Shown here: positions 1-32,000 of the stretch, one piece after another
Layout of the letters: the number at the start of each line of letters is the position of its first letter
Numbering within the stretch: position 1 is the stretch's first letter
Assembly (NCBI GenBank): GCA_902598275.1
Contig: CACKAZ010000009.1
Span: 14,481 to 46,480, forward strand
Direction: 5' to 3'
DNA: 32,000 nt
Source: an uncultured Alphaproteobacteria bacterium
GTDB lineage: Bacteria; Pseudomonadota; Alphaproteobacteria; HIMB59
Position numbers and translations under genes: made by a program
The notes under the pieces: generated by a model
Databases searched by the model: none
Told to the model about the DNA's origin: nothing
Seen by the model: only the letters and a program-made list of their open reading frames with translations

Positions 1-247
1 CGCCTACATACTTTGCTACATTAGTCAAAAAAGCAATTACGTCGTGCTTAGTTTTTTCTTCAATTTTTTCTATTTCTTTTACTTTAAACTTTGCTTTTTT
101 TTTAATTCTATTTGAAGTTCCTTTAGGTATTTGGCCTAATTTTTCCATTGCCTCGCAAGCAAGTATTTCTAAATCAAGCCATATTTGGAATTTATTATTA
201 TCCTCCCATATTTCTTTAAGAATTTTTCTAGAGTATCTCGGTATCAA
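1..247 (-). CDS. purB: adenylosuccinate lyase, N-terminal ~82 codons only (gene runs off the left edge)
   Basis: Absent from the ORF track because it is truncated by the window edge. My reverse-complement translation from TTG at 247-245 reads (M)IPRYSRKILKEIWEDNNKFQIWLDLEILACEAMEKLGQIPKGTSNRIKKKAKFKVKEIEKIEEKTKHDVIAFLTNVAKYVG. This matches the conserved N-terminus of Bacillus-type PurB (IERYSRPEM..IW..ENRFQAWLEVEILACEA...HDVVAF). The start overlaps the map stop (ATTGA). Confidence 0.75.
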   Translation of the reverse strand, partial: MIPRYSRKILKEIWEDNNKFQIWLDLEILACEAMEKLGQIPKGTSNRIKKKAKFKVKEIEKIEEKTKHDVIAFLTNVAKYVG

Positions 248-1023
248 TTATAAAAAGCCTTATTTGGAGACTCTGTTAGAATCTCAACATTATCACCATT
301 AATATATATCGTATGTTCGTACTGAGCGCTAAGTGTTTTATCTTTAGTTACAGCTGTCCAACCATCACTTAGTATTTTAGACTGATATTTTCCAGCATTG
401 ATCATGGGTTCAATAGTAAAAATCATTCCATCTATAAATTTAATATTATCATATTCGCTATCGTAGTAATGCAAAATACTTGGATTTTCATGAAATTTCA
501 AACCAACACCATGTCCACAAAAGTCTCTAACAACACTAAAATTATTTGATGTGGCGATATCTTCAATTTTTTTTCCAATACGACTAATAGGCTCGCCAAC
601 TTTTATTTCATCAATACTCTCTATTAAACAATCGTGAGTAACTTTACATAGGTTGTTTGCTTTTATAGAGACATCACCAACCTTATACATTCTTGATGAG
701 TCTCCATGCCAACCATCAATTATTGTTGTAACATCTACATTCAAAATATCACCCTTTTGAAGATTTCGATTATAATTTGGAATTCCATGACAAATTACAT
801 GGTTTAAAGAAGTACATGTAGATTTTGGAAAACCTCTATAAAACAAAGGGGCAGGAGTGCCACCTAATTCTTGAATTCTAGTTAAACAGAATTCATCAAT
901 TTCAGAAGTTGTAATTCCCTCTTTAATTATATTATTAAGCTCGTCTAATATAGTTGCAGTTATTTTACCTGCCTTTCTACAAGACTCTACTTCAGCATTT
1001 GAATATGATTTAATCTTCATCAA
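244..1023 (-). CDS. map: methionine aminopeptidase, type I
   Basis: 259-aa ORF with type-I MetAP metal-ligand contexts DVTTIIDGWHGD, CGHGVGLKFHE, FTIEPM and YEHTI. It overlaps the sfsA stop by 14 nt and the purB start, so sfsA-map-purB looks like one minus-strand operon. Confidence 0.92.
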   Translation of the reverse strand: MMKIKSYSNAEVESCRKAGKITATILDELNNIIKEGITTSEIDEFCLTRIQELGGTPAPLFYRGFPKSTCTSLNHVICHGIPNYNRNLQKGDILNVDVTTIIDGWHGDSSRMYKVGDVSIKANNLCKVTHDCLIESIDEIKVGEPISRIGKKIEDIATSNNFSVVRDFCGHGVGLKFHENPSILHYYDSEYDNIKFIDGMIFTIEPMINAGKYQSKILSDGWTAVTKDKTLSAQYEHTIYINGDNVEILTESPNKAFYN

Positions 1024-1705
1024 TTTTTATCTCACCTAAAATATTTATACCTTTTATAGAAACATTACATTTAAATGCTCTAAATTTTACACCACTTTTT
1101 TTGGCAATAAGAGAATTTTCATAATAATCATTATCTAAATCTTTAGCTATCGAAAATCTATCTACATCATCTCGTTGAATAAGATATATCAGAAAACAGT
1201 TACTACCTTTTTTTGACATATTGCTTAATTCTAATAAATGTTTTGATCCTCTTGAGGTAATAGCATCTGGAAATTCTGCTAAATTTTTTTCTCTTGATAA
1301 TGTGACTGATTTAACTTCAATAAAACTGTCGCCTTCTGGGTGACTAGAGTAAATATCAACTCTAGAGTTTTTTCCATATTTCACCTCTTTTTTTAAATCA
1401 CCCTTAATTTCATGAAGAATTTTTTTTTCTTTTATTGCATTAAAAACAATATCGTTTGGTAGGGATGTATTTATACCAACAAATGTTTTAAGATATTTGA
1501 TTGCTTCCAATCTATATTTTAATTTAGCATTTGGATTTTCTACCTTTGCAACTAAAACTTTTGAACCCTTGTTCAATAGACCAAATAGAGAACCTGTGTT
1601 TGGACAGTAAGCTGTGACAACTTTAGCACCAATCTTTATATCTACAAAAAATCGTTTATAGCGTTTTATTAAAAAACCCTCTAAAATTTCCTCTTTATAA
1701 TTCAT
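1010..1705 (-). CDS. sfsA: sugar fermentation stimulation protein SfsA family
   Basis: 231-aa ORF. The N-terminus EGFLIKRYKRFFVDI...YCPNTGSL parallels E. coli SfsA (ATLIQRYKRFLADV...HCPNTGAM). Confidence 0.8.
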   Translation of the reverse strand: MNYKEEILEGFLIKRYKRFFVDIKIGAKVVTAYCPNTGSLFGLLNKGSKVLVAKVENPNAKLKYRLEAIKYLKTFVGINTSLPNDIVFNAIKEKKILHEIKGDLKKEVKYGKNSRVDIYSSHPEGDSFIEVKSVTLSREKNLAEFPDAITSRGSKHLLELSNMSKKGSNCFLIYLIQRDDVDRFSIAKDLDNDYYENSLIAKKSGVKFRAFKCNVSIKGINILGEIKIDED

Positions 1706-1707
1706 CT

Positions 1708-2451
1708 ATGGCAATTAAAAAAAATATACAATCAGCTTGTCTTATAATCATCGGCAATGAAATATTATCAGGTAGGACACAAGATAAAAATATAAATCAT
1801 ATAGCCAAAGAGCTATTTTTATGTGGTATATCTTTGCAGTTAGTAATAGTTATACCTGATTCAAAAAAAATAATTATTTCCCAGGTCAGAAAATTAAAAA
1901 CTAAGTATGACTTTATTATTACTACTGGTGGAATAGGTCCTACGCATGATGATATAACCTCTGAGTCAATTAGTTTGGCAGTTAGAAAAAAATATAAATT
2001 ACATAATGGTGCGTACAGTGAATTAAAAAAATATTACAAAAAAATTAAATCTGAATTAACTGATGCTAGGAAAAAAATGGCATACATGCCCCAAGGTTCC
2101 AAATTAATTCTTAATAAAGTTAGTGGTGCACCAGGCTTTAAAATTGAGAATATATATGTTTTTGCAGGAGTACCTTCAATAGTAGAAGCAATGATGAAAG
2201 AATTTAAAAAAATGATTAAAATTAAAGATAAATTTTATTCAACTTCTATAACTACAAAACTTTTTGAAAGTAGAATAGCTCATATCCTTGTTAATGCAGA
2301 AAAAAAATTTAAATATATTTCAATAGGTAGCTATCCAATTTTTGATGGCAAGCCCAGAGGAGTGGAGATTGTCATTAATTCACAAGTTAATAAGCTGGGC
2401 GTATATAGCTCCAAAAAATTTATTCTAAGAGAGATAAACAAAATTATTTAA
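1708..2451 (+). CDS. CinA-like / MoCF-biosynthesis (molybdopterin-binding) domain protein
   Basis: 247-aa ORF. IIIGNEILSGRTQDKN ... TTGGIGPTHDDIT is the CinA N-terminal/MoCF domain signature. The ORF is too short to include a C-terminal PncC deamidase domain. Confidence 0.65.
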   Translation: MAIKKNIQSACLIIIGNEILSGRTQDKNINHIAKELFLCGISLQLVIVIPDSKKIIISQVRKLKTKYDFIITTGGIGPTHDDITSESISLAVRKKYKLHNGAYSELKKYYKKIKSELTDARKKMAYMPQGSKLILNKVSGAPGFKIENIYVFAGVPSIVEAMMKEFKKMIKIKDKFYSTSITTKLFESRIAHILVNAEKKFKYISIGSYPIFDGKPRGVEIVINSQVNKLGVYSSKKFILREINKII

Positions 2452-2488
2452 GAATACCTTAATTTAATATAAAACAATATTTCCTTTT

Positions 2489-2565
2489 GGCGGAGTAGCT
2501 CAGTTGGTTAGAGCGGTGGAATCATAATCCATGTGTCGGGGGTTCAAATCCCTCCTCCGCTACCA
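2489..2565 (+). tRNA. tRNA-Met (anticodon CAU), elongator type; lysidine-modified tRNA-Ile2 not excluded
   Basis: 77-nt cloverleaf read by eye. Acceptor GGCGGAG/CTCCGCT; D-arm GCTCAGTTGGTTAGAGC; anticodon stem-loop GTGGA-ATCATAA-TCCAT; T-arm GGGGG-TTCAAAT-CCCTC; encoded CCA. Confidence 0.88.
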
Positions 2566-2607
2566 ATTTAAGATTCAAAGATCAAATAAATAATATAATC
2601 TTTATTA

Positions 2608-3354
2608 ATGGAGTTTCAGACTATCACTCTAGCAGCAGGACTAGGCTCAAGATTAAAACATCTAACTAAACAATTACCTAAAACTCTTTTAAAAGTAAAA
2701 TCAAAATCTATAATTGGACATCAGTTAGACGCTTTTCATAAAAACAAAATTTTTAAAAATATTATTATTACAGGCCACTATTCAGAAAAGTTTCCTAAGA
2801 ACAATTGTGTATATATCAAAAATAAAAATTATAAAAAAAATAATATTCTAAATTCTTTATTTTATGCAAAAAGATTTATGAATACTAATACTATAATCTC
2901 ATATTCTGATATCCTATTTACACATAAAATAATATCAGAATTAATTATTGATGATAAGGATGTTACCTTAGTAGTTGATAAAGATTGGAGTAGAAACTAT
3001 CAAGATAGACAATTACATCCTATTCAGGAGGCCGAAAAAGTATGTTTTAAGTCTGACCAAATAATAAACATAGGAAAAAAAATATCATTCGTAGATGCTA
3101 ATGCAGAGTTTACAGGGCTCTTAAAGTTATCTAAAAGAGGATGCATAATATTTAAAAAGTATTTTGAATTGGCTAAACAAAAATTTTCCAATAAAAAATT
3201 TTATGAAGCAAATGATTTTAGCAAGGCATATATAACAGACTTTATTAAATATTTAATTGATAATGGTCTAACAATTAGCTACCTGAACATAAATAGTCCT
3301 TGGATGGAAATAGACACATTGGAGGATTATTTAAAATCTCAAAATTTCTTTTAG
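2608..3354 (+). CDS. LicC/PntC-like nucleotidyltransferase (candidate phosphonate or phospho-headgroup cytidylyltransferase)
   Basis: 248-aa ORF. N-terminal LAAGLGSRL...LPKTLL matches the G-x-G-x-R NTP-transferase loop. C-terminal WMEIDTLEDY is typical of LicC-type enzymes. It is the first gene of the plus-strand operon facing the phosphonate biosynthesis operon. Confidence 0.65.
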   Translation: MEFQTITLAAGLGSRLKHLTKQLPKTLLKVKSKSIIGHQLDAFHKNKIFKNIIITGHYSEKFPKNNCVYIKNKNYKKNNILNSLFYAKRFMNTNTIISYSDILFTHKIISELIIDDKDVTLVVDKDWSRNYQDRQLHPIQEAEKVCFKSDQIINIGKKISFVDANAEFTGLLKLSKRGCIIFKKYFELAKQKFSNKKFYEANDFSKAYITDFIKYLIDNGLTISYLNINSPWMEIDTLEDYLKSQNFF

Positions 3355-3361
3355 TAAATAA

Positions 3362-4882
3362 ATGTATTTAAAAATTAGTTTCTATATTACTAGCTTTTTT
3401 TTTACTTTTATTTATATATTTGAAGCATTTTACTTTAAAACTTATGGCATTTTCTCTAGTCTAAATGTCGGTAGATTTGTATTAAAAGATTTTTTAAGTG
3501 AATTTTCTTACATCAATAATTTAATTTCTTTTCTTTTTATATTTTCAATTTTATATTTCTTTCAAAAAAAATTGGGTCTTAAAATTAGAGACAACTTAAA
3601 AATTATAGATATTTTTTTTTTTACTTTATTTTTAATTTTTATAACAACTAATATTTTATCTCAGATACAATATCTAAAAGATATTTCTCTTTTACATGAT
3701 ATTTATAAGTTTATTTATTCAATTGTTAAAAATATTGTTATTTCTAAGTTATTACTTGTAATATTACCTTTATCTTTTTTTATAATTGCTCTTCAAAGAT
3801 TTAGTTTGCCTTTAGTTAAATTAAGAGAATTTTTTAGATATTTTATTATCTCTCTTGGTATTATCTTTATATTAGAGTCAATAATTTCTGTTATAAATCT
3901 TTATCCAAGATCCATTTATATTAATAATGATAATAATTTACATCAGGAAAAAAAAATAAATTCTAATACGGATGAACATAAAATTATATTAGTTGTATTT
4001 GATGAATGGGACTATCATGATACTTCAGATATCCTTAATACATTTCTAAGTAATTATGATAAAAAAAATTATTATTCTGGTTTTTTATCAAGTCGGTCAA
4101 CAAATACTTTTTGTTCAGTAATGCAGATACTTATGCCCGTTGATTTAGACACTAATTTATTTTGTATAATTACTAAAGATAACCAAGGAGTCCAAAATCA
4201 CAATTTAGAAATTTTTAATCAACCTAATTATTATAAAAATATTTTAAATAATTTTCATAATATTAATATTTATCATGACTACTATTTCCCTTATTGTAGA
4301 CTGGTATCATCTAATTCAAATAAGTGTTATGAAAATTCAATGAAAATAGAAAAAAAGAGTTTTTATTTTTTTACAGATAACTTGTTACAAGATTTTAAAA
4401 ATATTTTCAAATTATTCTATATTAAAACAATAGGAAAATTAATTCAAAAAGATTTAACATATAAATATTCTAATCCTGAGTTTAACTTAAACTCTAGAAA
4501 AACTCTCATAGACGATTTTTATCAAGATATTTCAAAAAAAGAAAATGGATTATTTTATTCTCACTTATTAATTCCACACATGCCTTATTTTTATGATGGC
4601 TTAAATTTCTCTAATTATGTTGGAGACTATCAAGGCAACACTATTTATTTGACTAATGTAATCAAAAATATTGAAAAATTAACTAATTTCAAAAATCAAA
4701 ATAACGTTACTTTAATTTTTACTTCAGACCATCATAATAGATACCCTGAAACTAAAAAAAAAGATGATAAAAACATCGTACCTATAATTATTTTTTCAAA
4801 AGATTTAAATAAAGATTTTAATATAAAAAGTCATTCTTCAATTAACACATTTATCAACAATTTTTCAAATATAATAAATTGA
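3362..4882 (+). CDS. membrane-anchored alkaline-phosphatase-superfamily (LtaS/EptA/sulfatase-like) transferase
   Basis: 506-aa ORF. Several N-terminal hydrophobic helices precede a soluble domain containing VVFDEWD (acidic metal site), SRSTNT (candidate Ser/Thr nucleophile) and TSDHH, which is the layout of LtaS/EptA-type enzymes. Confidence 0.5.
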   Translation: MYLKISFYITSFFFTFIYIFEAFYFKTYGIFSSLNVGRFVLKDFLSEFSYINNLISFLFIFSILYFFQKKLGLKIRDNLKIIDIFFFTLFLIFITTNILSQIQYLKDISLLHDIYKFIYSIVKNIVISKLLLVILPLSFFIIALQRFSLPLVKLREFFRYFIISLGIIFILESIISVINLYPRSIYINNDNNLHQEKKINSNTDEHKIILVVFDEWDYHDTSDILNTFLSNYDKKNYYSGFLSSRSTNTFCSVMQILMPVDLDTNLFCIITKDNQGVQNHNLEIFNQPNYYKNILNNFHNINIYHDYYFPYCRLVSSNSNKCYENSMKIEKKSFYFFTDNLLQDFKNIFKLFYIKTIGKLIQKDLTYKYSNPEFNLNSRKTLIDDFYQDISKKENGLFYSHLLIPHMPYFYDGLNFSNYVGDYQGNTIYLTNVIKNIEKLTNFKNQNNVTLIFTSDHHNRYPETKKKDDKNIVPIIIFSKDLNKDFNIKSHSSINTFINNFSNIIN

Positions 4883-5967
4883 ATAAAAATATTAAGATTA
4901 TAAATTTAGCACTGGGTTCTTATGAAGAATTTAATTTAGTTATTTACAACGAATCAAAAGAATACACTTTTATATTTGAGGATATCTGTAACCAAATTAA
5001 TTTGAAAAAATTTATATATTTATATTCAGATAAAGATGATTATTTAAACAAAAAATTATCTAGCATTCAATCTTGTAATATTGGAAATGGTATACTTAGA
5101 ACTATAATTTTAAACAACATTAAATCTAAAAAATTTCTTACAACCACTACTGATTTAAATAAGTATCAAATAAAAAAATCAAAATTCTGTAATAATTATT
5201 GTTATATATTTCACTCCTTGGTGAGTATCAATAAAGCTTATGAAGATAAGGCTTTTTATTCATATGATACTATCTTTGCACCAACTATTAACCACGCTAA
5301 TGAATTAAATAAATATAAGAATATGCATAATTTAAATATAAATATTTTAAAGGCTGGTTATCCATTAATAGACAAAATAAGTCAAATTAAATTTAAAAAT
5401 AATAACAATGATCAGATAAAGATTTTACTAGCCCCTTCTTGGGGTGATAATAATTTTTTTACTTTTGATTATGTAGAAATTCTAAAAGATATTCTTAAAG
5501 ATACTAAATATCAAATCACACTTAGACCACATCCTCATTATTATAGAAAAAATAAAAAAAAAATCTTAAAAAAATTAGAACAATTAAAAAAATTTGAAAA
5601 CTTTAAATTAAGTACAGAATATAATTTCTACGATTTAACTGAAAATGAAATATTAATTTCTGATATGTCAGGAATAACAATAGAATTTTTTTTACTCAAT
5701 AAATTAAAAATAATTTATTTAGATGACTCGTCAAAAGTTAAAAATAAAAACTTTGCCAGTATAGCCAGCATTACCTTAGAAGAAAGAATAAAAGAAAAAA
5801 TTGGTATTAAAGTAATTACGAATAATCTCAGTTCATTTCTAAAAGATTTTAATAGAAACGATTTATTGCTTGATAATCAAACAATAAATCAGACTATTAA
5901 TATAATTGGTTTATATAATTTCAAAAAATCTGCAAAATCAATTACTGATTATTTAGAAAATTATTAA
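4879..5967 (+). CDS. TagB/TagF-family CDP-alcohol phosphotransferase (CDP-glycerol glycerophosphotransferase-like)
   Basis: 362-aa ORF. Its TTG start overlaps the upstream stop (TTGA). LLAPSWGD, LRPHPHY and ILISDMSGITIEF correspond to the APTWR / HP / DYSS blocks of TagF-family enzymes. Confidence 0.6.
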   Translation: MNKNIKIINLALGSYEEFNLVIYNESKEYTFIFEDICNQINLKKFIYLYSDKDDYLNKKLSSIQSCNIGNGILRTIILNNIKSKKFLTTTTDLNKYQIKKSKFCNNYCYIFHSLVSINKAYEDKAFYSYDTIFAPTINHANELNKYKNMHNLNINILKAGYPLIDKISQIKFKNNNNDQIKILLAPSWGDNNFFTFDYVEILKDILKDTKYQITLRPHPHYYRKNKKKILKKLEQLKKFENFKLSTEYNFYDLTENEILISDMSGITIEFFLLNKLKIIYLDDSSKVKNKNFASIASITLEERIKEKIGIKVITNNLSSFLKDFNRNDLLLDNQTINQTINIIGLYNFKKSAKSITDYLENY

Positions 5968-5970
5968 ATT

Positions 5971-7095
5971 TTAATGCCATGATTTATAAATTATTTGCTT
6001 TATAATAGTCTTATTTACTGGTGCTATATTATTTAATGCTCTTTTTTTATCTAGCATTTGATCAATAAGGTTTTCTATATTTTTAAAAGTCTTTATCTTC
6101 TTTTTTACTTGAGATTTTACTTTTAAATTTTTAAGTATTATTTCTAATTTACTATCTAGACTTTTAATATTTAAATCATTTTCTAGTTCTATGAATAAAT
6201 TTTCTTTATGCGTTCTATTATATCTCATTACTTCTAGCATAGTAAAAGCGCATGCCATGCCATGATTTACAGAGTATTTAAGAGTTAATGGGTATGATAA
6301 TGAGTGGCATAATGCTGTCTTTGTAATATTAATTAAACAACCTGATAAAACACTACATTTAGATATATTTTTAAAAAATTTTTTCTCGTTACCCTCAAAA
6401 TAGCCAGAAAAGGCATTTAGTCCCATTTTGATAGCAATACTTGAATAAAATTTTGTTTTTCTAGTGGCATTTACGTTCCATATTGACTCAAATGACTGAT
6501 TTAAGGCATCAAGAGCAGAGGGTAAGAATATTTCTTTAGAGCTTAGAGAAGTTAAACTCGGATCCACAATGGCAATTTTTGGTAAGTTATTTACGCTATC
6601 ATAAGAGTATTTCTTTTTATTCTTCTTATCCCAAATTGTAGCAAATGATGTAGCCTCACTACCAGATCCACTAGTTGTTGGTAAAGCTATTATTTTTTTT
6701 GGATTAAACTTTTGTATGAGAGAATTTTTTTTAGTAAGAGCTTTTATATCAAATTCTTTTTTTCCGGAACATAACATAGCATTATAAATTTTAGTAAGAT
6801 CAATAATTGATCCACCACCTATAGCAATAAAATATCTAAAATTTTTATTGACTATTTGTTTATATATAATTTTTTTTTGGTATAAGCTGATTTCACTTGA
6901 AGGAATAATTACCTTATCTACATTTTCTAAATCAGTTAATGGTTTTAAAAATTTATCTTTTCTAATTTCATTAACACATCTTTTTGTACACACTAATAAA
7001 CATTTATAATTTTTTATATGATTAAAAATATTTTTTTTTTTATTTTTACCATAAATAATCTTAACGTTTGAAATATTTTTATAAGCAAATTTCAT
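5971..7095 (-). CDS. iron-containing alcohol dehydrogenase; by context phosphonoacetaldehyde reductase (forms 2-hydroxyethylphosphonate)
   Basis: 374-aa ORF with the Fe-ADH nucleotide motif AIGGGSIIDLTK and the His-rich metal region (LCHSLSYPL...HGMA). It is the last gene of the ppm-ppd operon, 8 nt after ppd. The family call is firm; the substrate is inferred from context. Confidence 0.7.
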   Translation of the reverse strand: MKFAYKNISNVKIIYGKNKKKNIFNHIKNYKCLLVCTKRCVNEIRKDKFLKPLTDLENVDKVIIPSSEISLYQKKIIYKQIVNKNFRYFIAIGGGSIIDLTKIYNAMLCSGKKEFDIKALTKKNSLIQKFNPKKIIALPTTSGSGSEATSFATIWDKKNKKKYSYDSVNNLPKIAIVDPSLTSLSSKEIFLPSALDALNQSFESIWNVNATRKTKFYSSIAIKMGLNAFSGYFEGNEKKFFKNISKCSVLSGCLINITKTALCHSLSYPLTLKYSVNHGMACAFTMLEVMRYNRTHKENLFIELENDLNIKSLDSKLEIILKNLKVKSQVKKKIKTFKNIENLIDQMLDKKRALNNIAPVNKTIIKQIIYKSWH

Positions 7096-7103
7096 ATAAT
7101 TGA

Positions 7104-8222
7104 TTAATCAAAATTTTTCATAAATAAACTTTTACTAACTTTCAAAGGGAGAGATGGCCTTAAGAGCTTTCCTGAACTTCCTTTTTTTGTGAGAACTTCT
7201 ATAAATACAGAGCTTTTAACTTTATTAAGATTTTTCAAAAAAAATTCTAATTTTTTTTTATTATCTATTCTTATTGCTTTTTTATACCCACATGCTTTTG
7301 CTATATTAGATAGTTTTAAAGATTTTGCAGCGTTTTCTTGTCCACCAACGGAATCATGAACACCATTATTTATAACAATATGAACTAAATTATTAATTTT
7401 AGATGTACCTATATTAGTTAATGAACCCATATGCATTATCATAGACCCGTCTCCATCAATACACAAAAACCTCTTTTTACTTCCAAGACACATACCAAGA
7501 GTTAGGCTAGAAGCATACCCCATAGCGCCTACATTAAGAAAATATCTTTGTTTAATAGTATTTTCAGTCTCAATATTAATTAGTTCTCTTGATGTATAGC
7601 CAGTTGTTGCAATAATTGGTAAATCTTTATTTACATATTTGATAATACTTTTAATAACTTCCTTTCTGCTCATCAATTTATAATCTTTTTTAATCCTATC
7701 TACTTTTTCTTTAACTAAAAATGAGTCCCTCTCAATTAAAAAAGCAACTGATTTTTTTTTATTTTGGTTTAATTCAAAACCTTTTTTAAATTTTAATTTA
7801 TTTTTATAACTATTTTTTTTTATAATAAAATATGGCATATCAATAATTTTAAGTAAATCTTCAGTCTTTTTTCCTTGAGGTCTATGTTGAGGTTCATCTT
7901 TTTTATTTTTGTCCCCTCTCCATCCAATTATAAATATCATAGGTATTTCATAGATATCTTTGTGAATTAATGAAAGCACAGGATTAATTATATTGCCCAA
8001 CCCAGCATTTTGTAAGTAGACAACTGGTGTCTTTTTAGTTGTTAAATAATATCCTGCGGCAATTCCTACTGCACTACCCTCATTAGATGCAATTAAATTT
8101 TGAAATTTGTTAATATCGACTAAATTTGAAAAATGTTTTAGAACTGAGTCAGGTACCCCAGTAAAAAAATTAATTTTATATTTATTAATTTCTTCGAAAA
8201 GAATATTCAAATTTTTATTCAT
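7104..8222 (-). CDS. ppd: phosphonopyruvate decarboxylase (ThDP-dependent)
   Basis: 372-aa ORF. N-terminal FFTGVPDS, and the ThDP motif GDGSMIMHMGSL...INNG. Its size and its position immediately downstream of PEP mutase fit Ppd/AepY. Confidence 0.85.
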   Translation of the reverse strand: MNKNLNILFEEINKYKINFFTGVPDSVLKHFSNLVDINKFQNLIASNEGSAVGIAAGYYLTTKKTPVVYLQNAGLGNIINPVLSLIHKDIYEIPMIFIIGWRGDKNKKDEPQHRPQGKKTEDLLKIIDMPYFIIKKNSYKNKLKFKKGFELNQNKKKSVAFLIERDSFLVKEKVDRIKKDYKLMSRKEVIKSIIKYVNKDLPIIATTGYTSRELINIETENTIKQRYFLNVGAMGYASSLTLGMCLGSKKRFLCIDGDGSMIMHMGSLTNIGTSKINNLVHIVINNGVHDSVGGQENAAKSLKLSNIAKACGYKKAIRIDNKKKLEFFLKNLNKVKSSVFIEVLTKKGSSGKLLRPSLPLKVSKSLFMKNFD

Positions 8223-8227
8223 TTAAT

Positions 8228-9523
8228 TTAGTTTATTAACTTAATAATTTTTTTTATTGAACTTATATTTTTATCAGCCTCATAAGCTCTACCATTCTTT
8301 AGAATTTGAGAAGCTGTTTCTTCCATGGCTTTGTGAGCAGATCTCAAAAGTTGATTAGCATAAATAACTATATTAGCACCACCAAAGAAAAGTTCCCTCT
8401 CTCTGGTAGAAGAATATGTAGATGGAACCACCATTACGATTGAGTCCTCACTAAACTTTCTAAATTTTTTTAGAAAATCTAAAATTTCTTTAGAATCCTT
8501 TTTTTTACTATGTATAAATATTCCATCTGCACCAGATTTAACATAATTTTTAGATCGTCGTATTGCGTCTTTCATACCGTTTCCTAGTATTAAGCTTTCA
8601 ATTCTTGCAAAAACCATAAAATCTTTTGAAATTCTCGAGTTACAGGCAACTTCAATTTTTTTTGAAAAATTTTTAACAGTATCTTGGAGTGATTTAGACT
8701 GATCAGCAAATAAAGAGTTTATTTTTAATCCAGTTTTATCCTCTAAAACTACTGCTGATACACCCGACTTTTCAAGAGATTTTACAAGATAGGGCAAGTG
8801 CTCAATTTTTCCACCATTATCGGCATCAAATATTATTGGTTTAGATGATATGTTTGTAATTTCATTTAAACCGTTAATTCTTATTGAATAATCTACAGAT
8901 TGATTATCTGGCATAGCCCTAATAGTGGAGTCTGTGAGACTAGAGGACCATAAAAGATCAAATGCTTTAGTTTTATTTTTTTCTTTTAATTTTGTGTTCT
9001 CAATAATATGAGCGCTCATTCCATTATGGGCCTCAATGCCAATCAAATTTTGTCTTAAGACAAGCATTCTTTTTAGTAACGACACTCTTGATGATATTGA
9101 AAGGTTTAAATCTATTTTATCTTTTATAAGTTTTCTTGAAATATTTGATGTGAATGGGACTTCAATAAGTTTGCCACCCCAAGATTTCATCTCATTAATG
9201 ACAAACTTTCTAACTTGAGATAGATTACCTTTTTTCCAATCATCACCATGCACAAAGTAATCAGGTTTTATCTTCTTTAATGTTTGTTTATAATCCCAGT
9301 CATCTTGCTTTATAATTTGACTAATTCCAGATAATTTAGATACTAAATTATATCTTTCATTGTAACTTAAAATTGGAAATTCTCTGTATTGACTGATGGC
9401 TTTGTCAGATAGTAATCCAATAATCACATCTCCATACTTTCTTGCATGTTTTATAATATTTAGGTGACCTGAATGAACTATATCAGACGCCAGAGGAACA
9501 TATGATATTTTTTTTAAAACCAT
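8228..9523 (-). CDS. ppm: cytidylyltransferase (HxGH, TagD-like) :: phosphoenolpyruvate phosphomutase fusion
   Basis: 431-aa ORF. Residues ~1-130 carry DIVHSGHLNII (HxGH) and TSNISRK, the cytidylyltransferase-like fold. The C-terminal ~290 aa carry the PEP-mutase-specific VVLEDKTGLKINS (EDKxxxxxNS) plus ARIES and GADGIFIHSKK. Confidence 0.88.
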   Translation of the reverse strand: MVLKKISYVPLASDIVHSGHLNIIKHARKYGDVIIGLLSDKAISQYREFPILSYNERYNLVSKLSGISQIIKQDDWDYKQTLKKIKPDYFVHGDDWKKGNLSQVRKFVINEMKSWGGKLIEVPFTSNISRKLIKDKIDLNLSISSRVSLLKRMLVLRQNLIGIEAHNGMSAHIIENTKLKEKNKTKAFDLLWSSSLTDSTIRAMPDNQSVDYSIRINGLNEITNISSKPIIFDADNGGKIEHLPYLVKSLEKSGVSAVVLEDKTGLKINSLFADQSKSLQDTVKNFSKKIEVACNSRISKDFMVFARIESLILGNGMKDAIRRSKNYVKSGADGIFIHSKKKDSKEILDFLKKFRKFSEDSIVMVVPSTYSSTRERELFFGGANIVIYANQLLRSAHKAMEETASQILKNGRAYEADKNISSIKKIIKLIN

Positions 9524-10812
9524 TGGCTAGTATCAGACTCTATTCTAAGAATATCTTTGGGTTTCATTTGTGATATTTGTATTTTAATATCACCAGATAT
9601 TTTATTATCAATTCTTAAGATAAGAAACTTACTACCAACTTTGGGAAAACTATGTTTTACAAAAGGTTTAATATAAATAGTCTCCATATAACTCATTTTA
9701 ATTTTTTTTGAATTGATAGAAATTGAAGAAGAGTCCACAAGTGCATAAATATATTGGTGTGATGAAATACTAAAAAATTTATTATTTTTTTTTACTACTT
9801 CTAATTCAAGACCTTTTGAGGAAGGAACATTTGGAGAAGATGCAAGAAAAAATAATTTGAAAATTTGACTTTTTAAATTTGGAAAGAAATATTTTTGATA
9901 ATTTATCTTCTTTAAAACAACAACTTCAGTTTCCTTTTTGACTGAAAGAATCTCTCTAATATTAACATTTAAAAAATCTGATATTTTTATCAAATCATTA
10001 ATACTGAAGTCTATTTTGCCCTGAATTTTATTATCATAATCCTTTATAGATACTCTCTCTCTGAGATTATCTTTGCTTAAAGACATATTGTCTAAAAAAT
10101 TTAATATTTGATTATGTGAATTAGAATAATTAGACACCTTCTTAAGGTAATTTTTATCTTTCAAGGAAGATAAATTTAATAATTCTTTTTGTGTTTCAAA
10201 GTTTATTTTATCTTCAAAAGTTACAGCTACTATGTAAGAAATTCCTTTCTTACTTCTTGTTGTAAATGAGTGAGGTACATAAGGTGGAATATAGCAACTA
10301 TCACCAGATTTCATTTTTGATAATGTTTTTTTTCCATTCTTTAAATAGTAAAAATTAACATCTCCAACAAAATATGTGAACTGATGGAGTAAGTGACCTT
10401 TGTTCCAGGCAACTAATTTATTATCTGGTTTATCATCTTTAGTATAGCATAGAGTTCTTATCCATTCTGGCTTATATGGAGCATTTCTTTCAGTAGCTGT
10501 ATCTTTGTATTCATAATAATCAAGACCATTACGCTGCATAAGTCGCGCTGATTTATTGCTAATATTATTCTTTATATAAATAAATTCTGAGTCATTGATT
10601 TGGGGGTTAATTAAATCAGAAATTTTAATTGGCCAAATCTTCGACATTGAATTTATAATTTCGAGTGTTATTGGTTTTTTGCCATTTAAAATTTTTTCAA
10701 ATTCTTTTTGAGATAAATTTAATTCTTTAGCAGCATCCTTGTCTCTTCTTTTAATATCGTTAAGTATCTGTTTGAGCCTAACGTTAGAAAATACGTTATT
10801 TTTTTTTGACAT
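9514..10812 (-). CDS. mpnS: 2-hydroxyethylphosphonate oxygenase of the HEPD/MpnS bicupin family; residue pattern favours methylphosphonate synthase
   Basis: 432-aa ORF built as a tandem [helical XRE-like domain + cupin] duplication (YIPPYVPHSF vs YIKPFVKHSF). The first cupin has H140-x3-Q144...H181, with F154 and I175. It overlaps the ppm start by 10 nt (ATGGTTTTAA). See finding 1. Confidence 0.65.
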   Translation of the reverse strand: MSKKNNVFSNVRLKQILNDIKRRDKDAAKELNLSQKEFEKILNGKKPITLEIINSMSKIWPIKISDLINPQINDSEFIYIKNNISNKSARLMQRNGLDYYEYKDTATERNAPYKPEWIRTLCYTKDDKPDNKLVAWNKGHLLHQFTYFVGDVNFYYLKNGKKTLSKMKSGDSCYIPPYVPHSFTTRSKKGISYIVAVTFEDKINFETQKELLNLSSLKDKNYLKKVSNYSNSHNQILNFLDNMSLSKDNLRERVSIKDYDNKIQGKIDFSINDLIKISDFLNVNIREILSVKKETEVVVLKKINYQKYFFPNLKSQIFKLFFLASSPNVPSSKGLELEVVKKNNKFFSISSHQYIYALVDSSSISINSKKIKMSYMETIYIKPFVKHSFPKVGSKFLILRIDNKISGDIKIQISQMKPKDILRIESDTSQWF

Positions 10813-11026
10813 TCTTTTTGTTCAAATTTTTTTTGAAAATTTTATTATAAATATTGATTATTTTATGTTTAATTACAATTAATGAAGCTATGCCAGATGC
10901 TATCAAAACACCAATCATAGAAAAAAGTCCTCCTGGTTCTATATATGCAAATGCATTTTTTGAAAAAACACAACCCAAAGACAAAATGAGTAATAAATTT
11001 TTAAAAACTATTATAATTTTAAACAT
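10796..11026 (-). CDS. small hydrophobic/polybasic membrane protein (76 aa; alternative 40-aa product from internal ATG at 10918)
   Basis: The ORF opens the phosphonate operon and overlaps the mpnS start by 17 nt. It has a signal-like N-terminus (LLLILSLGCVFSKNAFA), a second hydrophobic helix (LFSMIGVLIASGIASLIVI) and a Lys-rich tail. I recognise no family. Confidence 0.4.
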   Translation of the reverse strand: MFKIIIVFKNLLLILSLGCVFSKNAFAYIEPGGLFSMIGVLIASGIASLIVIKHKIINIYNKIFKKNLNKKNVKKK

Positions 11027-11033
11027 GCTATTA

Positions 11034-11058
11034 GAATTTCACATATATATTGAAATTC
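11034..11058. repeat. inverted repeat GAATTTCA-N9-TGAAATTC (operator or 5'-UTR hairpin candidate)
   Basis: A perfect 8-bp inverted repeat read directly from the sequence. It lies 8 nt upstream of the ATG at 11026 (minus strand), inside the 62-nt gap between that ORF and tRNA-fMet. Confidence 0.5.
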
Positions 11059-11065
11059 AACAATA

Positions 11066-11071
11066 ATTATA
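11066..11071 (-). promoter_or_regulatory. candidate -10 box (TATAAT on the minus strand) for the phosphonate operon
   Basis: Plus-strand ATTATA at 11066-11071 is TATAAT on the minus strand, ~40 nt upstream of ATG 11026. No convincing -35 is present, because that region would fall in the tRNA-fMet 5' end. Confidence 0.25.
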
Positions 11072-11088
11072 TATCTTTCGTCTCATGG

Positions 11089-11165
<77 letters not shown>

Positions 11166-11222
11166 ATATTTTATCTCTAATTGTTTTAATATATTTTCAC
11201 TGTTAAATTATAATTAAGCTAA

Positions 11223-13034
11223 ATGTTTTTTTTTCCAATATTGTTATCTCAGCTATTGCTAGTAATTTTTTTTTTATATAGTTTTTCAAAAAAATTTTTA
11301 ATAATTTTTGATTTTAAAAATATCATTTTACTTTTCATTCCTTTAATTTTAATAATTAGTTCAGGTTTTCGTTTTTATGGATATTCAATTTATGATGATA
11401 TATTATTAATTTTTTTAACCTTATATATACTTGTAAATTATTCAAAAATAAAAATTAAATTTTCCTTAAATGATAAATTAATTATTACTCTTTTATTAAT
11501 ACTATTGCTGCATTCATTTTTTGGTCTATACACTTATAAAGAAATAAAAATTATTATTTATCCTGCGTACTTTGTTGGATTAATTTCACTATTGTGCTTT
11601 CTTAAAATTAACAAAATTAATTATGAGGAAAAAAAAGCACTTTTATATTTTGATATCGTAGTCATTTATTTTCTTATACTAACAGTTTCTACTCTTTACC
11701 TAGATTTCACTCCAATTTTATTTGAAGATTTTATAAGTTACGTCAATAATGATAGATGTCTGGGTCTTTATGATGAAGCATTATCTAGACATAAGCATTT
11801 TCATCAATGCTTGCAAAATGTATTAACATCTGGATCAACATTATCTATTTTACCAATAATATTTGGCTACCTCCTTATTTATAGTAATTTTCATAAACAA
11901 AAAATAAGAACAATCATTCTAATTTTTTTATTTATTTCTTATACTGATATTACTAATAGCGAGGCAGGGCACTTAATAATAATTTTCAGTAGTATATTAA
12001 TTTTGATATTAAAAAATTTTAAATTCCAATTTATTGTTATTAACCTTATATCAATATTTTTGTTTTTATTATTCAGTTCAGCGAATCTATATATCAAACA
12101 TAAAGTTTTATCTGAGAATCTACAGATCAAACATAGTGTTTTAAATGATAATAAATTACTAGAAAACGTCTTTGATAAACAAAGTAAAAGATTTAATTAC
12201 TCAAATAATTACTTTAATCACATCAATAAAAAGACACTCAATGATGTAAATCATATGCTTGCGGATAAAAATTATATTGATCAATTCAAAATTAATAATT
12301 ATGGCGACCCTGAGCTTTTAGAAATAATAACAATCATAGAGAAAAATATAAAACTTCTTGATTCATATAATAGAGATATTCTCAATTTAATGTACCAAGA
12401 TGTAAATGAGGATAGATCAAAATACCCCATATCAAATTATGAATATAAATATCTTGACCTAAAAAAATATTTTGGTTCAGGTGATACTATAAGAATTTCA
12501 ACAGGTTCTATAGGCTCCAGATTAAGGGATATTATTATATTACTTGACACTAAAATCACTAATACTGAAAAATTATTCGGGAATGGCATTTATTCATCAA
12601 GATATAAACTTCCTAAACAAATTGAATTCTCAGATATGAATTTATCTCTTTTCATTGGTAAAGAAATAAATGATTATGGTGTTGGGTATTCATTAAAAAA
12701 AATTTATAGCCAAGGTCATAAAATTCTAACCTTCGGTGAGAATATGGTAGTTTACAGTAATGCATACGATCAAATACCCACAATGATTTTTTTTTCAAAA
12801 TTTATTTATGATTTTGGGTTAATTGCTTTTGCTATTTTCCTTTTCATAATCTTTATTAATATTTTTAAAGTTTACAAAGAATATATTTTTAAAGATTTTA
12901 TTTTTTTAACTTATATTTTATTATTAATATGTTCTTGGTCATTTTTAACAGATTTAACAAATAATCTTGTATTTTACGCCTTACTATTTTATTCATATAT
13001 TATTAAATTTTTCATAAAAAATAAACTTAGTTGA
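11223..13034 (+). CDS. polytopic membrane protein, possibly Wzy/O-antigen-ligase-like polymerase with a large extracytoplasmic loop
   Basis: 603-aa ORF with ~9 hydrophobic helices in residues 1-290, a ~230-aa hydrophilic insert, then 2-3 C-terminal helices. Weak resemblance to Wzy_C blocks (GSRLRDI...FGNGIYSS). The function is a guess from topology and context. Confidence 0.35.
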   Translation: MFFFPILLSQLLLVIFFLYSFSKKFLIIFDFKNIILLFIPLILIISSGFRFYGYSIYDDILLIFLTLYILVNYSKIKIKFSLNDKLIITLLLILLLHSFFGLYTYKEIKIIIYPAYFVGLISLLCFLKINKINYEEKKALLYFDIVVIYFLILTVSTLYLDFTPILFEDFISYVNNDRCLGLYDEALSRHKHFHQCLQNVLTSGSTLSILPIIFGYLLIYSNFHKQKIRTIILIFLFISYTDITNSEAGHLIIIFSSILILILKNFKFQFIVINLISIFLFLLFSSANLYIKHKVLSENLQIKHSVLNDNKLLENVFDKQSKRFNYSNNYFNHINKKTLNDVNHMLADKNYIDQFKINNYGDPELLEIITIIEKNIKLLDSYNRDILNLMYQDVNEDRSKYPISNYEYKYLDLKKYFGSGDTIRISTGSIGSRLRDIIILLDTKITNTEKLFGNGIYSSRYKLPKQIEFSDMNLSLFIGKEINDYGVGYSLKKIYSQGHKILTFGENMVVYSNAYDQIPTMIFFSKFIYDFGLIAFAIFLFIIFINIFKVYKEYIFKDFIFLTYILLLICSWSFLTDLTNNLVFYALLFYSYIIKFFIKNKLS

Positions 13035-13945
13035 TGAAAACATTTTATGTTCATGTAGGGTTACCAAAGGCTTTTAGCACCTCAATACAAAACTATATTT
13101 TTAAAGTTGAAAATCAATTTAAAGACTTTCTTTTTATAAATGATACTTTTGTTTCAAATGAAGTGTCTAAATATTATAAGTCACTCAAAAATAGTATTTA
13201 CGGTTATGGCGGAGTAGCTATTTATGATTATAAAAAACTTAATAAAATTGAGATTCAAAATTTTAAAGAAAAAATAAATAAAATTGCTTACAATAAAATT
13301 ATAATATCTGATGAGTCACTATTTGGTAATCCATATACTGATTATAATGACAGACAAAATATAATTAAAAATATCAAATCTTTATTCGATGGAGAGATAA
13401 AAATTTTGATTTCTTTAAGAAATCAAAAAAAATGGTCTAAATCATTTTTTAATACTTCTATTCAACAGGGTACAAGCAAAAGTTATAAAAAATTTATTGA
13501 TAAAGCTGGTCACCTCTCAATTAATTTAAAAGAGATGAATTTATCAAATCACATTAAGGATTTTAGTATTAATTTTGGTAAAGAAAATACTACAGTTACT
13601 TTTTGCGAAAAACAGATAGAAGAATTTAAAAATGATATAGATAATTTTTTTGGTTTTAAAAATAGTGAAATTCAATTTCCACGAAAAAATATCTCTTTTA
13701 ATAAACATTATCACACAGGAAGATTAATTATTAACAAGCTCATTAATCAAAAAATTTGTCAATTTTTCAATAATTTTAGGATTATATATTATATAAGTGT
13801 TTTTTTAGGCTATTTTATTGATTTATTAAAATTATATAAAGAGGATTACTCCATTCCTAATCAGACTGCTAATCAACTAAATGATTATAATAAACATCTT
13901 TTTAAAGACTTAGATTCTAAGGTATCAAAAAACTATATATTTTAG
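13034..13945 (+). CDS. sulfotransferase-like protein
   Basis: ~303 aa from ATG 13034 (TGATG overlap with the upstream stop; the track begins at TTG 13031). HVGLPKAFSTSIQ resembles the 5'-PSB loop (PKxGTT). ISLRNQKKWSKSFF resembles the 3'-PB motif (RNPxDRxxS). Confidence 0.4.
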   Translation: MKTFYVHVGLPKAFSTSIQNYIFKVENQFKDFLFINDTFVSNEVSKYYKSLKNSIYGYGGVAIYDYKKLNKIEIQNFKEKINKIAYNKIIISDESLFGNPYTDYNDRQNIIKNIKSLFDGEIKILISLRNQKKWSKSFFNTSIQQGTSKSYKKFIDKAGHLSINLKEMNLSNHIKDFSINFGKENTTVTFCEKQIEEFKNDIDNFFGFKNSEIQFPRKNISFNKHYHTGRLIINKLINQKICQFFNNFRIIYYISVFLGYFIDLLKLYKEDYSIPNQTANQLNDYNKHLFKDLDSKVSKNYIF

Positions 13946-13994
13946 ATCTATCAAAAATATCAAAAAATAAGGATATTTTATCATTATATAGCAT

Positions 13995-14026
13995 TTGACA
14001 AAAGCACAAGAAAGTGTAGTTATACT
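13995..14026 (+). promoter_or_regulatory. candidate rrn promoter (perfect -35 TTGACA; weak/ambiguous -10)
   Basis: TTGACA at 13995-14000 is preceded by a very A/T-rich UP-like tract. Possible -10 boxes are AGTTAT (17-nt spacer, preceded by TGT) or TATACT (20-nt spacer). It lies ~230 nt upstream of 16S. Confidence 0.4.
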
Positions 14027-14066
14027 TCTACAAAAATTACGAGTTACAATGCCATTTATTGTGCAT

Positions 14067-14079
14067 TAGTATCTCTTGC
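14067..14079 (+). promoter_or_regulatory. boxA-like antitermination element in the rrn leader
   Basis: TGCTCTTTATTAA matches the E. coli rrn boxA TGCTCTTTAACAA at 11 of 13 positions. Confidence 0.55.
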
Positions 14080-14105
14080 TCTTTATTAATTGTTAATATG
14101 AAATG

Positions 14106-14117
14106 AATAGACGGTGG
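14106..14117 (+). other. 5' half of the 16S-flanking processing stem (pairs with 15766-15777)
   Basis: AATAGACGGTGG at 14106-14117 is the exact reverse complement of CCACCGTCTATT at 15766-15777. The two bracket the 16S gene like an RNase III processing stem. Confidence 0.7.
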
Positions 14118-14228
14118 GTTTATACAACGTCGAATATCGGTTAAGCTTTAACTAGTTAATAATTATAGCTCGGTATTTGTCGTATAACCTACGTCAATTT
14201 AAAACTTTGTTTTTATGAGTAGGTAATT

Positions 14229-15726
<1,498 letters not shown>

Positions 15727-15819
15727 AGGAAAAAAAACTTTGAACTAAGTGTACGTTTAAAGTAACCACCGTCTATTTGTTTTGCTTTTTTCAACTAAAG
15801 TTGATAAAGGGCATCGATT

Positions 15820-15896
15820 GGGCGTGTAGCTCAGTTGGTTAGAGCGCGCGCTTGATAAGCGTGAGGTCGGAGGTTCAAGTCCTCCCTCGCCCACCA
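15820..15896 (+). tRNA. tRNA-Ile (anticodon GAU)
   Basis: GGGCGTGTAGCTCAGTTGGTTAGAGCGCGCGCTTGATAAGCGTGAGGTCGGAGGTTCAAGTCCTCCCTCGCCCACCA is a classical spacer tRNA-Ile, colinear with the E. coli ileT type. Confidence 0.95.
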
Positions 15897-15904
15897 ACAC
15901 TGTT

Positions 15905-15980
15905 GGGGGATTAGCTCAGCTGGGAGAGCGCCTGATTTGCATTCAGGAGGTCAGCGGTTCGATCCCGCTATCCTCCACCA
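15905..15980 (+). tRNA. tRNA-Ala (anticodon UGC)
   Basis: GGGGGATTAGCTCAGCTGGGAGAGCGCCTGATTTGCATTCAGGAGGTCAGCGGTTCGATCCCGCTATCCTCCACCA. The G3:U70 alanine identity pair is present. Confidence 0.95.
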
Positions 15981-16017
15981 ACTTTTTTAAAATCGTAAAT
16001 ATGTAAGCTGATAACAC

Positions 16018-16056
16018 AGACGAATAACTTGCACGAGTTGTTCGTCAATTTAACAA
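16018..16056 (+). promoter_or_regulatory. spacer hairpin (boxB-like) followed by a second boxA-like element
   Basis: GACGAATAACT-TGCACG-AGTTGTTCGTC forms a 10/11-bp stem. It is immediately followed by CAATTTAACAA, which resembles the boxA core CTCTTTAACAA at 9 of 11 positions. Confidence 0.4.
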
Positions 16057-16118
16057 CTAATATAACAACAAATAACTACAAAAAGTTATTAACAACAAAC
16101 TTTTCACTGTGTGTTAAT

Positions 16119-18838
<2,720 letters not shown>

Positions 18839-18879
18839 AATACACAGCGAAAAGTTTTAACTATATGTTATAAAAAGTT

Positions 18880-18992
18880 TGTGGCGGTCATAGCGGAGTG
18901 AAAAAACCCGATCCCATTTCGAACTCGGTCGTGAAGGCCTCCAGCGCCGATGGTACTAAGTCTTAAGGCTTGGGAGAGTAGGACGCCGCCTG
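18880..18992 (+). rRNA. rrf: 5S ribosomal RNA
   Basis: GTGGCGGTCATAGCGGAGTG...CCCATTTCGAACTCGGTCGTGAA...GCGCCGATGGTACT...GGGAGAGTAGGACGCCGCC is colinear with bacterial 5S. It lies only ~41 nt after 23S. Ends are +/- 3 nt. Confidence 0.93.
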
Positions 18993-19039
18993 TTTATTTT
19001 CTCACATATTTATTTTTTTTTATTTTTTGTCGCATATTA

Positions 19040-19056
19040 TGCTAGAATTATAGAAT
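19040..19056 (+). promoter_or_regulatory. candidate extended -10 promoter (TGcTAGAAT) with a tandem second TAGAAT abutting the ATG
   Basis: TGCTAGAATTATAGAAT-ATG. The first TAGAAT (19043-19048) carries an upstream TG. The second (19051-19056) directly abuts start codon 19057. If the first box is used, the mRNA would be leaderless or nearly so. Confidence 0.3.
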
Positions 19057-19821
19057 ATGGTTTCAATTAATTCTAAACAGAGAGCTAACGAGACAGAAAA
19101 AGAATACTCAAAAAGTATTGAAGATTATTTATTTGAGCATAATGGAAAAAAACTTGAGCAATTAAATGTTGATTGTTTTCCAAACTTTACCACTACAAAT
19201 TTAATAAGAAAATTATTTGTAAGATATGAACTATACAGAAAAACTTTTAAAATTCATGGTGATATCTTCGAGTGTGGAGTAGGTTATGGTCCAGGTTTTT
19301 TTTCTTGGCTGCATTTGAAAAATATTTTTGAACCATATAATCACCTCAGAAAAATAGTCGGTTTTGACACATTTGAGGGCTTTGAAAAGATATCGGATCA
19401 AGATAAATCAAGTTTACATAATGATGACCTAATAGAAAAAGGTCTCAAAGCAGATGTTTTTAATAAGCTTTTAAATTTATTAAGTATGAAATCAAAATTA
19501 TATCCTAATCCCCACTTAGAACAGGCCTTTTTAATTAAAGGCGATATAATACAAACACTTGATCAATATCTTGAAAAAAATTCCCAAACAATTGTCTCAT
19601 TATTATTCCTAGATTTTGATCTTTATGAACCTACTCTCCATGTTTTAAATAGAGTCGTTCCTTTGATGTCAAAGGGAGCAATTATAGCTTTTGATCAGAT
19701 TAACCATGATTTTTGGCCAGGTGAGTCTGTCGCAGTAAAAGATTATTTTGGAAAAAATTTTGGAGATATTGAAATTAAAAGGTTAGATATATCAGGGACA
19801 ACTTCATATATAGAAATTTAA
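19057..19821 (+). CDS. TylF/MycF-family SAM-dependent (sugar) O-methyltransferase
   Basis: 254-aa ORF. GDIFECGVGYG, VGFDTFEGF and LLFLDFDLYEPT...LMSKGAIIAFDQ match the TylF-family blocks (G.ivEcGvwrG, DsFeG, lD.DlYeST...GG.i..DDY). Confidence 0.7.
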   Translation: MVSINSKQRANETEKEYSKSIEDYLFEHNGKKLEQLNVDCFPNFTTTNLIRKLFVRYELYRKTFKIHGDIFECGVGYGPGFFSWLHLKNIFEPYNHLRKIVGFDTFEGFEKISDQDKSSLHNDDLIEKGLKADVFNKLLNLLSMKSKLYPNPHLEQAFLIKGDIIQTLDQYLEKNSQTIVSLLFLDFDLYEPTLHVLNRVVPLMSKGAIIAFDQINHDFWPGESVAVKDYFGKNFGDIEIKRLDISGTTSYIEI

Positions 19822-20753
19822 TCTTTTGTGTTTACTTCTTCATCAACAATGACTTGATTTAAATTTTGATTTTGAGAGTAAACTCTATTTAAATATTCAC
19901 CAATCACTCCCAACATTATTGCATTAATGCCCATAGATATTAATATTAAGCATACTAATGTTGCAAAACCAGAAACTTCGATTCCAAAATAAAATCTCTC
20001 AAATAAGTAATATAAAATCAAACAAAAAGAAGACATTGTTATAAATATTCCTAAATAAAGAATGAATCTTAATGGTATTGAGGAATATTGCGTTATGCCT
20101 GTAAATGCAAAGTCAATATATGAAAATAAATTAAATTTCGATTTTCCAGCTTTTCTTTTTTCTCTTGTGTATTCAATGCCCTTTTGTTTAAATCCTATTT
20201 TTGCAATCGCACCTCTTATATACAAATCGTTAATATTATTCTTGAGTAGAAATGTAATAATCTTTCTTGAAACAAGCCTGAAATCTCCTGCATTTACAGG
20301 TATAGAATTATTGCTCATTTTGAATAATAAAAAGTAAAATATCTTTATCAAAATATTTATTATAAAACCATCACTTCTATTTTTTCTTACACCATAAACT
20401 ACTTCATAACCATTCTCCCATTCAGCTATGAATAATTTAAAAAGCTTTGGGCTATCTTGTAAATCACAATCAATTTGAATAACAGCATCTCCTTTAGCTA
20501 CAGAGTATCCATACATCAGTGAGTTTTGAATACCAAAATTATTTGAATATCTATAAGCTCTGACATTAGAGTCCTTTTTACAAATAACTTTTATTTTATT
20601 AAAGGTATCATCAAGACTTCTGTTATCTAGAAAGATTATTTCATAGTCATATAGTTCTAAATTATTTAGTTCTCTCTTCACTTCTTCATAACATTTTAAA
20701 ATATTTTCACTCTCATTAAATGTTGGTATTAATATTGATATAATTTTTTTCAT
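19818..20753 (-). CDS. GT2 polyprenyl-phosphate glycosyltransferase (GtrB/ArnC/DPM1-like, two C-terminal TM helices)
   Basis: 311-aa ORF. ILIPTFNESENI, FLDNRSLDDT and IQIDCDLQD form the GT2 catalytic core. The C-terminus has two hydrophobic helices, as in GtrB/ArnC. Confidence 0.8.
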   Translation of the reverse strand: MKKIISILIPTFNESENILKCYEEVKRELNNLELYDYEIIFLDNRSLDDTFNKIKVICKKDSNVRAYRYSNNFGIQNSLMYGYSVAKGDAVIQIDCDLQDSPKLFKLFIAEWENGYEVVYGVRKNRSDGFIINILIKIFYFLLFKMSNNSIPVNAGDFRLVSRKIITFLLKNNINDLYIRGAIAKIGFKQKGIEYTREKRKAGKSKFNLFSYIDFAFTGITQYSSIPLRFILYLGIFITMSSFCLILYYLFERFYFGIEVSGFATLVCLILISMGINAIMLGVIGEYLNRVYSQNQNLNQVIVDEEVNTKD

Positions 20754-21754
20754 AATATTTTAGAAATTTGAAAAACAGATTTTTTAAATATATCACCATT
20801 AGAGTAATATGTCTTATACCAATCTACTGTATCTTTAATGCTTTGTTTAAAGCTAAAAGTATTTTGATATTTAATTTTTTTTCTAATATAAGTCGAGTTT
20901 ATTCTAAGATGAAGATCTTCTGAAACATAATTCTTTTCAAAAGTCCAATTTATATTAATGTGAGGTTTAATTCTTTCTATTATTTCTTTTATAGAATAAC
21001 TTTTAAATTTTGAAGAAAAATTTATTGCATCATGATCAAATTTAATTTTATTTTCATAAATTATATTTGTAACAATTATTAAAAAGTTTAAAAGTTCAAG
21101 AATATATGTCCATGGTCTAGTGCTATTTATAGACCTTATCTTTAACTTTTTATTATTTGAATAAGATTCAAATAGGTCAAAGAAAAATCTATTTGTATTA
21201 AAGTCACCTCCGCCATATAAATTACCACATCTAATATTAAGAATTTTTAAATTATAAAGTTTCTTATAGTTCATAGAAAGTAAGTCTGACATTATTTTTG
21301 TGGTACCATAAATAGTGTTACTTCCAAAATTAGATTTTTCATTATGACTTTTATTTTTATTTTCGTATACTTTATCTGATGTAAAATTAATCAGATTAAT
21401 ATGTTTATTTTTTTTTATATACTCTAAAACATTTAAAATAGATAGAGTATTATTTTTGACTGAAACATCTGGAAAAGTATTACAAAAATGAACTAAAGAA
21501 TGAGCAGCTAAATTTATGATAATATCAGGTTTAAAATCATTCAGCACAGTAAATAAATTTTTTCTATTAGTAATATCTATATACTTAAATTTTATTTTAT
21601 TTTTTATTTTATTATGAAATTTATTTTTTTTTTCATTTAAACCAATTCCAAGATATTTATGATTTGTCTGAGAAAAATAAAGGCAAATCCAACTACCGAC
21701 AAAACCTGTAGCTCCAAGTACAACAATTTTTGAATTTTTAAATTTTTTACTCAT
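20750..21754 (-). CDS. rfbG: CDP-glucose 4,6-dehydratase family SDR
   Basis: VVLGATGFVGSWICLYF, FTSDKVY, YGTTK (YxxxK), RCGNLYGGGDF and TRPWTYILE parallel Salmonella RfbG (VTGHTGFKGSWL, ITSDKCY, RAGNVIGGGDW, IRPWQHVLEP). I prefer ATG 21754 (ATGAGTAA overlap with the rfbF stop) over the track start at 21787. Confidence 0.72.
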   Translation of the reverse strand: MSKKFKNSKIVVLGATGFVGSWICLYFSQTNHKYLGIGLNEKKNKFHNKIKNKIKFKYIDITNRKNLFTVLNDFKPDIIINLAAHSLVHFCNTFPDVSVKNNTLSILNVLEYIKKNKHINLINFTSDKVYENKNKSHNEKSNFGSNTIYGTTKIMSDLLSMNYKKLYNLKILNIRCGNLYGGGDFNTNRFFFDLFESYSNNKKLKIRSINSTRPWTYILELLNFLIIVTNIIYENKIKFDHDAINFSSKFKSYSIKEIIERIKPHININWTFEKNYVSEDLHLRINSTYIRKKIKYQNTFSFKQSIKDTVDWYKTYYSNGDIFKKSVFQISKIL

Positions 21755-22466
21755 AAATTGTCCATGGACTAATTTTGTAATCTTCAAGTATATTTTTATC
21801 TCTTATCGTATCACAAGGATGCCAAAAACCATTATGTTTGTAAGCATTTAATTGTTTATTTTGGCTTAATAAAGGTAGTGTATATTTTTCAAAAGATAAG
21901 TCTTTATTTGAAGGAAAATAATTAAGTAATTTTTTTCTATCTGCAACAAAGAAACCACCGTTTATCCATGAGTTTTTATTTACAAATTTTTCTGAAAATT
22001 TAGTCACTAAATTTTTATTATTTAGAACCATTGCACCAAATCTGGCAGGTGGATGCACAGCTGTCACAGTAACAGCTTTTTTTGATTTAATATGTGAATT
22101 TACAACTTTTTTAATATTCACATTAGATAGCCCATCGCCATAAGTAATCATTATTTGTTCATCATCTATTTTGTTAAGAATCTTTTTTATTCTACCACCA
22201 GTCGTCGTTCTTAGACCCGTGGGCTCAACAGAGATAACTAATTTTTTTTTTTTATTTATTTGTTTGAGGTTTTTAACATATTTATTTATAAGTTCACCTT
22301 TATAACCAGTAAGAATTATAAATTCATTAAATAAATAATTGGTATAGTGGTTAATAATATGCCCTAGTAGTGGAATTTTATTTATTTTAACTAAGGGTTT
22401 TGGTTTTTTAATTGTTTCTTCACTCAATCTTGTACCTAGACCACCAGCTAATATTAATACCTTCAT
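21747..22466 (-). CDS. rfbF: glucose-1-phosphate cytidylyltransferase
   Basis: 239-aa ORF. MKVLILAGGLGTRLSEETIKKPKPLV... and the C-terminal GFWHPCDTIRDKNILE match RfbF (ILAGGLGTRISEET..KPKPMV; GFWQPMDTLRDK). Confidence 0.85.
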   Translation of the reverse strand: MKVLILAGGLGTRLSEETIKKPKPLVKINKIPLLGHIINHYTNYLFNEFIILTGYKGELINKYVKNLKQINKKKKLVISVEPTGLRTTTGGRIKKILNKIDDEQIMITYGDGLSNVNIKKVVNSHIKSKKAVTVTAVHPPARFGAMVLNNKNLVTKFSEKFVNKNSWINGGFFVADRKKLLNYFPSNKDLSFEKYTLPLLSQNKQLNAYKHNGFWHPCDTIRDKNILEDYKISPWTIYE

Positions 22467-22475
22467 TTTATTTAT

Positions 22476-23009
22476 CTAATCTTTGAAGAGAAGTTTAAAC
22501 TCATTTATAAAGGGTTTAGATCTGGATAATACTTTTCTAAGATCATTTAGTATTTTTTCTTGAACTTCTGGGTCTATGTCATTTTTATCTTGAGAAGCTT
22601 TATCAAGCTCGTGTATTATTTTATCGAAAAAGTCACCCCCTCTTGAAAATTTTGAATAATTAACTTTTAACACCTCACTTTTTATAAAACTAAAAATTAC
22701 AATTAATGTAATTATAAAAAAGAATAAATTTGAAATAAATTTCAAAAATGTTTTTTTAAAAATTGAAAAATACTGATCTTTATTTGTAAATGAGTTATTT
22801 AAAGGTTCATATTTTCTTATTTGTTTAAATTTATTTTTTTTCAAAAATTCCAAATATTCTGTGTATTTAACTTTTAAATTTTTTAAACTTTGGTTTTGAG
22901 TTTTTCCTTCAGCAAGTATCCCCAAAGATTCTATTTCAGATATAAAAATATTATTTTTTTTTCTTAAAGTAATTTCTTCTTGATCAAATTCCATTTTATC
23001 TCCGAACAA
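22476..23009 (-). CDS. hypothetical single-pass membrane protein
   Basis: 177-aa ORF (or 172 aa from the second ATG at 22994). It has one hydrophobic helix (LFFFIITLIVIFSFI) between two hydrophilic halves. I recognise no family. It overlaps the 3' end of the upstream GT-C gene by 31-46 nt. Confidence 0.4.
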   Translation of the reverse strand: MFGDKMEFDQEEITLRKKNNIFISEIESLGILAEGKTQNQSLKNLKVKYTEYLEFLKKNKFKQIRKYEPLNNSFTNKDQYFSIFKKTFLKFISNLFFFIITLIVIFSFIKSEVLKVNYSKFSRGGDFFDKIIHELDKASQDKNDIDPEVQEKILNDLRKVLSRSKPFINEFKLLFKD

Positions 23010-24421
23010 ATATATTTAATTAAAATAATATTAAAAATAAAAATATAATTTAGTGTTAGTATCGAGTATCTTGGTTCAAAATGAGTCAACATTGAATAAA
23101 TACCATAATGATAAACTAGTGGTAAAGAAAGAGCTATTATCAGAAAATTAAATCTTGTTAATCCATATAATATTCCAAAAAACATAATAATGAAATTTAC
23201 AAAAGTAAAATATCTATAAAATACTGTTTTGATGTCTTGATAATCTCCCAATCCGTTAATAACATTTAACGTGCCTCTTTGAAGGAATAAAGGAGTTAGG
23301 TATAAGTGTTTGGGTAAATTTTCAATAAGAACTCTTAATGACTCATCTTTAATCTCATAAAACACTTTCCTGTTTATAGGATCAATTCTTTTTAAAACTA
23401 CTCCTTCATCTGTGAAAGCTTTACAATACCAATTCTCAGTATTACTACAGCTTAATTCAAATCTTTCTAGGTTTTTGAAATCAATGTTACTTAAAGCTTT
23501 GTCCTTTAAGTTACTTTTAAAATAGTACAACCAATGACCAGCTTGTTTTTCGTCCTCATTCATAGTGAGATATTCAAGCCTTTGCATAATAGCTCCGGCA
23601 TATCCTCTGGGGCTTAATTCAAAAAAACCTAACTCATTAAAATTCCTTACTTTCCAAAGTGTTGGTATAATCATAGCTATTACTAGAAAAGTTGAAATTT
23701 GTTTATAATTTATTGCTATATGGAGGTTGGTTTGTAAATTATTTTTTTTAAATAAGTAATTAAATATCATAATTAGTAATAACATAATAAAACAGACATA
23801 AATTGAGAAAAAATATACAAATTTTGTCATTATTAATAATGAAAATAAAAAACCGTATATTATAATTTTATTTAAAGTTAGGTTTTTATATATAAAAATT
23901 TTATATATACAAAATGAAGAAATTATAAATAATAAAGATCCTAAAACTTCAGTCAAATATTCATTTAAGTATTTTATTAAAAGAGGATTATTAAGCATTA
24001 TGAATAAAGAGAGAAGAATTATAGTGTCGTGTATCTTAAATTCTTTTAAAAATATGAATGCAGCAATTAAAGTTAAGATCAAGTATATAAAATTTAAGTA
24101 CTTTCCACTTAAAATATATTTAGAGCATTTTGTTTTATCTTGAAAAAGACAGTCTAAGTTAGTGTCATCATTTAATCCCATAGCTTTATAATTCAGTGAT
24201 AGAAAGAAAGGGTATAACGGTTCTCTATAAAAACTTGGTTTAGGTTTTTCATTTCTGTCATAATCGTGAATATTATATTGAGCTAAATTATAGGCAGTAT
24301 TAAAGTATTGATATGCATCCCCCCCTGGTATTGGTAATGAGTATTCTATGCTTTTATTCTGTATAGAAAATAAAGAGAGAATAATTAATATAAGAACGGA
24401 TAAGTTAAAAATTTTTAACAA
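22964..24421 (-). CDS. GT-C fold glycosyltransferase (ArnT/PMT, GT39/GT83-like)
   Basis: 485-aa ORF with a TTG start and more than 10 hydrophobic helices. The first-loop acidic/aromatic motif PIPGGDAYQYF and YREPLYPFFL resemble ArnT/PMT-family loop motifs. It is co-operonic with a GtrB-like GT2. Confidence 0.55.
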   Translation of the reverse strand: MLKIFNLSVLILIILSLFSIQNKSIEYSLPIPGGDAYQYFNTAYNLAQYNIHDYDRNEKPKPSFYREPLYPFFLSLNYKAMGLNDDTNLDCLFQDKTKCSKYILSGKYLNFIYLILTLIAAFIFLKEFKIHDTIILLSLFIMLNNPLLIKYLNEYLTEVLGSLLFIISSFCIYKIFIYKNLTLNKIIIYGFLFSLLIMTKFVYFFSIYVCFIMLLLIMIFNYLFKKNNLQTNLHIAINYKQISTFLVIAMIIPTLWKVRNFNELGFFELSPRGYAGAIMQRLEYLTMNEDEKQAGHWLYYFKSNLKDKALSNIDFKNLERFELSCSNTENWYCKAFTDEGVVLKRIDPINRKVFYEIKDESLRVLIENLPKHLYLTPLFLQRGTLNVINGLGDYQDIKTVFYRYFTFVNFIIMFFGILYGLTRFNFLIIALSLPLVYHYGIYSMLTHFEPRYSILTLNYIFIFNIILIKYICSEIKWNLIKKKLL

Positions 24422-24425
24422 TTTT

Positions 24426-24441
24426 ATTTAAATATTTAAAT
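24426..24441. repeat. perfect 16-bp palindrome ATTTAAATATTTAAAT in a 50-bp divergent intergenic region
   Basis: Read directly; the sequence equals its own reverse complement. It sits between start 24421 (minus) and start 24472 (plus). Confidence 0.6.
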
Positions 24442-24471
24442 TTTAGACTAAGGTATCGATTTTAAACAATT

Positions 24472-25401
24472 ATGAAAGTATTAATTACAGGAGGAGCAGG
24501 GTATATAGGTTCATTATTGATAGACTATATATTAAAAAAAAATTTTAAAATAACAGTCATTGATAACTTTAACTATGAAGAAACAAGCCTATTACAATAT
24601 AACTCAAATCCTAATTTTAGTTGTATTAGGGGAGATGCTAGGGATTTAAAACTCATTGAACAACACATTAGAACTCATGATATAATAATACCTCTTGCTG
24701 CTTTAGTAGGAGCCCCTTTGTGTGACAGAGATCCACAATTAGCTTATAGTATAAACACTGATGTAATATCTGAGATATGTAAAATAAAAAGTAAAGATCA
24801 AATAATATTATTTCCCATGACTAATAGTGGTTATGGTATAGGTGGCCAAGAAATGTGTACTGAACAGAGTAGATTAAATCCTATCTCAATTTATGGTAAA
24901 TCAAAAGTTGAAGCTGAAAAATTTATCACTAATTCAGAAAATTTTATTTCATTCAGATTGGCAACTGTCTTCGGTGTATCTAATAGATTAAGACTTGATT
25001 TGTTAGTTAATAACTTTGTATGGCGTGCAATTAAAGATAAATTTATAGTTCTTTATGAGTCTAAATTTAGAAGAAACTACATTCATGTTAGGGATGTTTG
25101 TAGATGTTTTTGCTACTCTATAGATAATTTTGAAAAAATGAAAAATCAAATTTTTAATTTAGGTCTATCATCAGCGAATTTATCCAAAATGGAATTATGT
25201 GAAAAAATTAATCAACACACAAAAAATTTCACAATTTTTGAGTCAGAAATTTCAAATGATCAAGATAAAAGAGATTATATCGTATCTAATGCTAAAATTG
25301 AGTCTATGGGGTTTAAAACAGAATATGATCTTGATTATGGCATAGATGAATTAATTAAGGTTTATAATTATATAGATACAAAGTTTTACTCAAATTATTA
25401 A
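24472..25401 (+). CDS. NAD-dependent sugar epimerase/dehydratase (extended SDR)
   Basis: 309-aa ORF with the MKVLITGGAGYIGS Rossmann motif and catalytic SIYGKSK (YxxxK). Confidence 0.8.
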   Translation: MKVLITGGAGYIGSLLIDYILKKNFKITVIDNFNYEETSLLQYNSNPNFSCIRGDARDLKLIEQHIRTHDIIIPLAALVGAPLCDRDPQLAYSINTDVISEICKIKSKDQIILFPMTNSGYGIGGQEMCTEQSRLNPISIYGKSKVEAEKFITNSENFISFRLATVFGVSNRLRLDLLVNNFVWRAIKDKFIVLYESKFRRNYIHVRDVCRCFCYSIDNFEKMKNQIFNLGLSSANLSKMELCEKINQHTKNFTIFESEISNDQDKRDYIVSNAKIESMGFKTEYDLDYGIDELIKVYNYIDTKFYSNY

Positions 25402-26396
25402 TGATAATTACCAGAGCACCTTACCGTATCTCTTTTTTAGGAGGTGGTACTGACGTAAAAGAGTGGTATCTGGGTAATGGTGGCGGAGTTATTAGTGCAG
25501 CAATTAATAAATATGTTTATGTTCAATTGAAAAAACAATATATTTTTTTTCCTGATGATTTACACCATAGGGTTATTTGGAGAAAAATTGAAAAAGAAAA
25601 AAAGATAAGTAGTATTAAAAATCCAATTGTAAATGCAATATATAAATTTAATAATTTAAAAAATTATTATGATTGTTTTTATTCAGGTGAGTTACCTTCT
25701 ATGTCAGGATCTGGTTCTTCATCAGCATTTACCGTAGCTCTTTTAAAAAGTTTGAATGAAGCTCAAAATATTAAAAAAACCAAAAATCAAATTTTTAAAG
25801 ATGCTATTCATATAGAAAGAAATGTAATAAAAGAGCATGGGGGCATACAAGATCAGTTTAGGAGTACTCATGGAGGTTTAAGTTATATGAGAATAAACAG
25901 TAAAGGTTCTATTAAAAATATTAATTTAAAAATCAAAAAAAAGAACCTTCTTGATTTAGAAAAATCAATAGAGTTATATTTCATCAGAGGTAATAGATCC
26001 TCATCTTCTCTAATGCGACAACATAAATCAAATATCAATTTAAATAAGGACTTGTTAACAGAAATGAATCAATTAACTAATTCAGGCTTTAATACTCTTA
26101 GTTCAAATAATAATAACTTTTTAAATATTTTTGCAAATATTATAAATGAGTCTTGGGAAATAAAAAAAAATTTTCATAAAAAAGTTTCATCTGAAAAAAT
26201 AGACTACGTTATTAATAAAGCTTTTTCATTAGGTGCTTTAACTGGTAAGTTAATGGGAGCAGGTTCAAGTGGTTTCATATTTTTTTTAAAAAATCCTGAT
26301 CACGAATTAAAATTAAATAATTTTTTTAAAGACGTTGTTGGCCCAATTGATATTAAATTTGATCATTTTGGAGTTAAAACTATTCACAAAAATTAA
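25401..26396 (+). CDS. hddA: GHMP-family sugar kinase, D-glycero-D-manno-heptose 7-phosphate kinase (HddA)-like
   Basis: 331-aa ORF. The N-terminus ITRAPYRISFLGGGTDVKEWY and the GHMP motif LPSMSGSGSSSAF match the HddA-type pattern (RAPLRISFGGGGTD...). A GmhA gene lies in the same locus. Confidence 0.6.
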   Translation: MIITRAPYRISFLGGGTDVKEWYLGNGGGVISAAINKYVYVQLKKQYIFFPDDLHHRVIWRKIEKEKKISSIKNPIVNAIYKFNNLKNYYDCFYSGELPSMSGSGSSSAFTVALLKSLNEAQNIKKTKNQIFKDAIHIERNVIKEHGGIQDQFRSTHGGLSYMRINSKGSIKNINLKIKKKNLLDLEKSIELYFIRGNRSSSSLMRQHKSNINLNKDLLTEMNQLTNSGFNTLSSNNNNFLNIFANIINESWEIKKNFHKKVSSEKIDYVINKAFSLGALTGKLMGAGSSGFIFFLKNPDHELKLNNFFKDVVGPIDIKFDHFGVKTIHKN

Positions 26397-26899
26397 AAAT
26401 TATCTCTTTTAGATACAATTGGTTTACTTTTACCCCAATTAATATTTAGTCTCTTATCTTTCCAAGAAAATGTGAATTGAGTTTTTCGATTATAATACCC
26501 TGTTTGCTTGTAGTGAAATACCGCATTAGCTGATCTGACTTGATGACATATACCATACATTGGAGGAACAAATACTTGAAAATTGTCATTTCCTGATAAA
26601 ATTATAGAAAAATAATTTAAGTAATCTTTATGATTTGGTTTATTACAAAAAATTACCAATTTAATTTTACCTTTTATACAGGATACTATCTTATAAATTT
26701 TTTTTTCACCATGAAAACCTCTAATAACATTTTTTTTTGAATAAGAAAAATCGTCTTGTACAAAATCTATATTAGGTGGTAAAAGTTTTTTGTATAGCTT
26801 TTGATTAAAAGTTTCTATAAATTTTCCTCTATGGTCTTTAAATTCTCCGTGTTCAATAAGGATTACATCATCTAAATTAGTTTTGTTAAATTTTATCAC
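26393..26899 (-). CDS. RmlC-like cupin NDP-sugar 3,5-epimerase
   Basis: From GTG 26899 the product starts MIKFNKTNLDDVILIEHGEFKDHRGKFIETFNQ, matching RmlC N-termini (..DVLIIEPKVFGDERGFF.E.FN). The 30-aa extension in the track (to 26989) lies antisense to the transketolase gene and has no RmlC counterpart. Confidence 0.7.
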   Translation of the reverse strand: MIKFNKTNLDDVILIEHGEFKDHRGKFIETFNQKLYKKLLPPNIDFVQDDFSYSKKNVIRGFHGEKKIYKIVSCIKGKIKLVIFCNKPNHKDYLNYFSIILSGNDNFQVFVPPMYGICHQVRSANAVFHYKQTGYYNRKTQFTFSWKDKRLNINWGKSKPIVSKRDNF

Positions 26900-26901
26900 A
26901 T

Positions 26902-27726
26902 ATGAAAATAAATAGCTTAATAAAAAAATGTCAAGATTTAAGACTAAAAAATTTAAATATTTGTTACAAATATGGAGGACATATCTCAACTTGTCTTTCT
27001 ACTATTGAAATTTTGGTTGGTATATATTACTCAAAAATATTTAAATTTAATGCCTCCACAAAAAATTTCGTAAATTCTGATACTTTTATTTTAAGTAAAG
27101 GCCACGGTTGTGAAATAGTATATTTAATTTTAGCTGACAAAGGTTTTTATAAAGAGGATTATTTTTACAAAAATTATAGAAAAAATAATTTCAATTTTGC
27201 TGGGCATATTAACAGTAAAAACCATGGTGTTGAACTATCTACTGGTTCTTTAGGCCATGGCCTTGGTTATGCGGCTGGTATTGCTTTAGGAAATAAATAC
27301 TTAGGAAAAAAAAATAAAGCTATTGTTTTACTTGGTGACGCAGAGTGTACTGCAGGATCAGTTTGGGAGGCTGCAAATTTTTCTTCTTTTCATAAACTTG
27401 ATAATTTGATTGCAATTATTGATTTTAATAAAATAGGTGCAACTGAAATGATTAATTCTTTTACTAATACTAAAATGTTAAAAAAAAAGTGGATATCTTT
27501 TGGATGGTATGTTTTAGAAGTATCAGATGGGAATAATCTAAGTTCATTATTAAATTCTTATAAAAAAGCATGTATGACAAAAAATAAACCTGTCGTCATT
27601 ATTGCAAATACTACAAAGGGTAAGGGTATAAAAATGTTAGAAAATGATCCAATTTGGCATACTAAACAAATCGATGACTCTAATTATGAACACGCACTAT
27701 CTGATCTCAAAGAGAGCTTCAAATGA
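26902..27726 (+). CDS. transketolase, N-terminal (ThDP-binding) subunit of a split enzyme
   Basis: 274-aa ORF. GGHISTCLSTIEIL, SKGHG and the ThDP motif GDAECTAGSVWEAANF...NLIAIIDFN are present. Confidence 0.8.
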   Translation: MKINSLIKKCQDLRLKNLNICYKYGGHISTCLSTIEILVGIYYSKIFKFNASTKNFVNSDTFILSKGHGCEIVYLILADKGFYKEDYFYKNYRKNNFNFAGHINSKNHGVELSTGSLGHGLGYAAGIALGNKYLGKKNKAIVLLGDAECTAGSVWEAANFSSFHKLDNLIAIIDFNKIGATEMINSFTNTKMLKKKWISFGWYVLEVSDGNNLSSLLNSYKKACMTKNKPVVIIANTTKGKGIKMLENDPIWHTKQIDDSNYEHALSDLKESFK

Positions 27727-28640
27727 CATTTAATAAATATCAAATGGATATGAGGGATGAATTTTTCACTTACTTATATAGATTTATGCAAATTGATAAA
27801 AAAATTATTATTCTTTCAAATGATTATGGTTCTCCAAAATTAGATACAATAAAAAGAAAATTTAAGTCAAGATTTATTAATTGTGGTATAACAGAACAAA
27901 ATATAATCTCTGTTTCTGCGGGTCTCTCAAGTAGAGGTTTTAAACCAATTATATATAGTATTTCTACATTTATAACACTCCGTTCATTTGAGCAATTAAA
28001 ACTGGATGTTTCAGTCATGGAAATGCCTTTATTAGTTTTGAGTGTAGGGGCTGGATATGCCTATTCGATGGATGGACCCACTCATCATGCAATAGATGAT
28101 ATTTCAATTCTAAATACATTGAATAATTGTGAAATTTACTCACCATCTGAGAGTTCATTTTTTTTAAATAAGAACACTCTAAATTTTAAATTTAAAGGTT
28201 TGAAATATTTAAGGTTAGATAGAGGCAAGTTAAATAAACTTGGTAATTTTTATAATCTAAAAAGAACTAATTTTCGACTAAGAAAATTTAATTTCAAATG
28301 CTTAGTAATATCAACAGGATTTATGTCACAAATAATAGTTGAAGGAATTATTAACAAAAAAATTAGAGAAGTAAGCCATATGGATATTTACAAGTTAAAA
28401 CCCATTGACATATCAATTTTAGATCAAATTAAAAAATTTAAAAAAGTAATTATAATTGAAGAGCATATAAGAAATGGAGGATTATTTTCAATTATTAATG
28501 ATCTTATAACTTTAAATAAAATTAAAATTAAAATTGTTTCTCTTAGTTTAAAAGAGAAAAAAAGCTATAATTATGGAGAAAGAGAATATTTGCATAAACA
28601 AAATAAAATTGATATTTACTCGCTTAATTCTGTAATATGA
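27723..28640 (+). CDS. transketolase, C-terminal (pyrimidine-binding) subunit of a split enzyme
   Basis: 305-aa ORF. FINCGITEQNIISVSAG and DGPTHHAIDDISIL are typical of the transketolase Pyr/C-terminal half. It overlaps the N-subunit gene by 4 nt. Confidence 0.8.
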   Translation: MTFNKYQMDMRDEFFTYLYRFMQIDKKIIILSNDYGSPKLDTIKRKFKSRFINCGITEQNIISVSAGLSSRGFKPIIYSISTFITLRSFEQLKLDVSVMEMPLLVLSVGAGYAYSMDGPTHHAIDDISILNTLNNCEIYSPSESSFFLNKNTLNFKFKGLKYLRLDRGKLNKLGNFYNLKRTNFRLRKFNFKCLVISTGFMSQIIVEGIINKKIREVSHMDIYKLKPIDISILDQIKKFKKVIIIEEHIRNGGLFSIINDLITLNKIKIKIVSLSLKEKKSYNYGEREYLHKQNKIDIYSLNSVI

Positions 28641-29596
28641 AAAAAAAATTACTTATTACAGGAAAATCTGGAGTAACTGGTGCTGCTTTTGAAGCTTTGG
28701 AGAAAGAGATTTCACTTAATTATGAAATATACTTTTCACAAAGTAATAGATGTGATTTGACAAATTTATCTGAAAGCATGAATTTTATTGGAAAAATAAA
28801 ACCTGATTTTATTATCAACTTAGCAGCTAAAAGTGGAGGCATTGGTATGAGTGCCTCTTCCCAGGCTACTCTTTTAAGAGATAATACTTTAATTAATTTA
28901 AATATTTTAGAGATTTCAAGACAGTTAAATGTAAAAAAACTTTTACTCGTTTTAAGTTCGGGTATATATCCAGAAAATGCAGATATGCCTTTTAGAGAGA
29001 GTAGTTTACATAATGGTGAGCCTCACATATCCGCATTTGGATACTCTTTTGCAAAAAGATTAATTGAACCTGCTATAAGAGCCTACAGAGAGGAATTTGG
29101 ATTGGACGTTATTGGCGCCATTCCAAATGGGATTTTTGGAAGTAACGACAATTTTAGCGATGATGCACCAATGTTACCCTCAATAATTAGAAGATTTTAT
29201 TCTCACAAAGACTTAGATGATAAAATCGAGGTATGGGGTGATGGCTCACCTTTAAGAGAGTACACTTATTCAATTGATGTTGCTAAAAGTTTTTTATGGA
29301 TGTTAGAAAATTATAGTAGCGAAGTTGTTTTGAATACTGGGTCAACTGAAGAAAATTCGATTAAAGATATAGCATTTATGGTTGCTGATAATTTATTAAT
29401 TGATAGAAAAAGAATTTATTTTAATACAGATAAACCATCTGGTATTTTTAAAAAGTCTACTGATAATAGTCTTTTTTTGAACAAATCTGCTTTTATTTAT
29501 ACCCCCTTTAAAGAAGGGTTAAAGAAAACAATAGAGTGGTTTGATCAAACATATAAATCAGATAGAAGTAAATTAAAACTTAGTAATAAAGTTTAG
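28637..29596 (+). CDS. GDP-L-fucose synthase (Fcl/WcaG)-like NDP-4-keto-sugar epimerase/reductase
   Basis: 319-aa ORF. LLITGKSGVTG, NLAAKSGGIGMSASSQATLLRDNTLINLNILE and YSFAKR parallel Fcl blocks (AAKVGGI.AN...PA.F...N..I..N). The substrate cannot be assigned from sequence. Confidence 0.65.
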   Translation: MKKKLLITGKSGVTGAAFEALEKEISLNYEIYFSQSNRCDLTNLSESMNFIGKIKPDFIINLAAKSGGIGMSASSQATLLRDNTLINLNILEISRQLNVKKLLLVLSSGIYPENADMPFRESSLHNGEPHISAFGYSFAKRLIEPAIRAYREEFGLDVIGAIPNGIFGSNDNFSDDAPMLPSIIRRFYSHKDLDDKIEVWGDGSPLREYTYSIDVAKSFLWMLENYSSEVVLNTGSTEENSIKDIAFMVADNLLIDRKRIYFNTDKPSGIFKKSTDNSLFLNKSAFIYTPFKEGLKKTIEWFDQTYKSDRSKLKLSNKV

Positions 29597-30546
29597 TGAG
29601 ATACAATAAACTTCTACGATCAGATTTGCAAATTAGTGAAATAGGCTTTGGTTGTTGGGGCCTAGGTTCTGACTCTTACGGTATCATAACTGAGAGTCAG
29701 TCACTAGATATTTTAACCTTTGCATCAGATATTGGTTTTAATTTTTTTGATACATCTAGCCTTTATGGAAATAGAATTTCTGAAAAAAGACTTGGTAAAT
29801 TCTTAAAAAGAAATCAAAATAAAATTGTTATATCGACAAAAGCAGGGCTTTTACCTCATAAACCATTTCAAATTAAAAGAAATTTTAAAAAAAAATTTAT
29901 TGAACAAAGTATCGAAAAAAGTCTTCGTTATTTGAATAAAAACATTGATATTTTTTTTCTTCATTCTCCATTACCAAGGGATATCTTAGAAAATGATGAA
30001 CTTTTAAGTTTTTTATCAAATAAAAAAAAAGAAGGTGATATTAATTTAATTGGTTTATCAGCTGACTCACCTTACGATATCCATAAGATACTTAAACACA
30101 TAGATTTTGATATTGTTCAAACAAATTTTAATTTAATGGATCAAAGATTAATTGAATTAGATTTAATCAATTATCTTAATTCAAGAAAAATAAATATTAT
30201 TGCTAGAACACCTCTTGCATTTGGTTTTTTAAGTGGCGAAGTAAATATTAAAGTAATTATGAAACAACAAGACCACAGGAAGCATTGGTCTAAAAAACAA
30301 CTAAATATTTGGGCCAATGGTTTTAAAAAATTTAATAAAATAAGAAATAAATATTCTCAAAACCCATCACAATTTGCTTTAAATTTTTGTAGGTCTTTTA
30401 GTCAAATTCAAACAGTAATTCCTGGTATGATGAATAGAAATAATATTATTGAAAACTTTATTTGTTCCCAAACAAGTCAAATCAATGAGGAAGATCTTAA
30501 AAAAGTTTTTAATATATATAAAAAAAATATTTTTTTTCTTAAATAA
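29596..30546 (+). CDS. aldo/keto reductase
   Basis: 316-aa ORF whose GTG start overlaps the upstream TAG. IGFGCWGLG, FFDTSSLYG and FFLHSP are AKR-family blocks. Confidence 0.75.
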   Translation: MRYNKLLRSDLQISEIGFGCWGLGSDSYGIITESQSLDILTFASDIGFNFFDTSSLYGNRISEKRLGKFLKRNQNKIVISTKAGLLPHKPFQIKRNFKKKFIEQSIEKSLRYLNKNIDIFFLHSPLPRDILENDELLSFLSNKKKEGDINLIGLSADSPYDIHKILKHIDFDIVQTNFNLMDQRLIELDLINYLNSRKINIIARTPLAFGFLSGEVNIKVIMKQQDHRKHWSKKQLNIWANGFKKFNKIRNKYSQNPSQFALNFCRSFSQIQTVIPGMMNRNNIIENFICSQTSQINEEDLKKVFNIYKKNIFFLK

Positions 30547-30547
30547 T

Positions 30548-31336
30548 ATGAATTTAAAGTATTCATTTATAATTCCTACTTTTAATAGTGATAGATATCT
30601 TATTGATTGTTTAGACTCTTTACAAAATCAGTCATATAAAAATATAGAAGTTATAATTGTTGATAAATCATCTAAAGACAGGACGCTTGAAATTATCAAT
30701 TCCTATAACAATTTAAATATAAAAATATTTGATCAAATAGATCATAATCCTGAAAATGCTGTTGCTTTAGGTTTTAAAAAGTCCAGTGGTGATTTTATTC
30801 AATTTCTAGGATCAGACGATTTTTTGTTTGATAAGGATACTTTAAATAAGTTAAATAAAAAAATTACTATTGAAGATATGCTTGTATGTTGTAATTATTG
30901 TAAAATAAATGAAAAAGGCAAAATCATTGAAAAAATAATTACTAATTTTAATTACAAAAAATTATTAAATTTTGGTAACGATATTTGTGCCACATCTTTT
31001 CTTTTAAATAGAAAACTTTTTGATATACATGGCTTTGACGGGCTAGAGGGTTTTGATTTACATTTAATGCTACGTTTTGGAAATAATTATTTAGTAAAAA
31101 AAGTAAATATTTATTATTCTTGTTTTAGAATACACGATCAAAGTCACTCTGGTAATTTTAAAAAAAATCTAAGAAATATTCGTTTAGATTATAAAATTTC
31201 TATGAGTCATGATGGATTCAAATATAACAAATATGCCCAGAGATTATTAATAATAAATGTATTGAGTAAATTTAATCTGTTATGGATCGCAAATGTGAAA
31301 AGATTTATAAATTGGAAATTAAAAAGGATAATCTAA
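30548..31336 (+). CDS. GT2 family glycosyltransferase
   Basis: From ATG 30548 the product starts MNLKYSFIIPTFNSDRYLIDCLDSLQNQSY..IEVIIVDKSSKD, and FLGSDD supplies the DxD-like motif. The track start at 30449 adds 33 aa overlapping the AKR gene and is unlikely. Confidence 0.8.
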   Translation: MNLKYSFIIPTFNSDRYLIDCLDSLQNQSYKNIEVIIVDKSSKDRTLEIINSYNNLNIKIFDQIDHNPENAVALGFKKSSGDFIQFLGSDDFLFDKDTLNKLNKKITIEDMLVCCNYCKINEKGKIIEKIITNFNYKKLLNFGNDICATSFLLNRKLFDIHGFDGLEGFDLHLMLRFGNNYLVKKVNIYYSCFRIHDQSHSGNFKKNLRNIRLDYKISMSHDGFKYNKYAQRLLIINVLSKFNLLWIANVKRFINWKLKRII

Positions 31337-31906
31337 CTATAATATTTTTGGATTTCCGTATTTTATTCTTATCTTTTGTGATATCAAATGAAATATAATG
31401 CTATGACAATCTTCTGAAATACCATAATTATTTGTTTTAATATTAATATTTATATCTGATTTTTTTTTTACAATCCCTCCGTCAAATCCAGTAAAAGATA
31501 GAACTTTTAAACCTTTTTCTTTTGCTACTTTAATCGCATTTAAAACATTCTTTGATTTTCCAGATGTACTTATTACTATTAATAAATCATTCTTATTAGA
31601 GTTTATATTAAGTTGGTAGCTAAAAATTTTATCATAACTTATGTCATTCGAAATTGCAGAAATTAATTCAATATTATTTGATAGAGAATTTAATTTAATT
31701 TTTATTTTAGTATCCTCATAAACACATTTAATCAAATCACATAAAGCATGGTTAGCAATTGAGAATGATCCCCCATTACCACAAATAAATATTTTATTTT
31801 TTTTTGAAGTTTTAACTATCAAATTAGTAATAAGATTGATTTTGTCATCTGTAATTCTGCTTATTTCTTTAAAAATTTCAGATATATAATAATCTTTAAA
31901 TTCCAT
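31337..31906 (-). CDS. gmhA: SIS-domain phosphoheptose isomerase
   Basis: KIFICGNGGSFSIANH and LLIVISTSGKSKNVLNAIKVAKEKGLKVLSFTGFDGG parallel E. coli GmhA ([47 protein letters not shown]). ATG 31906 is preferred over TTG 31915. The stop abuts the convergent GT2 stop with 0 nt between. Confidence 0.78.
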   Translation of the reverse strand: MEFKDYYISEIFKEISRITDDKINLITNLIVKTSKKNKIFICGNGGSFSIANHALCDLIKCVYEDTKIKIKLNSLSNNIELISAISNDISYDKIFSYQLNINSNKNDLLIVISTSGKSKNVLNAIKVAKEKGLKVLSFTGFDGGIVKKKSDININIKTNNYGISEDCHSIIFHLISQKIRIKYGNPKIL

Positions 31907-32000
31907 TATTTGCAAATATAAATTTCTTTATAATATTAACAATATATTTTATTTCATTTTTTTTAATAAAAGGATTTATTGGTAAGCAAACAACTCTATC
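31896..32000 (-). CDS. C-terminal 34 codons of a gene entering from the right edge; DegT/DnrJ/EryC1-type aminotransferase-like tail
   Basis: My reverse-complement translation from 32000 reads DRVVCLPINPFIKKNEIKYIVNIIKKFIFANNGI*. This resembles the C-terminal ..LSLPlhP.Lt.eei.yVi..ik.f block of sugar aminotransferases. It overlaps the gmhA start by 11 nt. Confidence 0.4.
   Translation of the reverse strand, partial: DRVVCLPINPFIKKNEIKYIVNIIKKFIFANNGI

Follow-up and report, generated by a model that had tools for sequence, protein, structure and literature searches.

Methylphosphonate (MPn) is the precursor of much oceanic methane. Esters of MPn and of HEP have been reported on marine polysaccharides, and genes for a nucleotidyltransferase and a sulfatase-like protein have been reported as neighbours of the MPn synthase gene mpnS (PMC9381506). 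The formation of MPn esters via these neighbouring genes is already a published general proposal (PMC9381506, citing Metcalf 2012), and the idea of MPn esters on a surface polymer dates from 2012. Activation of phosphonates as CMP conjugates has also been described, and the cytidylyltransferase (CyTase) domain of Fom1 makes CMP-HEP (PMC6697681). Likewise, the system of Campylobacter jejuni for O-methyl phosphoramidate (MeOPN), which comprises Cj1415-Cj1418 and the transferases Cj1421 and Cj1422, moves an unusual head group, small and containing phosphorus, in cytidine-activated form onto capsule sugars (PMC11800397, PMC3907429). Here, we analysed a block of genes that we think is probably an MPn head-group cassette joined to general machinery for the transfer of small phosphorus head groups.

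Organization of the locus

The window, i.e. the whole stretch of 32,000 nucleotides that was analysed, stems from an uncultured alphaproteobacterium; the SAR11 membership that had been implied is not supported. Between positions 2608 and 11026 it carries two operons that converge on each other and together comprise eight or nine closely spaced genes, all at the predicted coordinates. There are three ORFs on the plus strand and five on the minus strand; within each operon they are separated by gaps of at most 8 nt or overlap by 4-17 nt. The gene identities and domain assignments of the original prediction hold, and so does its description of the junction: the plus-strand TAA (5965-5967) and the minus-strand stop codon (5971-5973, TTA on the plus strand) face each other across 3 nt, an arrangement also kept in two related contigs (L082 and L083, ~85% DNA identity).

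The module is flanked by two different tRNA-Met genes on the plus strand, both with a CAT anticodon. On the left it is bounded by a tRNA of elongator-type sequence (2489-2565; ARAGORN, Rfam), and its right boundary in the window is a tRNA with an initiator-like 5' CGCGGGG (11089-11165; ARAGORN and sequence). The latter is 100% identical to the tRNA preceding the module in the related contigs L081 and L082, where the module thus comes after the initiator-like tRNA-Met and not, as in the window, after the elongator-type one. A surface-glycan gene cluster is situated past the rRNA operon, which is flanked on either side by genes for glycan synthesis.

Methylphosphonate biosynthesis

Family-level tests indicate that the minus strand encodes a full MPn pathway, by which PEP would be converted to phosphonopyruvate by PEP mutase (Ppm), to phosphonoacetaldehyde by phosphonopyruvate decarboxylase (Ppd), to 2-HEP by an iron-containing alcohol dehydrogenase (Fe-ADH) and to MPn by MpnS. 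The mutase (residues ~147-430 of the protein encoded at 8228-9523, minus strand) scored 336 bits against TIGR02320 (cut-off 320) and is fused to an N-terminal Fom1-like CyTase (residues ~5-132), which matched the CyTase domain of Fom1 (PDB 5x3d, E=2.3e-34); the motifs EDKTGLKINS and HSGH are present in the fusion protein. Ppd (372 aa; 7104-8222, minus strand) contains the domains TPP_enzyme_N and TPP_enzyme_C and reached 391 bits against TIGR03297 (cut-off 312). For the Fe-ADH (374 aa; 5971-7095, minus strand; PF00465 and, for ADH_Fe_C, PF25137) the best NCBIfam match was TIGR03405 (Phn_Fe-ADH), at 189 bits under the 424-bit cut-off. Such a gene was found in 68 of 80 mpnS loci, and the enzyme is proposed to be the phosphonoacetaldehyde reductase that gives 2-HEP.

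The oxygenase (432 aa; 9514-10812, minus strand) had been predicted to be of the MpnS rather than the HEPD type. This is borne out by its better match to MPnS of Nitrosopumilus maritimus (PDB 6b9s, E=1.7e-75) than to HEPD (6b9r, E=2.1e-53) and by its signature residues: H140, Q144, F154, I175 and H181 align with H148, Q152, F162, I184 and H190 of the archaeal enzyme and are invariant across 16 homologues, whereas the aligned HEPD has Tyr and Gly in place of the Phe and Ile of the Gln/Phe/Ile signature. With the archaeal enzymes it shares 37-39% identity, and with no full-length homologue more than 49%. As had also been predicted, Pfam and NCBIfam searches detected no aminotransferase domain in any ORF of the module.

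Predicted nucleotidyl activation

The first plus-strand gene encodes a PntC/LicC-like nucleotidyltransferase (NT; 248 aa; 2608-3354) with the Pfam domains NTP_transferase (PF00483) and NTP_transf_3 (PF12804) and a GLGSR motif. Its best PDB matches were the PntC-AEPT fusion of T. denticola (6pd1, E=6.5e-10) and LicC (1jyk, E=2.9e-9), and its product is predicted to be a CMP-phosphonate, either CMP-MPn or CMP-HEP. The proposed co-occurrence of this gene with mpnS was confirmed: relatives of NT are present in 50 of the 80 mpnS loci, and in 36 of these the gene adjoins mpnS or is fused to it, with ten NT::MpnS fusions. Of 64 mpnS loci that contain Ppm, 63 carry the LicC-like NT, the Fom1-like CyTase or both. 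The link between mpnS and nucleotidyl activation is thus a tight one.

Candidate transfer genes

The second plus-strand gene (3362-4882) encodes a membrane protein of 506 aa with ~5-6 N-terminal transmembrane helices followed by an ectodomain of the alkaline-phosphatase (AP) superfamily with a Thr nucleophile. It is a near-orphan, with three close homologues in 5.8 billion proteins and one more in 1.84 billion representatives; its weak relatives are members of the Sulfatase family PF00884. D214, E215, T249, H401, H406, D456 and H457 are invariant, and the family profile matched sulfatases and LtaS in the PDB as well as phosphonate monoester hydrolases. In the AF2 model (pLDDT 57), the best Foldseek match was EptC (6a82, E=3e-5), followed by LtaS, MCR-1 and BcsG. 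With TM-scores of 0.3-0.4 the model is only moderate, and we assign an EptA/LtaS fold and motifs to this protein with corresponding caution. This assignment and the TagF assignment below are too weak for direct detection and rest on profile and fold evidence.

The third gene (4879-5967, plus strand) codes for a divergent TagF-family (Glyphos_transf) protein of 362 aa. No direct Pfam or PDB match was obtained for this protein; PF04464 was matched by 10 of 16 aligned members of its family (best E=3e-16), and the homologue in L081, at 82% identity, already bears a PF04464 annotation. We propose it as a candidate transferase that takes the head group from a CMP- or CDP-linked donor. TagF-like genes are strongly enriched beside mpnS and beside Ppm, and the suggested co-occurrence with mpnS was positive in 25 of the 80 mpnS loci, against a very low expected background. 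Because the other 55 loci are without a TagF-like gene within 10 kb, the enzyme is not a universal MPn transferase. One locus, L078, independently brings mpnS together with an NT gene, a TagF-like gene and a gene for a membrane protein of the sulfatase-like kind.

At the far end of the minus strand, a 76-aa membrane peptide (10796-11026) has a hydrophobic N-terminus, an AYIEPGG motif, a transmembrane helix and a basic tail. It matched no Pfam or NCBIfam family and is assigned, by iterative HMM search, to an undescribed family present in 72 loci. In 45 of 79 TagF-recruited loci the peptide is at most 300 nt from the TagF-like gene or fused to it, with fusions to the TagF-like N-terminus in L024, L113, L148 and L154. 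Within mpnS loci its presence tracks that of the TagF-like gene (Fisher p=5e-6), and it is still present in L081 and L085, which are without mpnS. The peptide had been counted as a gene of the biosynthesis operon; on this evidence it is more than the operon's first gene, and we propose it as a candidate membrane anchor or partner of the TagF-like enzyme.

A candidate transfer set and exchangeable cassettes

The peptide, the TagF-like protein and the sulfatase-like membrane protein recur as a set in marine loci, of which about half carry phosphonate genes. Among the 36 longer TagF-like loci, 17 are without a phosphonate gene, an absence that is weak evidence given how short metagenome contigs are. 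Most phosphonate-free loci carry a Campylobacter-type phosphoramidate cassette instead, in the fixed order GlnK-like, CDP-amidate-hydrolase-like, NT, TagF-like and AP-membrane gene. The two cassettes are mutually exclusive (117 loci against 14, none with both). Three contigs, L081, L085 and P0122, represent the nearest relatives of the window. In each of them a methyltransferase stands in place of the phosphonate operon, and the genes for the membrane enzyme, the TagF-like protein and the peptide are intact and under purifying selection. In L081, the one relative in which loss of NT could be checked, NT is cut to its first ~52 nt and was lost together with the phosphonate operon. The transfer genes of this contig are constrained (dN/dS 0.15-0.30) without phosphonate genes nearby and hence must be capable of using a different donor.

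The persistence of these constrained genes and the 17 phosphonate-free loci would also suit a different explanation, namely a variable island in which two unrelated gene sets lie side by side. The transfer genes would then decorate an ordinary phosphate-containing surface polymer of the teichoic-like or phosphoglycerol type, and the phosphonate operon and NT would have been inserted by chance between the TagF-like and peptide genes, with MPn going elsewhere. The region is indeed a hot-spot, in which the position of the module relative to the tRNA genes differs between the window and L082. However, we consider this explanation unlikely, given the enrichment of TagF-like genes beside mpnS and Ppm, the conserved 3-nt junction and the fixed order in which phosphonate-free loci place the set directly downstream of another CMP/CDP-head-group pathway. 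This order argues that the transfer set takes whichever activated head group the adjoining cassette supplies. As judged from gene neighbourhoods, the transfer genes are a putative general-purpose set and not phosphonate-specific. The terms self-contained and complete system used in the original prediction were thus overstated: plus-strand genes equally frequent in genomes lacking ppm had been named as evidence against it, and in part the loci point this way, with the TagF-like gene and membrane enzyme persisting where phosphonate genes are absent, whereas NT is tied to mpnS.

Proposed pathway

On the preferred reading of an MPn cassette joined to general transfer machinery, the PntC/LicC-like enzyme would activate the phosphonate as a CMP conjugate, and the CyTase domain on Ppm could act on HEP in a similar way. 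With the 76-aa peptide as its membrane tether, the TagF-family enzyme may then use this CMP conjugate to place the methylphosphonyl group on a hydroxyl, either of a glycan or of an intermediate linked to lipid, which would free CMP and yield the MPn ester. The EptA/LtaS-like enzyme, with its catalytic domain on the outer side of the membrane, may next take over the head group from a carrier that is linked to lipid and pass it on to the surface polymer as its final acceptor; alternatively, it may carry out a second transfer, in the periplasm. Elsewhere among marine bacteria, this transfer set would be coupled to a glutamine-kinase/CDP-amidate cassette (MeOPN-type phosphoramidate), and in the nearest relatives the phosphonate cassette would have been swapped for the methyltransferase. 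The make, activate and attach logic of the original prediction fits this evidence; transfer genes dedicated to phosphonate do not.

It is quite improbable that 2-HEP, or HEP together with MPn, is transferred, with CyTase supplying CMP-HEP and NT supplying CMP-MPn to the TagF-like and EptA-like enzymes, even though the window holds two nucleotidyltransferases and two candidate transferases, the Fom1 CyTase is HEP-specific (PMC6697681), both esters occur on marine polysaccharides (PMC9381506) and 16 mpnS loci carry both nucleotidyltransferase types. Across mpnS loci the two types tend to replace each other (p=1.3e-5), suggesting that their roles are equivalent.

In place of a glycan ester, the product could be imagined to be a phosphonolipid or a small molecule that is released, the AP-superfamily protein being a hydrolase or an enzyme that modifies the head groups of lipids. 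Speaking for this are the lipid donors that EptA- and LtaS-type enzymes use, the phosphonate monoester hydrolases among the profile matches and a CDP-alcohol phosphatidyltransferase in ten, mostly archaeal, mpnS loci, which suggests phosphonolipids in some lineages. The chances of this are slim, since Pfam and NCBIfam searches found no CDP-alcohol phosphatidyltransferase in the window, glycan-synthesis genes flank the rRNA operon, genes for sugar epimerases, glycosyltransferases and NeuB abound around mpnS across loci, and marine MPn occurs esterified to polysaccharide (PMC9381506).

Comparison with known systems

Taken as MPn cassette plus general transfer set, the module supplies concrete candidates for the attachment of MPn to cell-surface sugars. 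As described in PMC9381506, the mpnS cluster of N. maritimus (Metcalf et al. 2012) and the neighbourhoods of Lockwood et al. 2022 share the core of ppm, ppd, Fe-ADH and mpnS, have a LicC-like nucleotidyltransferase and sulfatase-family genes nearby, and have the same proposed outcome, MPn esters on exopolymer. The window adds the TagF-like enzyme and its partner peptide. Its Ppm is fused to the CyTase, whereas the thaumarchaeal Ppm matches consist of the mutase domain only, and its sulfatase-family protein is membrane-anchored with a Thr nucleophile, unlike the thaumarchaeal proteins, which at ~375 aa are too short for the N-terminal membrane region.

Nucleotidyl activation before transfer would be shared with PntC/LicC and the Fom1 CyTase (Rice et al. 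2019, PMC6697681). Characterised PntC, however, prefers 2-AEP and is associated with LicD-type transferases, whereas the module has neither aminotransferase nor LicD and has a TagF-family protein instead. To the TagF/TarF CDP-glycerol glycerophosphotransferases and to LtaS/EptA/BcsG there is family-level homology (transitive PF04464; AP-superfamily fold with metal and nucleophile motifs), and the chemistry predicted here is of their kind, in which a polymer receives a phospho-head group from a donor that is CDP-linked or lipid-linked. Both window proteins are very divergent from them, without a direct Pfam match; in contrast to teichoic-acid systems, the host is a Gram-negative-type marine alphaproteobacterium and the module has no TagD-type CDP-glycerol synthesis gene, apart from the CyTase fused to Ppm.

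Unlike the C. jejuni MeOPN system, the window encodes neither a glutamine kinase nor a CDP-amidate hydrolase, and its head group would come from the phosphonate pathway. Genes resembling Cj1418 and Cj1417 do occur, in fixed order with a related NT, in marine loci that have the same TagF-like/peptide/AP-membrane set. There, the set is paired with a different phosphorus head group. A shared transfer set with swappable cassettes appears to be new.

Organization and genomic setting of the module

The phosphonate module (2608-11026) lies between two non-identical tRNA-Met genes, an elongator-type gene on its left (2489-2565) and an initiator-type gene on its right (11089-11165), which enclose nine ORFs arranged in two convergent blocks. 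Within the blocks, genes overlap or are separated by at most 8 nt, and the blocks meet with a gap of only 3 nt between the plus-strand TAA (5965-5967) and the minus-strand stop codon (5971-5973). The same 3-nt junction is present in two related metagenome contigs with a DNA identity of ~85% (L082 and L083), which confirms the original prediction of two convergent operons. In the window the module follows the elongator tRNA-Met gene, and in L082 and a further close relative, L081, it follows an initiator-like one. The tRNA-Met genes of L082 are located at 7307-7383 and 9670-9746, and a large membrane protein switches sides compared to the window. Neither an integrase nor flanking direct repeats or att-like sites were found around the module, the repeat search yielding AT-rich noise. 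The GC content is ~21-31% across the window outside the rRNA operon, and scans of this AT-rich DNA for promoters (61 promoter-like sites vs 68.9 expected) and terminators (2 terminator-like sites vs 1.5 expected) were uninformative.

To the right of the module, a 603-aa protein with many transmembrane (TM) segments (11223-13034) and a 304-aa ORF (13031-13945) are encoded, both without a family match. Divergent homologues of the 603-aa protein, 701 aa long in L081 and 533 aa long in L082, always adjoin the module between the tRNA genes. The protein may act in glycan polymerization or ligation, or may have to do with the acceptor. These genes are followed by a 16S-tRNAIle-tRNAAla-23S-5S operon (14229-18994), in which the 5S rRNA gene is located directly 3' of the 23S gene. 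Just beyond it, a surface-glycan cluster (19818-29596) encodes a PgfS/ArnC-like GT2, a CDP-glucose 4,6-dehydratase, a glucose-1-phosphate cytidylyltransferase, epimerases, a heptose-kinase-like GHMP kinase, a split transketolase pair (26902-28640) and a GDP-fucose-synthase-like reductase.

The host is an uncultured low-GC marine alphaproteobacterium. SAR11 membership is not supported, since four SAR11 FISH probe sequences had no match in the 16S gene. In a GTDB scan, the best Pelagibacteraceae MpnS was 41% identical to that of the window. ENA marine metagenomes abound in proteins that are 97% identical to housekeeping proteins of the window, with 1120 members in one cluster.

Methylphosphonate biosynthesis and nucleotidyl activation

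The minus-strand operon had been proposed to carry an MpnS-like oxygenase (9514-10812). This protein is closer to the solved N. maritimus MPnS (6b9s, E=1.7e-75, 258 bits) than to a solved HEPD (6b9r, E=2.1e-53, 185 bits). According to what Born et al. reportedly described in 2017, the iron site of MPnS consists of two His and one Gln, the Gln being held by a Phe/Ile pair where HEPD has Tyr/Gly. The signature positions H148, Q152, H190, F162 and I184 of the N. maritimus enzyme align with H140, Q144, H181, F154 and I175 of the window protein, and the aligned HEPD carries Y and G in place of the Phe/Ile pair. None of the five residues varies among 16 homologues. The protein is divergent (best full-length homologues 47-49% identical, thaumarchaeal enzymes 37-39%). 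Judged by the 6b9s score and the Phe/Ile pair, it is an MPnS-type enzyme rather than a HEPD, predicted to convert 2-HEP to methylphosphonate (MPn).

Of the remaining biosynthetic proteins, Ppm (8228-9523) scored above the equivalog cut-off of TIGR02320 (336.3 vs 319.55 bits) and contains the PEP mutase motif EDKx5NS (EDKTGLKINS, residue 261), and Ppd (7104-8222) exceeded the cut-off of TIGR03297 (391.1 vs 312.5 bits). The best match of the Fe-ADH (5971-7095) was the phosphonate-associated model TIGR03405, at 188.7 bits and thus below its cut-off of 423.7. Its operon position and its presence in 68/80 mpnS loci suggest that it acts as a phosphonoacetaldehyde reductase of the PhpC/FomC type. As expected from the original prediction, Pfam and NCBIfam scans detected no aminotransferase in the module. 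The Ppd ORF of L082 (1703-2728) encodes 341 aa instead of 372 aa, and the DNA alignment with the window breaks (~60 nt) near the 3' end of the gene; this Ppd may be truncated or decaying, the rest of the L082 module being complete.

Two nucleotidyltransferase types are encoded in the module. Ppm begins with a stretch of ~130 residues that matches the cytidylyltransferase (CyTase) domain of Fom1 (5x3d, E=2.3e-34, residues 5-132) and contains an HxGH motif (HSGH, residue 17). The Fom1 domain makes CMP-HEP (PMC6697681). The 248-aa nucleotidyltransferase (NT, 2608-3354) found its best PDB matches in 6pd1, a PntC-AEPT fusion of T. denticola (E=6.5e-10), and 1jyk, LicC of S. pneumoniae (E=2.9e-9), and has an N-terminal GxG(S/T)R NTP-binding loop (LAAGLGSRL). 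By these similarities it is a LicC/PntC-type nucleotidyltransferase, with a putative role in phosphonate cytidylylation.

Whether NT genes accompany mpnS was surveyed in 80 mpnS loci from GTDB species representatives. An NT was present in 50/80 loci and fused to mpnS or adjacent to it (≤200 nt) in 36, a positive outcome for the NT in the co-occurrence test suggested with the original prediction. Ten loci contain single-ORF NT::MpnS fusions, both parts of which were confirmed by Pfam scan in five. These fusions lie around position 10001 of L018, L023, L025, L028, L031, L033, L048, L070, L076 and L079, in MAGs of Chloroflexota, Limnocylindria, Planctomycetota and Vampirovibrionales. Of the 64 mpnS loci with Ppm, 63 encode one or both nucleotidyltransferase types (LicC-like NT, Fom1-like CyTase). 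The two types complement each other, as an NT was present in 30/31 loci with unfused Ppm vs 16/33 with CyTase-fused Ppm (Fisher p=1.3e-5). Taken together, the near-universal presence, the fusions and the complementation indicate that nucleotidyl activation is nearly obligatory in MPn clusters, so that what Rice et al. 2019 (PMC6697681) concluded applies to mpnS as well. The idea that two nucleotidyltransferases serve two head groups was down-weighted because both types replace each other across loci.

The predicted transfer enzymes and a small peptide

The 506-aa membrane protein (3362-4882) is a near-orphan, for which 5.8 billion proteins yielded three near relatives. When 1.84 billion representatives were searched exhaustively with a profile, one clear and eight weak relatives were added, the latter being true members of Pfam Sulfatase (PF00884) of equal length with hydrophobic N-terminal regions. 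In a 12-sequence alignment including true PF00884 members, D214, E215, T249, H401, H406, D456 and H457 are invariant, so that the Asp/Glu and Asp-His metal ligands, the Thr nucleophile and a conserved His appear in the order typical of the alkaline phosphatase superfamily. The profile matches sulfatases, LTA synthases and primases in the PDB. A model from a 3-sequence alignment reached a pLDDT of only 33, and a usable core was obtained only with 12 sequences, where the AlphaFold model was of moderate quality (pLDDT 57, core 76-92). With this model, Foldseek retrieved EptC on top (E=3e-5), together with sulfatases, PbgA/YejM, LtaS, MCR-1 and BcsG, at TM-scores of only 0.3-0.4. Helices span residues 2-193, forming a multi-TM domain N-terminal of the alkaline phosphatase/sulfatase fold. 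A formylglycine sulfatase was ruled out because the sequence around the aligned nucleophile (STNTFCSVMQ) lacks a C/S-x-P-x-R motif. Its Thr nucleophile, together with the TM domain, places the protein among EptA/LtaS-type phosphotransferases. Motifs, profile and fold thus bear out the proposed alkaline phosphatase superfamily membership, and a transferase function is predicted. At BLAST level the membrane protein was detected in 0/80 mpnS loci, where relatives were seen only by profile search.

The 362-aa TagF-like protein (4879-5967) showed no Pfam match (E≤0.01), PF04464 (Glyphos_transf) included, and no match to a PDB entry, TagF structures included, either as single sequence or as 16-sequence profile. 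Of its 16 aligned relatives, 10 match PF04464 (best E 3e-16), and the L081 protein, 82% identical to the window copy, was pre-annotated as PF04464. TagF-like relatives occur in 25/80 mpnS loci.

The 76-aa peptide (10796-11026) belongs to a family of ~50-90 aa that was detected in 72 loci by iterated HMM search (e.g. L115:1386-1580). Its members share a hydrophobic N-terminus, the motif AYAY[IL]DPG[ST]GS, one TM helix and a tail of basic character (K[IL]YWxK), and no model in Pfam or NCBIfam matches the family. Among the 79 metagenome loci recruited with TagF-like proteins (L086-L164), 45 have the peptide either fused to the TagF-like protein or encoded at most 300 nt from its gene. Four N-terminal peptide::TagF-like fusions were found overall (L024, L113, L148 and L154); the ORF of L154 (1042-2322) opens with sequence homologous to the 76-aa peptide. 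In mpnS loci, peptide presence follows TagF-like presence (counts 12/13/2/53, p=5e-6). The family is widespread and apparently undescribed, and from gene context the 76-aa peptide is a likely partner of the TagF-like enzyme.

Replacement of the phosphonate genes in sister strains

The full module is present in L082, L083 and L084, with Ppm identities of 90% or more. Three close relatives from other samples (L081, L085 and the P0122 contig) retain both the membrane enzyme and the TagF-like gene, and a 212-aa SAM methyltransferase (L081:6800-7438; L085:1951-2589; also on the P0122 contig) replaces the four phosphonate genes. The peptide gene was also seen in L081 and L085. The methyltransferase region of L081 has a higher GC content (0.32-0.38 vs ~0.2). 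Since L081 carries remnants of the Fe-ADH 3' end (~75 nt), the mpnS 5' end (~70 nt) and the start of the NT gene (first ~52 nt), its ancestor possessed the complete module, from which the NT and the phosphonate operon were lost together. The retained genes are intact, with dN/dS of 0.15-0.30. The TagF-like proteins of L081 and L082 share 96% aa identity (dS 0.085), and the cassette swap is therefore recent. Homologues of the methyltransferase adjoin TagF-like genes in L106 and L163.

Transfer genes outside phosphonate loci

The original prediction tied the transfer genes to phosphonate. For the reverse test, metagenome relatives of the TagF-like protein were taken as starting point and 36 loci of at least 6 kb were counted. 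The peptide is present in 27 of them, an NT in 24 and a sulfatase-like membrane protein in 23, and 19 contain any phosphonate gene, leaving 17/36 free of phosphonate genes. The transfer genes are not exclusive to phosphonate.

Phosphonate-free loci frequently show a fixed order of PPDK_N/PEP-utilizer, class-I amidotransferase, NT, TagF-like protein and sulfatase-like membrane protein. The PPDK_N/PEP-utilizer protein matches NCBIfam PRK05849 (777-975 bits), and the sole NCBIfam match of the amidotransferase is gamma-glutamyl-CDP-amidate hydrolase. In Campylobacter, Cj1418, Cj1417 and Cj1416 make the CDP-phosphoramidate donor of the O-methyl phosphoramidate MeOPN (PMC11800397, PMC3907429). Phosphonate cassettes (117 loci) and glutamine-kinase cassettes (14 loci) did not co-occur in any locus, and Cj1418-like and Cj1417-like genes were confined to loci having the common transfer set. 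The NTs divide along cassette lines: the median NT score against the window NT was 142 bits in phosphonate loci vs 56 bits in glutamine-kinase loci. A MeOPN-like pathway lies directly upstream of the TagF-like/peptide/sulfatase-like set at L093:6227-12450, L153:361-9591, L161:6151-15360 and L102:393-4296. Marine bacteria thus seem to decorate glycans with phosphoramidate.

About ten mpnS loci, mostly archaeal (L012, L027, L030, L034, L035, L040, L043 and other archaeal or DPANN loci), encode a CDP-alcohol phosphatidyltransferase and no TagF-like protein, which hints at MPn- or HEP-containing lipids in these lineages.

Discussion

It is accepted that a large part of the methane supersaturation in oxic surface waters goes back to MPn esters of marine dissolved polysaccharide. 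To our knowledge, the enzymes attaching MPn to polymers have never been identified. It was proposed that mpnS neighbourhoods encode MPn-ester synthesis (Metcalf 2012; Lockwood 2022, PMC9381506), the proposed genes being nucleotidyltransferases, sulfatase-like proteins and LicD-type proteins (PMC9381506). For the module described here, MPn biosynthesis and activation are well supported, and we infer attachment of MPn to a surface polymer as the following step. The surface-glycan cluster at 19-30 kb would agree with a glycan as target, as would the enrichment of epimerases, glycosyltransferases and NeuB in mpnS neighbourhoods. The TagF-like and EptA-like enzymes might form a relay via a lipid carrier, or they might perform two independent transfers.

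Most likely, the transfer genes accept any CMP- or CDP-activated small phosphorus head group supplied by the neighbouring cassette, which in the window would be MPn and possibly HEP as well. A more far-reaching reading, which we put forward tentatively and hold to be rather unlikely, is that marine bacteria share a conserved, previously unrecognised head-group machine, composed of a divergent TagF-family enzyme, an undescribed ~65-aa membrane peptide that is sometimes fused to it and an EptA/LtaS-like membrane enzyme, and that MPn, MeOPN-type phosphoramidate and methyltransferase-dependent cassettes are interchangeable, the window representing the MPn version. In the literature searched, we found no mention of a recurring TagF-like/peptide/EptA-like unit, of a transfer set common with the phosphoramidate pathway or of a cassette swap within a population. 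If the shared machine exists, the window would hold the long-sought enzymes esterifying MPn onto the polysaccharides that feed aerobic marine methane, and with the methyltransferase variant of the sister strains, one population would have switched head groups naturally.

The search for the attachment step is thereby narrowed to a clonable list of one or two cytidylyltransferases, the TagF-like enzyme with its peptide and the EptA-like membrane enzyme. Natural controls are provided by the sister contigs with a swapped phosphonate cassette and by distant loci that couple these transfer genes to phosphoramidate synthesis. MeOPN-type phosphoramidate decoration is known mainly from Campylobacter capsules, and it may be common in marine bacteria. 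The window differs from the MeOPN system in having neither a Cj1418-like glutamine kinase nor a Cj1417-like CDP-amidate hydrolase. Many of the phosphonate-free marine loci follow a Cj1418/Cj1417/Cj1416-type logic.

Follow-up and report, generated by a model that had tools for sequence, protein, structure and literature searches.

Methylphosphonate (MPn) esters on marine polysaccharides fuel aerobic methane production, and the product of the MPn gene cluster of N. maritimus is thought to consist of exopolysaccharide MPn esters (PMC9381506). In the Pnt (PntC) and Lic (LicC/LicD) pathways a small phosphorus head group is activated with CTP to decorate the cell surface; the steps after PntC have been described as unresolved, and how CTP-activated phosphonates are joined to glycans is still an open question (PMC6697681). 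TagF/TagB/TarL and capsule polymerases have a GT-B fold with two histidines and the AP(T/S)(F/W), (R/K)xHP, and SD(Y/W)S motifs. LtaS and EptA/EptC/MCR-1 combine an N-terminal TM bundle with an outer AP-fold domain that carries a Thr nucleophile and an acid-Thr-Asp-His metal site, and both LtaS and EptA draw on phospholipid donors. Finally, in the Dlt system (DltB-DltX-DltD) a microprotein with an invariant Tyr joins cytoplasm-fed loading to an outer transferase (PMC12148441).

Here, a locus of an uncultured Alphaproteobacteria bacterium is compared with these systems. The 16S sequence agrees with this class, and the joined 16S-23S-5S operon, like the genome size, points tentatively to HIMB59/AEGEAN-169. 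In the window, which is the whole analysed stretch of 32,000 nucleotides, pepM-ppd-pdh-mpnS, a gene for a PntC-like cytidylyltransferase, two transferase genes, and the gene of a membrane peptide with a YIEPG motif form one cassette between two tRNA genes, providing a compact candidate for the phosphonate-attachment step that follows CTP activation. The two neighbouring transferase genes most likely encode a relay that attaches methylphosphonate to the cell surface. The features of the cassette are:

2489..2565, + strand: tRNA-Met(CAT), left cassette edge (ARAGORN)
2608..3354, + strand: PntC/LicC-like cytidylyltransferase, 248 aa (PF00483; nearest structures 6pd1 and 1jyk)
3362..4882, + strand: predicted membrane AP-superfamily (LtaS/EptA-like) transferase, 506 aa, ATG start, about 5 TM helices and an outward-facing catalytic domain
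4879..5967, + strand: predicted soluble TagF-family GT-B CMP-releasing phosphotransferase, 362 aa, TTG start
5971..7095, - strand: Fe-alcohol dehydrogenase, phosphonoacetaldehyde reductase, Pdh/PhpC-like (PF00465; best NCBIfam match TIGR03405, below cut-off)
7104..8222, - strand: phosphonopyruvate decarboxylase (TIGR03297 above cut-off)
8228..9523, - strand: PEP mutase, Fom1-type, carrying a cytidylyltransferase domain at its N-terminus (TIGR02320 above cut-off, PF01467)
9514..10812, - strand: methylphosphonate synthase, MpnS (6b9s/6b9r alignment, active-site residues)
10796..11026, - strand: 76-aa YIEPG membrane microprotein, overlapping the mpnS start
11089..11165, + strand: second tRNA-Met(CAT), right cassette edge (ARAGORN)

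The two transferase reading frames overlap by 4 nt, and comparison with one relative indicated purifying selection on both genes (dN/dS 0.15 and 0.30). An identical and intact ten-part layout was found in the Arctic contigs L096 and L097, while differing cassettes lie behind the tRNA-Met genes of this locus in relatives. A promoter scan remained at chance level (61 against 68 expected).

The phosphonate pathway genes neighbouring both transferases were confirmed by family matches. The oxygenase encoded at 9514..10812 could be distinguished from HEPD, as it matched MpnS structure 6b9s (E 1.7e-75) more strongly than HEPD structure 6b9r (E 2e-53), and combined the His-Gln-His triad with Phe and Ile at the MPnS-type positions of this alignment, instead of Tyr and Gly. 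These positions, Phe/Ile in MPnS versus Tyr/Gly in HEPD, were reportedly recognised as diagnostic by Born et al. in 2017. The PEP mutase contains the EDK-x5-NS motif of this enzyme family (10.1101/2020.11.04.368217), and its N-terminal domain could support CMP-HEP synthesis. A PntC-like cytidylyltransferase gene was present in all 11 of the 11 mpnS/hepD loci and was damaged, frameshifted, or lost where the phosphonate pathway was replaced; we infer that its product makes CMP-methylphosphonate. Because the oxygenase carries the MPnS residues, CMP-methylphosphonate is the likely donor for this cassette, with CMP-HEP as a possible one.

The N. maritimus cluster (ppm, ppd, pdh, mpnS, a nucleotidyltransferase, and two 'sulfatases') has the same biosynthetic genes as the cassette, and in both mpnS is accompanied by AP-superfamily genes and a PntC-like nucleotidyltransferase gene. 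In the genome taken as that of N. maritimus SCM1, as its MpnS contains a segment that matches 6b9s exactly, the AP genes of the cluster lack the N-terminal membrane bundle, and neither a TagF-like gene nor the peptide is present, whereas a TagF/peptide/membrane-AP module is located 460 kb from the mpnS cluster, together with phosphoramidate genes. The same arrangement, in which the AP-family products are soluble and both the TagF-like gene and the peptide are missing, was seen in seven Nitrosopumilaceae mpnS clusters, including that of SCM1. Two soluble AP genes flank mpnS in the N. maritimus type, compared with one membrane AP gene, a TagF-like gene, and a peptide gene here. These clusters contradict a universal MPn attachment route and imply that MPn can be attached otherwise, the module being one route rather than the sole one.

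Both reading frames of the transferases, with all motifs quoted in the original prediction, were found in place: LLAPSWGD at residue 183, RPHPHY at 216, and SDMSG at 261 of the 362-aa protein, and VVFDEWD at residue 211, STNT at 246, and TSDHH at 454 of the 506-aa protein. The profile-HMM assignment proposed with it gave a divided outcome. Taken alone, the 362-aa protein had no Pfam Glyphos_transf match and the 506-aa protein no Pfam Sulfatase match, and neither reached the cut-off of any Pfam or NCBIfam family, the 506-aa protein displaying a sub-threshold Metalloenzyme match only (E 0.002). Their homologues did match, PF04464 being detected in 21/23 homologues of the 362-aa protein, including the one with 81% identity, and PF00884 in 14/17 homologues of the 506-aa protein.

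For the 362-aa protein, TagF was the best Foldseek match of the predicted fold (E 2e-11). VIA alignment with TagF gave Z values of about 20.5-20.9 (some 320 residues aligned at an rmsd of 4-5 A), almost tied with UDP-GlcNAc 2-epimerases (Z 19-20), and since these lie within about 1 Z unit the fold alone is not decisive for the family. Residues H112, W188, R216, H218, and S264 are invariant in 53 sequences of the TagF subfamily, of which the profile aligns to the motifs of the TarL C-domain (E 8.5e-6). With the TagF mechanism as reference (PMC10901376), H112, R216, H218, D262, and S264 are taken as catalytic residues, H112 corresponding to TagF H444 by motif position and not by superposition. 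The protein, which has no TM segment, is predicted from its sequence to be a soluble TagF-family enzyme with both catalytic histidines and CMP-releasing activity, in line with the TagF-like identity originally proposed. Compared with TagF/TagB/TarL, it has about 14% identity and a single domain, and represents a separate subfamily, associated with YidC paralogues, with a microprotein, and with donors other than polyols. A role as teichoic-acid polymerase was rejected on the missing polymerase N-terminal domain, the Gram-negative host, and the donor context. In a quick tree of the subfamily, the clade of the protein is on a long branch of which the position was not interpreted.

The predicted fold of the 506-aa protein, a low-confidence model (pLDDT 62), matched LtaS, EptC, PbgA, and MCR-1 in Foldseek (E 5e-6 to 1e-4). 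Among its 17 homologues T249, H406, D456, and H457 are invariant and D214 is conserved in 90% or more, to be compared with E263/T307/H422/D481/H482 of LtaS (PMC4192460). Hydropathy indicated four TM segments, to which an N-terminal helix, suggested by the predicted model, would add a fifth. Hydropathy, the positive-inside loops (basic loops at 68-80 and 144-159), and an invariant Cys pair (C312/C322) predict that the catalytic domain faces outward, and together with the Foldseek result this bears out the earlier suggestion of an LtaS/EptA-like topology, with a TM bundle and an outward AP-fold domain. A formylglycine sulfatase identity was rejected, as C/S-x-P-x-R is absent from all 17 homologues and the context of Thr249 is TNTFCS. 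The enzyme is a divergent member: its identity to LtaS/EptA is about 12%, one of the four distant homologues checked adjoins a TagF-like gene, and a profile search for further relatives yielded none that were new. Unlike for LtaS/EptA, no ordinary phospholipid donor is implied, and the donor source follows the neighbouring genes. The superfamily also includes phosphonate monoester hydrolases, and phosphonyl chemistry would therefore fit.

The YIEPG peptide, for which a database search in Atlas gave unnamed clusters only (at 0.85), consists of a signal-like helix, an AFA cleavage-like site, YIEPG, a TM helix, and a basic tail. Ala occupies position -1 in 95% of 58 matches, and the gene has a dN/dS of 0.23. 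The motif occurs twice in the 1.17-Mb genome, once in this cassette. Using a profile built without those two columns, Tyr1 and Asp3 were found in 49/49 matches, including 3 missed by the motif search, most matches being in-sample. The peptide is fused N-terminally to the TagF-like proteins P0006, P0118, and P0120, and YidC-TagF fusions were also found. In this cassette no YidC paralogue is present, and the genome shows the housekeeping YidC only. Modelling of the mature peptide and the TagF-like enzyme as a complex scored 0.01 and is given no weight.

In a survey of 80 loci of this TagF subfamily from many phyla, 33 of them with full flanks, the outer AP-superfamily transferase was near the TagF gene in 49/80 loci (25/33 with full flanks), the YIEPG peptide in 56/80 (27/33), and a YidC paralogue in 25/80 (13/33). 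The peptide was not detected in 24/80 loci, many of which are incomplete, and the AP gene was absent from 8/33 full-flank loci. The juxtaposition of two transferase classes, originally regarded as unusual, is thus common in this subfamily. The donor genes were of the phosphonate type in 30/80 loci, of the phosphoramidate type in 18, a lone methyltransferase in 6, and other or truncated in 26; the donor label switches many times on the TagF-subfamily tree, and the outer-transferase slot is filled by several unrelated AP subfamilies. For example, the Gln kinase, CDP-amidate hydrolase, and cytidylyltransferase known from Campylobacter jejuni MeOPN (Cj1415-Cj1422) also adjoin the module in same-genus genomes, whereas Campylobacter uses other transferases that act on the capsule, without the TagF-like enzyme, peptide, or LtaS-like relay.

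Arctic relatives provide a natural experiment, in that near-identical alleles occur with two donors: a 98%-identical TagF allele is found either beside an intact mpnS pathway or with a foreign methyltransferase in its place. Across this swap identities are 98.1% for TagF, 98.5% for the peptide, and 92.5% for the outer enzyme, and no TagF substitution is common to both methyltransferase-type alleles versus both MPn-type alleles. That the same module accompanies phosphoramidate or methyltransferase genes, and a 98%-identical allele either donor, speaks against the dedicated phosphonyl-transferases that had been proposed. Judged from gene content, the two transferases and the peptide would rather be a kit that handles phosphoryl-type groups activated with CMP and tolerates different donors, with the neighbouring donor genes deciding the cargo. 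It is unlikely that the methyltransferase-type transferases are recent relics of a deleted pathway, which would make the swap uninformative on donor tolerance. The swap is indeed recent (TagF dS 0.04), and the outer enzyme has a dN/dS of 0.77 between the two methyltransferase-type alleles, which may reflect relaxed selection after the swap; however, damage is confined to the cytidylyltransferase, whereas TagF (dN/dS 0.29), the outer enzyme, the peptide, and the methyltransferase are intact, and members of this methyltransferase family take the donor position in six unrelated genomes, where the neighbourhood contains no NTP-transferase, and elsewhere are fused to LicD or adjoin TagF-like genes.

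The cassette is predicted to decorate an extracytoplasmic glycan with methylphosphonate, and possibly also with 2-hydroxyethylphosphonate, via a two-enzyme relay, a reading that we consider probable. PepM, Ppd, Pdh, and MpnS would produce MPn, a step well supported by homology, and the PntC-like enzyme would convert it to CMP-MPn. The cytoplasmic TagF-like enzyme would then free CMP and load the group onto the hydroxyl of a membrane-bound carrier, which would be a lipid or else the peptide with its invariant Tyr. The peptide, together with a YidC-type protein, would help the carrier to reach the outer face, where the outer enzyme, as judged from LtaS chemistry, would take the group on Thr249 and transfer it to a hydroxyl group of a glycan; the surface polysaccharide whose genes lie past the rRNA operon is the most plausible acceptor. 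Such a relay is consistent with the retention of the catalytic residues in both enzymes, their predicted location on opposite membrane sides, the co-occurrence of outer transferase, peptide, and YidC with the TagF gene across many phyla, the peptide-TagF and YidC-TagF fusions, the intact layout in L096/L097 with near-identical alleles across the donor swap, and the superfamily membership of phosphonate monoester hydrolases. Moreover, LicD was not found in the genome (79% complete), unlike in the Lic pathway, and transfer seems split here between a cytoplasmic TagF-like and an outer LtaS-like enzyme. The missing YidC paralogue, the divergence of the outer enzyme and its dN/dS of 0.77, and the Nitrosopumilaceae mpnS clusters argue against it, as would signal cleavage, by leaving the conserved Tyr outside, away from the TagF-like enzyme. 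The alternative of two independent reactions, in which a lipid-linked glycan is decorated directly in the cytoplasm by the TagF-like enzyme and the outer enzyme acts separately, either placing an ordinary head group from a phospholipid elsewhere or trimming the ester in the manner of a phosphodiesterase or phosphonate monoesterase, appears improbable. In characterised TagF-family enzymes the acceptor, a polyol or glycan, does receive the group directly (PMC10901376), hydrolases occur in the AP superfamily, and 8/33 full-flank loci lack the AP gene, but the transferase genes are translationally coupled, the four-part module with peptide and YidC is kept across phyla and donor types, and unrelated AP subfamilies occupy the same slot.

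Within the relay, a lipid carrier (diacylglycerol or polyprenol), with the peptide just as membrane anchor or scaffold, is possible but doubtful. Phospholipid donors are used by LtaS (PMC4192460) and lipid-bound substrates by TagF-like enzymes (PMC10901376), and peptide-TagF fusions would keep the enzyme at the cytoplasmic membrane face. Nevertheless, the cassette contains no flippase or extra CDP-alcohol phosphatidyltransferase, both PF01066 genes of the genome (n = 2) lie outside it, and the invariant Tyr-x-Asp on the outer side is left unexplained. Rather doubtful, too, is the peptide as covalent carrier, with the TagF-like enzyme phosphonylating Tyr1 of the processed peptide, the outer enzyme removing the group, and YidC moving the short N-terminus across. 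The invariant Tyr1 and Asp3 and the Tyr acyl shuttle of DltX (PMC12148441) favour this carrier; Ser/Thr is absent at positions 6 and 8 of the peptide of this cassette, which rules these residues out as carrier here, and a free N-terminal amine seems unnecessary, as some members have no cleavable signal. The location of Tyr after cleavage, the very high cost of one-time loading before insertion for peptide-TagF fusions, the lack of a dedicated YidC, and the loci without a detected peptide stand against it. The relay idea of the original prediction holds, whereas its choice between a lipid-linked intermediate and two acceptors left out the peptide, encoded outside the region it covered; given this third conserved part, a peptide-assisted relay is at least as likely as either.

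The individual enzyme families are familiar, and the module appears undescribed as far as searched: a literature search, with most subscription papers beyond its reach, found no publication on a TagF/peptide/YidC/LtaS module. As the module is widespread, a single reconstitution would account for the attachment of phosphonate, phosphoramidate, and possibly methyl phosphate across many phyla. A more far-reaching proposal by analogy, fairly unlikely in its joint form, is that the microprotein Tyr shuttles phosphonyl or phosphoryl groups from the TagF-like loader to the LtaS-like enzyme as a phosphorus counterpart of DltX, and that marine strains undergo a methylphosphonate-to-methyl-phosphate surface switch (P-CH3 to P-O-CH3), in which four genes would be replaced by one O-methyl-CDP-making methyltransferase while the attachment enzymes are kept. 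Dlt differs in its acyl chemistry, its lack of homology, and a loading enzyme that spans the membrane. Because alignment of the methyltransferase against the PDB returned generic class I enzymes only, its substrate was deduced from context and many invariant basic residues. Members of the swapped-in methyltransferase family commonly lie next to an APS-kinase-like gene or are fused with it, a neighbour that may be compared with Cj1415, which is APS-kinase-like.

Both open reading frames of the original prediction, with every motif quoted from them, were found in the window. The window comes from contig C9 of a low-GC genome bin (1.17 Mb, 79% complete), whose 16S sequence is consistent with Alphaproteobacteria. 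Two tRNA-Met genes bound an 8.5-kb cassette that holds both reading frames and has the following features.

2608-3354, plus strand: nucleotidyltransferase
3362-4882, plus strand: 506-aa AP-superfamily membrane transferase (outer enzyme)
4879-5967, plus strand: 362-aa TagF-like enzyme
10796-11026, minus strand: 76-aa YIEPG membrane peptide
Minus strand with the peptide gene, converging on the plus-strand genes: mpnS, pepM, ppd and pdh

In a family profile scan PepM and Ppd scored above the curated cut-offs, and the oxygenase is nearer to methylphosphonate (MPn) synthase (MPnS; 6b9s, E 1.7e-75) than to the 2-hydroxyethylphosphonate (HEP) dioxygenase HEPD, with the MPnS-type Phe and Ile present. 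Beyond the rRNA operon lie glycan biosynthesis genes.

Few relatives of the outer enzyme were found. Of 17 homologues 14 matched PF00884, but the 17 share an invariant Thr249 at the nucleophile position and conserved D214, H406, D456 and H457, a formylglycine motif being absent at the Thr249 position. The same residue arrangement is found in LtaS, whose site comprises E263, T307, H422, D481 and H482 (PMC4192460), and a fold search ranked LtaS, EptC, PbgA and MCR-1 first, albeit with a weak query model. The catalytic domain probably lies outside, judging from four clear TM segments and a further N-terminal helix, from basic loops at residues 68-80 and 144-159, and from an invariant pair of cysteines. 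In L094 (1604-11575) a distant homologue accompanies a TagF-like gene, peptide, enolase, APH-type kinase and APS-kinase-like gene, possibly another donor type.

The TagF-like assignment holds through the homologues, of which 21 of 23 matched PF04464, but not through the 362-aa protein alone, for which no Pfam match was obtained. Its predicted model is confident (pLDDT 85), with TagF, TarL and capsule polymerases as top matches; its C-domain motifs align with TarL, and all 53 sequences compared share H112, W188, R216, H218 and S264. The protein is taken to be cytoplasmic because no TM segment was found in it.

Recurrence of the module was surveyed in 80 fetched and annotated genome loci of the TagF subfamily, being the best matches to a central alignment, with about 25% identity to the window's 362-aa protein, and including non-independent kin. 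Of these loci, 49 carried an AP-superfamily gene, 56 the peptide and 25 a YidC paralogue; in the subset spanning 19 kb or more (33 loci) the figures were 25, 27 and 13, respectively. Donor genes were of phosphonate (30), phosphoramidate (18), lone methyltransferase (6) or other/truncated (26) type; 11 of the phosphonate loci carried mpnS/hepD and 15 an AEP transaminase. On the TagF tree the donor label is clustered yet often changing, with 13 changes for phosphonate, at least eight forced by well-supported branches. The original prediction is thus supported in part: its families, topology and relay idea hold, whereas the pairing of transferases is not unusual and their use not confined to phosphonates. 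Two genomes of the window's genus carry the module beside phosphoramidate genes and gave no PepM match; across the genus (71 genomes, many of them incomplete), PepM occurred in two and the TagF subfamily gave strong matches in four.

All 11 mpnS/hepD loci encode a LicC-type nucleotidyltransferase, while the HEP-only loci (n=4; three short) have only a PepM-fused nucleotidyltransferase domain, which suggests that CMP-MPn derives from the former and CMP-HEP from the latter, as in the Fom1 precedent for a fused domain (PMC6697681). MpnS-LicC-type fusions of 634-780 aa occur in L030, L041, L051, L082 and L085, mostly Chloroflexota.

A donor swap was apparent among Arctic relatives. The window's cassette is intact in L096 and L097 (Arctic samples), whereas L001-L005 and L107-L111, of the same allele cluster, kept the peptide, outer enzyme and TagF-like gene and lost mpnS-pepM-ppd-pdh. 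In its place stands a 212-aa methyltransferase flanked by remnants of mpnS (27 codons) and pdh (23), in an insert of 40% GC against 20-25% in its neighbours. Identity between MPn-type and methyltransferase-type alleles is 98.1% for TagF, 98.5% for the peptide and 92.5% for the outer enzyme, and no TagF substitution consistently separates the two methyltransferase-type alleles from the two MPn-type ones; dN/dS between the two methyltransferase-type alleles, 0.77 for the outer enzyme versus 0.29 for TagF, calls for caution in reading the swap. The cytidylyltransferase of the methyltransferase type has a damaged glycine motif, carries two one-base deletions (in most contigs) or is gone, a pattern that links this enzyme to the phosphonate donor. 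In six unrelated genomes the methyltransferase family takes the donor position with no nucleotidyltransferase present, and it lies near a TagF-like gene in 15 of 80 metagenome loci; it would methylate a cytidine nucleotide, yielding a methyl-phosphate donor. Hand-picked neighbours include LicD fusions in four (L121, L186, L187, L189) and a fused or adjacent APS-kinase-like domain in six (fused in L175, L184 and L196), the fusions of both kinds lying in glycan loci. L174, where a truncated dehydrogenase remains, looks like a second, independent replacement.

Homology can be taken to establish the synthesis of MPn, the families and catalytic residues of the enzymes, their opposite sidedness, the linkage of the genes and the exchange of donors. 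A two-enzyme relay is a reasonably probable reading, in which CMP-MPn would be formed, the TagF-like enzyme would load a membrane carrier, the carrier-borne group would pass to the outer face, and Thr249 of the outer enzyme would hand it to a surface glycan. That probability is split roughly evenly between a peptide-tyrosine and a lipid carrier, each tentative by itself. The peptide runs from a signal-like helix through Y-x-D/E-P and a TM helix to a basic tail, with Ala at -1 in 95% of matches; a profile lacking the first four columns retained Tyr1 and Asp3 in 49 of 49 matches, three of them new. Only two copies of its pattern were counted across the genome, one of them in the cassette, and it forms the N-terminus of some TagF-like proteins, YidC being joined to others; no YidC paralogue beyond the housekeeping copy was seen in the window's genome (79% complete). 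DltX offers a possible precedent for a tyrosine carrier (PMC12148441), but topology is the main difficulty, since the tyrosine would lie outside once the signal is cleaved. The module's donor side resembles the Lic/Pnt and MeOPN pathways, and its acceptor side resembles LtaS/EptA; no description of the transferases combined with a microprotein and YidC was found in the literature searched.

Among 151 Nitrosopumilaceae genomes, eight have an mpnS-like gene and three the window's TagF subfamily. Seven mpnS clusters contain soluble AP-family genes and neither a TagF-like gene nor the peptide, which makes the module one of two or more routes of MPn attachment. One of these clusters is identified, from its MpnS sequence, as presumably that of N. 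maritimus SCM1; in the genome so taken, the module sits elsewhere than mpnS, with phosphoramidate genes. Thaumarchaeal mpnS clusters (L200 8689-12672; L202-L207) encode two or three AP-family proteins without the N-terminal membrane bundle, which may constitute a second, TagF-free route taking the CMP donor directly. A similar 371-aa gene lies beside phosphoramidate genes in L201 (8072-9187). In the marine thaumarchaeote L044 (17010-18401), an mpnS-like gene with HEPD-type Tyr and Gly adjoins two TagF-like genes and the peptide.

In the window (2489-14200) and in L001, L004, L005 and L096, the cinA-to-16S interval consists of successive cassettes, each preceded by a tRNA-Met(CAT) gene, with two copies in the window and three in L001-L004; the varying cassette order among relatives suggests recombination at the tRNA copies. 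A 603-aa multi-pass membrane protein (11223-13034) had no family match; it is 36% identical to the product of a 657-aa gene on the module's opposite side in relatives (L001 2591-4564) and may polymerise or ligate the acceptor glycan. The adjacent 304-aa protein (13031-13945) is N-terminally P-loop sulfotransferase-like by eye, with nothing above cut-off in Pfam. Finally, a 254-aa methyltransferase-like gene (19057-19821) directly follows the 5S rRNA; a 21-codon remnant of it precedes the outer-enzyme gene in L005, and in L164, L167, L169 and L192 its relatives adjoin members of the swapped-in methyltransferase family.

Follow-up and report, generated by a model that had tools for sequence, protein, structure and literature searches.

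A divergent predicted methylphosphonate synthase in a strain-variable island of a streamlined marine alphaproteobacterium

The window analysed here, a stretch of 32,000 nucleotides from an uncultured alphaproteobacterium, carries an 8.5-kb cassette of seven genes that lies between two tRNA-Met genes, beside an rRNA operon (Table 1). One of the seven, referred to here as mpnS, is an ATG-initiated open reading frame of 432 residues on the minus strand, the plus-strand frame being full of stops. It is the first gene of a co-directional set in which overlaps and gaps do not exceed 10 nt, overlapping the next gene by 10 nt, and three plus-strand genes (LicC/PntC-like, 506-aa and TagF-like) converge on this operon. 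Neither the strand of mpnS nor the N-terminal cytidylyltransferase domain of the adjoining PEP mutase had been mentioned in the original prediction for this DNA.

Table 1. Features of the cassette and its flanks, in window coordinates
Feature	Position	Strand	Remarks
tRNA-Met(CAT) number 1	2489..2565	+	Left cassette boundary
LicC/PntC-like nucleotidyl (cytidylyl) transferase, 248 aa	2608..3354	+	PF00483, PF12804
Orphan membrane protein, 506 aa	3362..4882	+	Hydrophobic N-terminal ~180 aa and soluble domain
TagF/TagB-like glycerophosphotransferase-family protein, 362 aa	4879..5967	+	Family via ortholog in locus L082
Fe-dependent alcohol dehydrogenase, 374 aa	5971..7095	-	PF00465, PF25137
Phosphonopyruvate decarboxylase (Ppd/AepY), 372 aa	7104..8222	-	TIGR03297, TPP N and C domains
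Cytidylyltransferase (PF01467)::PEP mutase fusion, 431 aa	8228..9523	-	PF01467 1.7e-16, PF13714 1.4e-43
mpnS, predicted methylphosphonate synthase, 432 aa	9514..10812	-	Bicupin, (HTH+cupin)x2; predicted Fe ligands H140/Q144/H181
Small ORF, 76 aa	10796..11026	-	Signal/TM-like sequence; overlaps mpnS start; conserved in locus L082
tRNA-Met(CAT) number 2	11089..11165	+	Initiator-like 5' end; right cassette boundary
Second insertion relative to locus L081	11223..13945	+	Encodes a polytopic membrane protein of 603 aa and a protein of 304 aa; no family match for either
rRNA operon 16S-tRNAIle(GAT)-tRNAAla(TGC)-23S-5S	14229..18994	+	Contiguous 5S; conserved anchor adjoining island

The original prediction had described the mpnS product as an internal duplication of a helical XRE-like domain followed by a cupin, and profile comparison bears this out. 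The N-terminal and C-terminal halves align in hhalign with a probability of 99% (E = 3.2e-18, 161 columns), far beyond chance, and each half carries an HTH and a cupin according to Pfam and PDB profile matches. The same alignment pairs SGDSCYIPPYVPHSF (residues 169–183) with SYMETIYIKPFVKHSF (residues 374–389), the motif whose recurrence in the second half had been pointed out.

Among PDB entries the best match is MpnS, the methylphosphonate synthase of Nitrosopumilus maritimus (6b9s), at E = 1.7e-75 across residues 14–432, followed by the class II 2-hydroxyethylphosphonate (2-HEP) dioxygenase HEPD of Streptomyces albus (E = 2.1e-53). The order is the same in sequence score (258 versus 185 bits) and for a family profile, which gives 587 bits to MpnS, 323 to HEPD and 13 to the Streptomyces viridochromogenes HEPD, PhpD. 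The AF2 model (pLDDT 85.6) is likewise nearest MpnS, in keeping with the original assignment, with a TMq of 0.90 to 6b9s/6b9t, 0.85 to the S. albus enzyme (6b9r) and 0.72 to PhpD, which shares 16–17% identity with the protein in the fold alignment. In an NJ tree rooted on the S. albus HEPD, the protein falls within the clade that bears the MpnS markers.

At the predicted iron site, the spacing of H140-x3-Q144, F154 (ten residues after the Gln), I175 (six before the distal His) and H181 had been read correctly from the translation, and a HMMER alignment to 6b9s places the five residues on H148, Q152, F162, I184 and H190, as had been proposed for Q144, F154 and I175. The triad H140/Q144/H181 is invariant in alignments A1 and A3, and no Glu of the protein aligns with the E176-type ligand position of HEPD, where one would have spoken for that enzyme. 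Published marker rules assign H148, Q152, F162, I/V184 and H190 to mpnS, and A/Q152, I/Y162 and E/G184 to hepD (Lockwood et al. 2022, Suppl. Table S2, PMC9381506); the protein fits the mpnS rule at the triad and at the equivalents of both F162 and I/V184. The class II HEPD signature, Q152 with Y162 and G184, is represented by 6b9r, which has Tyr at the F154 position and Gly at the I175 position, whereas class I enzymes combine a 2-His-1-Glu triad (Glu at the 184-equivalent) with Ala at 152, positions held here by I175 and Q144. The earlier statement that HEPDs carry Tyr at the first marker position is right for class II, but class I enzymes have Ile there (PMC9381506, Table S2). HppE, which consists of a single HTH and cupin unit (about 198 aa) and has a 2-His-1-Glu site, matches residues 48–199 of the protein only (E = 3e-5).

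Putative substrate contacts are also in place, K21, R94, Y102 and N137 being the equivalents of K28, R102, Y110 and N145, which we take to be the residues that contact 2-HEP in N. maritimus MpnS. The H-Q-F-I-H pattern of ligands and pinning residues recurs in 118 of 121 metagenomic homologs, and the nine-residue pattern that adds the four contacts in 71 of 80 genome loci. Judged by these comparisons of sequence and predicted fold, the gene very probably encodes a real methylphosphonate synthase (EC 1.13.11.73).

The surrounding operon would provide its substrate. That mpnS stands directly upstream of PEP mutase, Ppd and an Fe-dependent alcohol dehydrogenase in one operon, as originally described, agrees with the tight co-directional packing and, for the first two genes, with scores above family cut-offs. 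The PEP mutase fusion reaches 336 bits against TIGR02320 (cut-off 319.6) and contains EDKTGLKINS, which fits the catalytic motif EDKxxxxxNS; Ppd reaches 391 bits against TIGR03297 (cut-off 312.5) and contains a GDG motif. The best NCBIfam family for the alcohol dehydrogenase is TIGR03405 (Phn_Fe-ADH), at 189 bits and below the 424-bit cut-off of this phosphonate-specific family, and we infer that the enzyme is the phosphonoacetaldehyde reductase that makes 2-HEP. Homologs of all three are common beside mpnS, occurring in 68 (fusion), 64 (Ppd) and 66 (alcohol dehydrogenase) of 80 loci.

The convergent genes point to what may happen to the product. The closest PDB relatives of the LicC/PntC-like protein are 6pd1 (6.5e-10), listed as 'Nucleotidyl transferase/aminotransferase, class V', and LicC (1jyk; 2.9e-9), and its homologs are found in 47 of 80 mpnS loci. 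The TagF-like protein has homologs in 25 of the 80; no Pfam family matches it directly, and its 82% identical ortholog in L082 matches PF04464 (5.4e-8, 32.6 bits against a cut-off of 22.1), which makes it a putative phosphonyl transferase to a glycan. The protein encoded between them has two homologs among 5.8 billion proteins, a weak match to PF01676 (E = 0.0023) and an AF2 model with a pLDDT of 33; its soluble domain has the motifs VVFDEWDY, HLLIPHMPY and TSDHHN, read from alignment A4. The protein may be a transferase that belongs to the alkaline-phosphatase superfamily. PDB sequence searches with the 506-aa and 362-aa proteins returned no useful relative. Nucleotidyl activation predominates in phosphonate clusters (PMC6697681), and neighbourhoods like this one are known around mpnS (PMC9381506). 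The presence of these three genes suggests, from their family membership, that methylphosphonate is activated and then transferred to a glycan at the cell surface.

As an accessory island, the cassette varies between strains. Loci L081 and L083 have the two tRNA-Met genes side by side with no cassette between them, and relatives with 99% identical 16S lack it. The tRNA genes are different tRNA species rather than copies of one another. No att-like direct repeats were found bounding the island, and a promoter and terminator scan of this AT-rich DNA returned 96 sites against 97.8 expected. Five of the cassette genes are under purifying selection, with dN/dS of 0.10–0.15 against an 86.5%-identical metagenomic copy; the value for mpnS is 0.10 against its 88%-identical ortholog in L082.

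We consider it highly likely that a single explanation covers these observations, namely a functional MpnS, an operon that makes its 2-HEP, probable cytidylylation and glycan transfer, and an accessory island that carries them together. The PEP mutase domain would convert PEP to phosphonopyruvate, Ppd would decarboxylate this to phosphonoacetaldehyde, and the alcohol dehydrogenase would reduce the aldehyde to 2-HEP. MpnS would then bind 2-HEP on Fe(II) held by H140, Q144 and H181, activate O2 and cleave the C1–C2 bond. The resulting methylphosphonate radical would be quenched to methylphosphonate, with CO2 or bicarbonate, rather than hydroxylated as in HEPD, because F154 and I175 would keep Q144 on the metal. 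Either the LicC/PntC-like enzyme or the cytidylyltransferase domain of the PEP mutase fusion would probably cytidylylate methylphosphonate, and the TagF-like transferase would move the activated product onto a cell-surface polysaccharide or glycoprotein, possibly with the involvement of the orphan membrane protein.

Other readings of the locus differ mainly in the reaction assigned to the enzyme. It could be a class II HEPD-type dioxygenase that turns 2-HEP into hydroxymethylphosphonate and formate, and the strong match to the S. albus HEPD, whose fold and His/Gln/His residues are the same, is compatible with this. HEPD-like or mixed-marker relatives also sit in the same clade at similar identity (Y/G in L024; Y/I in L010, L014 and L049); mixed states of this kind occur as Y/I in SAR202/Chloroflexi loci and as Y/G within the thaumarchaeal clade, so the markers can switch within the family, and the product is therefore unpredictable from sequence similarity alone. 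The nearest biochemically characterised relative, N. maritimus MpnS, is about 35–38% identical, and the F/I rule of Born et al. 2017 reportedly derives from a small number of characterised enzymes together with a single engineered HEPD. Yet the two positions that are Tyr and Gly in that dioxygenase are in the MpnS state here, and MpnS scores above HEPD in every comparison, which leaves hydroxymethylphosphonate an improbable product.

We give somewhat less credence still to a different or nucleotide-activated substrate, such as CMP-2-HEP in the manner of Fom1 or another hydroxyalkylphosphonate, with an end product other than free methylphosphonate. The PEP mutase does carry a Fom1-type PF01467 domain, a fusion found in 23.6% of Ppm enzymes, and the CyTase of Fom1 makes CMP-HEP in fosfomycin biosynthesis (PMC6697681); moreover, three virus-classified contigs (IMG/VR) encode a direct fusion of a PF01467-type domain with an MpnS-like protein. 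Against this, all the presumed 2-HEP-binding residues are conserved, free 2-HEP is bound on the iron in the closest solved structure (6b9t), and the AF2 model has neither an extra nucleotide-binding domain nor a pocket-forming insertion. It is least credible, and in our judgement very unlikely, that mpnS has lost its function and persists as a dead or decaying gene in a hypervariable island: the region is flexible and missing from close relatives, and the 90% cluster of the protein has only 3 members compared with hundreds for the flanking core genes, but the full-length reading frame is unbroken and keeps every catalytic residue, and the low dN/dS values extend over five cassette genes.

If mpnS encodes a methylphosphonate synthase, as we favour, it belongs to a divergent part of a known family. 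The MpnS family and its markers are already described in the literature, as is its occurrence in SAR11-like bacteria and in many further lineages; the locus adds a divergent subclade and leaves the picture of the enzyme, the markers and the general host range unchanged. The protein forms a long branch with one 88% relative, its sister being an unnamed metagenomic clade at 47–49%, and it is at most 49% identical to all MpnS-like proteins outside one small metagenomic cluster; the 60% identity thresholds of the 2022 metagenome survey would probably miss the subclade. Species-representative genomes held no full-length match above 41%, and the curated MpnS database of 2022 does not contain the protein.

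With N. maritimus MpnS (6b9s/6b9t) it shares the duplicated HTH and cupin architecture, length, His/Gln/His residues, Phe/Ile pair and ppm-ppd-alcohol dehydrogenase context, whereas here the host is bacterial with ~25% GC, the PEP mutase forms a fusion with a cytidylyltransferase, and the tailoring genes differ, comprising a TagF-like transferase and an orphan membrane protein. The MpnS proteins of SAR11/Pelagibacteraceae (for example those of GORG SAGs AG-365-D07 and AG-908-E21 and that reported in Pelagibacter ubique) resemble it in their streamlined marine hosts, accessory status, markers and similar cassettes, but are only 37–41% identical. The S. albus HEPD is alike in fold, His/Gln/His residues and use of 2-HEP and unlike in its marker residues, its product hydroxymethylphosphonate and its lower scores throughout. 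PhpD (a class I enzyme, with the bicupin fold) and HppE, which matches one HTH and cupin half, are also cupin-based Fe(II) phosphonate oxygenases, but both have 2-His-1-Glu iron sites, the sequence similarity of PhpD is negligible and HppE is half the length.

The cassette is carried by a streamlined marine alphaproteobacterium with a Pelagibacteraceae label and an rRNA operon of the HIMB59 type. The 16S and 23S of this host are 99.2% and 99.1% identical to those of the SAG GCA_902522155.1, and its flanking core proteins have identical or near-identical counterparts on syntenic contigs that bear the label 'Pelagibacteraceae bacterium' or 'Alphaproteobacteria bacterium'. Of four SAR11 FISH probes, three had no match, and a SAR11 Ia V4 sequence is only 76% identical to that of the host; we take both results as no more than leads. 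The operon arrangement with a contiguous 5S is that described for HIMB59 (PMC3448164). A tentative proposal, which we hold to be possible but doubtful, is that the host belongs to the AEGEAN-169/HIMB59 type or to another deep 'Pelagibacteraceae' branch rather than to canonical SAR11, that the cassette is a horizontally exchanged island docking at a tRNA-Met/rRNA hotspot, and that methylphosphonate production is a strain-level accessory trait.

The product of MpnS is the leading candidate for the methane precursor in oxic seawater, and the carriers of the gene therefore matter. An island that is present or absent among strains with 99% identical 16S is useful for following the abundance of producers and the spread of the trait. 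Descriptions of the AEGEAN-169/HIMB59 group have so far cast it as a consumer of phosphonates; if the proposal for the host is true, a second abundant group of streamlined alphaproteobacteria would make methylphosphonate, the trait would be carried by an MpnS subclade that is missing from current marker databases, and surveys of marine producers would undercount them.

The original prediction described a 432-aa ORF, mpnS, that encodes an internally duplicated helix-turn-helix (HTH) plus cupin unit, and the ORF, the two motifs quoted for it (residues 169–183 and 374–389) and the duplication are all confirmed. When N-half and C-half profiles built from 121 family members were compared by hhalign, the repeat emerged far above chance (probability 99%, E = 3.2e-18, 161 columns), with both motifs superimposed. 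Pfam finds an HTH at residues 12–69, a second, weaker one at 265–288 and a weak cupin at 166–195, and with the family profile the second half also matches small HTH proteins and single cupins.

Among solved structures, the closest relative is the Nitrosopumilus maritimus methylphosphonate synthase (MpnS, 6b9s/6b9t; E = 1.7e-75, 258 bits, residues 14–432), followed by the class II HEPD of S. albus (SaHEPD, 6b9r; 2.1e-53, 185 bits), whereas HppE matches one half only (3e-5). A 16-sequence family profile widens this gap, scoring 587 bits for MpnS, 323 for SaHEPD and 13 for the class I HEPD PhpD. The AlphaFold2 model (pLDDT 85.6, pTM 0.78) superimposes on MpnS, SaHEPD and PhpD with TMq values of 0.90, 0.85 and 0.72, compared with about 0.4 for unrelated bicupins.

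In the HMMER alignment H140, Q144, F154, I175 and H181 correspond to H148, Q152, F162, I184 and H190 of N. maritimus MpnS, so that the predicted ligands and pinning pair sit where expected, and to His, Gln, Tyr, Gly and His of SaHEPD. In the published rule, mpnS is defined by H148, Q152, F162, I/V184 and H190, and hepD by A/Q152, I/Y162 and E/G184 (Lockwood et al. 2022, Suppl. Table S2, PMC9381506); the query agrees with the former and with neither HEPD rule. The H-Q-F-I-H pattern is common to 118 of 121 metagenomic homologues. Also conserved are K21, R94, Y102 and N137, the equivalents of K28, R102, Y110 and N145, which we take to be the 2-hydroxyethylphosphonate (2-HEP) contacts of the N. 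maritimus enzyme, and the full nine-residue pattern occurs in 71 of 80 loci from species-representative genomes.

The genomic context points the same way. As predicted, mpnS lies in one operon with PEP mutase, phosphonopyruvate decarboxylase and Fe-alcohol dehydrogenase genes, four genes running head to tail from mpnS on that overlap or are spaced by ≤10 nt, and three further genes run convergent to them. One of these encodes an orphan with only two homologues (71–74%) among 5.8 billion proteins and no usable AlphaFold2 model; its C-terminal motifs (VVFDEWDY, HLLIPHMPY and TSDHHN) resemble, at the sequence level, those of alkaline-phosphatase-superfamily transferases (LtaS/EptA/sulfatase). The recurrence of the tabulated partners over 80 mpnS loci from other genomes fits the published logic of phosphonate clusters, two-thirds of which have nucleotidyltransferases, with 23.6% of Ppm enzymes being PF01467–Ppm fusions (PMC6697681); transferase-rich mpnS neighbourhoods have been read as methylphosphonate esters built onto surface polymers (PMC9381506; bioRxiv 10.1101/2020.11.04.368217). 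The dN/dS of mpnS against its 88%-identical orthologue is 0.10 and that of the other cassette genes 0.11–0.15, which indicates purifying selection. The start codon of mpnS is overlapped by a small signal/transmembrane-like ORF (core FAYIEPGGLFSMIGVLIASG), which contig L082, 86.5% identical, retains as a gene call of 67 aa.

Features of the phosphonate locus and of compared loci (window positions unless a locus is named; last column, homologues among 80 mpnS loci)
Feature	Position	Strand	Description	Loci
mpnS	9514..10812	minus	432 aa, ATG start; plus-strand frame full of stops	
Cytidylyltransferase (PF01467)::PEP mutase fusion (CT-ppm)		minus	TIGR02320, 336 bits, above cut-off; EDKTGLKINS motif present	68/80
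Phosphonopyruvate decarboxylase (ppd)		minus	TIGR03297, 391 bits, above cut-off	64/80
Fe-alcohol dehydrogenase (Fe-ADH)		minus	best family phosphonate Fe-ADH, score below its cut-off	66/80
LicC/PntC-like nucleotidyltransferase		plus	best PDB relatives 6pd1 ('Nucleotidyl transferase/aminotransferase, class V') and LicC 1jyk	47/80
Orphan	3362-4882	plus	506 aa; N-terminal ~180 aa hydrophobic	
TagF/TagB-like protein		plus	362 aa; 82%-identical orthologue above Pfam threshold for TagF/TagB glycerophosphotransferase family	25/80
Small ORF	10796-11026	minus	76 aa	
tRNA-Met(CAT), two different genes	2489-2565 and 11089-11165		split by 8.5-kb phosphonate cassette	
Insertion between tRNAs	2566-11089		8.5 kb	
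rRNA operon	14229-18994		5S contiguous with 23S, 43-nt spacer	
Glycan region	19057-31915		TylF-like methyltransferase, GT2 glycosyltransferases, several NAD-dependent epimerase/dehydratases, nucleotidyltransferases, GHMP kinase, RmlC, split transketolase, aldo-keto reductase, SIS-domain protein	
Adjacent tRNA-Met(CAT) pair	L081 9013-9217; L083 6735-6938		~50 nt apart, just upstream of rRNA operon	
Cytidylyltransferase::MpnS-like fusion	L087 7569-9263; L088 7572-9266; L089 7551-9326			

The homology, fold and residues of MpnS, like the structure of the operon and the selection on the cassette genes, are matters of observation, and what doubt is left concerns whether the product is truly methylphosphonate; on the reading as a whole our confidence is high. 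The operon enzymes would convert PEP to 2-HEP, which MpnS would cleave to methylphosphonate on His/Gln/His-bound Fe(II), the product expected because F154 and I175 would hold Q144 on the metal. Methylphosphonate would then probably be cytidylylated and transferred onto a glycan. Judged by sequence and model, the query is very probably the methylphosphonate synthase originally proposed.

Neighbour joining with SaHEPD as the root places the query and its sole 88% relative on a long branch within the marker-bearing clade; their sister is an unnamed metagenomic group, the nearest clade, with 47–49% identity. Identity to genome-derived MpnS sequences is 35–41%, and the query was not found in the curated 2022 MpnS database. 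Markers switch elsewhere inside the MpnS clade: a Marine Group I thaumarchaeote (F20, L024) combines the Tyr/Gly pair of class II HEPDs with an otherwise Nitrosopelagicus-like MpnS backbone, and three Chloroflexi/SAR202 loci (L010, L014 and L049) have a mixed Tyr/Ile pattern that is not predictive of product. A further clade of 369–377 aa (P0009, P0019, P0027, P0031 and L050 from Gammaproteobacteria MAG SI072_bin62; one member recorded as 'hypothetical protein [Gammaproteobacteria bacterium]') keeps all marker residues and lacks the second HTH, with a central deletion of about 65 alignment columns.

Virus-classified contigs of about 43% GC, among them L087 and L088 (IMG/VR, 83 and 164 kb), encode a 564–592-aa protein that joins, in a single reading frame, a PF01467 cytidylyltransferase domain and an MpnS-like bicupin carrying every marker residue (K, R, Y, N, H, Q, F, I, H). 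Next to this gene in L087/L088 lie ppm, ppd and a 3-hydroxyisobutyrate-dehydrogenase-like reductase. Neighbours of the fusion are reminiscent of eukaryotes or giant viruses (a GH38 mannosidase::LicD fusion, a nucleotide-sugar transporter, Stealth/galactosyltransferase and Cas1p acyltransferase), and our literature search found no paper tying methylphosphonate synthesis to giant viruses.

The cassette has an empty-site counterpart. In L081, from single-cell genome GCA_902522155.1, the flanking core genes map-sfsA-cinA are 85% identical to those of the window, and the 16S and 23S rRNAs 99.2% and 99.1%; both tRNA-Met genes are adjacent directly upstream of the rRNA operon and the phosphonate genes are absent. 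Contigs with a more distant SfsA (66% identical) share this empty arrangement; their 16S is 99.1% identical, so that 16S identity of about 99% accompanies SfsA identity of only 66% between related contigs. A copy of the cassette, 86.5% identical, is found on the metagenomic contig L082, adjoining rRNA-leader-like sequence. At 90% clustering the flanking core genes fall into clusters of 280–575 members and the phosphonate genes into clusters of 1–3, which makes the cassette a rare accessory island of an abundant organism; neither an integrase nor att-like repeats were found for it in the window. A second insertion of 2.8 kb, between the second tRNA-Met and the 16S gene, encodes a 603-aa polytopic membrane protein and a 304-aa protein, neither with a family match. 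Downstream of the 5S gene lies a second glycan-biosynthesis region, so that surface-polysaccharide genes would occupy both flanks of the rRNA operon.

Core proteins of syntenic contigs (≤1.41 Mb) have identical counterparts among entries named 'MAG: ... [Pelagibacteraceae bacterium]', and putative SAR11 probe and V4 sequences fit the window rRNA poorly. The 23S match covers only 2718 nt of the window against a 2925-position bacterial model. A contiguous 5S is the HIMB59 arrangement, unlike the split one of SAR11 subclades Ia/IIIa (Grote et al. 2012, PMC3448164), and NCBI taxonomy places HIMB59 under Pelagibacteraceae. On the strength of the protein labels, the 5S and the poor SAR11 fit, we assign the host to Pelagibacteraceae as NCBI defines the family: a streamlined marine alphaproteobacterium, possibly AEGEAN-169/HIMB59-like.

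The enzyme MpnS, its 2-His-1-Gln site, the F/I markers and its occurrence in SAR11-type cells are already published: SAR11 accounts for about 80% of the MpnS-bearing single-cell genomes in GORG-Tropics, and many other lineages carry it. The query is a new, rather divergent MpnS and not a new kind of enzyme, and the locus is of value mainly for its island structure, for the divergence of its subclade and for a host that may be non-canonical.
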